This document shows positions 1 through 64,000 of a stretch of DNA of 64,000 bases, one piece after another. Location of the stretch: positions 6,389 through 70,388 of the forward strand of contig CAYMHB010000001.1 in assembly GCA_964390145.1 (NCBI GenBank), in the 5' to 3' direction. The notes under the pieces are model-generated. The model had not been told where the DNA came from. It did no database searches and was given only the letters and a program-made list of their open reading frames with translations. The stretch comes from an uncultured Oscillospiraceae bacterium (GTDB taxonomy: Bacteria > Bacillota > Clostridia > UMGS1883). Position 1 is the first letter of the stretch, and every line of letters starts with the position of its first letter. Both the position numbers and the translations under genes were made by a program.

Positions 1-3000
1 TTCCTTTTTCACGGGCGTCGGCTATCGACTGCGCCGCGCGGTCACCCATTCCTGCTATGCTGTTGAGAGCGGGAAGTATCTTACCATTTATATTAAGGTA
101 CTTTGTCGGGTGAGACAGATAGATGTCAATCGGCATAAACTCAATACCGCGTGCGTACATTTCGTTTACTACTTCCATAATGGTAATGGTTGCTTTATCA
201 CGTGCTGACGGATTTTCAATGGAGCGAAGTTCGTGCATCTTGCGGAGCAGGTTTTCTCTTCCCGTTGCCATTGTTTCGTAGTCAAACGTATCTGCACGGA
301 CAGTATAGTACGACTGGTAGAATGCTATCGGATGATGCACCTTGAAATATGCAACACGAAGTGACATTGTGACATATGCCGCTGCGTGGGCGCGCGGGAA
401 CATATACTGAATTTTGTTACACGATTCAATGTACCACTCGGGAACGTTATGTTCACGCATTTCCGCTTCGTCCTCGGGTTTAAGCTTTTTACCCTTACGA
501 ACCTGTTCCATTATGGTAAATGCTCTTGCCTCGGGAAGTCCGCGGTTTGACAGGTAAATCATAATATCGTCACGGCAGCAGATTGCGTTTCGAAGTGTAC
601 ATATTCCCTTTTCAATAAGGGTCTGAGCGTTATTTGTCCACACATCAGTACCGTGAGAAAGTCCTGAAATGCGGACAAGTTCGCCAAGGGATGTCGGTTT
701 TGTGTCGACAAGCATCTGACGGACGAATTTTGTACCAAACTCGGGAACGGCGAATGTGCCCGTTTCGCTACCTATATCTTCGGGGGTGACTCCAAGAGCT
801 TCGGTACCGAGGAAAAGGCTCATAACATCCTTGTCGTCGAGTGGAACTTTTGTCGGGTCAACTCCCGTAAGGTCCTGAAGCATACGAATCATAGTGGGGT
901 CATCGTGGCCGAGAATATCGAGTTTGAGCAGGTTTTCGTCGATGCTATGGTAATCAAAGTGAGTTGTTATGATGCCGCTTTCCGCCTTTTCAGCAGGGTG
1001 CTGAATGGGCGTGAATTCGTGAATATCGTGCCCCTTGGGAAGAACGATAACACCGCCGGGGTGCTGTCCTGTCGTGGTTTTTACATTCATTATTCCTTTT
1101 TTAAGGCGTTCCACCTCGGCATTGTGAACATACTCGCCCTTCTGTTCGAAGTACTTTCTGACATAGCCGTACGCCGTTTTCTCTGCAACTGTACTTACCG
1201 TTCCTGCGCGGAAAACATAGCCCTTGCCGAAGATTTCTTCCGTATATTTATGGGCGCTTGCCTGATTTTCACCCGAGAAGTTAAGGTCGATATCGGGCTG
1301 TTTGTCACCCTTGAATCCAAGGAAGGTTTCAAAGGGAATATTGTGACCGTCTTTCACATAAGGAGTGCCGCAAACGGGGCAGTTTTTGTCTGGCATATCA
1401 AGTCCCGAGTCATAACTTTCATCCTCTGTGAACTCGGTGTTTTTACAATTCGGGCATCTGTAATGCGGAGGCAGTGAATTAACCTCAGTAATCTGTGCGC
1501 AATACGCCAGAAATGACGAGCCTACGCTACCACGTGAGCCTACAACATATCCTTCCTCGCGCGAGTGTTTAACGAGAAGTCGCGCGATGTTATAAAGGTC
1601 GGCGTAGCCGTTACCAATAACGCTTTTAAGTTCTTTCTGAAGCCTATCCTCAATCTTCTGAGGCAGAGGAGATCCATACAAACCTTCGGCGGTTTCACGG
1701 GCAATACGCTCAATATCTTCGGCGCTTCCCTCGATTTTCGGCGGGAAATTCCCCTTGGGTACGGGGCGTATGTTTTCAATCATATCAGCTATTTTATTGG
1801 TGTTTGTTACAACAATTTCGTACGCCTTTTCTTCGGGAAGATAGGAAAATTCATCGAGCATTTCACGGGTTGTTCTGAAGTAAAGAGGTGCCTGCATATC
1901 AGCATCCTGATAGCCTTGGCCCGCCTGAAGAATACGGCGGAAAACCTCGTCACGTTTGCGAAGAAAATGCACGTCACCCGTTGCTACAACGAGTTTTCCA
2001 AGCTTGTCCCCGAGAGCAATAACCTTGCGATTAAGCTCGCAAAGTCCCTCGCGGTCAGCAACTGTACCATTGCGCACGAGATATTCATTATTCCCTATCG
2101 GTTGAACTTCAAGATAGTCATAATATGAAGCAATACGCTCCAATTCCTCATCACTTTCACCGCTTAAAACTGCGCGGAAAAGTTCGCCCGCTTCACATGC
2201 AGAGCCCAATATAAGCCCTTCACGATGGGCGTCAAGCACATCTCTGGGAATGAGCGGTCTTTTATAAAAATGTTCCAGATTGGATGCGCTTACAAGCTTG
2301 TAAAGGTTTTTAAGGCCTGTAAGATTTTGCGCAAATATAATTATGTGATACCGCTTCGTTTCACGCGCAAGGGGAGAACCCTTTTCAATGAGATATCCCT
2401 CACAGCCGTAAAGTATTTTTATGGTTTCGTCAGCTGTATGGAACGCCTCCGGAAATGCCTGCACGCATCCGTGGTCTGTTATGGCGATAGCCTTGTGACC
2501 GTATTTTATAGCCTGTTTTACAAGGTCTTTTGCACTGACAACAGCGTCCATGGCTGATGATTTTGTATGCGCGTGGAGTTCCACTCGTTTCTCCTCGGCT
2601 TCGTCCTTCTCGCGGGGGAGTTCGTAGGGAATAATATCACGCGCCATAACTGTAAGCTCGTGAGAGAAATTATCCATTTCCGCCTTGCCGCGGAGAGCGA
2701 CTACGCCCGTTTTCTTAAGTGCTCCTGTAACCTCTTCGGTTGCGGCAATGGGGACAAAGCACTTACAGGTAATCGAAGATGTGTAGTCTGTTATGTAGAA
2801 AGAAACGATTGATTTTTTGATTTTTGTAATTTCTCTGGAATCTATTCCAAAAACCTCACCGCAAATCATACAGTTTCCAGTGTAGTTATCGATTTCTTTT
2901 ATGTTTATAAGGTCGTTTACGGGGAAAGGCTTTCCCATCAGTGCACCTTCCGATGCCACGGAAACAATCTTCTTTGGAGCAGAATTTTCCTTTTTTATAT

Positions 3001-3496
3001 AAATAGGTTCGAGATTTTTCTCTACCGTCATTTCGTCAATATCAAAAGAAACTGTTTTTTCGATACCAAACCACTTTTTAAGGCACGCAGAAATTTCCTT
3101 GCCAACACCTTCGTTTTCGGCAAGGTCAATATTTCCGTGGCGCAAGAACACCGTTATACTCTCTTTTTCAGAGCTTAAAATACAACTGTCAAGAATTGCA
3201 CGCCAGAAAGGATTTTGTGACAAAATCGCATCTATGCAGTAGTTTGCAGCATCATTTTCGTCTATTTTCCCTGCATCAAAAGAAAGGTTTAACACAAAAT
3301 CGCGGAGTTTATAACTTTCCTTGACGTTCTTTATAAACTTTTCCACTTCACTATATTCAAATATTGTGTCTGAAACGGCGTTGGCAGTAATTGTTCGCTC
3401 ATTCGCGTCCGCTGAAATGCCAAGTATTTTAGCATCTTTCAAGGGGCCGCTGTATTGCGCATTTATAAACGCCTCGCCCAAAGTGTAGTTTTGCAT
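1..3496 (-). CDS. polC: DNA polymerase III PolC-type alpha subunit (partial, C-terminus beyond window edge), lacking the DEDD exonuclease insert
   Basis: Reverse frame is open from ATG 3496-3494 (TAATG overlap with the ispG stop) to position 1. It is absent from the ORF track because no stop lies in the window. My translation shows an OB-fold segment (ICGEVFGIDSREITKIKKSIVSFYITDYTSSITCKCF), the PHP motif VELHAHTKSSAMDA...ITDHGCVQAFPEA, ATGDVHFL, GSRGSVGSSF, the Zn module CPNCKNTEF...CPVCG, KLDILGHDDPT and FPRAHAAAYV. The last residues (NSIAGMGDRAAQSIADAREKG) match the PolC C-terminal region. Confidence 0.9.
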   Translation of the reverse strand, partial: MQNYTLGEAFINAQYSGPLKDAKILGISADANERTITANAVSDTIFEYSEVEKFIKNVKESYKLRDFVLNLSFDAGKIDENDAANYCIDAILSQNPFWRAILDSCILSSEKESITVFLRHGNIDLAENEGVGKEISACLKKWFGIEKTVSFDIDEMTVEKNLEPIYIKKENSAPKKIVSVASEGALMGKPFPVNDLINIKEIDNYTGNCMICGEVFGIDSREITKIKKSIVSFYITDYTSSITCKCFVPIAATEEVTGALKKTGVVALRGKAEMDNFSHELTVMARDIIPYELPREKDEAEEKRVELHAHTKSSAMDAVVSAKDLVKQAIKYGHKAIAITDHGCVQAFPEAFHTADETIKILYGCEGYLIEKGSPLARETKRYHIIIFAQNLTGLKNLYKLVSASNLEHFYKRPLIPRDVLDAHREGLILGSACEAGELFRAVLSGESDEELERIASYYDYLEVQPIGNNEYLVRNGTVADREGLCELNRKVIALGDKLGKLVVATGDVHFLRKRDEVFRRILQAGQGYQDADMQAPLYFRTTREMLDEFSYLPEEKAYEIVVTNTNKIADMIENIRPVPKGNFPPKIEGSAEDIERIARETAEGLYGSPLPQKIEDRLQKELKSVIGNGYADLYNIARLLVKHSREEGYVVGSRGSVGSSFLAYCAQITEVNSLPPHYRCPNCKNTEFTEDESYDSGLDMPDKNCPVCGTPYVKDGHNIPFETFLGFKGDKQPDIDLNFSGENQASAHKYTEEIFGKGYVFRAGTVSTVAEKTAYGYVRKYFEQKGEYVHNAEVERLKKGIMNVKTTTGQHPGGVIVLPKGHDIHEFTPIQHPAEKAESGIITTHFDYHSIDENLLKLDILGHDDPTMIRMLQDLTGVDPTKVPLDDKDVMSLFLGTEALGVTPEDIGSETGTFAVPEFGTKFVRQMLVDTKPTSLGELVRISGLSHGTDVWTNNAQTLIEKGICTLRNAICCRDDIMIYLSNRGLPEARAFTIMEQVRKGKKLKPEDEAEMREHNVPEWYIESCNKIQYMFPRAHAAAYVTMSLRVAYFKVHHPIAFYQSYYTVRADTFDYETMATGRENLLRKMHELRSIENPSARDKATITIMEVVNEMYARGIEFMPIDIYLSHPTKYLNINGKILPALNSIAGMGDRAAQSIADAREKG

Positions 3497-4542
3497 TATA
3501 ATTCCTCAATTTCCTTGAAAAGTTCATCTGCGGCTTTTTCAATAGGGATTTTACGGATTGTTTGTCCATTTTTGAAAAGAAGCGCCTCACCTTTTCCGCA
3601 GGCAATACCAATATCAGCCTCACGCGCTTCTCCCGGGCCGTTTACTGCACAGCCCATAACTGCGACGGTAATATTTTTATCTGTTTTTGATATTCTTTCA
3701 TTTATTTCATTTGCCACGGGAATCATATCCACCTGACATCTGCCACAGGTAGGACAGCTGACGAATCTTATTCCGCTACGCAGATTAAGTGCGCGGAGAA
3801 TTTCTATTCCTGCCGCCACCTCACGCACGGGTAGTGCAGTAAGCGAAACGCGGAGAGTATCCCCTATTCCGTCAAGTAGCAAGCTGCCGATACCGATACT
3901 GTTTTTCACAACACCGCCGTATTCTGTACCTGCCTCGGTAACGCCTATATGGAGGGGGTAATCTATCATATCCGCAATTTTTCTGTAAGCAGAAACTGTT
4001 GATTCTACGCTGCTGCTTTTAATAGAAAGAGCGATGTCGTAGAAATTGCAATCTTCAAGAAGTTTTATGTGCGAAAGTGCACTTTCGCAGAGTGCTTCGG
4101 GAGTGGGCGCACCGTATTTTGCAAGAATTTCTCTTTCAAGTGAACCGCCGTTTACACCGATACGGATAGGGATATTGCGAGAGCCACATTCGTCTGCAAC
4201 CGCCTTTACGCGGTCGGCAGAGCCTATATTTCCGGGGTTTATACGAATTTTATCAACGCCACCTTTTGCGCACTCAAGCGCAAGACGGTAGTCAAAATGA
4301 ATATCGGCAACTATCGGAATATCCACTTGCTTTTTTATTTCGGCAACAGCTTTTGCCGCAGTCATATCAGGGATTGCAAGTCGCACTATATCACAGCCTG
4401 CCAAAAAAAGTTCCTGTATCTGACTTACTGTTGCAGCTACATCACGGGTGTCTGTATTGCACATTGACTGCACGCTTACAGGTGCGCCGCCGCCAACCAA
4501 AACACCACCGATATTTATTTGTTTTGAAGTGCGTCTTTTCAT
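3496..4542 (-). CDS. ispG: 4-hydroxy-3-methylbut-2-en-1-yl diphosphate synthase (GcpE/IspG)
   Basis: ORF 3496..4551. Shows KQINIGGVLVGGGAPVSVQSMCNTDT, TIM-barrel-like repeats and C-terminal Fe-S ligands (SCPTCGRC, GCAVNGPGE). Start placed at ATG 4542 (AAGGTG about 6 nt upstream) rather than GTG 4551. Confidence 0.9.
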   Translation of the reverse strand: MKRRTSKQINIGGVLVGGGAPVSVQSMCNTDTRDVAATVSQIQELFLAGCDIVRLAIPDMTAAKAVAEIKKQVDIPIVADIHFDYRLALECAKGGVDKIRINPGNIGSADRVKAVADECGSRNIPIRIGVNGGSLEREILAKYGAPTPEALCESALSHIKLLEDCNFYDIALSIKSSSVESTVSAYRKIADMIDYPLHIGVTEAGTEYGGVVKNSIGIGSLLLDGIGDTLRVSLTALPVREVAAGIEILRALNLRSGIRFVSCPTCGRCQVDMIPVANEINERISKTDKNITVAVMGCAVNGPGEAREADIGIACGKGEALLFKNGQTIRKIPIEKAADELFKEIEEL

Positions 4543-4708
4543 AAAAATCACCTTTTAGAATAATTATAATTATTTTATCACAAAACAAACGACAGGTAAA
4601 GAGCGAATTTGCACAAAAAAGAAGCGTGCCGCTTCACCCATTTCGCGTCCCAACTAAATTTTAAACTGACAAATATTGCTCGCGAAAAAACACTCAATTT
4701 CTTATACG

Positions 4709-4740
4709 GTAAAAAACACGGTGGCGTTCGCCACCGTGTT
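4709..4740 (-). terminator. Rho-independent terminator after the SLH protein gene
   Basis: An 11-bp GC-rich stem (aacacggtggcg / cgccaccgtgtt). It is followed on the minus strand by TTTTTT and lies 10 nt after the stop at 4750. Confidence 0.75.
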
Positions 4741-4749
4741 TAAAGATGT

Positions 4750-7527
4750 TTATTTTACAATATAAATAGCCTTTGCTGTGCTGTTTGTAGTATCTGTTAC
4801 GAAAACAATGATTTCACTTGAGTTTCCTTCAGAAATACCGATATTATCGTACTTTGTATCACTGGGTTCAGCAATAAGGTTTCCTTCTTCATCAAATCTG
4901 TAAACATTAGTGCTTGATGTAAGACCGAATGTGAAGATGTTTCCTTCTTCCTGCTTCTGAGCTTCGGTATAACTGCTACCCATTGCTTTAGTTGCGCTTA
5001 GCTGTGTAGTTCCGATAACGTCGAATGCTTCCAGATATCTTATCTTAAGGTCACCTACATTGCTGGTGTAAGATCTGAAGTACATATAATCTTCATCGGG
5101 ACCTGCAGAATAAAGAAGTTCTTCGTCGCTTGCATCGTAAATCATTTCGATAGCAATTACGCCTGATGCATCTTCGATATAACGGATAACGTCACCTTCG
5201 CCCACTTCTTCAAATGATACTAAAGCATCGTCATCCTCAAAAGTCTTGAACTTGTCTTCTGAAATAGCAATTATTTCCTCGCTAGCGCCGCCCTTTTCAT
5301 AACCCCTGATCTGACGATTAGCTCTGTCAACACCGCTTACTACCATATAGGGAGTCGATGAAACAAAGTCGTATGCGGGGTCAACACCGTAAATAAGAAC
5401 CATAGAAGGCTGTTTTGTTCTCTGTTCGGGATCTGCACCGAAGATTTTAACTTCGCGTGTGCCACCTGACACAAATGCCTTGGAAGGAGCCATGATAGAG
5501 TAGTCGCTGTCGTTTGTGCTGTCTTCGGGAACATATACAACTACAGTAGACGCTGAAACCTGATATGCCATGCCGCTTAATGTCAGGCTGGTTCTGGTTG
5601 TTGCTGCATTGCCACCGTCGTTATAGATGAATGTATCATCGCTGTTTGAGCCGATTGCAGTCGCTCTTTCGCCTTCTGCAGTCGCTGCTGTATCAATTGC
5701 GGAAAGTTCGCCGTTTGTTATGATATATTTTACGGGCTGTGAGCACACATCTGTGCCGTAAAGGTCGTAAGCAATATCTTCAAGTTTAGCCTTTACATCA
5801 CTGTTATCAGTTGAAACGCCGTCAACCTTTACCTTGTTCTTCATGGTAACAATTTCAAATGTCTTATCTTTCTTGATAAGGCTTACTGCCACTCTGTCGG
5901 CGTCAATGATATAACCAAGGTCATACTCGCCTGATGTAAGAGGATTATAGTCTATCGCTGCAAGCTGACCTGTGTAGTCAAGGTAGTACGTGTAAGTGTC
6001 ACCGAGTGTGAAGGGTGCCTTGCCTGAGCCTTCAAAGTCATTATACATATTTGTAAGTATAACTTCCTTATTGGTAAGCTCTACAACTCTTTCCTTGTCA
6101 AGTTCTGCTGTTACCTTGCCACTGTACTGCTTGGTAGTAACATACATCTTACTGATAGAGTTGCCGCCAACTTCGGGTGCTTCCATAAAGTTAATTACAT
6201 TAAATGCACGAAGTGTGAGTGAATCGTATTCCTTTTTCACACCGTCAACATAGATTTCAGGCTTGTCGTCTGTTGCTGAGGGGAATGTGTAGTAACCGCC
6301 GTCATACTTGAAAGTAATCTTGCCTGATGTTCTGTTGAAACTTTCTACAACATAAACATCGTAGCTTGTAATCTTTGCAAACTTTCTGCGACCTGTTTCG
6401 ATAAGTTCGATTGTACCGCTTGTAAAATCTTCGTTGAGGTCTTCTATAATGTCACTGTTTGAAGGAATATACTTTCCGTTATAGATAACAGTGTAGTCGG
6501 AAAGGTCAACTGTTGTTGTTTTTTTATTATCATTATAGTACTTGATTCTTCCATTTTCGATGGGACGAATTACATCTTTTTCGTTGATGAGAGTAATTGT
6601 GTTGTTTGCCTTTGTAATAGATGTAAGTTTACGGTCAAGGGTGTTGTAGTAAGCAGTTACGCCCTTACCGATAAGGTCTTCAAAATCGATAGCGTTTGCA
6701 AGTTCGTCAGAAAGCTCGTATGTTTCTTCACCATTTTCAGTTGTTAAAATCTTGATTTCCTTAAGGCTGATACCTGCACTGGAAGCATCAATACCTGTAT
6801 AGTAAGTACCTGAAACGATACCCTTTACTTCAACAACTGTCTTTTCTTCACTTTCTGTATTTTCGCCCTTTCCTACGCTACCGTCCGCATTTTGAACAAG
6901 CGGAGTAACATCAATAGCGTTACTTGTAAGAAGTGCTACGACACCTCTTGAAGCAGGTTCCGAAATTTCTGCAGTTACTGCTCCCTTTGTAAAGCCGTGC
7001 TTGTTAGCAGCAGAAATATAACCTGCAGACCATGTAGCGTTGGGGTTTGAAATAATCGCTTTATTATATTCGCTCTGCGCAACGATTTCGTAACCTGCTG
7101 CACAAACGAGCATCTTTACTGCCTGCTCGTATGTAACGGGTTCACCTGCACGGAATGTGCCGTCTTCAAAGCCGTTGATAATATTAAGGTCTACTGCTGC
7201 TTTTACATAAGGACGAGCCCAAGCGCGTGAAGAGTCGTTATCAAGGTCAGAAAAGCCTGTTGCAGCATCTGTACCAAGTGTTTCGCCAACACCCTTCATA
7301 CGAACAACAATAGCTGCAAACTCGGCTCTTGTTATCTGATTATCGGGTCTGAATGTGCCGTCCTCATATCCTGTTATGATGCCATTGGCAACAAGCTTTG
7401 CAACTGCTTCTGCTACCTTTTCATCTGTAATATCACTGAAATTCGTTGCAAGTACGCCAAAGCTCATAGTTGAAATAATAAGCACAAGCGCAAGAATTAA
7501 AGTGACAATTCTTTTTGAGTTTTTCAT
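4750..7527 (-). CDS. Secreted cell-wall-anchored protein with three N-terminal SLH domains and a large uncharacterised C-terminal region
   Basis: Signal peptide KRIVTLILALVLIISTMSFGVLA, followed by three SLH-like repeats (FSDI..., GYEDGTFRPDNQITRAEFAAIVVRM, GFEDGTFRAGEPVTYEQAVKML). Start set at ATG 7527 (GGAGAG 6 nt upstream) instead of 7545. Confidence 0.8.
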   Translation of the reverse strand: MKNSKRIVTLILALVLIISTMSFGVLATNFSDITDEKVAEAVAKLVANGIITGYEDGTFRPDNQITRAEFAAIVVRMKGVGETLGTDAATGFSDLDNDSSRAWARPYVKAAVDLNIINGFEDGTFRAGEPVTYEQAVKMLVCAAGYEIVAQSEYNKAIISNPNATWSAGYISAANKHGFTKGAVTAEISEPASRGVVALLTSNAIDVTPLVQNADGSVGKGENTESEEKTVVEVKGIVSGTYYTGIDASSAGISLKEIKILTTENGEETYELSDELANAIDFEDLIGKGVTAYYNTLDRKLTSITKANNTITLINEKDVIRPIENGRIKYYNDNKKTTTVDLSDYTVIYNGKYIPSNSDIIEDLNEDFTSGTIELIETGRRKFAKITSYDVYVVESFNRTSGKITFKYDGGYYTFPSATDDKPEIYVDGVKKEYDSLTLRAFNVINFMEAPEVGGNSISKMYVTTKQYSGKVTAELDKERVVELTNKEVILTNMYNDFEGSGKAPFTLGDTYTYYLDYTGQLAAIDYNPLTSGEYDLGYIIDADRVAVSLIKKDKTFEIVTMKNKVKVDGVSTDNSDVKAKLEDIAYDLYGTDVCSQPVKYIITNGELSAIDTAATAEGERATAIGSNSDDTFIYNDGGNAATTRTSLTLSGMAYQVSASTVVVYVPEDSTNDSDYSIMAPSKAFVSGGTREVKIFGADPEQRTKQPSMVLIYGVDPAYDFVSSTPYMVVSGVDRANRQIRGYEKGGASEEIIAISEDKFKTFEDDDALVSFEEVGEGDVIRYIEDASGVIAIEMIYDASDEELLYSAGPDEDYMYFRSYTSNVGDLKIRYLEAFDVIGTTQLSATKAMGSSYTEAQKQEEGNIFTFGLTSSTNVYRFDEEGNLIAEPSDTKYDNIGISEGNSSEIIVFVTDTTNSTAKAIYIVK

Positions 7528-7592
7528 AAAATCTCTCCTTTGCATTGGTGACGTGTAAAAAACGCCATAAAATGTATATTACACTCAATTAT

Positions 7593-7621
7593 ATTTTACA
7601 TTGAAATTGATTATAAGTCAA
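7593..7621 (-). promoter_or_regulatory. Putative sigma-A promoter for the SLH protein gene
   Basis: On the minus strand: TTGACT, a 17-nt spacer, then TAAAAT, about 65 nt upstream of ATG 7527. Confidence 0.45.
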
Positions 7622-7628
7622 TAGGTTA

Positions 7629-8426
7629 TTATTCCCTCGCACCTTTTCGGGCAATACTTTTTTCAGAAAGAATCGAAAGCGCGTATATTCCGCCTATCAC
7701 ACACAAAAGCGCAATAATTTGAGAAATTCGCATTCCTCCAAGATAAAGGCTGTCTGTTCTGAGTCCTTCAACAAAGAATCTTCCTACACCGTACCACGAC
7801 AGGTAATTAAAAAAGGTATATCCGTAAAAAGGTCGTTTTTTATGTAGGAGTGAAAGGATTATAAAGCCAAGGAAGTTCCACAGCGATTCATAAAGAAAAG
7901 TGGGGTGCACGGGAGGTTTTCCGTTTATACTCATGCCCCATGGGTAACTGCACAAACCGCCAAAGGCTTCACAATTAACAAAATTTCCCCATCTGCCGAT
8001 GAATTGTCCGATCATAAGCCCAAGACAACAGATGTCAAAGATTTTAAGGACATTAAGCTTTTTTACCCTGCAATAAATCCATGCGGTAAGCACGGCTCCT
8101 ATTACGGCGCCGTAGATTGCAATTCCGCCTTCCCAGATTTTATAAATCGAGGACAGGTCATTTTTGTAGCTGTCCCACGAAAAAATGACATAATATGCGC
8201 GCGCACAAATAACCGATACGGGAAGAGCATAGAGTACGATATCGGTTACGGTATCACTCTTCTCCCCTTCCTTTTCGGCAACCATACTGCAATACAAAAA
8301 CGCAAGAATTATCCCAAACGCAATTATTAAGCCGTACCAGCGCACTCCGCCCAGAAAAGGCAGGTCAATTGCTACAGGATTTATATCAAAGCTGATATTA
8401 AGTTTTGGAAATGAAATGTTATTCAT
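7629..8426 (-). CDS. lgt: Prolipoprotein diacylglyceryl transferase
   Basis: Polytopic membrane protein with the Lgt signature GRWGNFVNCEAFG and GGIAIYGAVIGA. Confidence 0.9.
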   Translation of the reverse strand: MNNISFPKLNISFDINPVAIDLPFLGGVRWYGLIIAFGIILAFLYCSMVAEKEGEKSDTVTDIVLYALPVSVICARAYYVIFSWDSYKNDLSSIYKIWEGGIAIYGAVIGAVLTAWIYCRVKKLNVLKIFDICCLGLMIGQFIGRWGNFVNCEAFGGLCSYPWGMSINGKPPVHPTFLYESLWNFLGFIILSLLHKKRPFYGYTFFNYLSWYGVGRFFVEGLRTDSLYLGGMRISQIIALLCVIGGIYALSILSEKSIARKGARE

Positions 8427-8441
8427 ATTTTTCTTTCCTTT

Positions 8442-9734
8442 TTATTTTTTCTTTGGATTGACAACAGAAAGCGAACACTGAGATTCATTAAAAAGTTCAT
8501 TCAATCTTTCCATTGCGTCGAGGGTGGTAACCTCATCGCAAATACGCGGATAATCGAAAAGGTTTACGCCCTTGTGGTAGGACATCATATACTCGTTTCC
8601 GAAGCTCTCCACGTGATCCAAAATGTCGAGGAACTGCCCGCAATAAACCTTTTTCGCTCGTTCAAAAGCATCCTTGTCAAGCCCTTCGTTTTTGGTTTTC
8701 TCAAGCGTGGCAAATATTTCCTTTTCAATCTCTCCGATATGTTCGGACTCGCCGCAGAAGGCTGCGTAGCCGCAACTGTCCTCGTATTCATAAAAAGCAC
8801 CGAAGGTGGAGTTTATGATTCCTTCTTCATAAAGCTTTTTGTAAAACTGACTGCTTTTCCCGAAAAGAACTCTTAAAATACTGTTTGTAAGTATTTCTCT
8901 TTTTAACATTTCGTCACTTGTTCCGCCGAATTTTATGTCCTTAAAGCCCAACATATACATAGGCATCGGAATATCAAATTCTGCCTCGATGTTTCTTTTA
9001 TAGGCTTCTTTTCTTTCTTTCGGGAAAACCTGTGTGATTTCGCCGTGAGGAGTATCGTGTTTTATACATTTTTCAACATATTCACCGATTTTTTTCTCGT
9101 CAAGGTCGCCCACGCAGATGAGCGCCATATTTGACGGATGGTAGAACGTGTTATAGCACTTGTACAAAAGCTCGGGTGTGGTTTTCATTATTTCTTCCAC
9201 GGTGCCTGCGATATTGATTCTTATGGGGTGTTTTTCATACATCGCCTCGAGGCAGTTATACATACAAGTCTGCTCGGCATCGTCCTGGTACATTCTGATT
9301 TCCTGTGCGATGATACCCTTTTCCTTTTCTACATTTTCCTTGGTAAAATAGGGTGTCTGGACGAAATTCAAGAGGATTTCAAGGTTTTCGTAGAAATAAT
9401 CGGTACAACTGTAAAGATAGTTTGTAACGCCGAAGCTCGTAAATGCATTTGCGTTTGCGCCGTATTTTGAAAATTCGTTGAAAGCGTTAGTGCCGTCGGG
9501 TTGTTCAAAAACCTTGTGCTCAAGAAAATGAGCAATTCCGTCAATCACGCTTGTTGTTTCTTTTTCTCCCGGCACAACAAACTGTGTGTTGATTGAGCCG
9601 TATTTAGTGCTGAATGTAGCGTAACTCTTCTTGAAGCCTTCTTTTTTTATGAGGATTACGCAAAGTCCGCTTTTATGTGTGGCAGAATAAACTGTTTCAC
9701 CCAGTGTTTCGTAGTGTGTTTTTATAAATTCCAT
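8442..9734 (-). CDS. M16 (pitrilysin/insulinase) family zinc peptidase, active subunit
   Basis: HxxEH zinc motif (GIAHFLEHKVFE). 430 aa. Its start overlaps the stop of the upstream M16 paralog by 1 nt. Confidence 0.8.
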   Translation of the reverse strand: MEFIKTHYETLGETVYSATHKSGLCVILIKKEGFKKSYATFSTKYGSINTQFVVPGEKETTSVIDGIAHFLEHKVFEQPDGTNAFNEFSKYGANANAFTSFGVTNYLYSCTDYFYENLEILLNFVQTPYFTKENVEKEKGIIAQEIRMYQDDAEQTCMYNCLEAMYEKHPIRINIAGTVEEIMKTTPELLYKCYNTFYHPSNMALICVGDLDEKKIGEYVEKCIKHDTPHGEITQVFPKERKEAYKRNIEAEFDIPMPMYMLGFKDIKFGGTSDEMLKREILTNSILRVLFGKSSQFYKKLYEEGIINSTFGAFYEYEDSCGYAAFCGESEHIGEIEKEIFATLEKTKNEGLDKDAFERAKKVYCGQFLDILDHVESFGNEYMMSYHKGVNLFDYPRICDEVTTLDAMERLNELFNESQCSLSVVNPKKK

Positions 9735-10996
9735 TATTCCGCCTCCATATAATAAATTGTGTCAAGTTTCATTGTTTTTGCGGCAGAAATAATTTCCTCG
9801 CGGGTTACCTTTTCTATTTTTTCTGTCATTTCGGCAATAGAAATATTGGTACCGAGAAGAATCTGCATTGTGTAATATTCCGCCATTGCGCCGATGCTGT
9901 CGAGGTTTGATTCGTATGCGGTGATGAGGTGTTTTTTTGCAAAATCAATCTCATCGTCGGTAAATTCGCCGCTTTCCATTAGTGATTGCTGACGCATGAT
10001 TTCGTCCTCGGCAGTTTTGAATTTATCAAATTCTACGCCGCTGCGTACAACCATAATTTCTTTAAGTCGGTCAATACTGCTTCCGACATAGTAGCAAAGG
10101 GAAAGCTTTTCGCGCACATTTTCAAAGAGTTTACTTACGGCGCTGCCACCGAAGACACAGTTATAGACGGTGTACGCAGGATAGTTTTCGCGACCTGCGC
10201 CCTCTTTCATGCGGAATCCCATACAAAGTTTGCCCTGTGTTACATCAAGTTTATCCTTTACGGTTTTAACTTTTTCGGGCGCTTCTTTGTGGGTTTCAGT
10301 TATATTAAGTCCTTCTCTTTCAGAAAGGTTCTCTGCAAATTTTTCAGCTGTTTCAAGTGCCTTATTCTCGTCAAAATTTCCGCTGAACATTATATCAATA
10401 CGGCTTTCGGAAATAATTTTTTTGTAGTGAGAATAAAGCTCTTCGCAAGTTATTTTTTCAAGGTCTTCAACATAGCCCATAGGGTTTACACCATAAGGTT
10501 CGTCCTTACACATCTCTTCCTGAAGGCGAAGAACGCTGTACGCTCGTTTGTCGTTTTTCTGTGCCAGAATTGCATCTTTTATATTCTTTTTTTCAAGCTC
10601 GACAATGCTTTTTGAAAAGCCATCTCCATCACCGCTTAAAAATGCAAGGTCATACAAAAGATTCATGGCACGGTCAAAGTTTCCCTCTTTGCCGAGGGCA
10701 CGGTCACTGACTGTTTCGATACCTATTTTAAGTATCTGACGCTCACCGTATTTGGACGCGCGGGCAATCATATCCGCACCGTAAAGATTTTCAAGTTCTT
10801 CGGAGATTTTTTGTGCATCGGAGAAATTTTTGCTCTGCATTCTGATTACCGCAGATATAAGTGTATTAAGAGTTACCTCCTCGCGAAGGTAGGGTCTGTG
10901 AATAAGTACCGCCGCACGAAACGACTTGAACTTTTCGTCCCTGACGGTGTAGAGGTTTATACCTCTTTTTATCTCAGTTTTAATCATAGGGTTCAA
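9734..10996 (-). CDS. M16 family peptidase-like protein, probably the non-catalytic partner
   Basis: 420 aa with M16-like length and layout but no HxxEH motif visible. Translationally coupled to the active M16 gene downstream, a typical paired arrangement. Confidence 0.65.
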   Translation of the reverse strand: MNPMIKTEIKRGINLYTVRDEKFKSFRAAVLIHRPYLREEVTLNTLISAVIRMQSKNFSDAQKISEELENLYGADMIARASKYGERQILKIGIETVSDRALGKEGNFDRAMNLLYDLAFLSGDGDGFSKSIVELEKKNIKDAILAQKNDKRAYSVLRLQEEMCKDEPYGVNPMGYVEDLEKITCEELYSHYKKIISESRIDIMFSGNFDENKALETAEKFAENLSEREGLNITETHKEAPEKVKTVKDKLDVTQGKLCMGFRMKEGAGRENYPAYTVYNCVFGGSAVSKLFENVREKLSLCYYVGSSIDRLKEIMVVRSGVEFDKFKTAEDEIMRQQSLMESGEFTDDEIDFAKKHLITAYESNLDSIGAMAEYYTMQILLGTNISIAEMTEKIEKVTREEIISAAKTMKLDTIYYMEAE

Positions 10997-11044
10997 TCCT
11001 CTCCATATGTATATACTCGTATATTATATACGAGTATTTTTTCT

Positions 11045-11344
11045 TTATTTCATTGAGTTTTTTGAGTTGTTGTTTCTGTTTGTGCCGGTCATATCGTCGA
11101 GCGCTCTTCTTGCACCGTCTGCGACCTCTTCGGTAGCGTCTGTCGCGCCGTCAACCACATCTTCAGCGCCGTCAGCAGCATCGTCTATGATGTTGTCATT
11201 ACCGTCGTTATTTTCATCAATAACGCCGTCCTCATCCTGAACAACCCCATCTTGTGCATCGTTTGTGTTATCCTGCGCGTTGTTTCCTCCACAAGCTGTA
11301 AAGATGACCATAACTGCCGCCAACAAACAAATGAGTTTTTTCAT
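11045..11344 (-). CDS. Small acidic D/N-rich lipoprotein
   Basis: Signal peptide with a lipobox (VMVIFTAC). The mature part is low-complexity Asp/Asn/Gly-rich. 99 aa. Confidence 0.6.
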   Translation of the reverse strand: MKKLICLLAAVMVIFTACGGNNAQDNTNDAQDGVVQDEDGVIDENNDGNDNIIDDAADGAEDVVDGATDATEEVADGARRALDDMTGTNRNNNSKNSMK

Positions 11345-11573
11345 AATACTAAATCCTTTCTGTATTTAATCAAACAGGGAGCAAAAAACACGGCTTGGGC
11401 TACTCCTGTTTGGCTTATATGACTATTATTTCATCTTTTTTTATAAATAATCATAAAATACAGAAACATTTTCCGCTATGATATCATAAATTGGTATTGT
11501 AGGAGATATCACGGACTGCAAAGTCCCTGCCCTACTTTATATAGATTCATTTTTATGAAAAGGAGCTATCTTT

Positions 11574-11690
11574 ATGTGCTTTGGAAATAATAACGGTTGC
11601 GAATGGATCCTCTGGATTATTGTTATCGTAGTTATCCTTAACTGCATCTGCGGTAATAACGAAAACGGCGGTTGCGGCTGCGGTTGCTAA
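11574..11690 (+). CDS. Tiny Cys/Gly/Asn-rich single-pass membrane peptide (38 aa), YjcZ-like / tiny-TM sporulation peptide candidate
   Basis: Not in the ORF track because it is under 60 aa. AAAGGAG lies 8 nt upstream of ATG 11574. Translation is MCFGNNNGCEWILWIIVIVVILNCICGNNENGGCGCGC*. A strong terminator hairpin follows. Confidence 0.55.
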   Translation: MCFGNNNGCEWILWIIVIVVILNCICGNNENGGCGCGC

Positions 11691-11703
11691 GCTAACCTTT
11701 AAG

Positions 11704-11738
11704 ACTGTCCGTGGGGATTTTCCTCACGGACAGTTTTT
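11704..11738. terminator. Terminator hairpin shared by the tiny peptide gene (+) and the end of the long minus-strand operon (rdgB)
   Basis: Stem actgtccgtggg / cctcacggacagt, followed by TTTTT on the plus strand. On the minus strand it lies immediately after the rdgB stop (11737-11739). Confidence 0.7.
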
Positions 11739-12324
11739 AATTGTACTGCTTTTTTTCAAGTTTTTCAGAAAACATTTTAAGCGCTTTTCCGCGGTGGCTG
11801 ATTTCGTTTTTCTGTTCGGGCGAAATCTCTGCCATAGTCTTATTAAATCTTTCAACAAAGAATACGGGGTCATATCCAAAGCCGTTTGTTCCTTTGGGAG
11901 TGTAATCTATCTTTCCTTCACACTCTCCGCGGGCGGTTATGATTCCCTCACCCGATACAAGTGTGATTGCGCAGACAAATCGCGCGCTTCTTTCATTATC
12001 CGGAATATTATCCATATTTTTAAGAAGAAGTGTTACTCGTCCTTTGTCGTCATAGCCTTCCCCACCGTAGCGAGCGGAATATACGCCCGGCTCGCCGCCT
12101 AATGCATCCACACAAAGTCCGCTGTCATCAGCTATTGCGGCTATTCCGGTTGCGTCATAGATTGCCTTTGCCTTGAGGAGTGAATTTTCTTCAAATGTGG
12201 TGCCCGTTTCTTCGACATCTATATCTATTCCTGCGTCTTCCTGACTGATGATTTCAAAGCCTTTGAGAATTTCGCCGAACTCACGTAGTTTATTTTTGTT
12301 TTTTGTTGCAGCTATTATTTTCAC
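11737..12324 (-). CDS. rdgB: Non-canonical purine NTP pyrophosphatase (XTP/dITP diphosphatase, RdgB/HAM1 family)
   Basis: MKIIAATKNKNKLREF..., ADDSGLCVDALGGEPGVYSARY, GFGYDPVF, SHRGKA. Confidence 0.9.
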   Translation of the reverse strand: MKIIAATKNKNKLREFGEILKGFEIISQEDAGIDIDVEETGTTFEENSLLKAKAIYDATGIAAIADDSGLCVDALGGEPGVYSARYGGEGYDDKGRVTLLLKNMDNIPDNERSARFVCAITLVSGEGIITARGECEGKIDYTPKGTNGFGYDPVFFVERFNKTMAEISPEQKNEISHRGKALKMFSEKLEKKQYN

Positions 12325-12758
12325 TTTTCTTCCTCCAGTATTTCGCGAAGTTTTCTGATAAAACTTTCGGTCTGCTCTTTTGTGCGTTTGGACGGGCCTT
12401 TTAATCTTCCTCCTGCGTTTCGCACTTTTTTGGCAATAAATCGGCTCATTAAAAGTGAGTCAATATTTTTGTCGGTGTATTCCATACCGTTCTGATTGAT
12501 TATCCTTGCGCCTTTTGAAAGCGACATCGCCGCAAGAGCATAGTCCTGCGTTATGGCTAAATCGCCCTTTTTCAGCATATTAACAAGGCGGAAATCGGCG
12601 CTGTCCGCACCTTTTTCCACAACTATCGTATGTGCGCCTTCCTTTTCAATCGCGTGCGAAGTGTCGCAGATAATAATGCATTCTTTTTTGAATTCTTTGC
12701 ATAGTGCGACCGTTTCGTTTACTACGGGACAGGCGTCCGCATCTATAAATACCTTCAT
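12321..12758 (-). CDS. YaiI/YqxD family protein (DUF188, UPF0178)
   Basis: N-terminus MKVFIDADACPV is typical of DUF188. 145 aa. 4-nt overlaps with both neighbours. Confidence 0.75.
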   Translation of the reverse strand: MKVFIDADACPVVNETVALCKEFKKECIIICDTSHAIEKEGAHTIVVEKGADSADFRLVNMLKKGDLAITQDYALAAMSLSKGARIINQNGMEYTDKNIDSLLMSRFIAKKVRNAGGRLKGPSKRTKEQTESFIRKLREILEEEK

Positions 12759-14653
12759 AGTTCCTCAAGCTCCATATTGAGTTCTTCCCATTCTTCGAGC
12801 ATAGTTTCGTGTTCTTTTTCTTTTTCTTCGAGAATTTTGCTGAGTGCAGTTATTTTTTCAAAATCGCTTCCCGATGAATTTATTTCCCCGTGAATATTTG
12901 AAATTTCGTTTTCCGCGTTTTCGATTGATTCTTCAAGGCGCTTGATTTTACCTTCAAGTTTTCGTCTGTCGCTTTGAAGCTTCTTTTGTTTCTGATAATC
13001 GTTAGGTTCTTTCTTTGTCTTGAGAGTTTCCGAAACAACCTGCACATTGGGCACAATTTTATTTATATAGTCGTCGTAATTCATATTATATGAATTTACG
13101 CTGCCGTTTTCAAAAGCGAGGATTTTATCTGCCATTTTATTGATAAGATAACGGTCGTGGCTGATTATGAAAATTGTGCCTTCAAAATCTTCAAGAGCCG
13201 TCTCCAGCGCTTCCTTTGAACGGATGTCAAGATGGTTCGTCGGCTCGTCAAGAAGCAGAAAGTTCGCACCTGTGAGCATTATCTGTAAGAGCGAGAGACG
13301 CGCTTTTTCGCCACCGGAAAGGGTGTCGGTCTCCTTGAAAACATCGTCGCCGCGGAACAAAAATGCGGCAAGGGCATTGCGGATTTGTGTTCTGTCCATA
13401 CGTGGATATGCATCCCACAGTTCGCTTTCGACATCTTTTCCGCCCGTGATATCGCTTCTGTCCTGGTCATAATACGCACAGTCAACATTTGTGCCGAAAA
13501 ATACGCTGCCGACAGGCGTGGGAATTGCACCTTTTATCATTTTATAAAGGGTTGATTTTCCGCATCCGTTAGGGCCGAGGAGGAAAACCCTTTCCCCGCG
13601 CTTTATTTCAAAGTTTACGTTCGAGAAAAGTTTTTTATCCTCGTATTCTTTTTCAAGGTTTGTGACTTTTAAGACATCATTACCGCTTTTTCTTTCTGCA
13701 GTAAAACGGAAACGGATTTTGGATGTATCTTCCTCGGGTTTTTCGAGCGTTTCCTCGAGGCGGTCGATACTTTTTTGTTTATGCTCGGCAGTACGGATAT
13801 TGCGCTCGCGGTTCCAGCGTTTTTGTTGCTCGATGATGCCTTCGATACGCTTTATTTCCGCCATGGTGTTATCATATTTTCTCTGCATTGCGAGTTTTAC
13901 CTGCTCCTTCTTGTGGAGGAAGGTTGAGTAAGAACCCGTATAACACGCAATTTTTTTATTTTCGAGTTCAATCGTCGTATTTGTCACGCGGTCAAGGAAA
14001 TATCTGTCATGACTGATTACTATAAAAGCCTTGTTAGTGTTTCTCAGAAAGTCCTCAAGATACCTCACCGAGTCAATGTCAAGATGGTTTGTCGGTTCGT
14101 CAAGGAGCAGAAAATTCGCCTCGGAAAGAAGCGTGCGCGCAAGAGAAAGACGCGTTTTCTGTCCGCCTGAAAGCGATGACATAGGAAGATTTATCTCGCT
14201 TTCCAGAAAGCCCAAACCCAAAAGCATACTGCGTGTACGCGCGCGGTATGTAAGTCCGTCGTCCCTTATATATTCAGTATTAAGCGCCTCTTGTCTGTTT
14301 ATAAGGCGCGCGGTATCGCCCTCGCCTTTTTCAAGAGCGAGGCGGATTATTTCCATTTCTTTTTCTATTTCGAAAAAGCGTGAAAAAACCTCAAGCGTAT
14401 AGTCATACGCCGTAAGGTTTTCAGAAGATGGGGGTGTCTGCTCCATTACTCCAATGTGAAGTTCGGAGGATTTTACGATGTCGCCTGTATAATCCTCTTC
14501 CCCGAGTATTGTGCGGAAAAGTGTCGTTTTGCCGACACCGTTAGAGCCTATAAAACCCATCTTTGTAGTATTTTCAATGTTAAATGAAACGTTTTCAAAA
14601 AGCACTCTTTCACCAAAGCTTTTTGAAACTTCTTTAAGCATCAGTAAACTCAT
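12755..14653 (-). CDS. ABC-F family ATPase (two ABC domains, no transmembrane domain, C-terminal coiled coil)
   Basis: Two Walker A motifs (GSNGVGKTT, GPNGCGKST) and two signature motifs (LSGGQKTR, LSGGEKAR). Has a K/E-rich inter-domain linker and a C-terminal coiled coil. Confidence 0.85.
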   Translation of the reverse strand: MSLLMLKEVSKSFGERVLFENVSFNIENTTKMGFIGSNGVGKTTLFRTILGEEDYTGDIVKSSELHIGVMEQTPPSSENLTAYDYTLEVFSRFFEIEKEMEIIRLALEKGEGDTARLINRQEALNTEYIRDDGLTYRARTRSMLLGLGFLESEINLPMSSLSGGQKTRLSLARTLLSEANFLLLDEPTNHLDIDSVRYLEDFLRNTNKAFIVISHDRYFLDRVTNTTIELENKKIACYTGSYSTFLHKKEQVKLAMQRKYDNTMAEIKRIEGIIEQQKRWNRERNIRTAEHKQKSIDRLEETLEKPEEDTSKIRFRFTAERKSGNDVLKVTNLEKEYEDKKLFSNVNFEIKRGERVFLLGPNGCGKSTLYKMIKGAIPTPVGSVFFGTNVDCAYYDQDRSDITGGKDVESELWDAYPRMDRTQIRNALAAFLFRGDDVFKETDTLSGGEKARLSLLQIMLTGANFLLLDEPTNHLDIRSKEALETALEDFEGTIFIISHDRYLINKMADKILAFENGSVNSYNMNYDDYINKIVPNVQVVSETLKTKKEPNDYQKQKKLQSDRRKLEGKIKRLEESIENAENEISNIHGEINSSGSDFEKITALSKILEEKEKEHETMLEEWEELNMELEEL

Positions 14654-15894
14654 TTGTTATCCTCTGTCTTAAACATTCCCAGTTTTTCTGCCATTTTAAT
14701 TCGTCTTGCGATTACATCGTTTTCTTTTATATCTTTTTCAGTTTTTGCCACATCCTTACCAGATGTTTTCAGGAAAATCTGAATAAATCGATGCGCCCAG
14801 CCTACAGGAAGCAATATCGGGTGCTTTTTTACATATGAAAAACGCTCTTTTATTGCATCTGCAGGTGGAAACAGCATTGAAAAAACACTGCGCTCGCTTT
14901 TGAAAAGTCTGTAAAAAAGATATTTGAAAGTGCCTTTTTTTGAACGTTTCTGAGTAAAGATTGAATAAAATCTTGCTCTTTCTTTCTCATTCTTGGCGAA
15001 GACTCCGCCGATTTCACAGTCTTCAAGAAGTTCGGGGAGACCGCACCCTTCGGTAATGGCATCGTGAAATTCCATACCGAAAAATCTTACTCCTATTCCC
15101 TTTACCACGCGGATAAGCGTGTCATAGCCGAGTTTTTTCATAAGGGAATTGTAGCTTTCCCAATCAATTTCTTTTTCGTATTCCTTCATGTATAACAGAA
15201 TGTCCATCATTTGCCTTACACCCGTGGCATCGTTCACAAGATGCTTGATAAGGTGCGCCGAAAGATAAACAAGGTTGTCCTGTATGCCGAGAGTATATGT
15301 TCCGTCAGGAAGTCGGTTGAAATCCTCGTTATAACGGATTTCGTCGTCAAGTATTATATCATTTGTTGGCGCTGAATGAAGTGCTACATGAACCTCCAGA
15401 AGACCGCCCATTTTATGATACGCCTTCATGTGATGGTCATATTTTGAACGTTCTTCACATTCGTAGCCGAGTTCTGTGAGAATTTTTACTGACTTTTCCT
15501 CGTCTTTGCTATCAATTAAGATATCCATATCGCTGGAAATACGTGCTTCGGGCATAGCATAAAGACGCGCGATGGTTATTCCTTTGAGCACAGCGCATTT
15601 TATACCGTTTTCTTCGAGTTTTTTAAGCGAAGAAAGGTTAAACTCTATTTTCTGAATGTTGAGTGCCACATTTGAAAGGAAGGTTTTTTCAAGCGTAGTG
15701 TAAATTTCGGGCGGGATTTTAACCTCTCCGCTCTCGATTTTTGCTCGCACGCCACTATACACGACATCCCACACCTCTTGCGCGATGGAAAGGTCGCGTA
15801 TTTTACTTAAGTTTTTACAATATTGGGGTTTAACTTCTCTCCCGAGTGCTGATGCACCGAAGAGATAGAGCATATTTGTAAAATCCTGTGTCAT
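14650..15894 (-). CDS. Uncharacterised nucleotidyltransferase-fold protein (NTP_transf_5-like)
   Basis: 414 aa. ARISSDMDILIDSKDEEKSVKILTELGYE resembles the PF14907-type uncharacterised nucleotidyltransferase motif. Overlaps both neighbours (1 nt and 4 nt). Confidence 0.5.
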   Translation of the reverse strand: MTQDFTNMLYLFGASALGREVKPQYCKNLSKIRDLSIAQEVWDVVYSGVRAKIESGEVKIPPEIYTTLEKTFLSNVALNIQKIEFNLSSLKKLEENGIKCAVLKGITIARLYAMPEARISSDMDILIDSKDEEKSVKILTELGYECEERSKYDHHMKAYHKMGGLLEVHVALHSAPTNDIILDDEIRYNEDFNRLPDGTYTLGIQDNLVYLSAHLIKHLVNDATGVRQMMDILLYMKEYEKEIDWESYNSLMKKLGYDTLIRVVKGIGVRFFGMEFHDAITEGCGLPELLEDCEIGGVFAKNEKERARFYSIFTQKRSKKGTFKYLFYRLFKSERSVFSMLFPPADAIKERFSYVKKHPILLPVGWAHRFIQIFLKTSGKDVAKTEKDIKENDVIARRIKMAEKLGMFKTEDNK

Positions 15895-16901
15895 TAGTTT
15901 TCTCCGTAATATTCAAAGTACCATTTTGCAAAGCTGTTAAGTCCGTCCTCTATTGATGTGGACGGCTTGAAATCAAAATCACGCTGTAAGTCGCTTACAT
16001 CGGCATAGGTCTGATAAACGTCGCCCATCTGCATAGGAAGGTATTCTTTTTCTGCAGTCTTGCCGATGGCTTTTTCAAGGGTTTCGATAAAATACATGAG
16101 CTTTTCGGGATTGTTGTTTCCTATGTTATAAACCTTTGCCATATCGCCGTTTTCGTCGGGAGCAGGGGGATTTAAGAGCATATTCATAATACCCTGAACT
16201 ATGTCATCCACATATGTAAAGTCGCGGTACATATCGCCATTGTTGAAGATTTTTATGGTTTCGCCCTTCATAATCTTCTTTGTGAAAGAAAAATATGCCA
16301 TATCGGGTCTGCCGTAGGGACCGTAAACAGTAAAGAAGCGAAGTCCCGTAGACGGGAATTTATAAAGGTGGCTGTATGTAAATGCCATAAGCTCGTTGGA
16401 TTTTTTTGTTGCTGCATAAAGGCTTATGGGGTGATCAACATTATCATCAGTTGAAAAAGGCGTCTTTTTCTGATTTCCGTAAACGGAGGAGCTTGACGCG
16501 TAGATAAGATGCTCGACCTTATGATGGCGGCACGCCTCCAGAATATTATAAAATCCGATAATATTGCTTTCTATATACGCGTCGGGATTGTCTATGGAAT
16601 ATCTTACACCTGCCTGCGCCGCAAGGTTTACGATAATGTCGGGGCAGTACGTTTCAAAAGCACTTTCCACCGCGCTTTTATCGGCAAGATTACCCTTGAC
16701 GAAGTTAAACTTCTCGTACTTTTTGAGTATTTCAAGGCGGCTCTCCTTAAGAGAAACCTCGTAGTAATCGTTGAGGTTATCAAAACCGATTACCTCGCCG
16801 CCCTCCTCGAGTATTCTTTTAGACAGATGAAAGCCGATAAAGCCTGCCGCACCTGTAACGAGTATTTTTTTGCTGCCGTCATATTTTTTAAAGTTAGCCA
16901 T
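15894..16901 (-). CDS. NAD-dependent sugar-nucleotide epimerase, UDP-glucuronate 4-epimerase-like
   Basis: Rossmann motif VTGAAGFIGFHL and SDR catalytic motif YAATKKSNE. The 335-aa length and overall pattern resemble Cap1J/LpsL-type UDP-GlcA 4-epimerases. Substrate specificity is inferred. Confidence 0.6.
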   Translation of the reverse strand: MANFKKYDGSKKILVTGAAGFIGFHLSKRILEEGGEVIGFDNLNDYYEVSLKESRLEILKKYEKFNFVKGNLADKSAVESAFETYCPDIIVNLAAQAGVRYSIDNPDAYIESNIIGFYNILEACRHHKVEHLIYASSSSVYGNQKKTPFSTDDNVDHPISLYAATKKSNELMAFTYSHLYKFPSTGLRFFTVYGPYGRPDMAYFSFTKKIMKGETIKIFNNGDMYRDFTYVDDIVQGIMNMLLNPPAPDENGDMAKVYNIGNNNPEKLMYFIETLEKAIGKTAEKEYLPMQMGDVYQTYADVSDLQRDFDFKPSTSIEDGLNSFAKWYFEYYGEN

Positions 16902-16912
16902 ATTTTTACTCC

Positions 16913-18046
16913 TTAAGCCAATTCTATTCCGCTTGCCGTTTGCGCAAAGTAAACGCCGAACTTTCCCTCAAGCTCGGGAAATGCGTTAAGATATTTGCAT
17001 GTTACCTCGGCTTTTATCTTTTCTTCAAAGTCAGGATTTATAAGCGCCATTGCACAGCCCTTAAAGCCTGCACCACTGAATCTTCCACCGTATATACCTT
17101 CGGTTTCTTTCATTATCTCGTGGATTTTTATAAGCTGCGGAGAGCCTGTCTCATAGTTTTTTATACTGCTCTCTCCGCTTTCAAATGAAAGTTTGCCAAA
17201 GTTTATAATATCTCCGTTTTTCCAGAATTCTTTTCCTTTTTCCACTCTTTCAGTTTCGGTGTAATAGTGAGTTGCTCTTTTCCTCCAGTTTTCAGGAAGC
17301 TTGTCCTTGTATTCTTCAAAAACTTCTTTCGGCACATCTCTTAGGCGGGTGTCTGCAAATTTTCCGTATTCCATACCAGAAAGCGCCTTGAGCATATATG
17401 CCGCACTCTTGAGTTCATCAACGCGCATATTGAACTGACTTCCGACAAGACTTCTTTCAAGTCCGCTGAAAAATATCGCTATTTTGAATTTGGGCATATC
17501 GGGGTTTGCAGGGATAAGCTCGTACGAGTCGTCCTTCATATCGATATATAAAAGATGGTTTTTCTTCGAATATATCTCACACGACTGGTCAAGCTTTCCG
17601 CAGCTTACTCCAACGAACTCGTTTTCTGCCCAGAGCGCGGTCTTTACCATTTCGTCCTGTGTAAGTTTTATGTTATTGACACGGCAAAGTGCATTCAGAA
17701 ACGCAATTATTACAGCGGCGGACGAAGAAAGCCCTCCGATGGGCAGACTTCCCTTTATATGCGCCTTGATTCCATAGGAAAGGTCGTGATTTCTTTTGAT
17801 AGAAGCCACGGCACCGCGCAGATAATCCGCCCAGTCGTTCTCTTTCACAAGATTTTTATTGAACTGAAATTCAACCTTTTTTTCAAAATCGTGGCTTTCA
17901 AGGTATATCTTTCCGTCGTCTGTTTTTTCGTATTCAATTTCAATACCTTTATCAATGGCAAAACCGCTTACAATGCCAAACTGATGGTCTATGTGAGCAC
18001 CCAAGGGACACACGCGGTAAGGACAAAATGATATTTCTTTACTCAT
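16913..18046 (-). CDS. GHMP-family sugar 1-kinase (galactokinase-like)
   Basis: GHMP motif LPIGGLSSSAAVIIAF, an N-terminal sugar-binding-like motif RVCPLGAHIDHQFG and C-terminal GGRFSGAGFKGC. 377 aa. Confidence 0.65.
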   Translation of the reverse strand: MSKEISFCPYRVCPLGAHIDHQFGIVSGFAIDKGIEIEYEKTDDGKIYLESHDFEKKVEFQFNKNLVKENDWADYLRGAVASIKRNHDLSYGIKAHIKGSLPIGGLSSSAAVIIAFLNALCRVNNIKLTQDEMVKTALWAENEFVGVSCGKLDQSCEIYSKKNHLLYIDMKDDSYELIPANPDMPKFKIAIFFSGLERSLVGSQFNMRVDELKSAAYMLKALSGMEYGKFADTRLRDVPKEVFEEYKDKLPENWRKRATHYYTETERVEKGKEFWKNGDIINFGKLSFESGESSIKNYETGSPQLIKIHEIMKETEGIYGGRFSGAGFKGCAMALINPDFEEKIKAEVTCKYLNAFPELEGKFGVYFAQTASGIELA

Positions 18047-18073
18047 TTTCTTGATTCCTTTATGAATTATTTT

Positions 18074-18613
18074 TTATCTTTTATGCTTTACGAAGGATTT
18101 TCCTTCGCTTTTGAGCGAATCAAATCTTCCCTCGTCCCTGTATTTGATTACTTTCGCAGGGTTTCCGCAGGCTATACCAAGCGGAGGAACATCCTTTGTG
18201 ACAACGGAGCCTGCACCGATTATCGCACCGTCACCGATTGTTACACCTGGTAGTATAATTACGTGACTGCCAATCCAGACATATTCGCCGATTGTTACTT
18301 CTTCAAATTTAAAACGCTCATCGAAAGGAAGGTACTGCAAATCTTCAGAATCGTAGTTGTGCTCGCTTGAAAATATTTCAACATCATGAGCGAAAATCGT
18401 TCCGTCACCTACTGATATGCCTCCCTGTCCGTTAAATGTACAGTTTGCATTTATAAGAATATTATTTCCAAGTTCAATATATTTTTTATGGTAAAAATAA
18501 CTTCTTCCCCTGAAAACAATTTTTTCTCCACATTTTTTAAGTGACTTTTTAATTTCCTCATTTCTCTTCTTCTCTCTGAGATTACGGATTTTTGATATTA
18601 GCATAAAAGTCAT
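18074..18613 (-). CDS. Hexapeptide-repeat (LbH) sugar O-acetyltransferase
   Basis: Left-handed beta-helix repeats ([47 protein letters not shown]). Confidence 0.75.
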
Positions 18614-18631
18614 TCCCTTCGGATTTTCTTT

Positions 18632-19651
18632 TTATCTGTTATCGTACATCTTCTTGTAGTATTCCTTGTATTCGCCGCTGATGATATTTTCCCACCACGG
18701 CTTATTGTCAAGATACCACTTTATTGTCATTTTTATTCCGTCGTCAAACTTGGTCGCAGGAAGCCAGCCAAGCTCTGCGTGAATCTTTGCAGGGTCGATT
18801 GCGTAGCGCATATCGTGTCCCTTGCGGTCTGTAACGTATGTGATAAGGTCCTCGCTTTTGCCAAGTTCTTTTATGATGATTTTGACAACGTCTATATTTG
18901 CCCTTTCGTTGTGACCGCCGATGTTATAAACCTCGCCCACTTTTCCGTTATGGATGATAAGGTCAATCGCGCTGCAATGGTCCTCAACATAGAGCCAGTC
19001 GCGGATGTTGAGTCCTTCTCCGTATACGGGGAGAGGCTTATCTGCAAGTGCGTTTGCAATCATAAGGGGAATAAGCTTTTCGGGGAAATGATATGGTCCG
19101 TAGTTGTTTGAGCAACGTGAAATTGTTGCAGGGAAATTATATGTCCTGCAGTATGCCTGAACAAGAAGGTCTGCCGCAGCCTTTGATGCGCTGTACGGAC
19201 TTGAAGTATGTATGGGAGTTTCTTCCGTAAAGAAGAGGTCGGGACGGTCAAGGGGTAAATCTCCGTAAACCTCATCAGTTGAAACCTGATGATATCTCTT
19301 TACCTCAAACTCACGCGATGCGTCCATAAGCACCTGTGTACCGAGAATGTTTGTTTTGAGGAACACCTCGGGGGTTTCGATGCTTCTGTCAACGTGGCTT
19401 TCTGCCGCGAAGTTTACAACAACATCAAACTTTTCTTCGCCAAAGAGTTTTCTTACGGCTTCGCGGTCTGTTATATCGCCCTTTACAAATTTGAAGTTCT
19501 CGTTTTTCATCGCTTCTTCAAGCGTTTCGAGGTTTCCTGCATATGTAAGCGCGTCAAGACACACCAGTTTATAGTCGGGGTGTTTACTGAGCATATAGTA
19601 TATGAAGTTACTGCCTATAAAGCCTGCGCCACCTGTTACTAAAATTTTCAT
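18632..19651 (-). CDS. rfbB: dTDP-glucose 4,6-dehydratase
   Basis: MKILVTGGAGFIGSNF, QVSTDEVYG, YSASKAAADLLV. 339 aa. Confidence 0.9.
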   Translation of the reverse strand: MKILVTGGAGFIGSNFIYYMLSKHPDYKLVCLDALTYAGNLETLEEAMKNENFKFVKGDITDREAVRKLFGEEKFDVVVNFAAESHVDRSIETPEVFLKTNILGTQVLMDASREFEVKRYHQVSTDEVYGDLPLDRPDLFFTEETPIHTSSPYSASKAAADLLVQAYCRTYNFPATISRCSNNYGPYHFPEKLIPLMIANALADKPLPVYGEGLNIRDWLYVEDHCSAIDLIIHNGKVGEVYNIGGHNERANIDVVKIIIKELGKSEDLITYVTDRKGHDMRYAIDPAKIHAELGWLPATKFDDGIKMTIKWYLDNKPWWENIISGEYKEYYKKMYDNR

Positions 19652-19656
19652 AGTAA

Positions 19657-20532
19657 TTACTCCTTCACAAGTTCAAGAATATATTTGCCGTAGTCAGTCA
19701 TTTTAAGTTCTTCACCGATTTTACGAAGTTGCTCTTTATCAATAAATCCGCGGCGGTATGCAATTTCTTCAATGCAGGACACGTACATTCCCTGAACGCT
19801 CTGCACGCTCTGCACGAACTGGCTTGCCTGGAGCATACCCGAGGGAGAGCCGGTGTCAAGCCACGCCATACCACGATTAAAGAGTCTGACCTTGAGAGTG
19901 CCCCTCTTAAGGTATTCGTTATTAACTGCTGTGATTTCGATTTCTCCGCGCGCGGAGGGTTTTACATTCTTTGCAATCTCAATTACGCTGTTGTCATAGA
20001 AGTAAAGACCCGGAACTGCATATTTTGACTTGGGATTTTCTGGTTTTTCCTCGATAGAAACAACATTGAATTTATCGTCAAATTCCACTACACCAAAGGC
20101 TCTGGGGTCGCTTACGGGATAACCGAAAATCGTTGCGCCGATATTATGCTCCATTGCTTCCCTCAGTGTTTTGGTGAAGTGCTGTCCGTAGAAAACATTG
20201 TCTCCGAGCACAAGACACACGCTGTCGTCTCCTATGAATTCTTCGCCTAAAATGAAGGCGTCTGCAAGTCCGCGAGGAGTTTCCTGCACCTTGTAGGAAA
20301 GCTTTATTCCAAGCTGCTCGCCATCTCCTAAAAGCTGCTCGTACATAGGAGTATCCTCGGGAGTGGATATTATAAGAATTTCGCGTATTCCTGCCAAAAG
20401 AAGTGTAGAAAGAGGATAATAGATAAGCGGCTTGTCATAGATGGGTAAAAGCTGCTTTGAAACTGTTTTGGTCATGGGATAAAGTCTTGTTCCCTTTCCG
20501 CCTGCGAGAATTATACCTTTCATATTTTTCAC
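19657..20532 (-). CDS. rfbA: Glucose-1-phosphate thymidylyltransferase
   Basis: [49 protein letters not shown]. 291 aa. The true start may be the Met 3 codons in. Confidence 0.9.
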
Positions 20533-20538
20533 GTCCCC

Positions 20539-21627
20539 TTATTTCAAAATTATATCACAAATTTTATTTACATCATCTTTTGAAAGCCCCTCATACATCG
20601 GGAGTGTGAGGATGTTTTTGGAAATTTTTTTTGCTATTGGGGTTTCGCCTCTGAATTTTCCTTTATAGCAGAAAAATTCGTTTGTGATGGGATAGAAATA
20701 CTTTCTTGCAAAAATGCCCTCTGCTGAAAGCTTTTCCGCTATCTCATCACGATTTTCTTTATATCCGTCGAATAAAACGGGGAAATATGCGTGGTTCTGT
20801 GTAACACCTTTTTGCACAGGACAAAGTTTAATGCCGTCCACTCCTTCAAGGCGTTCGCGGTAGGTGTCTTCGGCAATTTTTCGGCTTTCTATGCAGTCAT
20901 CAATGCTTTTAAGATTGCAAAGTCCCATCGCTGCCTGAAATTCATTCATTTTGGCATTGGTTCCGAGCATATCAACGCTTTCGGGACTTGTTATACCAAA
21001 GTTGCGAAGTGATGCAATCTTGCCTTTGAGTGACTTATCAGCGTATGTAAGGCATCCGCCCTCGATGGTATTAAACACCTTGGTTGCGTGGAAGCTGAAC
21101 ATACTGCAATCCCCAAAGTTGCCGATGCCCTTATTCCCTATTTTTACGCCGAAAACGTGTGCTGCATCGTAGATAACTTTAAGGTTATGCTTCTTTGCAA
21201 TAGCGTCTATTTTCTCTACGTCACACACATTTCCGTAAACGTGGACGGGCATAATGGCACTTGTTTTGTCGGTGATAAGCGATTCGATTTTGTCTGCATC
21301 TATCGTATATGTATCGGGATTCACATCGCAAAAAACGGGAGTGAGTCCCGAGTCGACTATTGCGTGGGTAGTCGATGCAAACGTAAAAGGTGTCGTGATA
21401 ACCTCGCCCGTAAGATTGAGTGCACGAATTGCTGTGCAGAGCGCAAGGTGTCCGTTCGTGAAAAGCGATACGTTGTCTACGCCTAAATATGCACCCACCT
21501 TGTCCTTGAATTCGTTATGAATCGGGCCCATATTGGTAAGCCATCGTGATTCAAATATTGGTTTGATTGCTTCGCAATACTCCTCGTATGAGGGCATAGA
21601 CGAGCGCGTTACATTGATTTTTTTCAT
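20539..21627 (-). CDS. DegT/DnrJ/EryC1/StrS-family PLP sugar aminotransferase (probable dTDP-4-keto-6-deoxyhexose 4-aminotransferase)
   Basis: PLP-lysine context FSFHATKVFNTIEGG and AIMPVHVYGNVCD. 362 aa. No 3,4-ketoisomerase is seen in the window, so C-4 amination is the simpler reading. That is an inference. Confidence 0.75.
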   Translation of the reverse strand: MKKINVTRSSMPSYEEYCEAIKPIFESRWLTNMGPIHNEFKDKVGAYLGVDNVSLFTNGHLALCTAIRALNLTGEVITTPFTFASTTHAIVDSGLTPVFCDVNPDTYTIDADKIESLITDKTSAIMPVHVYGNVCDVEKIDAIAKKHNLKVIYDAAHVFGVKIGNKGIGNFGDCSMFSFHATKVFNTIEGGCLTYADKSLKGKIASLRNFGITSPESVDMLGTNAKMNEFQAAMGLCNLKSIDDCIESRKIAEDTYRERLEGVDGIKLCPVQKGVTQNHAYFPVLFDGYKENRDEIAEKLSAEGIFARKYFYPITNEFFCYKGKFRGETPIAKKISKNILTLPMYEGLSKDDVNKICDIILK

Positions 21628-21648
21628 AGTGAATTTCCCTTTTCGCTT

Positions 21649-22662
21649 TTATTCTTCAATTATTTCAAGTGTAATATTTTTATATGCTTTGACTCCGTTT
21701 TTCGCAGTCAGAAGTTTCTCTTTATCTACTTTTTCTCCCCTTACCCATTTCACAATAGCAAGGGGTAAATCAACTCCTGCTCCGTGACTGAAGGGATATC
21801 CTCCGCCGAAGCGGGCATTCATTTCAAGAATGTATGGGGTGTTATTCACCAAGAACATATCGCAGTCAAGATTTGCAATATGTCCGAGTATTTTTCCTAT
21901 TCTTGCCGCTTCACTTGAAATGATGCTGTTGTTTTCTATCTGGGCAATATCGGTTTCGCCTGCACGCATATCAATTTTTCTTCTTACCACAGATGAAACA
22001 AAGTTACCGTCAAGGTCATTTATTACATCAATTCCGTACTCTTGTCCGAAAAGTTTCTCCTGCATTATTATAGAATGTTGCAAGTCAGCCTTTGATTCGT
22101 ATTTAAGATATGAATTAGCCATCGCCTTTTTCGCTTTTTTATAAAGGACTGTCAGCTCTTCTTCATTGTCTGCAATAAATACACCTATGGAACCCATACC
22201 CCATCTGGGTTTTATGACTATCGGATATGATGTTTCACCATTTTTGATTTCCAAAAGCAGTTTATCCATATCTATATAGGTCTTGGGAGTATAGAAATTA
22301 TTACTGCTCAAAAATTTATATGTTTCCCATTTGTCGTTGCATATATGTATAACCTCTGCATTCGAAACAATAACCCTTATTCCCATTTCTTCAAACTGTG
22401 ATTTGTTTTCTGCAAGAATGGGCAAATCCACATCAAACAGAGAAATTATAATATCTATACTGTTTTTTGTGCAGTATTCTTTGAGGAAAGGAATATACTC
22501 CGCATCAAAACACAAAGGCGTTATAACGGATTTATCCGCATATTCAAACACATATGTATATTGAGAATTCGATACATGAACTTCTCCTGTGCCTCCTATC
22601 GCTTTTCTCAGGTATTCAATCATATATCCGCGTCTTCCCACGGAGGTTATCAAAATATTCAT
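21649..22662 (-). CDS. ATP-grasp domain ligase (337 aa, PylC/CPSase-like small type)
   Basis: MNILITSVGRRGY..., PIVIKPRWGMGSIGVF, QEKLFGQEYGIDV, ILEMNARFGGGYP. Confidence 0.7.
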   Translation of the reverse strand: MNILITSVGRRGYMIEYLRKAIGGTGEVHVSNSQYTYVFEYADKSVITPLCFDAEYIPFLKEYCTKNSIDIIISLFDVDLPILAENKSQFEEMGIRVIVSNAEVIHICNDKWETYKFLSSNNFYTPKTYIDMDKLLLEIKNGETSYPIVIKPRWGMGSIGVFIADNEEELTVLYKKAKKAMANSYLKYESKADLQHSIIMQEKLFGQEYGIDVINDLDGNFVSSVVRRKIDMRAGETDIAQIENNSIISSEAARIGKILGHIANLDCDMFLVNNTPYILEMNARFGGGYPFSHGAGVDLPLAIVKWVRGEKVDKEKLLTAKNGVKAYKNITLEIIEE

Positions 22663-23114
22663 AAGCTCTCCTCCTGCATCTCATAGGTCAGTTTAATATC
22701 GCCCTCACGGTCGGATAAAGTGCTGTGAAATCCGAAATTTTCATATAGCCTTATTGCTTTTTGATTAGTGCTGTGTGTATACAGAAAAACTTTTTTCATT
22801 CCCGCTTTCGCACTCTCGCTTATAAATCTTTCAAGAAGACTTTTGGCTATAGATTTTCCCTGAAACTCGGGAAGGACACACAGCACAGATACGTACGCAT
22901 TCTTTGTTTCTGTATCGTTTACATATCCGCATATAACTCCTGCAAGCCCATTTTCACAGCAGGCAGCCACAACCTTCCCCAAAAGCAATAATTTTTCAGT
23001 CAGCACTTCTAACTCCTGTTTGCTGCTCAGCGGAATCGGAAACAGATTGTCCGCTTTTTTGAAAAAGCTTAATAATTCAGTTTTGTCTTTGATTGCAAGT
23101 TCGCTGTATTCCAC
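22659..23114 (-). CDS. GNAT-family N-acetyltransferase
   Basis: 151 aa. Acetyl-CoA-binding region VLPEFQGKSIAKSLLERF and C-terminal AIRLYENFGF. 4-nt overlap with the downstream ATP-grasp gene. Confidence 0.75.
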   Translation of the reverse strand: MEYSELAIKDKTELLSFFKKADNLFPIPLSSKQELEVLTEKLLLLGKVVAACCENGLAGVICGYVNDTETKNAYVSVLCVLPEFQGKSIAKSLLERFISESAKAGMKKVFLYTHSTNQKAIRLYENFGFHSTLSDREGDIKLTYEMQEESL

Positions 23115-23142
23115 TTTATTAACACTGCTTTCTTATCAACTG

Positions 23143-24387
23143 TTAATAGATTATTTCTTTATCGTATATATCTCTTAACATCATAGGCTCGTTTTGTGTA
23201 CTGTAAACCTCAATGGCAGCATTTACACGTTTTATATTTTCATATAGCTCCTCTTTGGTGCGTGCTTTGATGAGAAATGCGCCTACCCGATTTTTGCTTG
23301 CCATACCGGGGTCAATCTCTGTGCCCTGTGTTTTAGTAATATAGAACTTTTCGATTTTTCCGTCTTCTAAAAGCTTTTCATATCCCACTATGCGGTCAAA
23401 TATGCCTTCACTTGCATAGATGAGGTTTGTGGCATACAAAAATTCAGGAGATTTGATTTCGATATTACTTTCTTTTTCAAGGAATGAATCTACCGCCACA
23501 TCGATTATATCAATTCCTGTAATAAGTCTGAGCATCTGATAACTTAATCCGCCGCCTATTCTGGGGGCAAATTCGATTACACTTATCTCATCATCCTTTA
23601 CAATCGCCTGGAAAAACATAGGAGTATTTTTGAGTTTGAATGCTTTTGCAATATTATTTGCAATTATCCCGATTTCATTTTGTACATTTTCAGATACTTC
23701 TGCGGGTACAACAGAGCCTACTGACTGCAGTTCATCGGCATTATCCATAAAAAACTTTCTTTTCTGGCGAGTCATTATTACCTGTGCCTTACCATTTTTT
23801 ATGTAGCAATCCACCTGTATTTCCATGCCCTCTTTAAATTCTTCGATGATTGCATTGTGAGTTCTGCTAAGCGAAAGTGCATCTTTAAGATAAATTTCTA
23901 CCTCTTTTTCATCAAGTGCCTTTCTGACACCTTTTGAGCCATTGCAATCTACGGGCTTTACAACAAGGGGGAATTTCATTCCCGTTATGTCATAATTCTC
24001 CAAAGAGGTCGTGCAGACATATTTAGAGGTAGGAATTCCGTTTTCAACGAAAATGGTTTTCATAAGCTCTTTATTTGTGACATCAAGCGCAATTTTGTAA
24101 CTATATGGTTTTGTCAGCCCCAGCTTTTCCGCGGTGTAACATGCTGAGATATTTGCCTGATCAATACAGGTGCTTATAACGAGATTTGCGCATTTTTCCT
24201 TGGCAATTTCAAGCACCTTATCGTAATCGAGCGTGCTTTCCCTGATATGCTCGTCTGCGTATTGGGCGGCGGGAGGATTTTCAAGATAATCAATCAAAAC
24301 AGTCTTGTATCCTCTGGCTTTCAGGTTTTGCACAAGCTCTATATGGGGAGATGTGCCACCTAAAATAATTGCAATATTTTCAGTCAT
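23143..24387 (-). CDS. ATP-grasp domain ligase (414 aa, L-amino-acid-ligase / carboxylate-amine ligase-like)
   Basis: Pre-ATP-grasp N-domain (IAIILGGTSPHIELVQNLKARGY), FPLVVKPVDCNGSKGV, IIEEFKEGMEIQVDC, VIEFAPRIGGG. Confidence 0.7.
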   Translation of the reverse strand: MTENIAIILGGTSPHIELVQNLKARGYKTVLIDYLENPPAAQYADEHIRESTLDYDKVLEIAKEKCANLVISTCIDQANISACYTAEKLGLTKPYSYKIALDVTNKELMKTIFVENGIPTSKYVCTTSLENYDITGMKFPLVVKPVDCNGSKGVRKALDEKEVEIYLKDALSLSRTHNAIIEEFKEGMEIQVDCYIKNGKAQVIMTRQKRKFFMDNADELQSVGSVVPAEVSENVQNEIGIIANNIAKAFKLKNTPMFFQAIVKDDEISVIEFAPRIGGGLSYQMLRLITGIDIIDVAVDSFLEKESNIEIKSPEFLYATNLIYASEGIFDRIVGYEKLLEDGKIEKFYITKTQGTEIDPGMASKNRVGAFLIKARTKEELYENIKRVNAAIEVYSTQNEPMMLRDIYDKEIIY

Positions 24388-24417
24388 AATATGTTTCTCC
24401 TCTTTTTTTGAGGTAAA

Positions 24418-25509
24418 TTATCTGCCAAACAGTTTTCTGTTATACTCGTTGGCAAGTGTAGGATAGAAAGGCTGCATATAACGAACCATACCATGAGAAT
24501 TTATCTCAAGTATCTTGAAGCCGTCATCTTCTGCAACTACATCAAGCGTCAACCACGGAGTCATATTGAGATAGTTTCCTATTTCCTCCAGTTTTTCCTT
24601 GATTTCTTTCCAGTTTTTGATTTTGCCTTCTATACGCTCGTTTGAATCAGGGTGAATGTCACACGGTACGAGTTCATTCATATCGTTACTTCCCACAACT
24701 ATTCTCGGGTCGAAAATTTCGCCCTCTTCAAGCGTGAGTCCGCACCAAAAAGTTCCGTCATAATCGATAATATCGCCCCATTTTTTACAGCCCAATCTTA
24801 TTGCCGCTGCGGTAAGATGGGAGCCTGATTCCGCGTCATATGTAAGAACCATCCTCAAAACTACCGGAGAACCTCCTGTCATTTGCAGCAGCTCCCCTGA
24901 TGCGTATGAAAATTCTGTAATCATACTGTCTTTTGTATTTTCAAGCATCGTCTTCAATTCTGTTTCGGAGGTTTGGGCGCTGCTTACAAAGAATTTTTCA
25001 TCACGATATTCAAGTTTTTTAAATCCTTCCCCGTGTCCTCCACGAGCAGGTTTCGATGCAAGAATTTTCTTTTCCTTCAAAAGTTCAATGATGGCTTCTG
25101 CGTTATTGTTTCCACCGCCTGCATGGAGCTTTCGGATGTTTCCGTTATCAATCACAAAATAGTGCTCGGGCATATATTCCTTATAAGGTGCAAGCACATA
25201 CCAGGTTGAAACCTTGTCATCATACCATCTTGAAAATCTGCGGTTTTTATATGCTGACGGAGTATGATACTCAATGTCGGGCATATAGTCCGTGTAGTTA
25301 TCGTCATTTATTCCGTAGCGGAAGATTTTTTCCGAACAGAATCCTCTCTCGTAAGCCCATTCTTTCTGCTGCTCGGTAGTTTTGTGATAGTTATATTTAT
25401 CCTCGTAAAAGTAGTTGACAAGTCTTTCCACGCGAGGCTCAATTACGCCCTGCTCGCGTATCCACTGTCTTAATTCTTCTTTGCGATTTTCTATAAGTTT
25501 ATCTGACAT
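24418..25509 (-). CDS. Sugar-transfer-associated ATP-grasp protein (ATPgrasp_ST-like)
   Basis: 363 aa. ILASKPARGGHGEGF, VVLRMVLTY, HPDSNERIEGKIKNWKEIKEKLEEIG and LDVVAEDDGFKILEINSHG match the layout I recall for PF14397-type proteins. Confidence 0.55.
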   Translation of the reverse strand: MSDKLIENRKEELRQWIREQGVIEPRVERLVNYFYEDKYNYHKTTEQQKEWAYERGFCSEKIFRYGINDDNYTDYMPDIEYHTPSAYKNRRFSRWYDDKVSTWYVLAPYKEYMPEHYFVIDNGNIRKLHAGGGNNNAEAIIELLKEKKILASKPARGGHGEGFKKLEYRDEKFFVSSAQTSETELKTMLENTKDSMITEFSYASGELLQMTGGSPVVLRMVLTYDAESGSHLTAAAIRLGCKKWGDIIDYDGTFWCGLTLEEGEIFDPRIVVGSNDMNELVPCDIHPDSNERIEGKIKNWKEIKEKLEEIGNYLNMTPWLTLDVVAEDDGFKILEINSHGMVRYMQPFYPTLANEYNRKLFGR

Positions 25510-25521
25510 TTTATTGCCCCC

Positions 25522-26985
25522 TTAAATACTGTTTTTTGACTTTTTTAAAGCACCGATAGCCAAAGATAAAATATATTTGAAGGTTTCATTTTTTGTAAGA
25601 TAAGATACCGCCACATACACCATAGCTCCCGCTATTACCTGAACTGCCAATTTCAATATGGCTCCTATCGACACCATTCCGATTGCAAAAACTATAACCG
25701 ACATAGCAACAAGCGGAACTATCGCACTGAAAAGGTCCTTAATCTGCTCTGTGTATTTGTAGTTTATAAGTTTCTTGTTGGGGTATGCATTTATAAAAGA
25801 GCTGAGGATTGTCACAAACACCGTACTCAGCGCAATTGCCATAACGCCATAACGTGCAACTAAGATAAGCACCGCTAATCCCGTTACCTTTTTAATTATT
25901 TCAAGTATTAGGAAAATGTCGCTTCTTCCCATAGCGTTTATCGCCTGAAGATTGGCTGTATGAATGGGTCTCAGCGCCATCGTGAAACAGGCAATCTGTA
26001 AATAAGGAACACAAGGGAGCCACTTTTCCGTCAGCAATAATTTGATAAACGGTTCTGCCACAAGGGCAAAGCCTGCCATAAGGGGAAACATTATGTAACC
26101 GCTTGTGCGGATGGCTCTGCGGCACATTTGCTTTACCTGACTCCTATTTTCCTGACAGTTTGACATCGCAGGGAAGAGCACGCTCTGAATAGATGAATTT
26201 ACGTTTGTTACTACGAGATTCGGAAAACTCTTTCCCTTGTTATAATAGGCAAGGTCTTCAGAGGTATACATTTTTCCTATTACAAGGCTTCGAAGCTCGT
26301 TATAACCGGTTTCAAGAAGTGCTGACAGAAGTATTTTCCAGCCGTAAGAGAACAGGCTTTTGAGTCTTTTTAACGAAAACAAAAGTTTAGGATACCATTT
26401 TACTGTTACAAAAAGAACTATTGTATCAACAGTGGTGTTTATCATATACTGTGCCACAAGTGCCCATATTCCAAACCCCATGTATGCCATTATGATACCT
26501 ACTACGCCTGACAAAAGCGTTCCTCCCAGAGTTGACCAGAAGAATCTTTTGAAAAGCATATGGCGTGATACATACGCGTGCTGTACGCTGTTAATTCCTG
26601 CTACTATGAGCCTTATTCCCATAACTCGCAGAACGGGGCTCAATATCGGCATGGAATAAAATTCTGCAATAAACGGTGCGCTGAAAAACACTATCAGGTA
26701 CATTACCACAGACATTACTATATTAAAATAGAATACCGAGGAGAAATCCGTGTCGTCTGCATCTTTCTTTTGTATGAGTGAATTTCCGAATCCGCTTACC
26801 ACAAAAACATTTGCCAGCGCTATGAATATATTTACCAGCGCTATCGCTCCGTAGTGTGACGGTTCAAGAAGTCTTGCAAGGACAATTGACACTATAAATG
26901 TTACCATCTGCGCGGAAATTCGCTCTGCAAATTTCCACACGAGGCCCGACATTATTTTTGTTTTCAAACCATCTGCTTTTGCCAT
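25522..26985 (-). CDS. wzx: Wzx-type oligosaccharide flippase (MOP/PST family)
   Basis: 487 aa, about 12-14 predicted TM helices. N-terminus (KIMSGLVWKFAERISAQMVTFIVSIVLARLLEPSHYG) is typical of polysaccharide transport (PST) proteins. Confidence 0.8.
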   Translation of the reverse strand: MAKADGLKTKIMSGLVWKFAERISAQMVTFIVSIVLARLLEPSHYGAIALVNIFIALANVFVVSGFGNSLIQKKDADDTDFSSVFYFNIVMSVVMYLIVFFSAPFIAEFYSMPILSPVLRVMGIRLIVAGINSVQHAYVSRHMLFKRFFWSTLGGTLLSGVVGIIMAYMGFGIWALVAQYMINTTVDTIVLFVTVKWYPKLLFSLKRLKSLFSYGWKILLSALLETGYNELRSLVIGKMYTSEDLAYYNKGKSFPNLVVTNVNSSIQSVLFPAMSNCQENRSQVKQMCRRAIRTSGYIMFPLMAGFALVAEPFIKLLLTEKWLPCVPYLQIACFTMALRPIHTANLQAINAMGRSDIFLILEIIKKVTGLAVLILVARYGVMAIALSTVFVTILSSFINAYPNKKLINYKYTEQIKDLFSAIVPLVAMSVIVFAIGMVSIGAILKLAVQVIAGAMVYVAVSYLTKNETFKYILSLAIGALKKSKNSI

Positions 26986-27005
26986 ACTAAAGTCTTCCTT
27001 CTAAA

Positions 27006-28079
27006 TTAACTTTTGAAAATTGCTTCCCACAGCATAGGGAATTCTATCATATATTTCTGTGTCATTTCAAAATTACGTTCTTTTTGTTCTTCACTAAGCA
27101 AAGTGAAAAACTCGTTTTTCGATTTTTCGTCTGAAAAATCAACTTTGTTTAGCGCAAAAATATGACACCCTCTGTCTTTGTAATAGTCCCATGATGTCGT
27201 ATCGTCGTTTATGTATACTTTTTTTCCGAGGGCAAGCATCATTGATATATTTCCCAGTCCCATCTGTCTGTCGGTGTTGAAAACGCCTATATCTATATTG
27301 TTAAGATGCCGTGCATACTCATCCTTCGGCATAAGCTCGGTAATGGGGATAAATCGGTCACCGAATAGCGCCTCCCCTTCAGCTATAACTTTTTTTACAT
27401 ACTCGTCCGTACCTGCGTAGGAAAGCGGAGAATATATAAGCATTTTGGGGAAATCTATCTCTTTGAGCTTTTTTAAAGCATCAATATGATTATTCATCGG
27501 CGCTGCTGAATTCCCGACCTGAATTCTTATAAAGTCATCGGTTTTTTCCTGTTTACTGTCAAGTATTTCGCGGTAGAGCTTTCTCTTATCGTCACAGTAG
27601 CCACCAAGAAAATATTTTGCGCGGGTCTTATACCATTTGCACGCCAGATCGTATTCTCCCTTTACCCAGAAAATAATACCGAATAAATTTCTTATAAAAA
27701 TAGTGCGGACAAATTCTACTATTTTTTCTTTTACGGATTTGTTTTCTTTCCGATGGTAGTATAAATCCATCCCCCACAATACCCAGTACTGCTTTACAAT
27801 GAATTTCGGGACGAGGGATAAAAGAAGCATCAGTTTAGGGTCCAGATAAGCAATATTGTGCAAAAAGACTTTGTCGTATTTGAGTAGAGAAAAAAACATT
27901 TTCCATACGTTTTTGATTTTCATATCAATCATATGAATATTGCCTTCTTCGGGAAGGTCTGTTTCGTTCTTCATACGATATACTAAAAAAATGTTTTCTT
28001 CCTGACTTACTTCCTTATTTATGCGGTCTATAAAATTTTTCGCAAAAACACCGTTTGGAATCAGATGTATGTTTTTCAT
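27006..28079 (-). CDS. WecF-like GT56 glycosyltransferase (TDP-4-acylamino-4,6-dideoxyhexose transferase candidate)
   Basis: 357 aa. Collinear by eye with E. coli WecF. [10 protein letters not shown] aligns with HIWGADLYE, and [20 protein letters not shown] with [48 protein letters not shown] aligns with [28 protein letters not shown]. Confidence 0.7.
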   Translation of the reverse strand: [357 protein letters not shown]

Positions 28080-28092
28080 AAAACCACTCCTA

Positions 28093-28959
28093 TTATATAT
28101 TTCTGAAAAAGTAGCTTAAGTTTTTAAGATTTTCTACAACATGAAAAGGTCCTGTGCAGACTGCGTCCAACCATATTTTCAATGCTTTTTTACGCTGATT
28201 GACCTTGATGTAATATTTTACGACGCCCATTGACCTTTTATATCTTGCGTAGCGGTGCGTTTTGAGGTAATCTTTATAAATTGTTCTGATTCGTTCTGAA
28301 CCTTCAACCTTCTTTGCCCAGTTTGTCGAAATTCTTTCTCCACCGTGCAAATGGACAATTGAAAGCGGCTCGTCGACGTAGTCTATCTTATACTCCCTGG
28401 CAATCCTAAGCCACATTTCATAGTCCTGCGCGGCGGGCATCGTTTCGTCAAAGCCTCCGCACTTTTCAAAGCACTCTTTCCTGATTGTAGGGAATGCAAG
28501 TATGAAATTCTTGAGTATAAGCTTATCAAAGACAAAGCCTCTGTGCTTGTCCTGATTCGAACTTTTTATATCGCCTGTCGACTCATTCACAAGGTAACAG
28601 TCGCTGTAAACGAGTCCGATTTCATTGTCCGAAAATTTTTCCAATCTTTTTTCGACGCACGTTTCAACGAGCTCATCATCGTCGTCAACATACATTATAA
28701 GCTCGCCCTTCGAGATAGAAATTCCGCGGTTTCTTGAAGCACACGCTCCCATATTTTTTTCGTTGGCAAGGTATGTTATGCGACCATCTTCTATGCTTTC
28801 AATCGCTTCTTTTATTTCTGCACGCTTCTCATAATCGGCAGGGCTGTCATCAACCACGATTATTTCAATGTCTTTATACGTCTGATTTCTGACACTTTCA
28901 ACAGCACGCAAAACCATATCCAAGGGGCGTTTATATGTAGTTATTATTATACTGACCAT
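28093..28959 (-). CDS. GT2-family glycosyltransferase
   Basis: MVSIIITTYKRP..., IEIIVVDDSP, YVDDDDE (DXD). 288 aa. Confidence 0.85.
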   Translation of the reverse strand: MVSIIITTYKRPLDMVLRAVESVRNQTYKDIEIIVVDDSPADYEKRAEIKEAIESIEDGRITYLANEKNMGACASRNRGISISKGELIMYVDDDDELVETCVEKRLEKFSDNEIGLVYSDCYLVNESTGDIKSSNQDKHRGFVFDKLILKNFILAFPTIRKECFEKCGGFDETMPAAQDYEMWLRIAREYKIDYVDEPLSIVHLHGGERISTNWAKKVEGSERIRTIYKDYLKTHRYARYKRSMGVVKYYIKVNQRKKALKIWLDAVCTGPFHVVENLKNLSYFFRNI

Positions 28960-28971
28960 TTCACGATCTCC

Positions 28972-29898
28972 TTACTTATTAAGCGTAATCCAATCTCCTA
29001 ATTTAAGGTCCCATTCTTCAGGCTCAAAGCCCTTCATCCCACTTGCAGGGAAAAATGTTATTTCGCCAAAATAGATTTTTCCGTCTATTTCGTAAAAGTC
29101 CGTTCTCACAAAGGGAATATCCCTAGCAAGAATTTTTGACAATTCAAGCATTTTTTCGAGAGTTTGCGGTTTTTCGTGGTGCTCCGCTCTGTTTGGAATG
29201 TCAGGTCTTTTTATATCCAGATGCTCCCACGAGGTATCGTAAAAGTCCTCGGTAAGTCCTTCCTCTGAAAATCTGCCGTCGCAAACAAGAATAAATTTCG
29301 GCTCGCCGTTGAAATTGTGAATTTTGAAATCCTTAATTTCCTCACCGTTTTCAGATACCATAAATTTTTCGGCAATGATACGCCGCTTTACATCTTTATA
29401 CGGCCATTCGCGGGATGTTATAAAGTAATTTTGCCCAAGTCCTTTTTTTAATTCTCTCTTCACCTTTTTAATGTCAAGCTTGCCCTTATCCTTGCAGATA
29501 CACATTCCAAGTCCGCTGTTGTGATTACACTTTAATACAAATCTTTCGGGAAGAGCGTCAAAATCAATGTCATCTGGAGTGTCCCACACTCCAAGAAGCG
29601 GGATTAAGTATTCCTCACCGATTATCTCTGATATGTAGCTTCTTACAGCGTACTTGTCTACCATCTGCGTGTACTCTTTTTTTCTGTCATAAAGCTTTAT
29701 CCACTGCAGTTTCTCGCTAAAGGTCTGCGGTTTCTTTATGTCAAGCTTTTTATTCATTGTCAGATTGAATTTCGTTTTCAGGTACAGCTTGTCCGAAAAC
29801 AGATGCGCAAGGCACTCCTTACTCAGTACAATCTGCAAAACAATCTTCGGACTGCGTATAGCCTTCTCGAGTTTGCGTAAAATCTTCTTGATTTTCAT
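28972..29898 (-). CDS. TupA-like ATP-grasp amidoligase
   Basis: KKPQTFSEKLQWIKLYDRKKEYTQMVDKYAVRSYISEIIGEEYLIPLLGVWD, FVLKCNHNSGLGMCICKD, DFKIHNFNGEPKFILV and IYFGEITFFPASG match TupA-type (PF14305) proteins. Start set at ATG 29898 (GAGGAG 6 nt upstream) instead of 29976. Confidence 0.75.
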   Translation of the reverse strand: MKIKKILRKLEKAIRSPKIVLQIVLSKECLAHLFSDKLYLKTKFNLTMNKKLDIKKPQTFSEKLQWIKLYDRKKEYTQMVDKYAVRSYISEIIGEEYLIPLLGVWDTPDDIDFDALPERFVLKCNHNSGLGMCICKDKGKLDIKKVKRELKKGLGQNYFITSREWPYKDVKRRIIAEKFMVSENGEEIKDFKIHNFNGEPKFILVCDGRFSEEGLTEDFYDTSWEHLDIKRPDIPNRAEHHEKPQTLEKMLELSKILARDIPFVRTDFYEIDGKIYFGEITFFPASGMKGFEPEEWDLKLGDWITLNK

Positions 29899-31183
29899 CA
29901 AAATCTCCTCTTGTTTCTTCATAGACTTCAGGTGCTTTCGAAGCGAAGTCTTCTGCAATTTCTTTAATGTATTCATCTGAATTTTTTTCGGGAGGTTGCT
30001 TCAGCGCTTTTGTATTTATCAGGAAAAACGCCATCAGTATCCAATGCAGTTTATCATAATAGGTAACCAGTGCTACTTCCATCACCAAGCGTGCAAGGAA
30101 GATTGAGAGAAGCGCCTTGCTGGCATCACTTTTTGAGCTTATTAACGATTTTATGGCTATAACATAAACCAGGTAGTAAAGAATGAAGCCTACAAGTCCG
30201 AAATCAACCAGAATTTCAATAAAGTTGTTGTGAGAGTACACTCCATATCCCGAAACAATTGCATAGTTATTTGCGCCGTATCCAATCATAAGACGGTCTT
30301 TGAAAATGTTCCACCCATCAATTATCATACTAAGTCTTACTTTTGCGGATTCATCGCCGTCACCTTCACCGCTGATAATTTCTGTAGCCTTTTCAATACG
30401 GTGATTTATTAGCTCAAACATAGGAAGTTTCATTACCGCCATAAAACCAATTACAAGTATGGCTGTAATAACTAATATTTTGTAGAGCTTCCTTATTCCG
30501 TACTTTTTGTAAATGAGGAAAAGTACGCCTATACACATCATTATAAGAGCTTTTCTTGAGCCGCTTGCCATTGCAAACAAAAATGCGGTTGAAACTACTA
30601 CTATGTGAAATATCTTGAATCGTTTACGGTAAAACAGATAGTAAAACGCAACTATGATCGTTATCGCGTTCATCATACCAAAGGTGTTTGCCTGACTTAT
30701 TTTTCCTCCGATTCTTACGTTTGCGCTAGTCATAATTTCAATTACCTGAGCGAGTCCATAAGATTTTATACTGTATGCTACAAGAGAAATTCCTGCAATA
30801 TAAATACTTTTGAGTAAATACTCGTGAGCTTCCTCTTCTTCGCTGAAAAGGTTGTATGTCAGAAAGAACAGCAGAAATACCTGCCATATGGTACCCATTG
30901 TAAACGAAGCATAGAAGCTGTTCTTTGCCCAGAAAATTGTTGCATACATCCATGTAACGGTTATATATGCTACCAGCACATTCTTACCAATATGTATTCT
31001 TTTCCTCTGCAAAAGAAAAAGCATTGTGAATCCGGCATATAAAATAAATACGAGTCTTGATATTCCGACAGTTGAAGCTTTGTTTACAAATGTATAGAGT
31101 GTTATCATATATACTGTGAAAAACAGTCTTGCCAGTTTCTCAAATAGCGGTCTATTCTTTTTTAAATTTGCTGTGTTTTCCAT
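29819..31183 (-). CDS. wzy: Wzy-type O-antigen/repeat-unit polymerase (O-antigen ligase-like family), paralog 1, with acidic C-terminal tail
   Basis: About 10-12 TM helices, a loop with SGSRKALIM and HNNFIEILVDFGLVGF. Paralogous to 31225..32496. Start set at ATG 31183 (GGGTGG upstream) to match the MENT... N-terminus of the paralog. Confidence 0.7.
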   Translation of the reverse strand: MENTANLKKNRPLFEKLARLFFTVYMITLYTFVNKASTVGISRLVFILYAGFTMLFLLQRKRIHIGKNVLVAYITVTWMYATIFWAKNSFYASFTMGTIWQVFLLFFLTYNLFSEEEEAHEYLLKSIYIAGISLVAYSIKSYGLAQVIEIMTSANVRIGGKISQANTFGMMNAITIIVAFYYLFYRKRFKIFHIVVVSTAFLFAMASGSRKALIMMCIGVLFLIYKKYGIRKLYKILVITAILVIGFMAVMKLPMFELINHRIEKATEIISGEGDGDESAKVRLSMIIDGWNIFKDRLMIGYGANNYAIVSGYGVYSHNNFIEILVDFGLVGFILYYLVYVIAIKSLISSKSDASKALLSIFLARLVMEVALVTYYDKLHWILMAFFLINTKALKQPPEKNSDEYIKEIAEDFASKAPEVYEETRGDFDENQEDFTQTREGYTQSEDCFADCTE

Positions 31184-31224
31184 AATTCCACCCAAATTCA
31201 ACAAGGTAACTGTTTTATAATAAA

Positions 31225-32496
31225 TTAATCTATAGTTTCTCCTCCAACTGAAATACCTTCCTCTAAATCGGGTATTTCAGTATCAGCTTCTTCTTGTGAA
31301 AGTTTCTTTTCAGCTAAGGCTTTTTCAACACTAATCAGACAGAATGCCATCATTACCCAGTGAATTTTTCCGTAATATGTAACCATGGCAATTTCCATCA
31401 TAAATCGTACAAGAAAAATGCAGCAGAGTGCCTTTCCTGCATCTTCTTTTGCGCTCCATAAGTTTTTGAACGCGAAAAAATAAGTAAGATAGTAAAGAAT
31501 AAATCCAATCAGTCCGAAATCAACCAGAATTTCAATAAAGTTGTTGTGTGCATATGTTCTGAACCTTGTAACATTTCTATAGTTATTCGCGCCATACCCT
31601 ACTACAATACGGTCCTTGAACACTTCCCATCCGGTAATAATCATATTCTTTCTTGTTCTGGCAGAGGAGTCACCCATGCCCTCACCTGTAACAATCTCAG
31701 TGGCATTCTCCATTCTCGTTGTTATAGTATCAAACATAGGAAGCTTCATCGCCATTGAAAAAGTCACTATGAGTATCGCGACAACTGCCACTATTTTATA
31801 AAGTTTCCTCCAGCCGTATTTTTTATAAACCATTAAAAGCACTCCAGCCACTATCATAAGCAGAGCCTTCCTTGAGCCACTCGACATAGCAAACAAGAAT
31901 GAAACTATCACTGTAGCTGCGTGCAACATTTTGAATTTTCTTTTGTACAGAAAATAGTAAAATGCCACCATAACAGTCGTAGCATGCATCATACCGAAGG
32001 TGTTTGCCTGATTTATTTCTCTGCCAAGTCTTACAAAGTTTTCTCCTGACATAGTATTAATTACATCCATAAACCCGTAGACGTATATACTGTAACCTAT
32101 AAGCACAAGGCCTGAAATATAAAGGCTCCTCAGAAGATGCTCGTGAGCATCAGGCTGCTTTACAAACAGATTGTACACCAAAAAGAACTGTATAAACAGC
32201 TGCCACATGGTTTTCATCATAACTGTAGCATCGTGCGTGTTTTCTGCCCAGAAAACCGTTGCAAACATCCAGGTAAATGCAATATACACACTCATTACAT
32301 TTTTTCCGATGTGTATACTTTTGTTTCGGAGCACTGCTACTATTGTAAAAGCTGCAAAAACGACGAATACTACCTTTGATACAATAATGGTTTCTTCGCG
32401 ATCAACGAAGATATAGAGCGTTATCAAATACAAAGTAAAGAGAAATTCTGCTATTCTCTGCGATATTCTTTTTTGTGGTTTTATCGTATTTTCCAT
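31225..32496 (-). CDS. wzy: Wzy-type repeat-unit polymerase (O-antigen ligase-like family), paralog 2
   Basis: 423 aa polytopic membrane protein. SGSRKALLM, HNNFIEILVDFGLIGF. Collinear with paralog 1 throughout. Confidence 0.7.
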   Translation of the reverse strand: MENTIKPQKRISQRIAEFLFTLYLITLYIFVDREETIIVSKVVFVVFAAFTIVAVLRNKSIHIGKNVMSVYIAFTWMFATVFWAENTHDATVMMKTMWQLFIQFFLVYNLFVKQPDAHEHLLRSLYISGLVLIGYSIYVYGFMDVINTMSGENFVRLGREINQANTFGMMHATTVMVAFYYFLYKRKFKMLHAATVIVSFLFAMSSGSRKALLMIVAGVLLMVYKKYGWRKLYKIVAVVAILIVTFSMAMKLPMFDTITTRMENATEIVTGEGMGDSSARTRKNMIITGWEVFKDRIVVGYGANNYRNVTRFRTYAHNNFIEILVDFGLIGFILYYLTYFFAFKNLWSAKEDAGKALCCIFLVRFMMEIAMVTYYGKIHWVMMAFCLISVEKALAEKKLSQEEADTEIPDLEEGISVGGETID

Positions 32497-32540
32497 TTAT
32501 TTCACCCAAACTCAAAACTTGCTCGTCAAAATCTTTGATG

Positions 32541-33698
32541 TCAGAATTTTCTCCAGACCATTTTATTTACTACGCCTGTATATGACTGAATAATTTTAAC
32601 TACCTTGGTTGATACTTCTTCCTCGACATAATCAGGAACGGGGATTCCGTGGTCTTCATTTTTAGTCATTTCCACCGCGGTATCAACAGCCTGAAGAAGA
32701 CTGTCCTCGTCAATGCCGGCAAGAATGAAGCAAGCCTTGTCAAGCGCTTCGGGGCGCTCGGTACTTGTTCTGATACAAACTGCGGGGAAAGGATTTCCGA
32801 TGCTTGTGAAGAAACTGCTTTCCTCGGGAAGTGTGCCTGAATCAGACACTACTGCAAATGCATTCATCTGCAGGCAGTTATAGTCGTGGAAGCCGAGAGG
32901 CTCGTGCTGAATTACGCGGCTGTCAAGTTTGAAAGCGGATGCTTCAAGTCTTTTCTTTGAACGCGGATGGCACGAATAAAGAATCGGCATATCGTATTTT
33001 TCTGCCATTTTGTTGATGGCTGTGAAAAGAGATGTGAAATTCTTTTCTGTATCAATATTCTCTTCTCTATGGGCAGAAAGGAGAATGTATTTTCCTTTTT
33101 CAAGTCCGAGACGCGCATGGATATCGCTCTTTTTGATATCTTCAAGATTATTGTGCAGAACTTCTGCCATAGGAGAGCCTGTCACATAGGTTCTTTCTTT
33201 GGGAAGTCCGCAATCTGCGAGGTAGCGTCTTGCGTGCTCGGAATATGCAAGGTTGACATCTGAGATAATGTCAACTATTCTGCGGTTTGTTTCTTCGGGA
33301 AGGCACTCGTCCTTACAACGGTTGCCTGCTTCCATATGGAAAATCGGGATGTGTAGACGCTTTGCACCGATTACACTGAGGCAGGAATTTGTATCACCAA
33401 GCACCAATACTGCATCAGGCTTGATTTCTGCCATAAGCTGATAGGACTTTGCGATGATATTTCCCATTGTTTCCCCGAGGTCGTTTCCTACCGCGTCAAG
33501 ATAAACATCGGGGTCATCAAGTTTGAGGTCACGGAAGAATACTCCGTTTAAGTTATAGTCATAGTTCTGCCCTGTGTGAGCAAGAATGGTGTCAAAATAC
33601 TTTCTGCACTTATTTATAACAGCCGCAAGACGAATAATCTCGGGACGGGTACCTACGATTATGAGCAGTTTTAATTTTCCATTGTTCTTGAATTCCAT
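32541..33698 (-). CDS. fnlC: UDP-2-acetamido-2,6-dideoxy-L-talose / UDP-GlcNAc 2-epimerase (FnlC/CapG type, non-hydrolysing)
   Basis: LLIIVGTRPEIIRL, LGDTNS, HMEAGNR, SDSGT. 385 aa. Sits directly downstream of the fnlA and fnlB homologs. Confidence 0.8.
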   Translation of the reverse strand: MEFKNNGKLKLLIIVGTRPEIIRLAAVINKCRKYFDTILAHTGQNYDYNLNGVFFRDLKLDDPDVYLDAVGNDLGETMGNIIAKSYQLMAEIKPDAVLVLGDTNSCLSVIGAKRLHIPIFHMEAGNRCKDECLPEETNRRIVDIISDVNLAYSEHARRYLADCGLPKERTYVTGSPMAEVLHNNLEDIKKSDIHARLGLEKGKYILLSAHREENIDTEKNFTSLFTAINKMAEKYDMPILYSCHPRSKKRLEASAFKLDSRVIQHEPLGFHDYNCLQMNAFAVVSDSGTLPEESSFFTSIGNPFPAVCIRTSTERPEALDKACFILAGIDEDSLLQAVDTAVEMTKNEDHGIPVPDYVEEEVSTKVVKIIQSYTGVVNKMVWRKF

Positions 33699-34846
33699 TA
33701 TTCTACCACCTCTCCAAAAGTGTCGGGTTTATCGGGGTTAAAGCATTCGTTTGCCCACATTACCGTAACAAGGTCTTCGCTGTCAGACAAATTTATGATG
33801 TTGTGTGTATAACCTGGAAGCATATGTATTGCCTCAATCTTTTCGCCTGAAACTTCAAAGTTGAGGACTTCATCACTACCGATTTTCCTTTGCTGGATAA
33901 GTCCGTGACCCGATACAACGATGAAAAACTCCCATTTTGTGTTGTGCCAGTGCTGTCCCTTGGTAATACCGGGTTTTGATACATTAACGCTGACCTGACC
34001 GCATTTTTCACTGCGAATAAGTTCGGTGAAGGAGCCGCGTGCGTCGACATTCATTTTAAGGGGGAATGCCACTTTCTCGCGAGGCAGGTATGAAAGATAT
34101 GTTGAATATAGTTTCTTTGCAAAACTGCCGTCGGGGATTTCGGGCATTGTAAGGGTTTCGGGTTGTTTTTTGAAAGTGTTTAGAAGCTCAACAATTTCAC
34201 CGAGAGTGATTTTATGTTCCACGGGAACTTTACAAAAATCTCCGTCGCGGTTTTCGTTACCCATAATCGCGTTTATGATTTCGTCCACTACATCATCTAT
34301 GTAGCAAAGCGTCATCATATGACTTTCGTCATTTACCGTAATGGGCAAATCGTTTGCTATGTTATGACAGAAGGTAGCAACGGCGCTGTTGTAGTTAGGT
34401 CTGCACCATTTGCCGAAAAGGTTGGGGAAACGGTAGATAAGCACCTTTACCCCGTTTTCTCTGCCGTAGGCAAACAGCAAATCCTCGCCTGCTTTTTTAG
34501 ATTTTCCGTAAGGATTGTCAAGTGCCGCCTGAATCGAAGACGAACCAAGGATGGGCGCTTTGTTCCCATACTTTTTGAGGGCATCAAGCATTACGGATAC
34601 AAATCCGTAGTTACCCTGCATAAACTCTTCCTCGTTCTGAGGGCGGTTTACACCTGCAAGGTTTACGATAAAGTCTGCCTCTTTGCAGTAGGAATCAAGT
34701 TCCTCGGGTGTAGAGCCGAGGTCGTACTCGAAAATATTTTCTACTTTAAGTTCGCGCGTCCTGTCCTTGCCATCTCTTATATTTTTAAGATTGGCTACAA
34801 GGTTTTGTCCAACAAACCCCTTGGCACCTGTTACAAGAATGTTCAT
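33698..34846 (-). CDS. fnlB: CapF/FnlB-type bifunctional reductase/epimerase (SDR N-domain plus cupin C-domain)
   Basis: MNILVTGAKGFVGQNL Rossmann motif and a C-terminal cupin motif (GITKGQHWHNTKWEFFIVVSGHG). 382 aa. Confidence 0.8.
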   Translation of the reverse strand: MNILVTGAKGFVGQNLVANLKNIRDGKDRTRELKVENIFEYDLGSTPEELDSYCKEADFIVNLAGVNRPQNEEEFMQGNYGFVSVMLDALKKYGNKAPILGSSSIQAALDNPYGKSKKAGEDLLFAYGRENGVKVLIYRFPNLFGKWCRPNYNSAVATFCHNIANDLPITVNDESHMMTLCYIDDVVDEIINAIMGNENRDGDFCKVPVEHKITLGEIVELLNTFKKQPETLTMPEIPDGSFAKKLYSTYLSYLPREKVAFPLKMNVDARGSFTELIRSEKCGQVSVNVSKPGITKGQHWHNTKWEFFIVVSGHGLIQQRKIGSDEVLNFEVSGEKIEAIHMLPGYTHNIINLSDSEDLVTVMWANECFNPDKPDTFGEVVE

Positions 34847-34851
34847 AAAAA

Positions 34852-35901
34852 TTAGTCCTCCAAAGCGGAAAGTTCGTCACGGATATACTGAAGTGAAAGC
34901 AGTTTTTCCTTGACTGCTTCAACATCTAAAAGCTCGGTATTATTTGAATTAAATTCGGTGAGGGGATTTCTGTTCTTGTCCCCGTCCTTGAAATATTTGT
35001 CGTAATTAAGGTCACGCTTATCGGCAGGCACACGGTAGAAGTCACCCATATCGATAGCATTTGCACATTCTTCGTTGGTAAGAAGTGTTTCACACATCTT
35101 TTCGCCGTGACGGATGCCGATAATTTTGATTTCACTCTTGTTTTCCTTATCAAAAAGTTCCTTTACTGCCTTTGCAAGAACTTCGATTGTGCAGGCAGGA
35201 GCCTTTTGCACCATAATATCTCCGCTTGTTGCATTCTCAAAAGCAAAGAGAACAAGCTCAACCGCTTCTTCAAGTGACATTATAAAGCGTGTCATATTGG
35301 GTTCGGTGAGTGTAATCGCTTCGCCCTTTTTAATCTGCTCTATCCAAAGCGGAATAACGGAGCCGCGCGAACACATCACGTTGCCGTAACGGGTACAGCA
35401 GATAGATGTTTTTTCGGGAGAAACTGTTCTTGCTTTGGCAACGGCTACTTTTTCCATCATAGCCTTGGAAGTGCCCATTGCGTTGACGGGATATGCAGCC
35501 TTATCGGTTGAAAGGCAGATAACATTCTTTACGCCTGCTTCGATAGCGGCAGAGAGAACATTGTCAGTGCCTATAACATTTGTCTTTACCGCTTCAAGCG
35601 GGAAGAACTCACAGGAGGGAACCTGTTTGAGCGCTGCCGCGTGGAAGATGTAGTCAACGCCGTACATCGCATTTTTAAGGCTGTTATAATCTCTTACATC
35701 GCCGATGAAGAATTTGATTTTGCCTGCTACCTCGGGCATTTTTGCCTGAAATTCATGACGCATATCGTCCTGCTTTTTCTCATCACGTGAGAAAACGCGG
35801 ATTTCAGCAATATCGGTTTTGAGGAATCGGTTTAATACTGCGTTACCGAAACTTCCCGTGCCGCCTGTTATAAGTAATGTTTTTCCTGTAAATAAGCTCA
35901 T
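34852..35901 (-). CDS. fnlA: UDP-GlcNAc 4,6-dehydratase/5-epimerase (CapE/FnlA/WbjB type)
   Basis: KTLLITGGTGSFGNAV. NAMGTSKAMMEK carries the CapE-type MxxxK in place of YxxxK. Start probably at MSLF (35901) rather than 35916. Confidence 0.85.
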   Translation of the reverse strand: MSLFTGKTLLITGGTGSFGNAVLNRFLKTDIAEIRVFSRDEKKQDDMRHEFQAKMPEVAGKIKFFIGDVRDYNSLKNAMYGVDYIFHAAALKQVPSCEFFPLEAVKTNVIGTDNVLSAAIEAGVKNVICLSTDKAAYPVNAMGTSKAMMEKVAVAKARTVSPEKTSICCTRYGNVMCSRGSVIPLWIEQIKKGEAITLTEPNMTRFIMSLEEAVELVLFAFENATSGDIMVQKAPACTIEVLAKAVKELFDKENKSEIKIIGIRHGEKMCETLLTNEECANAIDMGDFYRVPADKRDLNYDKYFKDGDKNRNPLTEFNSNNTELLDVEAVKEKLLSLQYIRDELSALED

Positions 35902-35916
35902 CGTATGTTCCTCCAA

Positions 35917-37104
35917 TTATATGGTTTCTATCAAATCGATAAAGTTTTCTTTGCAAATGTCGTACCCGAAGCTGTGTGAGCGCTCTTTTGCAAGGCGAGC
36001 GTATTTTTCACGAAGCTTACTGTCCTCTGCCATGCGCTTCATTGCAGTATAAAGATGCTCTTCTGCCGTGGTAAGAGTTTTTTCTTCCCATTCTTCCTCA
36101 TTTTCAAGGGGCATTGTGATTATACCGAACTGTGCTTCCTCGATACTGTCACATACTGTATCTATGGGAGTATTGGGTGCGAGTATTTCCCTCGGCCCCG
36201 ATTTACAATCTGCCGCAATTATGGGGAGACCGCACACCATAGCCTCAGTCATAGCGTTGGGGAAACCTTCAAAAAGCGAGGAAAGAACGTATATGTCAGA
36301 TTTTGCTATGAAACCGAATGGGTTGGGGTGTCTGTCAGTAAGTATTATGCTGTCCGTGAGATTGAATTTCTCTATAAGCTTTACTACCTTTTCGTCTATC
36401 TGTCCAACCAGAATAAGTGCGGTATTAGGATTTTCATCGTGCAGCTTCTTAAATGCTTTAAGAAGGTGCCAATAACCTTTCTGGTACATCTGCCTGCCGA
36501 CTGTGATGAATGTTGTCTTTCCCTCTGCTTTTGAGAGGTCATAGTCACATTCTTTTTTCATTTGTTCTTCGATTTCGTCTATATCGTAGGGGTTATAGAT
36601 TACTTTCATCTTTTCTTTCGGGATGTTGTAATTTTTTATATAAAGGTCTTCAATGACTTTCGTAACGGGAACAACCTTGTCCGCTCTTTTGTAAAGCATC
36701 TTATAAAGTGCGTTTGTAATCCTGCCAAGCAGACTGCCGTTGTTTTCCGATGCGGAATAGTTGCGGATTGATACGGCGCTCTTGCACCCTTTTACATTTG
36801 ACAGGATATTTACCATATTGGGGCTGTCAAGGAAACTTATCACAAGGTCAAGTTCTAACTCTTTCTTTTTCTTGCGAAGCTTTTTGATTCTTTCAAGCAT
36901 AAGAAGAATTTTTGAAAGAGCGCCTGCTCTTGACGGAGCATCGAGATTTACCAGTGTTCCGCCGTGGTCGTATTCCATATATGTATCCTCGAACAAAATA
37001 ACATAGATGTTATATTTATCTTCAAGGATTTTCGATACTCGCGACACGACTCTTTCTGCGCCGCCGCTATTTAATTCAGATATAAGAAGACCAATATTTT
37101 TCAT
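35917..37104 (-). CDS. GT4-family glycosyltransferase
   Basis: MKNIGLLISELNSGGAERV. EX7E-like region (SSLFEGFPNAMTEAMVCGLPIIAADC). 395 aa. Confidence 0.8.
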   Translation of the reverse strand: MKNIGLLISELNSGGAERVVSRVSKILEDKYNIYVILFEDTYMEYDHGGTLVNLDAPSRAGALSKILLMLERIKKLRKKKKELELDLVISFLDSPNMVNILSNVKGCKSAVSIRNYSASENNGSLLGRITNALYKMLYKRADKVVPVTKVIEDLYIKNYNIPKEKMKVIYNPYDIDEIEEQMKKECDYDLSKAEGKTTFITVGRQMYQKGYWHLLKAFKKLHDENPNTALILVGQIDEKVVKLIEKFNLTDSIILTDRHPNPFGFIAKSDIYVLSSLFEGFPNAMTEAMVCGLPIIAADCKSGPREILAPNTPIDTVCDSIEEAQFGIITMPLENEEEWEEKTLTTAEEHLYTAMKRMAEDSKLREKYARLAKERSHSFGYDICKENFIDLIETI

Positions 37105-37116
37105 AGTGTTATCCTT

Positions 37117-37671
37117 TTAGTAGTTATTCTTTTTTGCAAGTAATTCGTTTACTGTCTTATCATCAAAACGCATTTTGATAACTTTGGCAGGAACTCCGCC
37201 GACATAGGAAAATGGCGGAACATCACTTGTTACAATGGCGCCTGCCGCAACAACGGCACCATAGCCGACTGCAACGCCCTTTAAAATTGTGCTGTTTGCG
37301 CCAATCCAGTTATCACCTTCAAAAATGACATCCTGATCGTCTTCGGGGCGTTTGTCGCTATCGGTAAAGCTTGTCATATACCGTCCGGGGACGTCGGTGA
37401 TGTGATTTCCCGTAATAACCGATACCTGAGGGCCAAACATAACGTGGTCGCCGATAATGATTTTTGCCCTTGTGGTAAGGAACATACACCGCTCACCGAT
37501 TGAAACATCGTTTCCGAAGGATATGTTTTCAAAGCCACTTGCGCTAAATCCGCGACCGAGTGTAACATTTTTTCCGCAGGAACGAAGCATACTCTTTTTA
37601 ATGGGGGTGGTTACAAATTTATTCCATGCACGTGAAAACAAATTCGCAAATTTGTATATCGCTTTTAACAT
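37117..37671 (-). CDS. Hexapeptide-repeat (LbH) acetyltransferase
   Basis: LbH repeats ([48 protein letters not shown]). Start moved to the internal Met (MLKAIYKF...), which gives a 7-nt overlap with the upstream GT4 gene. Confidence 0.7.
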
Positions 37672-38717
37672 TTTTCTGCCTCCCCGTAAATCTCTGAAAA
37701 TTTGTTTATTATGGCGGCAGCAGTATACTCGTTTTTTACCTTCTGGATATTCCATTCTGACATTTTCGAACGGGTCTCCTTATCCCTTAGGTTATTTATT
37801 GCTTTTTCCATAGCTTTGGTGTTACCGACCTGAACCACCGCTCCGCCTTTGTTTTCAATCATATCAAGATTTGCCCCGACATCCGTTGTAACTGCAGGGA
37901 TTCCTCTTGCCATACTTTCTGCAAGTGCAACGGAAAATCCTTCTGTGTATGTCGGGAAAATGAAAATGTCGCTATTATCAAGATGCCTGATTACTTCATC
38001 GTGAGGGATCATACCTATGAGAGAAATATTATCAGGCTTTTCCCAGTTTTCAATCCCGTCACAAACTTCTCCTGCAAGCTCAAATTCAATTTCGTGGAAC
38101 TTTTTTGCAAGCTCGAATATTTCTTTTGCTCCTTTGAGGAATGAAACTCTTCCAACAAAAAACGCCTTTTTGAGAACTTCATGTATTTCTTTTTTCTCAA
38201 CCAAAAGCGAGCTGTCCACGAAATTGGGGACCTTTATGCTCTCTGCACCATAATTAGCCATGAGATATTTCTTACTGCTTTCACAAAGCACAAGATTTAC
38301 GCTGCTTAATTTCAAGATTTTTTTGAGAAAATACTTTATCACACTGTTTTTCACCCAGAAAGGTATATCACAATGAAAATGAAGTACTATCGGAATTTTC
38401 TTTTCTGCTATTTTCCGGGCAACCATATAGTCCCTGATAATCCCGAAAACCCCTATACTCGTATTAAGATGTGCAACATCAAAAGAATTTTCTTTAAGTT
38501 CTGCCTTTAAGTCTTTCATTATACGGCTTGTTCGCTGCCATTCATCAGAGAGGCTTCTTTTTGCCGATGCATTTTTAAGGCGTTCTCCCGTTGTCACAGT
38601 GTTAACAATATGCACGATTGCATCTTTTCCTTCAAAACCGCTTAAATAATTCTCTGTCCATACAGCGATGCCACCTTTTGATTCAGTTGTCTTTACAGAT
38701 ATAAGTAAAATCTTCAT
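37665..38717 (-). CDS. GT4-family glycosyltransferase
   Basis: [22 protein letters not shown]7E-like region ([28 protein letters not shown]). 350 aa. Confidence 0.8.
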
Positions 38718-39915
38718 CGCAAGCCTCTTTTAACTCAGCACTCATTAAATCAACAAGCTTTAACACCAAGCGATCCTTGTCGAAAAGTTCATTATATGTA
38801 CAAAGTGCATTCTTTTTATATTCTTCAAGACTGTCAAGACTTAAAATAAAGCTAAGCACTTCTTTTAACTTGTCAACGGTCTGCACAGATACAAATCCAC
38901 AGGAATTATCCCTGACGATTTTCGCACTTTCTCCGCCTGCCGCTGCTAATATCGGAGTTCCGCAGGCGAGGTAAGACTGAAGCTTTGCTGGAATTGTCAA
39001 ATCAAACAGTTTATTATTCTTAAAGGATAAGTACGCACAGGAGGCAAAATGGATATACACATTTGCTTCTTCTTCCGAAACCTTTCCCACAAAGGTAACT
39101 ATATCCTCTATTTTATTTGCTTTGACTTTATTCTGAAGGCTTTCCTTACTGCGACCGTCACCCACGAGGAACCATCTTAGCTTCGTATCCTTCATTTCAA
39201 TTGCAGTATCAACGAGCAAATCAAGCCCCTGAGCATCTCCTATATTTCCTGCAAAAACGATGTTGAAAAACCCGTCTCTGTATATAGAAGGTTTCTGGGC
39301 ATTTTCAAGAGCAGGTCTGCTACAGAACTGAGGCCAGAAAACGAGCTTTTCTTTCGGCACTCCTCTTTGGGTAAGGTTTTCCACAAACCCGTTTGAAGAG
39401 CACAGTATTTTGTCGCTGGCACTGTAAATCTTATCAACTATTTTATTGATTATGCCGATAACTATCTTATTGTGTATTCCAAGCACAACCTCAACATTTT
39501 CAGGCCAGAGGTCCTGAAGATTAAAGAATATCGGGGTGCCGAATTTCTTTTTATATGTAACGGCAGGTAGCCCTACGGTTACGGGCGATACTTCAAAAAC
39601 ATAAACTGCATCAAATTTTTCCTTGCACCTACGCACCCACTTATTTCCCTCAAAGACAAATGTGAGGCAATTGAGAAAAAGTCCTATCGGCGTTTTTCCT
39701 CTCGGACGCATTTTTATACGCTCTATTTTTATACCATTCCACTTTTTCTCATAAGGTTTATTGAATCCGTATCCCTCATAAATCTTTCCCTGAGGATACT
39801 GCGGATAGCCTGTGAGCACAGTTACATCGTGTCCAAGTTTCACAAGCTCGGTACAAAGTGTATTCACTCTGAAAATTTCCGGATAGAAATATTGCGTTAT
39901 AACTAAAATTTTCAT
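38683..39915 (-). CDS. WbuB/CapL-like GT4 glycosyltransferase (L-FucNAc transferase candidate)
   Basis: MKILVITQYFYPEIFRVNTLCTELVKLGHDVTVLTGYPQYPQGKIYEGYG is the characteristic WbuB-type N-terminus. 410 aa. Linked to fnlABC. Confidence 0.7.
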   Translation of the reverse strand: MKILVITQYFYPEIFRVNTLCTELVKLGHDVTVLTGYPQYPQGKIYEGYGFNKPYEKKWNGIKIERIKMRPRGKTPIGLFLNCLTFVFEGNKWVRRCKEKFDAVYVFEVSPVTVGLPAVTYKKKFGTPIFFNLQDLWPENVEVVLGIHNKIVIGIINKIVDKIYSASDKILCSSNGFVENLTQRGVPKEKLVFWPQFCSRPALENAQKPSIYRDGFFNIVFAGNIGDAQGLDLLVDTAIEMKDTKLRWFLVGDGRSKESLQNKVKANKIEDIVTFVGKVSEEEANVYIHFASCAYLSFKNNKLFDLTIPAKLQSYLACGTPILAAAGGESAKIVRDNSCGFVSVQTVDKLKEVLSFILSLDSLEEYKKNALCTYNELFDKDRLVLKLVDLMSAELKEACDEDFTYICKDN

Positions 39916-40769
39916 ATGTTGTTTTCCGTCCTGTCTATTGTTTCATTAAAGTCCAGTAAAGCATAGTCTTTCTCGTACTGACTCATACTTTTATCATAAT
40001 ACAAATCGCCGAAAACCTTGTTTACAACAGATATTCTCTTAAGCATAGTAATAAAAGGATTGAATATCTTTGTCATATATATTTTGCGTCCATATACATT
40101 TGCGATTACACGAACCATTTCACTCGTTTTTACATACTCTTTGTTCTGAGGATAAAAATACCCAGCCTCGTTATTCACAACAACAAGCCTTATAAATTCA
40201 CATAAATTGTCTATGTGAAGCATACTGCGGGTATTGGGATAATCGGGAAATACGGGGATTTTTCTTGCCAACTTCGCAAGGCGCGGATAATTGCCCTTAG
40301 AGCCTTTTCCGTAAATCATAGGCGGTCTTATGCTCGCAACCCTGAAGTCATCAGACTCCAGAGCGTGTATCCCCTCATCAGCCTTAAGCTTACTGTCTCC
40401 GTAAAAATTATCAGGCATGGGAACAGTCTGCGAAGTAATAAGAGTATTCTTACTGCCGAAAACTATGGCACTACTCATAAACACAAACTGTCCTACCCCT
40501 GCTTCCTTTGCCTTTTTTGCAGTTTCTATGGTCAGTTCGGTATTTACCGCATAATATTTTGCCTTTTCATCGTCACTTGCATTACCTGTATCCGAATGGG
40601 CAATTCCTGCAACATGAAAAACACTGTCATATGACGAAAAGTCAAATTCCCTCCACGAAGGATTTGTCATATCAACAGTATCAACACTAAAGTCTGTGTA
40701 CTTTTTTATATAGTCTTCAAATGAGGTGCCTATGTAACTGTTTGCTCCGGTAATGAGAACCTTTTTCAT
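39912..40769 (-). CDS. NAD-dependent epimerase/reductase of the CapN type (285 aa SDR)
   Basis: MKKVLITGANSYIG, catalytic YGDSK, short-form SDR. Coupled by a 4-nt overlap to the initiating phosphoglycosyl transferase, as with capM-capN in S. aureus. Confidence 0.6.
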   Translation of the reverse strand: MKKVLITGANSYIGTSFEDYIKKYTDFSVDTVDMTNPSWREFDFSSYDSVFHVAGIAHSDTGNASDDEKAKYYAVNTELTIETAKKAKEAGVGQFVFMSSAIVFGSKNTLITSQTVPMPDNFYGDSKLKADEGIHALESDDFRVASIRPPMIYGKGSKGNYPRLAKLARKIPVFPDYPNTRSMLHIDNLCEFIRLVVVNNEAGYFYPQNKEYVKTSEMVRVIANVYGRKIYMTKIFNPFITMLKRISVVNKVFGDLYYDKSMSQYEKDYALLDFNETIDRTENNI

Positions 40770-41389
40770 TTTACTTTTACCTCTTTCTTTTCCTCAGAGA
40801 TCGCACCTGTTCCGCCTTCTACAACTCCGTCACGCCTGAGCACATAGAACACAGAACCTACAAACATCTTTACATCAAACCAGAACGACATCTTCTGAAC
40901 ATACTCACCGTCAAGTCTTGCTTTTACATCGATTTCAAGTTCGTCCCTTCCGCTTATCTGTGCAAGACCTGTCAGTCCGGGTTTCACATCGTTTGCCCCG
41001 TACTTGTCACGTTCCGCTATAAGGTCGTCCTGATTCCAGAGTGCAGGTCGGGGGCCTATAATCGTCATACTGCCGAAGAATATATTGAAAAGCTGAGGCA
41101 GTTCATCGATTGAAGTTTTACGCATGAATTTCTGCCATTTACTGAGCATATCCTCCGCCTTAAACTGATGAGTCGGCATATCTTTGGGAACATCTACAGG
41201 CATAGACCGAAATTTCAAAATATTGAAATGTTTTTTATGTATACCAACTCTTTTCTGCTTGAAAAGTATCGGTCCGGGTGAATCTGTCTTAATAATTACT
41301 GCAACTATCAGCATCGGTATCAGAAGCACTATAATTCCAATAGAAGACAGGATTATATCAATCGTTCTCTTGAAAAAACGTGAATACAT
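40766..41389 (-). CDS. Small monotopic phosphoglycosyl transferase (bacterial sugar transferase family; PglC/CapM/WcfS type), initiating enzyme
   Basis: N-terminal re-entrant helix (IDIILSSIGIIVLLIPMLIVAVIIK), PGPILFKQKRVG, SIDELPQLFNIFFGSMTIIGPRP. 207 aa. Confidence 0.85.
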   Translation of the reverse strand: MYSRFFKRTIDIILSSIGIIVLLIPMLIVAVIIKTDSPGPILFKQKRVGIHKKHFNILKFRSMPVDVPKDMPTHQFKAEDMLSKWQKFMRKTSIDELPQLFNIFFGSMTIIGPRPALWNQDDLIAERDKYGANDVKPGLTGLAQISGRDELEIDVKARLDGEYVQKMSFWFDVKMFVGSVFYVLRRDGVVEGGTGAISEEKKEVKVK

Positions 41390-41435
41390 ATTCTACTCCC
41401 CATTCTCGAACAATTTATGTATCTCCAATATATAA

Positions 41436-41835
41436 TTATGAGGCAAGGTCAATGTGGATTATTGCCTTAGTCCTGTCGGTAATAAGGTCACTGAGCGCGT
41501 CATAATCCATCTCGAAAGAGTCCTTTTTTGTGTCGCAAAGAACAAGTTTTGCACCAACGTGCACCGCAGCACTTGCCGATGCGGTATATGTATATGCCGA
41601 GGTAACAACCTCATCGCCCTCCCCTATTCCCAAAAGGCGTAAAGTAAGTTCCATCGCAGCAGTTGCCGAGTTAAGACAAACTGCCATATCCGTACCGCAG
41701 TAAGTCGCGATGTCTTTTTCAAACTGTTTCGTTTTCGGGCCCGTTGTAATCCATCCGCTGCGAAGAACTTCTGCAACAGCATCTATTTCAGCTTCTGTAA
41801 TATCGGGGGGACGAAAAAGGAACTTTTACTGACAT
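41436..41835 (-). pseudogene. Frameshifted and 3'-truncated DegT/EpsN/PglE-type sugar aminotransferase remnant
   Basis: ATG 41835 (AGAGG RBS upstream) reads MSVKVPFSSP, then hits a stop. Removing one C from the C6 run (G6 on the plus strand, 41805-41810) restores [55 protein letters not shown]... That frame ends at 41436 after about 130 residues (...KAIIHIDLAS*), before the PLP-lysine region of a roughly 380-aa enzyme. Confidence 0.8.
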
Positions 41836-41888
41836 TTTTATTGCCTCTTTTCAATAAGTTTTGGGCATACTTACACCCATACTATTTT

Positions 41889-41917
41889 ATTTTATCATAA
41901 TATAAGTAGACAGTCAA
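41889..41917 (-). promoter_or_regulatory. Putative sigma-A promoter heading the polysaccharide locus
   Basis: On the minus strand: TTGACT (41917-41912), a 17-nt spacer, then TAAAAT (41894-41889), about 55 nt upstream of ATG 41835. Confidence 0.45.
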
Positions 41918-42280
41918 CACAAATTGCATAAAAAATTACGAAAAAAGCTTGTGTTTATGGCACTTTTGCACAATTTTTACACTTTCCCCCTTTTTTCGCC
42001 CGAAGCAGTCAAAAAGGGTATTTTCCTGACATCTCCTCACCCCTTTTTTACCATTATTGTTTTGAAAAAATTTTGGATGAATGCACAAAATTTTTATAAA
42101 AATTTAGTATGGTTTTACATCTTCTTCCACCGTGAAAATTTGGGTATTTGTTCCTTATTTCGTTCCTCGAATATCTTTTGCAAATAAGCCTTTACTTATC
42201 AGCCAAAATGTGATAATATATATGAAGGTATGTACAAATATTAAATAGGGATATTTTTCCAAGTCAAAAAGAGGTATACT

Positions 42281-43285
42281 ATGATTAACGACAAAAAGGT
42301 TATTTTCTCAGGAATTCAGCCCTCCAGCGATTCTATCACTCTCGGCAACTATCTGGGAGCGCTTAAAAACTGGGTTTCACTGCAGGATGAATACAGCTGT
42401 ATTTTCAGCGTTGTTGATATGCACGCAATAACTGTAAGACAGGAGGCGGCACAGCTTCGTAAAAACACGCTTTCGCTCCTTGCGCAGTATATCGCCTGCG
42501 GACTTGATGCAGAAAAAAACATTATGTTTATCCAGAGCCATGTTCCTGCACACGCAGAACTCAGCTGGATACTTAACTGCTTTACGCAGATGGGCGAACT
42601 TAACCGTATGACACAGTTTAAAGATAAGTCGCAAAAGCACCCCGAAAACATCAATGCAGGTCTTTACACTTATCCCGTTCTGATGGCGGCAGACATTCTT
42701 CTCTATCAGACAGACCTCGTTCCCGTTGGTGCAGACCAGAAACAGCATCTTGAACTTGCGCGTGATATCGCACATCGCTTCAACACGCTTTACAGCGATA
42801 CTTTCGTAATTCCTGACGCATATATCCCTGCAAAAAATGCAGGCGCGAAGATTATGAGTTTGCAGACTCCTACTGCGAAGATGTCAAAAAGCGACCCCAA
42901 TCCCAACGGTTGCATTTTCCTTCTTGATAAGCCTGAGGATATTATGAGAAAGCTAAAGCGCGCCGTGACTGATTCCGAGGCGGAGGTTTGTTACCGCGAA
43001 GGTAAGGATGGCGTGAATAACCTTCTTACTATCTACTCTACTGTTGCAGGCAAGAGCATCGATGAAGCAGTGGCGGAATTTTTCGGCAAAGGCTACGGTG
43101 ATTTCAAGGTCGCAGTCGGCGAAGCGATTGTAGAGCATCTTCGCCCGATTCAGGCAAAATATGACGAGCTTATGAAAAACAAGGACTACCTTGAAAGTGT
43201 ATATAAGAGCGGTGCGGAAAAGGCAAATGCTATTGCCCGTCGCACCATCACCAAGACAAAGAAGAAAGTCGGTTTTATTATCTAA
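42281..43285 (+). CDS. trpS: Tryptophan--tRNA ligase
   Basis: Class I motifs SGIQPSSDSITLGNYLG (HIGH-like) and KMSKSD. 334 aa. AAGAGG RBS. Confidence 0.9.
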   Translation: MINDKKVIFSGIQPSSDSITLGNYLGALKNWVSLQDEYSCIFSVVDMHAITVRQEAAQLRKNTLSLLAQYIACGLDAEKNIMFIQSHVPAHAELSWILNCFTQMGELNRMTQFKDKSQKHPENINAGLYTYPVLMAADILLYQTDLVPVGADQKQHLELARDIAHRFNTLYSDTFVIPDAYIPAKNAGAKIMSLQTPTAKMSKSDPNPNGCIFLLDKPEDIMRKLKRAVTDSEAEVCYREGKDGVNNLLTIYSTVAGKSIDEAVAEFFGKGYGDFKVAVGEAIVEHLRPIQAKYDELMKNKDYLESVYKSGAEKANAIARRTITKTKKKVGFII

Positions 43286-43308
43286 GTTGTCCCAAGGAGT
43301 AAACCATT

Positions 43309-44358
43309 ATGAGAAACGATATTCTGATTACATTTATATTGGCGTTTGTAATTACATTTGCCACCACGCCATTTGTCAAAAAGCTGGCATTCAAAATCGG
43401 TGCCGTTGATGTTCCCAAGGATAACCGCCGCATGCACAAAAAGCCGACGGCAAGACTTGGCGGGCTTGCAATATTTTTCGGTTTTATTATAAGCGTACTT
43501 CTTTTCGCGAAGGCGGACAAGGAACTCTGGGGACTTGCCATAGGTTGCTGTATTATAGTAATTCTCGGAATATTTGACGACATATATGCGCTCAGTGCAA
43601 AGCTCAAACTTCTTGTCCAGATTATTGCGACATTGTGCCCCGTTCTTGCAGGAGTGCGAATCGACTTTATAAGAGTGCCGTCATTCATTGTCGAATATGG
43701 CTATATCGGTCTTGGTTGGTTTGCAATTCCCGTTACTCTTATCTGGATTATAGCAATCACAAATGCAACGAACCTTCTTGACGGGCTTGACGGACTTGCC
43801 TGCGGTGTTTCCTCGATTTCAGCACTCACGCTCCTTTGTATAGCGATTATCGTTGGCGAGAGCGAGGTTGCTTTCATAACAAGCGCACTTGCAGGCGCAT
43901 GTTTCGGATTCTTGCCCTATAATTTCAACCCGGCAAAGCTCTTTATGGGCGACACGGGCTCGATGTTTTTAGGGTTTGTCCTGGGTACAGTTTCCGTACA
44001 GGGACTTTTTAAGGGTTACGCGGTAATTTCCCTTGCCGCACCGATTCTTGTTTTGGGACTTCCGATTTTCGATACTATTTCGGCAATTTTGAGACGTCTT
44101 AAAAATCATCAGCCTATTATGTCCCCTGACAGGGGTCACCTTCATCACAAATTGATTGATGCCGGTTTCTCACAAAAGAGAGCCGTTACAACAATATATG
44201 CTTTATGCCTTATCCTTTGTATCGTTGCGGTAGCTCTTATAGCTACAGGCGCCGTTTCTTTGTGGGTATTGGCATTAGTTCTTTTAGGTTTTGTATTATT
44301 CCTGTGGCTCACCCCCAGAATAATAGACACACTCACCGACAAAGAAGAGCATAAATAA
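43309..44358 (+). CDS. tagO: MraY-family undecaprenyl-phosphate GlcNAc-1-phosphate transferase (TagO/WecA-like)
   Basis: Polytopic membrane protein. NATNLLDGLDGLA, FMGDTGSMFLGF, HLHHKL. 349 aa. Confidence 0.8.
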   Translation: MRNDILITFILAFVITFATTPFVKKLAFKIGAVDVPKDNRRMHKKPTARLGGLAIFFGFIISVLLFAKADKELWGLAIGCCIIVILGIFDDIYALSAKLKLLVQIIATLCPVLAGVRIDFIRVPSFIVEYGYIGLGWFAIPVTLIWIIAITNATNLLDGLDGLACGVSSISALTLLCIAIIVGESEVAFITSALAGACFGFLPYNFNPAKLFMGDTGSMFLGFVLGTVSVQGLFKGYAVISLAAPILVLGLPIFDTISAILRRLKNHQPIMSPDRGHLHHKLIDAGFSQKRAVTTIYALCLILCIVAVALIATGAVSLWVLALVLLGFVLFLWLTPRIIDTLTDKEEHK

Positions 44359-44401
44359 AATCGGGGAAACTTAAACCCCAACTAAATCCTAGGAGGAAAT
44401 T

Positions 44402-45541
44402 ATGATTAAAGTATTTACAGTTTTCGGCACAAGACCTGAGGCAATTAAAATGGCTCCGCTTATTTACGAACTTAAGTCAAGACCTTCTATTGACTGCAAG
44501 GTTTGTGTTACCGCACAGCATCGCGAAATGCTTGATATGGTACTTAATCTTTTCGATATTAAGCCTGATTTTGACCTTAATATCATGACCGAGCGTCAGA
44601 CTCTTGCAGGCATTACTACAAAGGCTCTTACAGGACTTGAAGAAGTTTTCCGTCAGGAAAAGCCTGACCTTGTGCTTGTTCATGGTGATACTTCAACGAC
44701 ATTCGCAGGTTCTCTTGCGGCTTATTACAATCAGGTTAAGGTTGGCCATGTTGAGGCAGGTCTTCGTACTTACGACAAATATTTCCCCTTCCCTGAGGAA
44801 ATAAACCGCCGTCTTACAGGCGTTTTGTCTGATCTTCACTTCTCTCCCACAATAAACAACAGGGCAAATCTTATAAACGAAGGCGTTAACCCCGAAAGTA
44901 TTTTCGTAACGGGCAATACTGTTATTGACGCGTTCAAAACTACAATCAAGAAAGAATTTTCTTTCGCGGGAACTCCTCTCGAAGGAATAGATATGGACAA
45001 GCGTATAATCCTCATGACCGCACACCGCAGAGAGAACCTTGGCGCTCCGCTTGAAAACATCTGCCGTGCTGTGGCAAGGCTTGTTCGCGATTTCCCTGAT
45101 ATAGAAGTTATTTACCCCGTTCATCTCAATCCTGCAGTGCGCGAGACTGCAAATGCCATTCTCGGCAATATTCCGCGTGTTCATCTTGTAGAGCCTCTCG
45201 ATGTCGATGTTCTTCATAATGCGATGAACAAGGCGCATCTTATACTTACAGATTCAGGCGGACTTCAGGAGGAGGCTCCCGCACTTGGAAAGCCTGTACT
45301 CGTACTTCGCGGCGAAACTGAAAGACCCGAGGCGGCAGAAGCAGGTACGGTTAAGATTGCAGGTACTGAAGAGGATATTATTTACTCTCTTGCTTCTCAG
45401 CTTCTTATCGACGACGCTGAGTATCACAAGATGAGTGTTGCCGTTAACCCCTATGGCGACGGAAACGCATCAAGAAGAATCGTTGACGCGATTTTATATC
45501 ATTTCGGCGTTACAAGCTGTCGTCCTGTTGAGTGGTTATAA
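44402..45541 (+). CDS. mnaA: UDP-N-acetylglucosamine 2-epimerase (non-hydrolysing; MnaA/WecB)
   Basis: IKVFTVFGTRPEAIKMAPL, HGDTSTTFAG, HVEAGLRT, TDSGGLQEEAPALGKPVLVLR. 379 aa. Confidence 0.85.
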   Translation: MIKVFTVFGTRPEAIKMAPLIYELKSRPSIDCKVCVTAQHREMLDMVLNLFDIKPDFDLNIMTERQTLAGITTKALTGLEEVFRQEKPDLVLVHGDTSTTFAGSLAAYYNQVKVGHVEAGLRTYDKYFPFPEEINRRLTGVLSDLHFSPTINNRANLINEGVNPESIFVTGNTVIDAFKTTIKKEFSFAGTPLEGIDMDKRIILMTAHRRENLGAPLENICRAVARLVRDFPDIEVIYPVHLNPAVRETANAILGNIPRVHLVEPLDVDVLHNAMNKAHLILTDSGGLQEEAPALGKPVLVLRGETERPEAAEAGTVKIAGTEEDIIYSLASQLLIDDAEYHKMSVAVNPYGDGNASRRIVDAILYHFGVTSCRPVEWL

Positions 45542-45544
45542 ATT

Positions 45545-45784
45545 ATGGATAAAGATACCCGCAAAGAGATTTTTGAAGCGCTTAGCGCTATAACAGGGCT
45601 TGGGCTCAGTGTCATGATATCGTTTCTTCTATGGGTGGGAATTGCAATGTGGTTGCAAAACAAATATTCCCTTGGAGATTATGTCATGGTTATAGGCGTT
45701 CTTCTGGGAATAGGCAGCGGCTCTGTGACATTTATGAAATTCTGCACCAGAGAGACAAGAAAGGGAAACAAAGATGAGAAATGA
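45545..45784 (+). CDS. atpZ: AtpZ/AtpI-family small membrane protein
   Basis: 79 aa with two TM helices, directly upstream of and overlapping atpI at the head of the atp operon. Confidence 0.6.
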   Translation: MDKDTRKEIFEALSAITGLGLSVMISFLLWVGIAMWLQNKYSLGDYVMVIGVLLGIGSGSVTFMKFCTRETRKGNKDEK

Positions 45785-46172
45785 TTCCGTATATAAAGAT
45801 GCGGCGAAAGTGTGTGCTTTAACATTTTTACTTGGTATTATTGAATTTTTTGTATTTTATGCATTTTTATCGTTCCGCAAAGATATTCTAATAGGAGTAG
45901 TGTATGGATGTGCATTCGTCTGCGCTAACTTTTTCTATCTGGCATACTCCGTCAAAAAGAGCCTTTCCAAGGACGCTGCGGGGGCACAAATACAAATGTC
46001 ACTAAGTTACAACGCCCGTCTTGTGCTGTCTGCAATTATGATAATTATTGCGGCATCCACAGACACTATACATTTCTGGGCAGCTGTTATTCCGTTTGTT
46101 TTCCAGCGAATAGCAATTTACATCGTAAGTTTTACAAAACCGCGTAAAAAAGAAGGAAGTGAAAACTCTTGA
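45774..46172 (+). CDS. atpI: ATP synthase protein I
   Basis: 132 aa, four TM segments. 4-nt overlap with atpB. Confidence 0.6.
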   Translation: MRNDSVYKDAAKVCALTFLLGIIEFFVFYAFLSFRKDILIGVVYGCAFVCANFFYLAYSVKKSLSKDAAGAQIQMSLSYNARLVLSAIMIIIAASTDTIHFWAAVIPFVFQRIAIYIVSFTKPRKKEGSENS

Positions 46173-46903
46173 ACGCAGATATCAAAGGACCAAAAATACT
46201 GTTTGAAATACCCGTTTTGGGTGGTATCCCCATAACAGAAACAATCTTCAACGGTTGGCTTGTGGTAATCGTTGTATCCATTATCTGTTTTATTCTTGGC
46301 CGCAACCTTTCAGTGCGCAATCCTTCAAAAAGACAGATTGTTGCAGAAAAACTTGTTCTTACCCTTAAAAACCTCGTAGAAGAAACAATGGGAGGACATA
46401 ACCTCGTCTTTCTCCCCTACATTGGAGCATTGTTCTCATACTCAATCCTTTCAAGTCTTTCCGGGCTGTTAGGACTTCGCGCTCCTACGGGAGACATCAA
46501 CACAACGATTGGCTTTGCCCTTATAGCATTTTTCCTGATTCAGTTTTACAACATCAAGAACAACGGATTTTTCGGCTATATCAAGGGCTTTTTCGAGCCG
46601 GTGTTCTTTATGGCGCCGCTTAATATCGTAGGCGAAATTGCAAACCCGATTTCAATGGCGTTCCGTCATTTTGGCAACATTGGTAGTGGTATTGTAATAA
46701 CAACGCTTATCTACGGTGCGCTTGCCGCACTGAGCAAATTCGTAATCGGATGGATTCCCGTTATCGGAACAATCCCGATTTTCCAGGCAGGTCTTCCTGC
46801 AATTCTTTCAATTTATTTTGACGTTTTCACAAGTTTCCTGCAGGCATATATTATCAGTATGCTTACAATGGTTTATGTAGGAAACGCCAATCCCGCTGAA
46901 TAA
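46169..46903 (+). CDS. atpB: F0F1 ATP synthase subunit a
   Basis: Polytopic protein with the conserved region ANPISMAFRHFGNIGSGIV (essential Arg) and LQAYIISMLTMVY. Confidence 0.9.
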   Translation: MNADIKGPKILFEIPVLGGIPITETIFNGWLVVIVVSIICFILGRNLSVRNPSKRQIVAEKLVLTLKNLVEETMGGHNLVFLPYIGALFSYSILSSLSGLLGLRAPTGDINTTIGFALIAFFLIQFYNIKNNGFFGYIKGFFEPVFFMAPLNIVGEIANPISMAFRHFGNIGSGIVITTLIYGALAALSKFVIGWIPVIGTIPIFQAGLPAILSIYFDVFTSFLQAYIISMLTMVYVGNANPAE

Positions 46904-46923
46904 AAAACAATTAAAAGATATAA

Positions 46924-47196
<273 letters not shown>

Positions 47197-47205
47197 TAAT
47201 TAAAG

Positions 47206-47232
47206 CCAAGGCGGAGCATCGTTCCGCCTTGG
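47206..47232 (+). other. Intra-operon stem-loop between atpE and atpF
   Basis: Perfect 10-bp GC-rich stem ccaaggcgga / tccgccttgg with a 7-nt loop. No downstream U-tract (aaaaatc follows). Confidence 0.5.
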
Positions 47233-47259
47233 AAAAATCTTTATGAGGAGGCGAAGAAA

Positions 47260-47766
47260 ATGGAGAAATTTCAGGAATTCGTAGCGATTGCCCCGTGGAC
47301 AATGATTTTCACGTGGGTAAACTTGATAATCCTTGTTTTTGTGATGAAAAAACTTCTTTTTAAGCCCGTTATGAATATGCTCAAGGCTCGCGATGAAGAA
47401 GTTAATACAATGTACTCCAAGGCTGAAGAAGCGCAGAAAAACGCCGAAACACTTGAAGCAGAATACACAGAAAAGCTTTCTTCTGCAAAGGAAGAGGCAG
47501 CAAAAATTATGAAGGACGCAAAGCACGATGCGACACTTCGCGGCGAGGAAATCGTTGGAGGAGCAAAGCGCGAAGCATCGGCAATTCTTGAAAAAGCACA
47601 AAAAGAAATCGAGCGCGAAAAAGAATCTGCAATAAATGAAATTAAGAGCGACATTGCCAATATTGCTGTTGACATCGCGCAAAAGGTCATCCAGAAAGAC
47701 CTACATGAAAAAGACCACGAAAAGCTTGTAGAAGAGTTCATAGACGGTTGGGGTGAAAACAAATGA
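47260..47766 (+). CDS. atpF: F0F1 ATP synthase subunit b
   Basis: N-terminal TM helix followed by a long K/E/A-rich helix. 168 aa. Confidence 0.85.
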   Translation: MEKFQEFVAIAPWTMIFTWVNLIILVFVMKKLLFKPVMNMLKARDEEVNTMYSKAEEAQKNAETLEAEYTEKLSSAKEEAAKIMKDAKHDATLRGEEIVGGAKREASAILEKAQKEIEREKESAINEIKSDIANIAVDIAQKVIQKDLHEKDHEKLVEEFIDGWGENK

Positions 47767-48302
47767 AATCATTGGCACTGACTTATGCTCATTCATTGTT
47801 CTCACTCGCCGAGGATGAGGGACTTGTAGAGAAAATTTATGAGGAGCTTACCGGTATTGCGGAGATTTTTTCCCAAAACCCCGATTACGAAGTTCTTCTT
47901 GACTCCCCTACTATCCCTGTCGAAAAGCGTTTTGAACTTATCGATGAAGCTTTTGCACCATATATGGAGTATGTCGTAAATCTTATAAAAATACTTTGCG
48001 AGAAAAGACGTATTCACATTTTGCGCGACTGCGCGAAAGAATATGATAAACTTTATTATGAAAAGCTCGGTATTAAGCGTGTTACCGCTATAACTGCCAC
48101 TTCTCTCAGCGATGAACTTCGCGAAAAGCTTGTAAAAAAGCTTGAGGCGCAGTGGGACGCGAAAATCGAACTTACACAAAAAGTTGACCCCTCAATTCTC
48201 GGTGGTATTGTTTTAAGAACTGACAACTCGCAGACGGATGCAAGTGTGCGCACAAAACTTGAACGGTTAAAGGCGCAGATTGCTTCCAATGACTTTAGAT
48301 AG
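47763..48302 (+). CDS. atpH: F0F1 ATP synthase subunit delta
   Basis: 179 aa, OSCP-like ([13 protein letters not shown]..., [18 protein letters not shown]). 4-nt overlap with atpF. Confidence 0.85.
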
Positions 48303-48313
48303 AAGGTGAAATT

Positions 48314-49828
48314 ATGCAGCTTAAATCTGATGAAATCAGCAAAATCATAAAAGACCAGATTAAGAATTTTTCAAATAAAATCGAGCAGAAAGAAACCGGC
48401 TATGTTGTTGAAGTTGGTGACGGTATTGCAAAGGTAAAAGGTCTTGACAACTGTATGAGTAATGAACTTGTAGAGTTTGAAAACGGCGAAGTTGCAATGG
48501 CACTTAACCTTGAAGAAAACCTTGTAAGCCTTGTTATTCTCGGTTCTGACGGAGAAATCCGTGAGGGCGATATCGTAAAGCGCACAGGCACTGTTGTAAG
48601 CGTTCCCGTAGGCGAAGGTATGATTGGTCGAGTAGTAAATGCTCTTGGTCAGCCTATCGACGGCAAGGGTGATATTAAAACCACCGAGCGCCGTCCTGTT
48701 GAATCACCGGCTCCCGGTATTATTGAAAGAAAATCTGTAAGCGTTCCGCTCCAGACAGGAATCAAGGCGATTGACTCCATGATTCCTATCGGCCGCGGTC
48801 AGCGTGAACTTATAATCGGCGACAGACAGACAGGTAAATCTACTATCGGTATTGATACTATCATCAATCAGAAGGGCAAGGATGTTATCTGTATCTACGT
48901 TGCTATCGGTCAGAAGAAATCTACCGTTGCACAGCTTGTTGACACTCTTGAAAAGAGTGGTGCGATGGATTATACAACAGTAGTTGCCGCTACTGCGAGC
49001 GAGCTTGCTCCCATGCAGTATATTGCGCCCTATGCAGGTTGTGCTATCGGCGAATACTTTATGTATCAGGGTAAAGATGTTCTTGTTATATACGACGACC
49101 TTTCAAAGCATGCGGTAGCATACCGTGCACTCTCACTTCTTATCCGCCGTCCCCCGGGACGAGAGGCGTATCCCGGCGATGTATTCTATCTTCATTCAAG
49201 ACTTCTTGAGCGTGCTGCCCGCCTTTCCGAAGAATACGGCGGAGGTTCGCTTACTGCACTTCCCATTATTGAGACACAGGCAGGGGACGTATCAGCATAC
49301 ATCCCCACAAATGTAATCTCGATTACAGACGGTCAGATATTCCTTGAAACTGAACTTTTCCATTCCGGCGTAATGCCCGCTGTTAACCCAGGCATCTCAG
49401 TCAGCCGTGTTGGTGGTAATGCGCAGATTAAGGCGATGAAAAAGGTTGCAGGTACTCTTAAACTTGCATATTCACAGTACCGTGAACTCCAGTCATTTGC
49501 ACAGTTCGGCAGCGACCTTGACCCCGACACAAAGGCAAGACTTGAACAGGGCGAAAGAATCGTTGAGGTTCTTAAGCAGGATAGAAATTCTCCTGTAAGC
49601 GTTGAGCATCAGGTTATTATAATCTATGCCGTTACAAACGGTTTCTTAAAGGATATTGCACCCTCTGATGTAAGAGAATTTGAAAAAACTCTTTACGAAT
49701 ATGTTGATAACACATATCCCAAAATTGCTCAGGCTATTGCACAAACAGGAGCGCTTTCCGAAGAGACTGAAGAAATGATTAAGGAAGCAGTTTCTCAATG
49801 CGTAGAAAAATTTCTCGCTCGCAAATGA
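48314..49828 (+). CDS. atpA: F0F1 ATP synthase subunit alpha
   Basis: Walker A GDRQTGKS and [21 protein letters not shown]. 504 aa. Confidence 0.95.
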
Positions 49829-49839
49829 GGTGAAGCACA

Positions 49840-50673
49840 ATGCCTTCAATGAAAGCAATAAAAAACAGAATAAAAAGCGTTGAAAACACCCGCCAGATTA
49901 CAAAGGCGATGCAACTTGTTGCGACAAGTAAGATGAAAAAGGCAAAGGAGCGAATCGAAATGAGCCGTCCTTTCTTTGAAATCTTATCGGAAACTCTTTC
50001 CGATATTGCATCAAGTGCGAAGGATTTTTCCTCCCCTTTCACTGCAAAGGAAAAGGAAGGAAAGGCTTGTCATATTGTTATTGCCGGCGACAGAGGTCTG
50101 GCAGGCGGATACAACAACAATCTTTTTAAATCAATAAATTACAGCGACGGAGATATTATTTTCCCCATCGGTAAAAAAGTTGTGGAATATTTTGCAAAAA
50201 AGGATGTAACAATCTTTACAACCGAGTATCAGATTGCCGCAGACGTAAGTATCAGCGACTGCAACAGTATCGGCAAGGCACTTACGGAGGCATTTCTGAA
50301 GGGTGAATTCACATCCATTGATATTTATTATACGGGGTTTGTTAACATTATCTCTCAGGTACCTTCTTCCAAAAAGATTCTGCCTATTACACCTTCTGAG
50401 GGAACTGTGCAGAAAAAGAAGCTTATCGAGTATGACCCCGATCCCACATCGGTTTACGGCAAAATTGTTCCTCACTATATCAGCGGTATAGTATGGGGCG
50501 GTGTATGTGAATCAATTGCATCCGAACTTTCTGCACGCCGAATGGCAATGGAAAGTGCGACCGATAACGCAGGCGAAATTATTGAAAATCTTTCTCTCAC
50601 ATACAACAGAGCCAGACAGGCGGCAATAACTCAAGAGATAACTGAGATAGTCGCAGGTTCACAAAACGGCTGA
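49840..50673 (+). CDS. atpG: F0F1 ATP synthase subunit gamma
   Basis: MPSMKAIKNRIKSVENTRQITKAMQLVATSKM... and C-terminal NRARQAAITQEITEIVAG. Confidence 0.95.
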   Translation: MPSMKAIKNRIKSVENTRQITKAMQLVATSKMKKAKERIEMSRPFFEILSETLSDIASSAKDFSSPFTAKEKEGKACHIVIAGDRGLAGGYNNNLFKSINYSDGDIIFPIGKKVVEYFAKKDVTIFTTEYQIAADVSISDCNSIGKALTEAFLKGEFTSIDIYYTGFVNIISQVPSSKKILPITPSEGTVQKKKLIEYDPDPTSVYGKIVPHYISGIVWGGVCESIASELSARRMAMESATDNAGEIIENLSLTYNRARQAAITQEITEIVAGSQNG

Positions 50674-50695
50674 TAACCCGCTCTATAATTCCTAA

Positions 50696-52108
<1,413 letters not shown>

Positions 52109-52112
52109 TATT

Positions 52113-52511
52113 ATGAATGAATTTGATTTGCAAATAGTTACCCCCGACGGACTTATGTTCGAGGGTAAGGCGCAGAAAATCATCGTTCGTACTACCGAGG
52201 GCGATGTTGGGATTCTTGCAAAACATACAAACTATGTTGCCGCACTTGCAATTGGTGTTGCCCGCATTTTCACCCAGGAGGGCGAGCGCAAGGGCGCATG
52301 TGCAGGCGGTATGCTCAGCGTGACTGACGGTGCTGTAAGAATTGCCGCATCGACTTTTGAGTGGGGCGAGGATATCGATGTTGACCGCGCTAAAAGGGCG
52401 AAGGAAAAGGCTGAAAAAAGACTTGCCGAATCAAAGCAAAGTGAGTTTGAGCATAATCTGGCAGAAATTAAGCTTAAAAAGTCTCTTGCAAGACTTAATG
52501 CATCGAAATAA
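52113..52511 (+). CDS. atpC: F0F1 ATP synthase subunit epsilon
   Basis: 132 aa. A beta-sandwich N-domain plus a helical C-domain. Position follows atpD. Confidence 0.9.
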   Translation: MNEFDLQIVTPDGLMFEGKAQKIIVRTTEGDVGILAKHTNYVAALAIGVARIFTQEGERKGACAGGMLSVTDGAVRIAASTFEWGEDIDVDRAKRAKEKAEKRLAESKQSEFEHNLAEIKLKKSLARLNASK

Positions 52512-52517
52512 CCAAAA

Positions 52518-52548
52518 GACTGTGACAATTTCTTGTCACAGTCTTTTT
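52518..52548 (+). terminator. Rho-independent terminator after atpC
   Basis: Stem gactgtgaca / tgtcacagtc with a 6-nt loop, followed by TTTTT. Confidence 0.7.
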
Positions 52549-52559
52549 AGGAGAATTAT

Positions 52560-53309
52560 ATGGAATTTATTACTACACCCTATCTTCCGAAAAGCAAAGT
52601 TTCGCTTTTTATAGCCGACTGCGAAATTGAAGACGCGAAGGTTATTACACCGCCGCCTATTGATGTGCTTGTGCCGTCTATGCGCCGTCATGCCGATTTG
52701 GGCATTGTAATTGTCAGTGAGAAAAAGGCAGTTTGCGCTCCCGAGACGTATGATTACTATAAAAATGCGCTCGCTCCTTACGGATTTGAGGTTATTATGG
52801 GAAAAAAGAGCGTCGGTAGTAACTACCCGCTGGACTGTGCATATAATGTTGGTATAGTTGGGAAAAAATGTTTTTTAAACAAAAGCGTATGTGACGGGCG
52901 TTTATTTGAAATACTTATCAGCGAGGGTTATGAGCTTATCGAGGTTAAGCAGGGATATACAAAATGCTCTATCTGCCCGATTGATGAAAATTCGTTTATA
53001 ACGAGTGACAGCGCCATTGCGCAGGAGGGTTTGAAAAGGGGCATGGACGCTCTTTTGGTAGAAAATGAGGGGATTTTGCTTCCTCCGTTCGAAAACGGAT
53101 TCTGGGGCGGATGCTGTGGCATGGGAGACTCTGATATACTCTTTGTTAACGGTGATATTTCGCTGATTGGGTCGGGTAGTAAAATAAAGGAATTTCTTGA
53201 CCGCAAAAACATAAAAATACAAAAATCCAAGGAAGGAAAAATTTTAGATATAGGCTCGATTATACCTCTGATGACAAAGCACACGGGAGCTAAGCCCTGT
53301 ATGCCTTAA
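52560..53309 (+). CDS. Hypothetical conserved protein (249 aa), no confident family assignment
   Basis: AGGAG RBS, soluble, with a Cys-containing GFWGGCCGMGDSD segment. Codon usage looks like neighbouring genes. I do not recognise a domain. Confidence 0.5.
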   Translation: MEFITTPYLPKSKVSLFIADCEIEDAKVITPPPIDVLVPSMRRHADLGIVIVSEKKAVCAPETYDYYKNALAPYGFEVIMGKKSVGSNYPLDCAYNVGIVGKKCFLNKSVCDGRLFEILISEGYELIEVKQGYTKCSICPIDENSFITSDSAIAQEGLKRGMDALLVENEGILLPPFENGFWGGCCGMGDSDILFVNGDISLIGSGSKIKEFLDRKNIKIQKSKEGKILDIGSIIPLMTKHTGAKPCMP

Positions 53310-53450
53310 ATTTGTAAAATTTGCACACTTTTCATTTATCGTCCTCAGAGGCTATTTTCAAGAGATTTTGCGCAGCATCAACCAAAATTGACATCTTAAA
53401 ACCATACTGGGCTCGGATCCCGTGTGCTTACATACTGGAGGTGATAATTC

Positions 53451-54143
53451 TTGGAATTAAATACTGCTGTCAATCTGCCTAAAGGGTCGGATGTTTACGA
53501 ATTTGCAATGCAGATTACAGGAGAAATTATGTCGCGGTACGAAAAACCGCTACTCAGAAAAATTACGGAAAGCGAGTTTTATTATTCTCCCCCAAGCGAA
53601 AGAGCTGAGATACTCGGTATTGCATTAAAACACGCAAGCGGTGAAGGTCCGAACGCGATGGATGCAATTCATTATGAAAGGCGTAAGGCTCTTATTCGCG
53701 AGCAGGCGGAGGAATATCTCAAAGAAAATAATTATATAATAATAAACGGATTTGTGAATTTCAGACTTGAGGATTACAAAAACGAACTCAAAAATCTCTG
53801 TCACGATGCGGCAGAGGAGCTCTACGCGATGCGCGAATATGACGAGTTTTTGAATATGCTCAGTTTCTTTATATCGGTTCAGTCGCCCAAGGAGACACTC
53901 GTTCATATTGTAAAAAAAGACGGCGTTTTGCGTATTCTTAATAAAAGGCATAAGGATATTACAGGTCATTATTGCGAGGAAGCTATTTTCACATGCGAGG
54001 ATTTTGGCGCGGAGGATATTCTGTTGAGTGCACTTATAACAATATCTCCGAGGAAAATTGTAATTCACGATTTAAAAGAAAATGAGCGTATCTACGATAC
54101 GATTGCAAGCGTATTTCCCGATGTGGAATTTACGGCTGAATAA
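53451..54143 (+). CDS. ytxC: Sporulation protein YtxC-like
   Basis: TTG start with GGAGGTG 7 nt upstream. IINGFVNFRLEDYKNELKNLCHDAAEELYAMREYDEFLNMLSFFISVQ resembles the YtxC family core. Confidence 0.55.
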   Translation: MELNTAVNLPKGSDVYEFAMQITGEIMSRYEKPLLRKITESEFYYSPPSERAEILGIALKHASGEGPNAMDAIHYERRKALIREQAEEYLKENNYIIINGFVNFRLEDYKNELKNLCHDAAEELYAMREYDEFLNMLSFFISVQSPKETLVHIVKKDGVLRILNKRHKDITGHYCEEAIFTCEDFGAEDILLSALITISPRKIVIHDLKENERIYDTIASVFPDVEFTAE

Positions 54144-54185
54144 ATGGCGGAGAGCGCAATTTGCGCTTTCCGTTTCCAATAAGCG

Positions 54186-54222
54186 GACGGGGCACTTTTT
54201 GTGTAACAAAAAGTGCCCCGTC
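54186..54222 (+). terminator. Strong stem-loop downstream of ytxC (terminator-like, no clear U-tract)
   Basis: Perfect 15-bp stem gacggggcacttttt / aaaaagtgccccgtc with a 7-nt loop. Confidence 0.4.
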
Positions 54223-54246
54223 CCCAAATTGTACAGCATAATTTGC

Positions 54247-54275
54247 TTGACGGAAAAAGGTATTGGTAGTATAAT
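54247..54275 (+). promoter_or_regulatory. Putative sigma-A promoter for the ACT/UPF0210 gene pair
   Basis: TTGACG (54247-54252), a 17-nt spacer, then TATAAT (54270-54275), about 40 nt upstream of ATG 54315. Confidence 0.55.
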
Positions 54276-54314
54276 AATTTTTAAGCTATAAATATGACAA
54301 AGGAGTAATTACAG

Positions 54315-54584
54315 ATGAGAGCAGTTGTTTCAGTTATGGGTGTTGACCAGACAGGTATCATTGCTAAAGTAAGCGGTTGCCTTTATAACAACAAGGTTAA
54401 CATTCTTGACATAAATCAGACTATTATGCAGAACATTTTCACAATGGTGATGCTTGTGGAATTTAACAAAGATTCAGACAACTACAATGCCGTTATGACA
54501 GACCTTGATGCAATAGGCAAGGAAATCGGCGTTGAAATAAGAATGCAGAATGAAGATATATTCAACTCTATGCACAGAATATAA
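54315..54584 (+). CDS. ACT domain-containing protein (UPF0237 family)
   Basis: 89 aa. MRAVVSVMGVDQTGIIAKVSG... is typical of the ACT protein paired with UPF0210. Confidence 0.8.
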   Translation: MRAVVSVMGVDQTGIIAKVSGCLYNNKVNILDINQTIMQNIFTMVMLVEFNKDSDNYNAVMTDLDAIGKEIGVEIRMQNEDIFNSMHRI

Positions 54585-54596
54585 GAGGTTTTTAAA

Positions 54597-55955
54597 ATGA
54601 TAAATACAAGAGAAATTGTAGAAACAATCAAAATGATCAGCGATGAGCATCTTGATGTAAGAACAATAACCATGGGAATTTCCCTGCTTGACTGCATCGA
54701 CAGCAGTGCAGAGAAGGCTTGTGAAAAGATTTATGCGAAAATCACCCGTCTTGCAAAGGACCTTGTGAAAACAGGCGAGGATATCAGCCGTCAGTACGGA
54801 ATCCCGATTATAAACAAGCGTATTTCAGTTACCCCTATTTCTATTATCGCAGGCGCGAGTGATGCGGAGAGCTATGTCTGCTTTGCACAAACTCTTGACC
54901 GTGCGGCAAAGGATACGGGCGTAAACTTTATCGGAGGTTTTTCTGCTCTTGTGCAGAAAGGCTTTACAAAAGGTGACAGAATCCTTATCGAATCTATCCC
55001 CGAGGCACTTGCAAAGACTGAGCGCGTTTGCTCGTCAGTTTGTGTTGCTTCCACAAAAGCAGGTATCAATATGAATGCCGTAAAGCTTATGGGTGAAACT
55101 ATCAAAAAGACTGCAGAGTTGACTGCTGACAACGATTCATTCGGTTGCGCTAAACTTGTTGTTTTCGCAAATGCGGTTGAGGATAACCCCTTTATGGCAG
55201 GTGCATTCCATGGCGTTGGTGAGGGCGACTGCGTAATCAATGTCGGCGTCAGCGGTCCCGGTGTTGTTAAAGCGGCGCTTGCGAAAGCAAAGGGAAAAGA
55301 TTTTGGCACAGTTGCAGAAACAATCAAAAAAACTGCTTTCAAAATTACCCGTATGGGACAACTTGTTGCTCAGGAAGCGTCAAAGAGACTTGGCGTTCCG
55401 TTTGGTATAGTTGACCTCTCCCTTGCTCCTACTCCTGAGGTCGGCGACAGTGTTGCGTATATACTTGAGGAAATGGGACTTGAAAAGTGCGGCACGCATG
55501 GCACAACGGCGGCGCTTGCACTTCTTAACGATGCAGTTAAAAAGGGCGGTGTTATGGCGTCAAGCTATGTAGGAGGTTTAAGCGGTGCATTCATCCCCGT
55601 CAGTGAAGACGCAGGTATGATTGCGGCGGCAGAGTGCGGAACGCTTACCCTTGATAAGCTTGAAGCGATGACTTGTGTGTGCTCGGTTGGTCTTGATATG
55701 ATTGCCATTCCCGGAGATACTCCTGCAGAGACGATTTCCGCAATTATTGCAGACGAATCGGCTATCGGTATGATTAACCAGAAAACAACTGCCGTAAGAA
55801 TTATTCCCGTTGTCGGCAAAACTGTAGGTGAAAGCGTTGAATTCGGTGGTCTCTTGGGTTATGCACCCATTATGCCCGTACATAAAGAATCAAGCGCAGA
55901 ATTCATCCACCGCGGCGGAAGAATTCCTGCTCCTATCCACAGTTTGAAAAATTAA
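54597..55955 (+). CDS. PFL-like UPF0210/DUF711 family protein
   Basis: 452 aa. [40 protein letters not shown]. Conserved pairing with the upstream ACT protein. Confidence 0.8.
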
Positions 55956-55965
55956 ATTGCATAAA

Positions 55966-55996
55966 ACGCTCCTGACATTGTCAGGAGCGTTTTTTT
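55966..55996. terminator. Bidirectional terminator between the UPF0210 gene (+) and the LRR surface protein gene (-)
   Basis: Stem acgctcctga / tcaggagcgt with a 5-nt loop. T6 follows on the plus strand, and an A/T-rich tract on the other side. Confidence 0.75.
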
Positions 55997-57854
55997 ACTG
56001 TACTGTTTTTATAATTGAATTACACAAAGGAGTAATTCTTTCAAAGTCTGACCAGCAAAATGCTTTAACGGTATATCTTTCGGCAGTCGGCAACTTTTCA
56101 AAAGTATGTGACACGGTTTCAGACACATCTTCATAATAAAAATCAAGCATAGTATTTTCGGAGTAAACAGTTATTAAAACCTTTCCGTTTTGAGTTTGTA
56201 AATCTGTATTGAGAACAACGGATACATCAAGGGTTTTGTTTTCTGATGAGTAAACCGTGTTTTCCAGTACTATAATCGGGCTTGAGTAATCGCGCGCTAT
56301 GTATACTCCTGCGGTCTTGTCAGGCACTTCCAACGGAGCATATATTTTTCCGTCAGGGGTTTCCCAATAGGTATTCGTAATGCTTGCCGAGGATTTTGTG
56401 GGCATTTTGAACATATAGTTTTCGTTTGTGTTTGTTCCATCACCGTTAAAGCTGAAATTCTCGCCGAGAATGACTTTTTCAAGTGCGGGGTTGCCTGCAT
56501 TTTCTCCGCCAAAGAAGCCCTTCATTGTGTAAGAATAGGTGTTATTTTCGCTGATTTTTACTCCGTTCTTGGCTTTTCGGGTATCAAAGTTACTGAGGTT
56601 TACCTCTTTTATTTTATACGCATTCCAGAACATTTCGTGGAAAGTGATTCCGTTTGAAGTGTCAAAATTCTCAAGGCCTATAATTTCTTCTATAGCACAA
56701 CCTTCAAACATCTGGGAGAATACTTTTACATTACTCGTATCGAAATGAGAAACGTCAAGAACGGGATTCTGGATCTGATAAAACATTGCATTCATATTTA
56801 CCGCTGACGAAGTATCCCAATTTTTAACCGCGTCCTTACCGCCGACAAGCGTTATTACCGAATGGCAGAATATATGGTCAAATGATGTAACTTTACCTGT
56901 TTCAAAATTCCTTAAATCAAGAGTTTTCAATTTGGGACATTGGTAGAACATAAAACTGAGATCGGTAACATTACCGATGTCAAAGTTTTCAAGTCCTTCA
57001 ATTTTGGTTAATGCTTCACACAACTGGAACATAGAACTCATTGTATTTACGTTGGATGTGTCCCAGTTTTTAAGATTAACCGTTTTGAGATTGGTGCATT
57101 TATTAAACATACCGAAAGTCGATTCAAGGGAACTTGTGTCCCAAGTGCTTAAATCTATTTCTGTTAACGAAGAACACGTATTGAACATGGCTCTCATCTC
57201 TGTTACATTATCTGTATCCCAATTAGTTAAATCTAAGGTTGTAAGTTTTGAGCAGGTATTAAATACGCTGTACATTTCTGTTACATTGCTTGTGTCCCAA
57301 GTGCTTACATCCAGCATTTCCAGATTAGAGCAACCCCAGAACATACCTTTCATCTCAATCACTTTGCTTGCGTCGAGTATGTGTGTGTTTGAGATTTCGG
57401 TTATATTTGTAAATTCGTCAGTTCCCAATGTAGAAAAAGCAAATTTGGAATCGGGGTTCATATAAATACGTCCGCTTCCGTCCCCTGCAATAGTAAGTGT
57501 CGTCCCGTTTATATAACACATTATATCATCATCAAGTTCGCTGTCAGCGTTTTGGTCAACTGCGGCGGGCCAACTCTCGGTTGCAGATGAGATAGTCGTT
57601 TCATCTGCGCTGTCTACAATGTTAATCGCTGTTAAGGAGTTTCTCTTTGTATTTCCTGTGTACCATGTATCACTTGCTGCGAGCATTGGGTGATCAAGTT
57701 CTTCCTCTATATGGGCTGTACGGATAGTGTACGCGGTAACATACGGCTCCTTATACGCGACTGTCAAGGGTTTGTTTTCTTCCTCCGCAAGGGCATTTGG
57801 GAGGTACAAAAGAAGTATCAATATTGAAATTAAATATGTGCTGATTTTTTTCAT
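55995..57854 (-). CDS. Secreted BspA-type leucine-rich-repeat surface protein (26-residue repeat family)
   Basis: Signal peptide MKKISTYLISILILLLYLPNALA. About 10 repeats of the pattern MFxxCxxLxxLDLxxWDTSNVTxMxx. Start set at ATG 57854 rather than 57866. Confidence 0.8.
   Translation of the reverse strand: MKKISTYLISILILLLYLPNALAEEENKPLTVAYKEPYVTAYTIRTAHIEEELDHPMLAASDTWYTGNTKRNSLTAINIVDSADETTISSATESWPAAVDQNADSELDDDIMCYINGTTLTIAGDGSGRIYMNPDSKFAFSTLGTDEFTNITEISNTHILDASKVIEMKGMFWGCSNLEMLDVSTWDTSNVTEMYSVFNTCSKLTTLDLTNWDTDNVTEMRAMFNTCSSLTEIDLSTWDTSSLESTFGMFNKCTNLKTVNLKNWDTSNVNTMSSMFQLCEALTKIEGLENFDIGNVTDLSFMFYQCPKLKTLDLRNFETGKVTSFDHIFCHSVITLVGGKDAVKNWDTSSAVNMNAMFYQIQNPVLDVSHFDTSNVKVFSQMFEGCAIEEIIGLENFDTSNGITFHEMFWNAYKIKEVNLSNFDTRKAKNGVKISENNTYSYTMKGFFGGENAGNPALEKVILGENFSFNGDGTNTNENYMFKMPTKSSASITNTYWETPDGKIYAPLEVPDKTAGVYIARDYSSPIIVLENTVYSSENKTLDVSVVLNTDLQTQNGKVLITVYSENTMLDFYYEDVSETVSHTFEKLPTAERYTVKAFCWSDFERITPLCNSIIKTVQ
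56577..57389 (-). repeat. Tandem coding repeats, period about 75-78 nt (about 10 LRR units)
   Basis: The (W/F)DT(S/D)NV motif recurs at protein positions 190, 216, 242, 268, 295, 321, 350, 375, 401 and 426 of the track ORF. Confidence 0.75.
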
Positions 57855-57865
57855 TTTTACCCCCA

Positions 57866-59293
57866 TTAAAAGGTGTCTCTTAAAAATTCAAGGGCATTGC
57901 GTTTCTTTTCGATTATTTCATCAATTCGCGCGATATAGTCCGCCGCTTCCTTGGGGTTAAATACGCGTTCTATCCTGCCTCCCTTTACCATTTTGGTAGA
58001 TGCGCCGCCGCCGAGAGCGAGGATTGTCTGAATTTCCTCCATAATGCAGATGTTGTAAAGGCTTTCGTGACCTTCCTTTGCAAAGCCTACATTTTCAAGG
58101 TTTCCGAGGGTATTTTTCTGCTTATAGAGATAGTAGGGATTATATCCGTTTTCCGTCAGGAAGTCGTAGGCGTGCTGTACCATAGCGTCCATATCATTTG
58201 CAAAGCGGAGTTTCTGAAAATCGTTTATAAGCCTTGCCGCGCGTTTAAGATACATTGTATGTACGGTTACGGCATCGGGAGAAAGAGCGCAAACTTTGCG
58301 CATTGTATGGGCAAAATCATCGGGGCTTTCGTCAGGGAGACCTGCGATAACATCGGCATTTATACTGAAACAATTATATTTCTGCGCCATTTCAAATGCG
58401 GCTACCGTATCCTCTACGCTGTGGTGTCTGCCTATTTTGTCAAGCGTTTTCTGATTCATTGTCTGCGGATTGATACTGATTCTGCGGACGGAGTTTTCTT
58501 TTAGTACCCCAAGCATTTCGTCGGTAAATGTGTCGGGTCTGCCTGCCTCAACCGTAAATTCACGAAGATACGAAGTGTCAAAGCGGTCTTTGACGCGTTT
58601 TATAAGCACATCCAAATCCTCGGGAGAAAGCGTTGTCGGTGTACCGCCGCCGAAGTATATCGTTTCAACCTTCATCCCGAAATCGTCTGCCATTTTTGCC
58701 GTTTCGTCTATTTCCTTAAGGAGCGCGTCCACATAAGGCTTTACAAATTTTTGGTTATGTGCCATCGCCTGAGAGATAAACGAGCAATATGCACATCTTG
58801 TCGGGCAGAAAGGTATGCCGACATAGACGCTGACACCATTTTTCACGGGGTTCTTAAGAAGTTCATATTCCTTTTTCGCAACATCGAGAGAAAGGCGTGC
58901 TTTTTTGGGAGTTATAAAAAATTCATGTTGCATATAGCTTTGAATTTCATCGTCTCCCCTGCCTTCATCGAGCATCATCCTTGCAGTTTTTGCGGGACGG
59001 ATGCCTGTGGAAATTCCCCACGGAGTCGGCATATCGGAAAGTTTTTTGCAGGCAAAATAAACCGATTTTTTGACAAGGTCAGAAATCTCTCTTTTATCGG
59101 GGTTAAAAAAGGTTTCTTCTATTTCACCCTCGGCGTATTTATCGCCCAGGGTGATTTCTGCCTTTGCAATATATAGGTTTTCTTCATTTTCCAGAGAGGA
59201 TATTACATCAAAATCCGCACTTATATCAAAAAACAGTTGCAAAACCTGACGCACTGCATCCTCAAGGGAGTGTCCGCGGGCAACTATTTTCAT
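57866..59293 (-). CDS. hemZ: HemZ-type radical SAM protein (oxygen-independent coproporphyrinogen-III oxidase-like)
   Basis: Radical SAM motif GIPFCPTRCAYCSF preceded by an N-terminal extension of about 150 aa. 475 aa. Confidence 0.75.
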   Translation of the reverse strand: MKIVARGHSLEDAVRQVLQLFFDISADFDVISSLENEENLYIAKAEITLGDKYAEGEIEETFFNPDKREISDLVKKSVYFACKKLSDMPTPWGISTGIRPAKTARMMLDEGRGDDEIQSYMQHEFFITPKKARLSLDVAKKEYELLKNPVKNGVSVYVGIPFCPTRCAYCSFISQAMAHNQKFVKPYVDALLKEIDETAKMADDFGMKVETIYFGGGTPTTLSPEDLDVLIKRVKDRFDTSYLREFTVEAGRPDTFTDEMLGVLKENSVRRISINPQTMNQKTLDKIGRHHSVEDTVAAFEMAQKYNCFSINADVIAGLPDESPDDFAHTMRKVCALSPDAVTVHTMYLKRAARLINDFQKLRFANDMDAMVQHAYDFLTENGYNPYYLYKQKNTLGNLENVGFAKEGHESLYNICIMEEIQTILALGGGASTKMVKGGRIERVFNPKEAADYIARIDEIIEKKRNALEFLRDTF

Positions 59294-59916
59294 TTTACAT
59301 CATTCCAAAACATTGAATAGGGGTTATTTCTCTTTTCAAATCCGATCGTAGTAGCCTCTCCGTGCCCTGCGTAAACCTTTGTACCATCGTCAAAATTATC
59401 CATAAGGAATTTAATCGACTTAAGTTCGGTTTCCATATCTCCAAAATCATATCTTCCTATCGAGCCGCAAAAGAGCAAATCCCCGCTGAAAAGATTGTCG
59501 CCCCAAAGGTAGCTGACACTTCCTTCGCTGTGCCCCGGAGTATGAAAAACCTTAATCACAGTATTACCAAGGGGTATTTCCTTAACATCGTCAAGGAGTA
59601 CATCCGCCTTATACGGTTTTATTCTCTCGCCAGTCAAAAAAGAGAGGTTTGCGCCGTTGTCGGTAAGCATTTTGCTGTCTCCGCTATGGACATAAACCTC
59701 GGCTCCTGTTTTTTCTGCAAGGTCACAAAGTGCGCCTATATGGTCAAAATGTCCGTGAGTGAGAAGAATTTTTTTGAGGGTATAACCGCCCTCACTCAGA
59801 TAGTCTGTTATTTTTTTGCACTCGGCACCGGGGTCAATTACTGCTGCCTCGCCGTTATCGGTCAGGATATAGCAGTTTACGCCCATATGTCCGAGAGTAA
59901 GCGTCCTTATTTTCAT
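59290..59916 (-). CDS. MBL-fold metallo-hydrolase
   Basis: LTHGHFDHIG motif, HTPGHSEGS. 208 aa. Confidence 0.85.
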   Translation of the reverse strand: MKIRTLTLGHMGVNCYILTDNGEAAVIDPGAECKKITDYLSEGGYTLKKILLTHGHFDHIGALCDLAEKTGAEVYVHSGDSKMLTDNGANLSFLTGERIKPYKADVLLDDVKEIPLGNTVIKVFHTPGHSEGSVSYLWGDNLFSGDLLFCGSIGRYDFGDMETELKSIKFLMDNFDDGTKVYAGHGEATTIGFEKRNNPYSMFWNDVK

Positions 59917-59927
59917 AACAAAATCCT

Positions 59928-62096
59928 TTACTGTACAGTTCTCCTGATGTCATATACGCCCGGCACACGATGAAGCTTCTTGATTATGCTTTCAATCTGT
60001 TCCTTGCTGCTTACTTCAATAGTAATATCAATAAGTGCAGTTCTGTCCTTGAGTGCACGCGCATTTGCCGCAAGAAGATTGAGCTTCTGCTCAGAAACAA
60101 TGCCGATAACATCGGCAAGAATCCCTGAACGGTTGATACATTCAATACTGAGTTCAGCGCTGAATGATGTAGATATGTCGTCAAGCCAGTTACACTCGAT
60201 TATTCTGCCTCGCATATCCTCGTCAAGCTTTTCAGGGAGAATATTCACACAGTCGCATCTGTGTACGCTGACACCGCGTCCACGCGTTATGAAACCGATA
60301 ATATCGTCACCAGGTACTGGGTTACAGCAACGGGAAAGTCTGACAAGGCAGTTATCAACGCCGCGCACTTCGATACCGCTGTCGCTCTTATGCTTTTTCT
60401 TTACAGTCTGCCTGGAGACTACTTCAGGCGGAAGTTCTTCCTTGTGGTCGTTCTGATAGCTGTCGCGCAGTCTTGTAACAACCTTTGCTGCAGTTATTCC
60501 GCCGAAACCGATTGCGGCATACATTTCGTCTATGTTTGAAAAACCGTAGCGTTTGAGCATGGGTTCAAGATACTTTGTCTGGAAAAGTGCAGAATATGAA
60601 AGTCCGAGTCTCTTGAGCTCGTTTTCAACACTCTCCTTACCACGCACAATATTCGCTTCACGGTTTTCTTTCTTGAACCATGAATTGATTTTATTTCTTG
60701 CGGTACTTGTTTTAACAATCTTGAGCCAGTCACGGCTGGGGCCTTTATTCGCTCCCGATGTGATAACCTCAACTATGTCGCCGTTTTTAAGTTTGTAGTC
60801 AAGGGTTACAATCTTGGAATTAACTTTCGCACCTGTCATCTTGTAGCCTACGGCTGAATGAATATAAAACGCAAAGTCAATGGGACACGAGCCTGCAGGA
60901 AGTCCTATTACGTCGCCCCTGGGAGTAAAGACAAATACCTCGTCTGCAAACATATCTATTTTGAGAGTACGCATAAAATCTTCAGGGTCAACTGCCTCGC
61001 TCTGAATTTCAAGGAGTTTATTTACCCAGTCAAGATTTTTACTGTCGCCTGCCTTACCCTCTTTATATTTCCAGTGCGCCGCAATACCGCGCTCGGCAAC
61101 TTTGTGCATATCCCATGTGCGGATCTGAATTTCAAAAGGCTGTCCGTCGGGACCGATTACCGTTGTATGAAGCGACTGATACATATTGGGTTTAGGCATC
61201 GCTATATAGTCCTTGAATCGTCCGGGAATAGGCTTATACTCCTCGTGAACGATACCAAGTACTGCGTAACACTCTGCAACGGTATCTACGATAATTCTTA
61301 CTGCGAAAAGGTCGTAGATTTCGTCGAGAGTTTTGTTCTGATTATACATTTTTCTGAAAATGCTGTATATGTGCTTCGCACGGGCAACGATGTGACATTT
61401 TATTCCCATCTGCTCCATTTTTTCAGCGATAACACTTCTTACATTTTCAACATAGGAATCGCGTTCGGTCTGTTTTTGTGAAAGTCCGTCTACGATTTCG
61501 TAATAAGCCACGCTGTCAAGATAGCGAAGTGCCAGATCCTCAAGTTCTATCTTTATCTTTGAAATACCGAGTCTGTATGCAAGAGGCGCATATACGTCGA
61601 GTGCCTCTTTCGCTTTTTGAAGTTGTTTTTCAGGCTTCATATGTTTAAGAGTGCGCATATTATGAAGTCTGTCGGCAAGCTTTATAAGAACAACTCGGAT
61701 ATCCTCTGCCATAGCGAAAAACATCTTACGCAGGTTTTCTATATGGGCCTCTTCACTTGATATGCACTTAATCTTATCCAGTTTGGTTACGCCCTCAACA
61801 AGCAGAGCAACCTGTTCGCCAAACTCTTCTTTCATCTGCTCGTAAGTGTAATCGGTGTCTTCGATAACATCGTGCAGAAGTCCTGCTATGATAGCATCGC
61901 GATCAAGTTCCATATCGGCAAGAATACGCGTAACCTCGTAGGGATGCATAAAGTAAGGCTCGCCGCTGTGACGAAGCTGATCACCGTGTTTCTCCTTACA
62001 AAGAAGATAAGCCTTATAAATCAGGTCACGGTCTTCTTCTGCACTTTTATTGTATTTTTGTATTTTCTCCATCAAGACCTCAAAAGCCTGATCCAT
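59928..62096 (-). CDS. relA: Bifunctional (p)ppGpp synthetase/hydrolase (RelA/SpoT homolog)
   Basis: HD hydrolase motif (LLHDVIEDT), synthetase region (YQSLHTTVIGPDGQPFEIQIRT), plus TGS and C-terminal ACT regions. 722 aa. Confidence 0.95.
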   Translation of the reverse strand: MDQAFEVLMEKIQKYNKSAEEDRDLIYKAYLLCKEKHGDQLRHSGEPYFMHPYEVTRILADMELDRDAIIAGLLHDVIEDTDYTYEQMKEEFGEQVALLVEGVTKLDKIKCISSEEAHIENLRKMFFAMAEDIRVVLIKLADRLHNMRTLKHMKPEKQLQKAKEALDVYAPLAYRLGISKIKIELEDLALRYLDSVAYYEIVDGLSQKQTERDSYVENVRSVIAEKMEQMGIKCHIVARAKHIYSIFRKMYNQNKTLDEIYDLFAVRIIVDTVAECYAVLGIVHEEYKPIPGRFKDYIAMPKPNMYQSLHTTVIGPDGQPFEIQIRTWDMHKVAERGIAAHWKYKEGKAGDSKNLDWVNKLLEIQSEAVDPEDFMRTLKIDMFADEVFVFTPRGDVIGLPAGSCPIDFAFYIHSAVGYKMTGAKVNSKIVTLDYKLKNGDIVEVITSGANKGPSRDWLKIVKTSTARNKINSWFKKENREANIVRGKESVENELKRLGLSYSALFQTKYLEPMLKRYGFSNIDEMYAAIGFGGITAAKVVTRLRDSYQNDHKEELPPEVVSRQTVKKKHKSDSGIEVRGVDNCLVRLSRCCNPVPGDDIIGFITRGRGVSVHRCDCVNILPEKLDEDMRGRIIECNWLDDISTSFSAELSIECINRSGILADVIGIVSEQKLNLLAANARALKDRTALIDITIEVSSKEQIESIIKKLHRVPGVYDIRRTVQ

Positions 62097-62112
62097 ACGC
62101 TCACTTCCTTTT

Positions 62113-64000
62113 TTAATAGTTTTCTTCTACTTCTTTCTTGATTCGCTGATACTCTTCACTCTTGTCTATCGAAACCTTTTTACCTTTTTCCGTTTCGCAC
62201 AAGGTTACCTGTACAACATCTCCGAGTTTATTGAAATTAAGTATTTTCAAATCCTGAAATACACGAAGAACGTTTGTAATCTTGTCACGCATGATGCGTC
62301 TGCCGAGTTTTTCAGTAAGAATTCCCGTAAGAGTTGAAATTTCCTCACTTATTCCGCCCTGCTGTTTTAAATAGCGGTAAATATCGGCAAAGTCGTTTCT
62401 GTCGGGAAGAACATCACTCTTTTCCTTATAGGAAACGCGAATTGAATTTATGATAATCTGCAGTCTGATTTGTCCGTTGTAAAGATTTATGTTAAGTTCG
62501 CCTGCAAGATCAACAATATCGCCTACAAAATATTCTTTTGCCATAGTTCCTGCGCCGAATGCAATCGCCTCGACAATTTTGCCGTCACTTTCAACAAGGA
62601 TTCTGCAATGCTTTCCTTCAGAAAGGGTTTTAACATCTATAATTTTTGCATTCATAAGAGCAAAAACGGGGACTTTATTACCTGCACCGTAGGGAGCAAG
62701 AACTTCCGTTTTCCTTATGATGGGTGCTATTATATCTTTTACAGTTATTTTTGAATCTATGAGAATTTCAGGGACTTTTTCCTCAAAATTGCAGTTGTTT
62801 GCAAATTCGTTGAGACGTTTGTCAAGCTCTCCGATATACTCTTCCTTGATAGAGAAGCCTGCCGCGTATGCATGACCGCCAAACTTCTCCAGTATGTCGG
62901 CACAGTTTCCGAGGGCATCGAAAAGATTAAGTCCCTCGACACTTCTGCCGCTGCTCTTACACCAATCGTCCTCGATTGAAATAAGAATACAGGTTTTGTT
63001 GTATCTTTCGCAAATTCTTGAAGCAACAACTCCGATGATGCCATGGTGCCAGTTTCTTTTCGCAAGTACAAGCACCTTTTTATCAGAAAGGTCGATTTGA
63101 TTTATCATTTCAACCGCTTCATCAAAGATGATTTTTTCTTCGTTCTGACGGTTTTTATTGTCGTTATCAAGACGGATTGCGAGATCCTGAGCTGCGACAG
63201 GGTCATCTGTAAGGAGAAGGTCAACTGCAATCATTGCGTTGGACATTCTTCCCGCCGCATTAAGACGGGGTGCTATCGAATAACTTACAACAGAGCAGTT
63301 GTTCCATTTCTGACGAAGTCCAAGAGTTGAAATAACCGCCGCAAGTCCTGTATTGGGATTTTTCGAAAGCTTTTCAATACCGCGAGAGGCTATAATTCTG
63401 TTTTCATCTTTAAGCGATACTACATCGGCTATTGTACCAAGGGCTACAATGTCGGAATACTGTTCCAAAAGCTCGTTTTCACTCTTATCACTCGCCGCAC
63501 AAACAAGCTTGAATGCAACACCAACGCCTGCAAGATCCTTGAAAGGATAGCTGCAATCCATACGCTTGGGATTTATTACTGCAACAGCTTCAGGAAGTTC
63601 CTGTTTGCATTCATGATGATCGGTGATGATAACTTCAAGTCCGTTTTCTTTTGCATAAACGGTTTCCTCAAAAGCAGTGATACCTGTATCAACGCTGATA
63701 AGAAGTGTTGCACCATCGTCAACTATCTTTTTAATAGCTGCCTTATTGATTCCGTATCCTTCGTTCTGGCGGTCGGGTATGTATGCCTGCACATTCACTC
63801 CGTTGGAGTGCAGAAAGCTTACCAAAAGAGCTGTTGATGTGATACCGTCCACATCATAGTCACCGTATACGACAACATTTTCTTTTTTTTCTATTGCCTC
63901 GTGAATTCTCTTAACTGCCTTGTCCATATCGCAAAGGAGGTTCGGAGAATAAAGAGTGTTTGAATTTTTGTCAAGGAATTTCTTTGCATCCGCCGCATCG
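62113..64000 (-). CDS. recJ: Single-stranded-DNA-specific exonuclease RecJ (partial, N-terminus beyond window edge)
   Basis: DHH motifs (VVVYGDYDVDGITS, ISVDTG, ITDHH) and DHHA1 (GGHAYAAG). The frame stays open upstream of Met 63927 to position 64000 (...DAADAKKFLDKNSNTLYSPNLLCD-MDKAVKRI), so the true start is outside the window. Confidence 0.9.
   Translation of the reverse strand, partial: DAADAKKFLDKNSNTLYSPNLLCDMDKAVKRIHEAIEKKENVVVYGDYDVDGITSTALLVSFLHSNGVNVQAYIPDRQNEGYGINKAAIKKIVDDGATLLISVDTGITAFEETVYAKENGLEVIITDHHECKQELPEAVAVINPKRMDCSYPFKDLAGVGVAFKLVCAASDKSENELLEQYSDIVALGTIADVVSLKDENRIIASRGIEKLSKNPNTGLAAVISTLGLRQKWNNCSVVSYSIAPRLNAAGRMSNAMIAVDLLLTDDPVAAQDLAIRLDNDNKNRQNEEKIIFDEAVEMINQIDLSDKKVLVLAKRNWHHGIIGVVASRICERYNKTCILISIEDDWCKSSGRSVEGLNLFDALGNCADILEKFGGHAYAAGFSIKEEYIGELDKRLNEFANNCNFEEKVPEILIDSKITVKDIIAPIIRKTEVLAPYGAGNKVPVFALMNAKIIDVKTLSEGKHCRILVESDGKIVEAIAFGAGTMAKEYFVGDIVDLAGELNINLYNGQIRLQIIINSIRVSYKEKSDVLPDRNDFADIYRYLKQQGGISEEISTLTGILTEKLGRRIMRDKITNVLRVFQDLKILNFNKLGDVVQVTLCETEKGKKVSIDKSEEYQRIKKEVEENY

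Follow-up and report, generated by a model that had tools for sequence, protein, structure and literature searches.

The window analysed here, a stretch of 64,000 nucleotides, begins within a polC gene that reads as one open frame on the minus strand (positions 2-3496, 1165 codons, without stop or frameshift) and is followed by ispG, which lies directly upstream of it (Table 1). The full-length ORF encodes 1208 amino acids (G000:C1:6258-9884) and runs 127 nt past the start of the window. PolC is the textbook replicase with a built-in DnaQ proofreader, a DnaQ-like DEDDh exonuclease (Exo) domain that normally sits within a loop of the PHP domain, and it is a target of antibiotics now under development. 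An earlier note on this DNA had reported that the Exo domain is missing here and had quoted a junction peptide free of stops and frame changes; the translation reproduces that peptide exactly.

Table 1. Features of the polC locus, in window coordinates
Feature	Position	Strand	Basis
polC, exonuclease-less PolC-type DNA polymerase III alpha	1..3496	-	ORF, NF001688 and 3F2B match
Polymerase core (palm, thumb, fingers)	470..1714	-	PF07733 E=4.2e-54, PF17657 E=4.6e-24
PolC-specific Zn module CPNC...CPVC (residues 681-709)	1370..1456	-	Aligned with CPNC...CPRC of 3F2B
PHP C-terminal half, ligands H384, C434, D508, H510	1817..2347	-	PF02811 and ligand alignment
17-residue loop GYLIEKGSPLARETKRY (residues 367-383), replacing the DnaQ-like Exo domain of ~195-210 aa	2348..2398	-	
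PHP N-terminal half, ligands H308, H310, D317, H342, E366	2399..2581	-	PF02811
OB fold (residues 211-289)	2630..2866	-	PF01336 E=2e-5; aligned to 3F2B OB domain
PolC N-terminal domain region (residues 1-200)	2897..3496	-	NF001688 match from profile position 22
ispG (HMBPP synthase)	3496..4551	-	NF001540 475 bits, cut-off 345

The window-truncated protein of 1165 residues scores 1452.6 bits against the NCBIfam model NF001688 (cut-off 873) and 1347.1 bits against the second PolC model of the NF001688/TIGR01405 pair (cut-off 1043.45), and the solved delta-Exo PolC of Geobacillus kaustophilus (3F2B) matches it with 1096 bits over residues 209-1165. Its domains follow the order expected of PolC, from an N-terminal domain through OB fold, PHP domain and polymerase core to HhH, the OB fold lying ahead of PHP; Pfam places OB at 211-289, PHP at 306-459 (PF02811, E=2.2e-33), DNA_pol3_alpha from 595, the finger domain at 866-1009 and HHH from 1117, the OB match (PF01336, 24.9 bits) being slightly below the Pfam gathering cut-off of 27. 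The cysteine motifs of the Zn module (CPNC 681-684, CPVC 706-709) align with those of 3F2B, and the catalytic motifs PDIDLNF (734-740, nt 1277-1297) and LDILGHDD (859-866, nt 899-922) are identical in that structure. The rest of the protein is thus PolC, as had been claimed from its N-terminal domain, OB fold and CPNC...CPVC module. Near the C-terminus, the sequence QVSMF resembles a QxxLF sliding-clamp-binding motif.

The exception lies between the two halves of the PHP domain. In a six-frame search of the genome, NF001688 matches the polC ORF in two pieces, at profile positions 22-415 (G000:C1:8745-9839) and 611-1444, and the ~195 positions between them (416-610) are absent. A Pfam search of the protein for PF00929 (RNase_T/DnaQ) yields no match, even at E<=1, and alignment with the PolCs of sister families shows that FDIETTG, AHNAxFD and HHRAVNDA lie in precisely the block that is missing. 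The absence of a DEDD exonuclease domain, as first reported, is borne out. The nucleotides 2351-2386, given in the earlier note as a bridge of about ten residues, encode EKGSPLARETKR (residues 371-382), the core of the 17-residue loop. When aligned to the G. kaustophilus structure, the loop falls where the crystal construct 3F2B, an engineered delta-Exo form, has its GSGSG linker. With no DnaQ-like DEDDh exonuclease inserted in PHP, this protein is an exo-less variant and not a canonical member of the PolC group, and it is confirmed that the PolC of this organism is without a built-in DnaQ-type proofreading domain.

A short junction of this kind could arise from an assembly or binning error, mark a pseudogene, or belong to a secondary paralogue whose canonical partner had been missed, and the source genome, a MAG of 53 contigs, gives such a reading some initial footing. 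Its relatives speak against it. Among 48 genomes of the family, which span six GTDB-level genera of uncultured gut Clostridia, 43 PolCs were recovered and every one has the exo-less junction, with the C-terminal match starting at profile positions 599-632; an intact canonical PolC was found in none of the 48. The loops measure 12-23 residues, roughly as long as their counterpart in polymerases of the DnaE1 type, and where the ORF is complete the family proteins have ~1210-1340 aa, compared with ~1410 aa for the canonical PolCs of two sister families. In these sister families the canonical match is contiguous in 20 of 22 genomes, the other two being contig-end fragments. Dozens of assemblies made independently, from goat, sheep, buffalo, roe deer, human and other samples, show this junction too, and its loop sequence is conserved; the frame is open, and proteins of the clade share 60-94% identity.

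Orthology points the same way. The exo-less PolCs form one clade of the tree (25 rows, SH-aLRT 100), which pairs as sister group with the canonical PolC of one neighbouring family, f2 (SH-aLRT 99), and the canonical PolCs of a second, f3, branch next outside the two; identity to the sister-family canonical PolCs is 55-69%. The gene ispG lies upstream of polC at 41 of 46 Exo-containing loci and at 35 of 42 exo-less ones. In keeping with the earlier note, the gene is a true PolC at the customary ispG-polC locus, and it is the orthologous and sole PolC of its organism. An artefact, pseudogene or paralogue is effectively refuted, and we give it almost no probability. The family-wide gap, the nested position in the tree and the shared ispG slot together lead us to conclude that the Exo domain was deleted in place, once, in the family ancestor. 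We considered and rejected the possibility that polC had been replaced horizontally by a gene that lacked Exo beforehand, since the clade has canonical PolCs from its own order as its sister group.

Across the PolC tree, parsimony requires seven changes of Exo state, at least five of which are forced by strongly supported branches. The loss in the present family is independent of at least four others in Clostridia and Negativicutes, and it is distinct from those of Megamonas (Negativicutes), Hominifimenecus (Lachnospiraceae), an Anaerovoracaceae-like group and other exo-less lineages. The 1240-1290-aa exo-less PolCs of Megamonas, Hominifimenecus, Anaerovoracaceae and others were also considered as secondary paralogues. 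This idea was dropped on the evidence of synteny and tree: most of these genes, including those of Hominifimenecus and the Anaerovoracaceae-like group, occupy the ispG-polC slot (no ispG match was found at the two Megamonas polC loci), and the proteins group by taxonomy. The listing of mostly one PolC per genome by Timinskas et al. (2014; PMC3919608) also argues against paralogy.

As a possible substitute proofreader the earlier note had named the PHP domain. It had considered all nine PHP metal-ligand positions to be occupied, and the alignment columns confirm this: the ligands read HHDHEHCDH, namely H308 and H310 (HAH, 308-310), D317 (AMDA), H342 (TDHG), E366 (GCEG), H384 (YHIII), C434 (GSACE) and D508 and H510 (GDVHF). 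The protein carries the PHP-exonuclease signature HHDHEH[C/H]DH, as defined elsewhere (PMC12926913). Ligand 8 merits particular attention. In Mycobacterium tuberculosis DnaE1 the PHP nuclease is the proofreader, mutation of D226 inactivates it and D226N serves as a catalytic mutant, whereas G. kaustophilus PolC, in which one PHP ligand is mutated, shows no PHP exonuclease activity (PMC5636811). At the counterpart of D226 the window PolC has Asp and not Asn: D508 (ATGDVHF) lines up with Asn in the two solved Bacilli-type PolCs, 3F2B and 9QPC (ATGNVHY in both), and with Asp in Thermus aquaticus Pol III alpha (2HPI, ATNDGHY). The Asp that the earlier note had set against an Asn in Bacillus subtilis stands, and the Asn is confirmed for these two structures.

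Each of 76 PolCs sampled from other clostridial and Negativicutes genomes, with or without Exo, has the same motif, HHDHEHCDH, whose nine ligands are invariant over at least five independent exo-less lineages. It is present in 35 of 35 sampled Exo-containing clostridial PolCs, for which reason we rejected the intact motif as a compensating change; because it is equally intact in PolCs that keep Exo, the PHP site is better described as a pre-existing possible backup. An intact motif that is common to Exo-containing clostridial PolCs does not point to a functional shift. As a separate matter, the nine ligands could persist for reasons of structure or metal-dependent folding, a role proposed for the Escherichia coli PHP domain (PMC3666897).

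Further candidates were sought in the rest of the genome. As the earlier note had suggested, it was searched for a stand-alone dnaQ and for a second polC; neither was found, and a DnaE is present (G000:C9, 1144 aa; NF005298 1664 bits, cut-off 1260). The nine PHP ligands of this DnaE1 are again HHDHEHCDH, and T. aquaticus Pol III alpha has the identical set; the DnaE1 site is as good a proofreader candidate as that of PolC. The genome thereby shows the variant described by Timinskas et al. (2014), an exo-less PolC in Clostridia paired with DnaE1 rather than with DnaE3, whose types have disrupted PHP sites (PMC3919608). MutS1 is intact. Searches of the 82%-complete genome with PF00929 at E<=0.01 and TIGR00573 at E<=1 returned no match, and a weak partial PF01612 match (23.8 bits) falls in an 845-aa ORF that is taken to be Pol I.

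A separate, epsilon-like DEDDh exonuclease might instead serve PolC, its gene here being on an unassembled contig or too divergent to be recognized. The incompleteness of the genome leaves room for this, and a stand-alone DEDDh ORF (FDVET, AHNAPFD, HHNAASD; mostly ~186-213 aa) does occur in 13 of 36 genomes of the same genus, beside topB at all six loci inspected. The remaining 23 lack such an ORF, some of them being 92-98% complete, and the present assembly covers the place beside topB, where another ORF directly adjoins and no remnant is left. In addition to the empty PF00929 and TIGR00573 searches, the stand-alone gene stays well short of all NCBIfam epsilon equivalog cut-offs (138.9 at best, against 373), and so patchy an accessory gene cannot be the essential proofreader of the family. 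The topB-side exonuclease was accordingly rejected as a general trans proofreader, and we regard a separate DEDDh exonuclease as improbable.

The explanation that we favour, and consider fairly probable as a whole, is an ancestral in-frame deletion of Exo after which the PHP domain of PolC, that of DnaE1, or both would proofread. The deletion removed the DnaQ-like DEDDh domain in the family ancestor and left a loop of 12-23 residues. All parts required for polymerisation are kept, from the N-terminal domain, the OB fold and the PHP barrel to the Zn module, the catalytic Asp motifs and HhH, and throughout the family the gene itself is conserved. By analogy with engineered delta-Exo PolCs of the same boundaries, which are fast, the protein would still be an active replicative polymerase. 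Proofreading in the 3'-5' direction would then be performed by PolC's own trinuclear-metal PHP site on its own primer end, by the PHP site of the co-resident DnaE1, or by both; the two sites carry the full 'active' signature HHDHEHCDH, in which G. kaustophilus PolC has Asn in place of the last Asp. MutS mismatch repair would be kept as a post-replicative backstop. Clostridia usually have three 'active' proofreaders (PMC12926913), the candidates being PolC-DnaQ, PolC-PHP and DnaE1-PHP, and tolerance of the loss of one among the three would account for the repeated Exo losses. By analogy with Thermus thermophilus Pol III alpha and M. tuberculosis DnaE1, it is plausible that PHP supplies proofreading in the exo-less PolC. 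The narrower proposal, that this PolC is the main replicase of the family and proofreads via its own PHP site, is one that we put forward tentatively.

The principal competitor to PHP proofreading by PolC is a non-proofreading PolC, whose PHP domain would serve folding or stability only, fidelity coming from the DnaE1 PHP domain in trans, from bulk synthesis by DnaE1 and from mismatch repair. The DnaE1 ligands described above are those of a Pol III alpha whose PHP domain has reported exonuclease activity, and the intact MutS1 would fit such a scheme. Trans-proofreading between two polymerases has a precedent in B. subtilis, where the DnaQ domain of PolC can proofread for DnaE3 (PMC12926913), the PHP domain of G. 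kaustophilus PolC is without exonuclease activity (PMC5636811), and a motif as conserved in Exo-containing PolCs as in exo-less ones needs no proofreading role to explain its conservation. However, ligand 8 of the G. kaustophilus enzyme is Asn, the very change that inactivates M. tuberculosis DnaE1, whereas the window PolC has Asp; moreover, the invariance of the nine ligands in at least five independent exo-less lineages tells against a merely structural site, and a replicase without a proofreader in cis would be unusual. On balance we consider a non-proofreading PolC unlikely, while giving it clearly more weight than a separate exonuclease.

Natural exo-less PolCs with a complete PHP site are obvious material for asking whether the PolC PHP domain proofreads. 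Should PolC here proofread by its own PHP site, it would be a PolC-type polymerase that depends on PHP, the ancestral proofreader. Wherever ligand 8 of PHP is Asp, PolC could then do without its DnaQ insert. This would account for the five or more independent deletions seen in Clostridia and Negativicutes, and no Exo deletions would be expected in Bacilli, ligand 8 being Asn in both solved PolCs examined. Comparison of the family with its canonical sister families would amount to a ready-made natural experiment. The case is well delimited, with a single loss at the base of a whole family of gut bacteria and canonical sister families for comparison, and it adds that a DnaQ-family gene was not found in 23 of 36 same-genus genomes and that mismatch repair is retained in the window genome.

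Canonical PolCs, such as those of the sister families, B. subtilis and Staphylococcus aureus, share with the window PolC the ispG-polC slot and the domains outside the insert, and differ in their DnaQ-like domain of ~200 aa with intact DEDDh motifs. M. tuberculosis DnaE1 (5LEW) and the Pol III alpha of T. thermophilus and T. aquaticus (2HPI) resemble it in their complete nine-residue trinuclear-metal signature and in a short loop, with no DnaQ insert, between ligands 5 and 6; the likeness extends to the epsilon-type subunit, which was not found in the present genome. These enzymes are of the DnaE1 type, with another domain order and without the Zn module, and nuclease activity is demonstrated for them. 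Also similar are the engineered PolCs Gka-PolC-deltaN-deltaExo (3F2B/3F2C/3F2D) and Sau-PolC-deltaN-deltaExo, from which Exo was cut out at practically the same point on either side, the natural ...PLARETKR/YH... aligning with ...PIAYNETHRRL-GSGSG-PFH... of 3F2B. Such constructs are active, fast polymerases, and Sau-PolC-deltaN-deltaExo, with residues 415-609 deleted, polymerises at 330 per second (PMC3656037); unlike them, the window PolC keeps its N-terminal domain, has Asp at ligand 8 and was selected, not designed.

The earlier note had wondered whether a PolC of this kind was undescribed. It is in fact a further example of a type known since 2014 and not a new kind of system: Timinskas et al. 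(2014) found the Exo insertion missing in 6% of PolCs, all from Clostridia and Negativicutes save one extra PolC copy in Thermotogae (PMC3919608). The exo-less PolCs of that survey and the present one agree in the loss of Exo from PHP, in their occurrence in Clostridia, in a DnaE1-type partner and in a conserved PHP site. They differ in that the present lineage is known from MAGs only, and so lay outside a survey of complete genomes, and in that the loss is here mapped to the stem of one family with canonical sister families beside it.

The PolC of the window lacks the DnaQ-like DEDDh proofreading exonuclease domain (Exo) that is inserted in the PHP domain of canonical PolC. An earlier note had claimed this, and profile searches bear it out: the Pfam model RNase_T/DnaQ (PF00929) has no match in the ORF even at E≤1, and in a six-frame search of the genome positions 22-415 and 611-1444 of the NCBIfam PolC equivalog NF001688 are matched within one ORF, so that about 195 profile positions are absent. 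The protein scores 1452.6 bits against NF001688 (cut-off 873) and 1347.1 bits against the equivalog TIGR01405 (cut-off 1043), and Pfam also matches the DNA_pol3_alpha, finger and HHH domains. Alignment with PolCs of two sister families (f2 and f3) shows that the absent block is exactly the one with the DEDDh motifs FDIETTG, AHNAxFD and HHRAVNDA; a short loop replaces it. All peptides quoted in the note are present in the ORF, which reads through the junction with neither stop nor frame change, as was stated there.

Coordinates of the features discussed (G000, genome of the window, assembly GCA_964390145.1; other G-numbers, genomes of relatives; C, contig)
Feature	Position	Strand	Details
polC	window 2-3496	minus	single unbroken frame, 1165 codons, extends past window edge
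polC, full ORF	G000:C1:6258-9884		1208 aa
EKGSPLARETKR	residues 371-382; nt 2351-2386	minus	translation of polC
Loop GYLIEKGSPLARETKRY	nt 2348-2398	minus	17 residues, replaces Exo block between PHP ligands E366 and H384
OB fold	residues 211-289		Pfam match in PolC
PHP	residues 306-459		Pfam match in PolC
Secreted protein	window 4750-7545	minus	931 aa, between ispG and lgt
Secreted paralogues	G000:C1:3036-3806 and 4219-4950		~250 aa, just outside window
DnaE (DnaE1)	G000:C9:11948-15379		1144 aa, NF005298 at 1664 bits
ORF with PF01612 match	G000:C26:14314-14562		845-aa ORF
Syntenic topB site	G000:C2:78600-81450		outside window
DEDDh gene beside topB (L094-L099)	G032:C80, G025:C114, G009:C63, G028:C4, G031:C70, G035:C25
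Second PolC-like stretch (L087)	G030:C12:26178-29354		includes Exo domain
Second exo-less PolC-like ORF	G061:C243:24557-27019		1110 aa
Second exo-less PolC-like ORF	G077:C10:3071-4996		738 aa

The genome is a metagenome-assembled genome (MAG) of 53 contigs and 1.49 Mb, 82% complete. An assembly artefact is effectively excluded as the origin of the short junction, since dozens of other MAGs, each assembled independently from goat, sheep, buffalo, roe deer, human and other samples, show it as well; their PolCs are 60-94% identical to that of the window and have the conserved loop E-x-[GD]-x-[PQ]-L-x-[RK]-[ED]-T-K-R-Y-H. Across 48 genomes of the window's family (six genera of uncultured gut Clostridia), the C-terminal match begins at profile position 599-632 in all 43 PolCs recovered, and complete ORFs measure about 1210-1340 aa. 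Sister families show a contiguous canonical match in 20 of 22 genomes (contig-end fragments in the remaining two) and complete ORFs of about 1403-1468 aa. A pseudogene or stray paralogue is rejected given the open frame, the single PolC and single DnaE of each same-genus genome and the absence of any intact canonical PolC from the 48 family genomes searched. One same-genus MAG (G030) holds a second PolC-like stretch, with eight in-frame stops over the match and just 42-46% identity to any sampled clostridial PolC; contamination by a foreign contig or a foreign copy in decay is the probable explanation. Second exo-less PolC-like ORFs accompany the main PolC in G061 and G077, genomes of other genera of the family.

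A maximum-likelihood tree of 89 PolCs (Exo columns removed, quick search, support by SH-aLRT only) unites the 25 exo-less sequences of the window's lineage in a single clade (SH-aLRT 100), sister to the canonical PolC of f2 (SH-aLRT 99), with those of f3 next. Seven changes of Exo state are needed over the whole tree, at least five of them forced by strongly supported branches, and other exo-less lineages stand apart (Megamonas/Peptococcaceae, Hominifimenecus/Lachnospiraceae, an Anaerovoracaceae-like clade, Defluviitaleaceae and others). Exo was lost from the resident gene in a single event on the stem of the window's family, independently of the other losses. Between PHP ligands 5 and 6, clean exo-less PolCs carry 12-23 residues and canonical ones about 210; the PolC of an uncultured Defluviitaleaceae bacterium (L038, CAYURR010000134.1), nested among Exo-containing relatives, has a 68-residue insert there that may be an eroded Exo remnant.

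The description of polC as lying at its canonical locus is right for the clostridial ispG-polC arrangement: ispG is directly upstream in the window (NF001540, 475 bits) and occupies that position in 41 of 46 loci with Exo and 35 of 42 without it. In many Firmicutes rimP-nusA follows polC; these are not the genes found downstream here, where two paralogous small secreted proteins with near-identical signal peptides (MKKFMKAIAFATVMCLVLST...) hold the place. Residues 34-148 of the 931-aa secreted protein resemble the C-terminal part (possibly SLH-like) of a NEAT/LRR surface-protein model, and its remainder has no family match.

The search for a stand-alone dnaQ-like exonuclease, proposed in the earlier note, detected no DnaQ-family gene in the 82%-complete genome by PF00929 (E≤0.01) or TIGR00573 (E≤1). 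Proofreading by a DnaQ in trans is therefore unlikely to be the general solution. A stand-alone DEDDh ORF (mostly about 186-213 aa; motifs FDVET, AHNAPFD and HHNAASD) does occur in 13 of 36 same-genus genomes, adjoining topB (topoisomerase III) in all six loci inspected; at the assembled syntenic site of G000 it is absent with no remnant, and a different 243-aa ORF, putatively NAD synthetase-like from its N-terminal sequence, directly follows topB. The DEDDh gene looks like an accessory rather than a family-wide epsilon subunit. An 845-aa ORF, taken to be Pol I, matches the DEDDy 3'-5' exonuclease domain only weakly and in part (PF01612, 23.8 bits, profile positions 62-128); the proofreading domain of this ORF may likewise be degenerate.

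All nine PHP metal ligands proposed to be occupied were found in the window PolC (H308, H310, D317, H342, E366, H384, C434, D508 and H510), and they fit the signature HHDHEH[C/H]DH, 'active' in a 2026 survey (PMC12926913). Ligand 8 is Asp (ATGDVHF), as in T. aquaticus Pol III alpha, whereas the solved Bacilli-type PolCs 3F2B and 9QPC have Asn (ATGNVHY). G. kaustophilus PolC is reported to have one PHP ligand mutated and to lack PHP exonuclease activity; in M. tuberculosis DnaE1, whose PHP domain proofreads, the catalytic mutant is D226N (PMC5636811). Because the motif is identical in 76 of 76 PolCs sampled from other genomes, with or without Exo, the intact site pre-dates the loss, as redundancy already in place and not an adaptation to it, which fits the three 'active' proofreaders usual in Clostridia (PMC12926913). 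In DnaE1 of G000 the nine PHP ligands are all identical to those of T. aquaticus alpha. In our best reading, proofreading would be done by PolC's own PHP nuclease acting in cis, by that of DnaE1, or by both. Its main rival holds that the PolC site is structural only and that DnaE1 and mismatch repair carry fidelity; MutS1 is intact in G000 and in 60 of 60 relatives searched.

Exo was removed at essentially the same boundaries in two engineered PolCs, S. aureus PolC delta 415-609 (PMC3656037) and the crystallised G. kaustophilus protein 3F2B; in the latter a GSGSG linker lines up with the loop of the natural enzyme. Both are well-behaved, fast polymerases, and by analogy there is no reason to doubt that the window PolC would polymerise. 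The variant itself is already described: in the Pol III alpha survey of Timinskas et al. (NAR 2014, PMC3919608), the Exo insertion is missing from 6% of PolCs (16% of DnaE1-paired PolCs in its summary table), all from Clostridia and Negativicutes, where PolC is paired with DnaE1, save one extra Thermotogae copy, and the PolC PHP site is conserved. To this the present analysis adds a further lineage, known from MAGs alone, a loss cleanly placed on the stem of a single family whose sister families have canonical PolCs, and the absence of a DnaQ-family gene from the majority of same-genus genomes (23 of 36). This PolC is direct test material for whether the PolC PHP domain proofreads.

Follow-up and report, generated by a model that had tools for sequence, protein, structure and literature searches.

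What would three ATP-grasp ligases and a GNAT acetyltransferase contribute to a capsule/O-antigen-like cluster of gut Clostridia in which they lie beside the genes for a 4-amino sugar? The first-pass annotation of this locus proposed that the ligases acylate the sugar amine stepwise and that the GNAT then caps the product, and regarded the block as an odd insertion into an otherwise plain pathway. The cluster was analysed here within the whole 64-kb stretch of DNA that carries it, referred to below as the window, and was compared with about 130 other loci.

Gene content and the predicted amino sugar

Every ORF considered lies on the minus strand, and the gene layout and domain calls of the first-pass annotation were reproduced to the exact coordinate. 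Read along that strand, a Wzx flippase (25522–26985; Polysacc_synt_3, 337.6 bits) is followed by an ATPgrasp_ST-family ligase of 363 aa (24418–25509; PF14397, 50.5 bits against a cutoff of 31.4), an L-amino-acid-ligase-like (LAL-like) ATP-grasp of 414 aa (23143–24387; ATP-grasp_4, 59.8 bits, and LAL_C2, 31.3 bits against a cutoff of 29.4), the GNAT of 151 aa (22659–23114; Acetyltransf_1, 60.3 bits), a PylC-like-N/ATP-grasp_3 ligase of 337 aa (21649–22662; PylC-like_N, 77.5 bits; ATP-grasp_3, 61.7 bits; NCBIfam NF009404, 328.9 bits against a cutoff of 316), a DesI-like sugar aminotransferase of the DegT family (20539–21627; PF01041, 327 bits), the glucose-1-phosphate thymidylyltransferase RfbA (19657–20532; TIGR01207, 465 bits against a cutoff of 361) and the dTDP-glucose 4,6-dehydratase RfbB (18632–19651; TIGR01181, 499 bits against a cutoff of 365). 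Ahead of Wzx lie a GT56 (WecF-like) glycosyltransferase (27006–28079; PF07429, 71.3 bits; NF002756, 292.6 bits, under its cutoff of 457) and a fourth ATP-grasp (28972–29976), for which the designation TupA-like was borne out by a PF14305 match of 235 bits.

The catalytic motifs of the three ligases of the block are intact (LEMNARFGGG, IEFAPRIGGG and ILEINSHG). Over 161 aa the 337-aa and 414-aa proteins are 24% identical; the ATPgrasp_ST protein matches neither, and the three are not recent duplicates.

The transaminase finds its best PDB match in DesI (2po3, 240 bits), ahead of perosamine synthase (181), QdtB (146) and WecE (110), and scores 317 bits against the DesI model TIGR04427, under the cutoff of 650; a scan of genes within the block and next to it showed no 3,4-ketoisomerase. 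The enzyme is thus predicted to synthesise dTDP-4-amino-4,6-dideoxy-D-glucose, and its likeness to DesI points to Qui4N rather than Fuc4N. This is the only intact DegT gene of the window; a second, frameshifted DegT remnant (41436–41832) had been overlooked.

A hexapeptide-repeat acyltransferase gene directly after rfbB (18074–18613, minus strand) had likewise escaped notice. Its best NCBIfam matches are the LacA, WbbJ and Maa O-acetyltransferases, and it is probably an O-acetyltransferase outside the N-acyl route; in L001, the closest orthologous block, Acyl_transf_3 genes occupy its place.

Two ligase lineages linked to DegT

The 337-aa ligase belongs to a family of more than 6400 homologs (PDB match 2pn1, E 1e-38), the linkage of which was counted in 58 loci, taken at the GTDB species level, that have 5 kb or more of flanking sequence to either side. 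A DegT gene lies within 10.5 kb in 53 of these, always on the same strand, and within 5.5 kb in 47; RfbA and RfbB are both nearby in 34, a Wzx homolog is found within 4 kb in 39, and a GNAT gene adjoins the ligase in 30, with the exact order Wzx-GNAT-ligase in 17. The tie between the ATP-grasps, the GNAT and dTDP-4-amino-sugar genes hence extends far beyond the window, and the block is no one-off insertion: the order Wzx–GNAT–ATP-grasp (337 aa)–DegT–RfbA–RfbB is widespread, related loci likewise keeping Wzx directly ahead of the GNAT and ligase genes, and flagellin glycosylation islands without Wzx also carry the DegT-GNAT-ligase trio. Close relatives hold one to three ligases, and blocks with three are found again in L001, L029 and L049. 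This conservation marks the 337-aa protein as the core ligase of the module. Because it is the sole ATP-grasp beside DegT-RfbAB in two loci (L002 and L019), the sugar amine is the likely substrate of its family.

That the GNAT works with a ligase, as had been supposed, is supported by two observations which together argue for functional and translational coupling to the 337-aa protein: the two genes share 4 nt (22659–22662), and natural ligase-GNAT fusions of approximately 490 aa make up 12 of the best 120 homologs, their C-terminal part being 36% identical to the GNAT of the window (E 1e-13). Among proteins of solved structure, those closest to the GNAT are diamine and N-alpha-acetyltransferases, which acetylate primary or alpha-amines. 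Sequence likeness is nevertheless a poor predictor of GNAT substrate, and this counts against the explanation favoured below.

The other two ligases come from a second lineage, for which a link to DegT was likewise found. The 414-aa protein had been described as resembling L-amino-acid ligases, and sequence and predicted fold agree on this: its PDB sequence matches are 4dim, 3vot and 4wd3, and its AlphaFold2 model (pLDDT 90.4) aligns by Foldseek with the BL00235 ligase at TM 0.80–0.84, RizA and BacD/YwfE also being among the top matches. Homologs of approximately 50% identity span phyla and lie near DegT. Of 48 metagenome loci with this family, 38 have DegT close by and 11 have RfbA/RfbB, which are present in Tissierella as well. 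The ATPgrasp_ST protein yielded no match in a PDB sequence search; its model (pLDDT 89.7) is predicted to adopt the ATP-grasp fold (Foldseek probability 1.0 and TM about 0.4 to an ATP-grasp peptide ligase, Ddl and ArgX), and residues E335 and N337 are invariant. Its homologs adjoin LAL-like ligases and DegT (the former in about 9 of the 48 loci), with the window-like order, immediately upstream of the LAL-like gene, in L106 and L164, a pattern that identifies it as a putative accessory ligase paired with that gene. Elsewhere the cassette of this lineage includes PrpD, a C-C lyase, a fumarase and a 2-hydroxyacid dehydrogenase. The window encodes no member of this set and none of the carboxylate transporters seen with such ligases in other loci; the acyl donors must therefore be ordinary metabolites, which also counts against the explanation favoured below.

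A predicted N-acylation route and its alternatives

The explanation that we favour, with a probability of roughly 0.6 for the pathway as a whole, is that a single substituent chain is built, in which the ligases place amino-acid or carboxylate units on the amine nitrogen of dTDP-4-amino-4,6-dideoxyglucose and the GNAT acetylates a terminal amine. RfbA, RfbB and the DesI-like transaminase would supply dTDP-4-amino-4,6-dideoxy-D-glucose (dTDP-Qui4N). The 337-aa ATP-grasp would convert an amino-acid carboxylate to its acyl phosphate and ligate it to an amine of the sugar pathway, in the usual genomic context of the family the 4-NH2 of the sugar, and the coupled GNAT would acetylate the free alpha-amine to give an N-(N-acetyl-aminoacyl)-Qui4N-type residue. 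The ATPgrasp_ST/LAL-like lineage, which elsewhere may furnish an amino sugar with a locally made hydroxy- or dicarboxylic acid, would here add one or two more amide-linked units (carboxylate and/or amino acid) to the same substituent, leaving a short peptide-like N-acyl chain on the sugar. The decorated dTDP-sugar would pass into a lipid-linked repeat unit, possibly via the GT56, and be exported by the adjacent and co-conserved Wzx. The genes present, their families, the intact active-site motifs and the conserved linkage are observed; the amino sugar, the order in which the enzymes would act and whether they would do so on the nucleotide sugar or on a lipid-linked one are predicted, and we infer all ligase substrates, since the literature search found no biochemically characterised member of the three ligase families. 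The assignment of transfer to the adjacent GT56 fared less well: this enzyme is a candidate with a weak link, being present in only 7 of the 58 loci and absent from L001.

The linear chain meets one difficulty. The 337-aa and LAL-like families each appear, in their own usual contexts, to act first on the sugar amine, and with one intact DegT in the window a single chain requires a different nucleophile for one of them. Stepwise acylation followed by a GNAT cap therefore retains the genomic ties of ligases and GNAT to amino-sugar genes, but as a single linear three-step chain it is one of two viable readings. The other would have two sugars decorated separately, the 337-aa ligase and GNAT producing dTDP-Qui4N(N-acetyl-aminoacyl) and the LAL-like enzyme with ATPgrasp_ST a second dTDP-Qui4N derivative bearing another acyl group, either at different repeat-unit positions or as alternative, heterogeneous substituents. 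The different evolutionary origins of the two ligase sets, each linked to DegT independently as sole or first ligase elsewhere, would suit such an arrangement, as would the many transferases of the cluster (three GT4, one GT2, one GT56 and one phosphoglycosyl transferase) and its two Wzy_C genes. We nonetheless hold it to be unlikely, as related Clostridial loci insert their extra ligases within a single GNAT-ligase-DegT operon, a pattern closer to one substituent being extended step by step, and only a single GT comes from a family known to use dTDP-4-acylamino sugars.

Less probable still is a plain Qui4NAc/Fuc4NAc route with a WecD-like GNAT and transfer by GT56, the ATP-grasps amidating carboxyls elsewhere in the polymer (uronic acids, in the manner of Cj1438C) or making a separate peptide polymer. 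The set of RfbA, RfbB, transaminase, GNAT and GT56 does mirror the Fuc4NAc pathway of the enterobacterial common antigen (ECA), and the GNAT matches the WecD model NF008212, albeit at 22.8 bits, far under the cutoff of 219, and with neither WecD nor any other sugar N-acetyltransferase among its PDB matches; the fusions and gene overlap, moreover, bind it to the 337-aa ligase. Characterised TupA-like enzymes amidate GlcA, and PGA_cap genes adjoin TupA-like genes in L001 and L052; yet no UDP-sugar dehydrogenase is encoded in the whole window, the ligase-DegT linkage holds in loci and flagellin islands without detected uronic-acid genes, and the orthologous block of L001 lacks GT56. The TupA-like protein of the window, a type found together with the 337-aa ligase in no more than 6 of the 58 loci, probably acts separately by amidating a carboxylate in the growing glycan. 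There is, finally, a slender chance that assembly begins with a free N-acetyl di- or tripeptide, or an N-acyl amino acid, made by the ligases, only the last of which attaches the completed unit to the amine of the sugar. The LAL-like protein shares its fold with enzymes that join free amino acids, and a GNAT resembling N-alpha-acetyltransferases could acetylate a free amino acid first, but the varying number of ligases around a constant core fits either order of assembly.

Comparison with characterised systems

It had been stated that no comparable system was known in Clostridia. This is contradicted by the type B flagellin glycan of C. difficile RT027/RT023 (locus CDR20291_0244-0247), in which Fuc3N is N-acylated with Gly-Ala-taurine and the ATP-grasp CDR20291_0245, encoded beside a sugar aminotransferase gene, is required for this peptidylamido-Fuc3N cap, which the mutant loses. 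As proposed for the window, a Clostridial dTDP-6-deoxy-amino sugar bears a short peptide on its amine, and an ATP-grasp, CDR20291_0245, annotated as a ‘carbamoyl-phosphate synthetase’ (PF13535), is encoded beside a DegT-type aminotransferase. The C. difficile sugar is, however, a 3-amino (FdtB-like) sugar on flagellin rather than part of a Wzx/Wzy polysaccharide, and its locus, which has no GNAT cap, combines one ATP-grasp with an ornithine cyclodeaminase and a FemAB-like acyltransferase, a set absent from the window.

The C-terminal domain of Cj1438 (Cj1438C), from the HS:2 capsule of Campylobacter jejuni, is a TupA-like amidoligase biochemically proven to amidate GlcA. It shares a Pfam family with the protein at 28972–29976 and works in the cytoplasm while the capsule is being assembled, making an amide on one of its sugars, but it activates the sugar's own carboxylate (C6 of GlcA) and adds serinol-P or ethanolamine-P, whereas the window sugar would supply the amine; the three ligases of the block belong to other ATP-grasp families. 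BL00235, RizA and BacD/YwfE share ATP-grasp_4 and LAL_C2 with the 414-aa protein (PDB matches at E 1e-10; TM 0.80–0.84 to 3vot), at an identity of only 16–21%. These enzymes serve antibiotic or dipeptide pathways, in which they link two free amino acids, whereas the 414-aa family occurs in glycan clusters beside DegT, usually with organic-acid enzymes; its nucleophile is therefore probably an amine carried by a sugar, and something other than an amino acid may be its acyl donor. The dTDP-Fuc4NAc branch of ECA (RffH/RffG/WecE/WecD/WecF) has RmlA, RmlB, a 4-aminotransferase, a GNAT and a GT56 in common with the window, which differs in that the transaminase is DesI-like and not WecE-like (240 against 110 bits), the GNAT fails the WecD model, the GT56 falls under the WecF equivalog cutoffs and three ATP-grasp ligases are interposed.

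N-acylation of amino sugars by this route looks common across the loci compared, and the literature search found no biochemical characterisation of it, nor, among the papers searched, any that assigned ATP-grasp genes to N-(N-acetyl-aminoacyl) or N-malyl O-antigen sugars. Such sugars are described from Gram-negative O-antigens, in which Qui4N carries N-acetylglycyl, N-acetyl-D-alanyl or 3-hydroxybutyryl-alanyl groups, Qui3N carries N-acetyl-L-alanyl, and N-malyl amino sugars are found (PMC3210612). They are structures rather than pathways and, unlike the window, come from Proteobacteria, but Qui4N-GlyAc, Qui4N-(N-acetyl-D-Ala) and Qui3N-(N-acetyl-L-Ala) are of the product type that would be expected from a ligase and GNAT acting on Qui4N.

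Organisation of the cluster and its predicted amino sugar

The ligase block makes up the 3' half of an extended polysaccharide cluster whose genes all run in one direction on the minus strand. The cluster extends from approximately 41.4 kb to approximately 14.65 kb and begins with a polyprenyl-phosphate sugar transferase (40766-41389, minus strand), the initiating phosphoglycosyl transferase. The cluster also encodes FnlA-, WbcJ/FnlB- and WecB-type enzymes making N-acetyl-6-deoxy-L-hexosamine, three GT4 proteins, one GT2 protein and two Wzy_C (O-antigen polymerase/ligase-like) proteins, the genes for the last of which are consecutive (29819-31204 and 31225-32496, minus strand) and are both also present in L001, the orthologous related locus (92%). 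All of the open reading frames called in the first-pass annotation were found at the coordinates that it had assigned to them, and its domain assignments all hold when scored against Pfam and NCBIfam; it had missed a LacA/WbbJ-like hexapeptide acyltransferase (18074-18613, minus strand) directly 3' of rfbB, which by its sequence looks like an O-acetyltransferase and in whose place L001 carries Acyl_transf_3 genes.

Within the block the genes are separated by 5-30 nt, while those of the GNAT (22659-23114) and the 337-aa ligase (21649-22662) overlap by 4 nt. A consensus scan of 14-30.5 kb returned promoter-like sites at the level of shuffled sequence (36 versus 37.2 ± 6.5) and terminator-like sites modestly above it (21 versus 14.7 ± 3.8), and nothing pointed to an operon boundary inside this stretch, so that the block thus reads as one operon segment. 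The G+C content falls to 0.372 over the GNAT and LAL-like (L-amino-acid-ligase-like) genes (22001-24000), compared to approximately 0.42 in the flanks, consistent with a mosaic origin of the ligase genes.

RfbA (19657-20532) and RfbB (18632-19651) both score above their NCBIfam equivalog cutoffs. Both NCBIfam and a PDB search place the DegT aminotransferase (20539-21627) closest to DesI, clearly its best solved relative (2po3, 240 bits), followed by perosamine synthase (181), the 3-aminotransferase QdtB (146) and WecE (110), and no 3,4-ketoisomerase was detected among the scanned cluster genes; the product of DegT and RfbAB is therefore most likely dTDP-4-amino-4,6-dideoxy-D-glucose (Qui4N). 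As the score stays below the cutoff of the DesI equivalog model (TIGR04427, 317 bits against 650), we infer the configuration of the sugar. DegT is intact in one copy only. A frameshifted and truncated remnant of a second DegT-type aminotransferase (41436-41832, minus strand) lies just upstream of the initiating transferase; it spans approximately residues 15-130, is 29% identical to the intact protein, and may be a trace of a second amino sugar formerly produced by the cluster.

The 337-aa ligase and its acetyltransferase partner

The 337-aa ligase scores 77.5 bits against PylC-like_N, 61.7 bits against ATP-grasp_3 and 328.9 bits against NF009404 (cutoff 316), whose name, 'carbamoyl phosphate synthase-like protein', conveys no function, and its nearest structure is the structural-genomics entry 2pn1. 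Its Mg/ATP motif E-x-N-x-R-x-G reads LEMNARFGGG (residues 279-288), the motif residues being invariant in 12 homologs, and the family comprises more than 6400 homologs at E<1e-10, most of them unnamed. Searching a single genome for each GTDB species yielded 80 loci at 50-82% identity, mainly in Clostridia and also in Bacillales, Enterococcus, Trichococcus, Fusobacterium, Bacteroides, Spirochaetes, Sumerlaeota and Chitinophagaceae.

Linkage was counted by tblastn with the window proteins on the 58 loci flanked on both sides by 5 kb or more. DegT (counted at 40% identity or more) lies within 10.5 kb of the ligase, always on the same strand, in 53/58 loci and within 5.5 kb in 47/58, and it directly follows the ligase, as in the window, in 12/58. 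RfbA and RfbB are both found nearby in 34/58 loci and Wzx within 4 kb in 39/58. The GNAT adjoins the ligase in 30/58 loci, with the exact order Wzx-GNAT-ligase in 17/58, and 12 of the 120 best homologs are ligase-GNAT fusions of approximately 490 aa, with the ligase N-terminal and a C-terminal GNAT part that is 36% identical to the window GNAT (E 1e-13). Comparative genomics thereby strongly backs the coupling of GNAT and ligase.

In L002/L036, with the order Wzx-PALP-[ligase-GNAT]-DegT-RfbA-RfbB, and in L019, the 337-aa-family protein is the sole ATP-grasp, and the sugar amine is thus the only locally made nucleophile there. The GNAT fails the WecD equivalog model NF008212 (22.8 bits against a cutoff of 219), and WecD is not among its PDB matches at E<0.01; its nearest solved relatives are diamine acetyltransferases, RimI and Naa50/30/60, whose substrates are alpha- or primary amines. 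On these results and the fusions, we reject the identification of the GNAT as WecD. Taken together, the fusions, the linkage, the loci with a sole ATP-grasp and the relatives of the GNAT support a route in which an amino acid is ligated and then N-acetylated. The product would match chemically known residues, among them Qui4N(N-acetylglycyl), Qui4N(N-acetyl-D-alanyl) and Qui3N(N-acetyl-L-alanyl) (PMC3210612).

In human-gut contigs the DegT-GNAT-ligase trio lies between flagellin genes, with an Orn/DAP decarboxylase and a formyltransferase behind it, which indicates that the trio travels independently of the kind of glycan. The gene order in these metagenomic loci (L005-L009) is flagellin, two 750-aa LicD, flagellin, DegT, GNAT, 337-aa-family ligase, Orn/DAP decarboxylase and formyltransferase, with two radical-SAM proteins and methyltransferases next in the flagellin glycosylation island; in some of these contigs the GNAT is truncated to fragments of 45-102 aa.

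A second ligase lineage and variation in ligase number

The three ligases belong to different ATP-grasp families, and each ligase retains the Mg/ATP motif; recent paralog expansion of one ligase is rejected, as identity between pairs is 24% at most, where there is any. The LAL-like protein (414 aa; 23143-24387, minus strand) scores 59.8 bits against ATP-grasp_4 and 31.3 bits against LAL_C2 (cutoff 29.4), and its matches in a sequence search of the PDB include L-amino-acid ligases (3vot, E 1.6e-10; 4wd3). Its AlphaFold2 model (pLDDT 90.4) aligns in Foldseek with 3vot (BL00235) at a TM-score of 0.80-0.84 (E 1e-28) and also with RizA (4wd3) and BacD/YwfE (3vmm), although PurT and PurK score almost as well. 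The family has more than 1800 homologs, among which there are two or three near-orthologs, and the other relatives, in Fibrobacter, Prosthecochloris, Tissierella, Flavobacterium and Deltaproteobacteria, are approximately 50% identical across phyla.

Among 48 metagenome loci with usable flanks, the LAL-like gene sits in a remarkably constant cassette with DegT (38/48), a 298-aa protein (43/48), C-C_Bond_Lyase (PF15617, 41/48), MmgE/PrpD (42/48), class-I fumarase alpha/beta subunits (25-29/48), a 2-hydroxyacid dehydrogenase (21/48) and RfbA/RfbB (11/48). The proximity of DegT to this second lineage and to the 337-aa family provides strong comparative backing for the link between ligases and amino sugars made by the first-pass annotation. 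Since DegT and the organic-acid enzymes (41-43/48) are so frequent nearby, context argues that the acceptor of the LAL-like protein would be other than a second free amino acid. The cassette looks like an undescribed pathway making a hydroxy- or dicarboxylic acid that is amide-linked to an amino sugar, as in N-malyl amino sugars, and our literature search found no paper on it. This cross-phylum cassette was seen outside the window in L010, L012, L013, L098-L176, L177 and L178; its 298-aa protein, for which no Pfam match is on record and no PDB sequence relative was found, shares 70-95% identity with its Fibrobacter counterpart.

The ATPgrasp_ST protein (363 aa; 24418-25509, minus strand) scores 50.5 bits against PF14397 (cutoff 31.4), has no PDB sequence match and retains E-x-N with E335 and N337 invariant. 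Its AlphaFold2 model (pLDDT 89.7) matches ATP-grasp ligases in Foldseek at a probability of 1.0, but with a TM-score of only approximately 0.4. Relatives occur inside the same cassette as the LAL-like gene, beside that gene in Fibrobacter, immediately upstream of it in L106 and L164, as in the window, and, in Flavobacteriales, at a locus that also carries DegT, WbqC and a further ATP-grasp. Neither the acid-pathway genes of the cassette nor carboxylate transporters were found in the window. The window thus combines a cassette-type ATPgrasp_ST-LAL pair, lacking its acid-making genes, with the Clostridial GNAT-ligase-DegT-RfbAB module, the pair being inserted between Wzx (25522-26985) and the GNAT.

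The number of ligases varies even among close relatives: L001 has the identical five-gene block without GT56, L017 has one extra ATP-grasp, L018 has one extra ATP-grasp and a DctM-type transporter, and L019 (77%) has the core ligase only. Further loci read GNAT-ligase-LAL_C2 ligase-ATPgrasp_ST-DctM-DegT-Acyl_transf_3-RfbA-RfbB (L049) and ligase-LAL_C2 ligase-ATPgrasp_ST-CitMHS-DegT (L029). Conservation of the five-gene block, which the first-pass annotation had marked for checking, was borne out in L001, the core being widespread; the arrangement is not unique, as multi-ligase versions recur (L001, L029, L049) and the window thus represents a class found repeatedly. Carboxylate transporters of the DctM or CitMHS type lie within 17/58 loci of the 337-aa family, and their position between the ligases and DegT (L018, L023, L025, L029, L045, L049, L054, L087 and others) hints that the ligase substrate may be an imported di- or tricarboxylate or an acidic amino acid. 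This pattern, in which one to three accessory ligases and genes for carboxylate import or synthesis accompany an unchanging core, fits stepwise, variable N-acyl elaboration.

Proposed pathway, alternatives and remaining genes

For decades, chemical studies have reported amino sugars bearing amide-linked amino acids or hydroxy acids from O-antigens, capsules and flagellin glycans. Our literature search found no paper assigning aminoacyl-Qui4N, or amide-linked acyl attachment on amino sugars, to defined genes or enzymes, and none characterising any of the three ligase families. The window and approximately 130 related loci point to specific and very widespread enzyme candidates for this attachment, with one ligase and a GNAT beside DegT-RfbAB as the minimal core unit. 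The first-pass annotation knew of no such pathway in Clostridia, a statement contradicted by C. difficile type B flagellin, which carries Fuc3N-Gly-Ala-taurine and requires the ATP-grasp CDR20291_0245 beside an FdtB-like aminotransferase (PMC5207246). Compared by the published locus description (PMC5207246), both systems have an ATP-grasp adjoining a sugar aminotransferase in a glycan locus. That system, however, makes a 3-amino sugar via its FdtB-like enzyme where the window has a DesI-like transaminase, uses one ligase without a GNAT, targets flagellin rather than lying in a Wzx/Wzy context, and has FemAB-like acyltransferase and ornithine cyclodeaminase partners, domains that were absent from the scanned window genes.

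The reading that we favour, with a probability of roughly 0.6, is that dTDP-Qui4N would be made first and that the ligases would extend an amide-linked chain from its 4-amine via acyl-phosphate intermediates, adding one amino acid and one or two more carboxylate or amino-acid units; the GNAT would acetylate the terminal amine, a GT, possibly GT56 (27006-28079), would transfer the sugar and the co-conserved Wzx would export the unit. The first-pass interpretation is thus supported in part; what we infer is that the three steps form a linear chain, which substrates they use and what role GT56 plays. GT56 scores 71.3 bits against PF07429 (cutoff 25) and 292.6 bits against the WecF equivalog NF002756, below the cutoff of 457. 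Both ligase lineages look first-acting on the sugar amine in their own contexts, and this would also suit the formation of two differently acylated Qui4N donors, an arrangement that we consider rather unlikely. A simple Qui4NAc pathway, in which the ligases would act elsewhere, is a still poorer prospect, given the ligase-GNAT fusions, the failure of the GNAT in the WecD test, the lack of a detectable UDP-sugar dehydrogenase in the 64-kb window (tblastn with two query dehydrogenases) and the fact that ligases and DegT stay linked where uronic-acid genes were not detected. Amidation of uronic acids by the three ligases is rejected as the main reading because of that same lack and because the ligases track DegT and not uronate genes. 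Pre-assembly of a free acyl-peptide before its attachment appears very improbable.

A more far-reaching and tentative form of the favoured chain-extension reading, to which we give well under even odds, is a ribosome- and NRPS-independent assembly line on a sugar nucleotide, in which three unrelated ATP-grasps would successively extend a peptide-like chain from the 4-amine of dTDP-Qui4N and the GNAT would cap it, gut Clostridia varying their surface antigens by swapping ligases around a constant Wzx-GNAT-ligase-DegT-RfbAB core. If true, it would supply the enzymology, long lacking, by which bacterial glycans acquire aminoacyl amino sugars. The presence of one to three ligases around the core in close relatives suggests how gut Clostridia diversify surface antigens, variation that matters for recognition by phages, antibodies and lectins.

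The cluster closes at its 3' end with three minus-strand genes. Their products, an NTP_transf_5 protein (PF14907, 14650-15894), an SDR epimerase/dehydratase (15894-16901) and a galactokinase-like GHMP kinase (16913-18046), may constitute a kinase-plus-nucleotidyltransferase salvage route to an NDP-sugar involving an uncharacterised nucleotidyltransferase family; the trio is kept in L001, and NTP_transf_5 also occurs in L015.

The TupA-like protein (28972-29976) scores 235.4 bits against PF14305 (cutoff 25) and co-occurs with the 337-aa module in only 6/58 loci. Together with ATPgrasp_ST, this family was reportedly defined by Iyer et al. in 2009, and ATP-grasp amidoligase activity on a glycan is established for its member Cj1438C. 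By analogy with the latter, the window protein is more likely to amidate a carboxylate of the glycan under assembly, which could be one introduced by the N-acyl decoration. The tblastn search with two UDP-sugar dehydrogenases points to no uronic-acid carboxylate supplied by the cluster itself, although such a dehydrogenase may be encoded elsewhere in the genome. As the 3' end of the first Wzy_C gene (29819-31204) overlaps the annotated TupA-like start by approximately 158 nt, the real start is probably further downstream; the copy in L001 is 285 aa in length.
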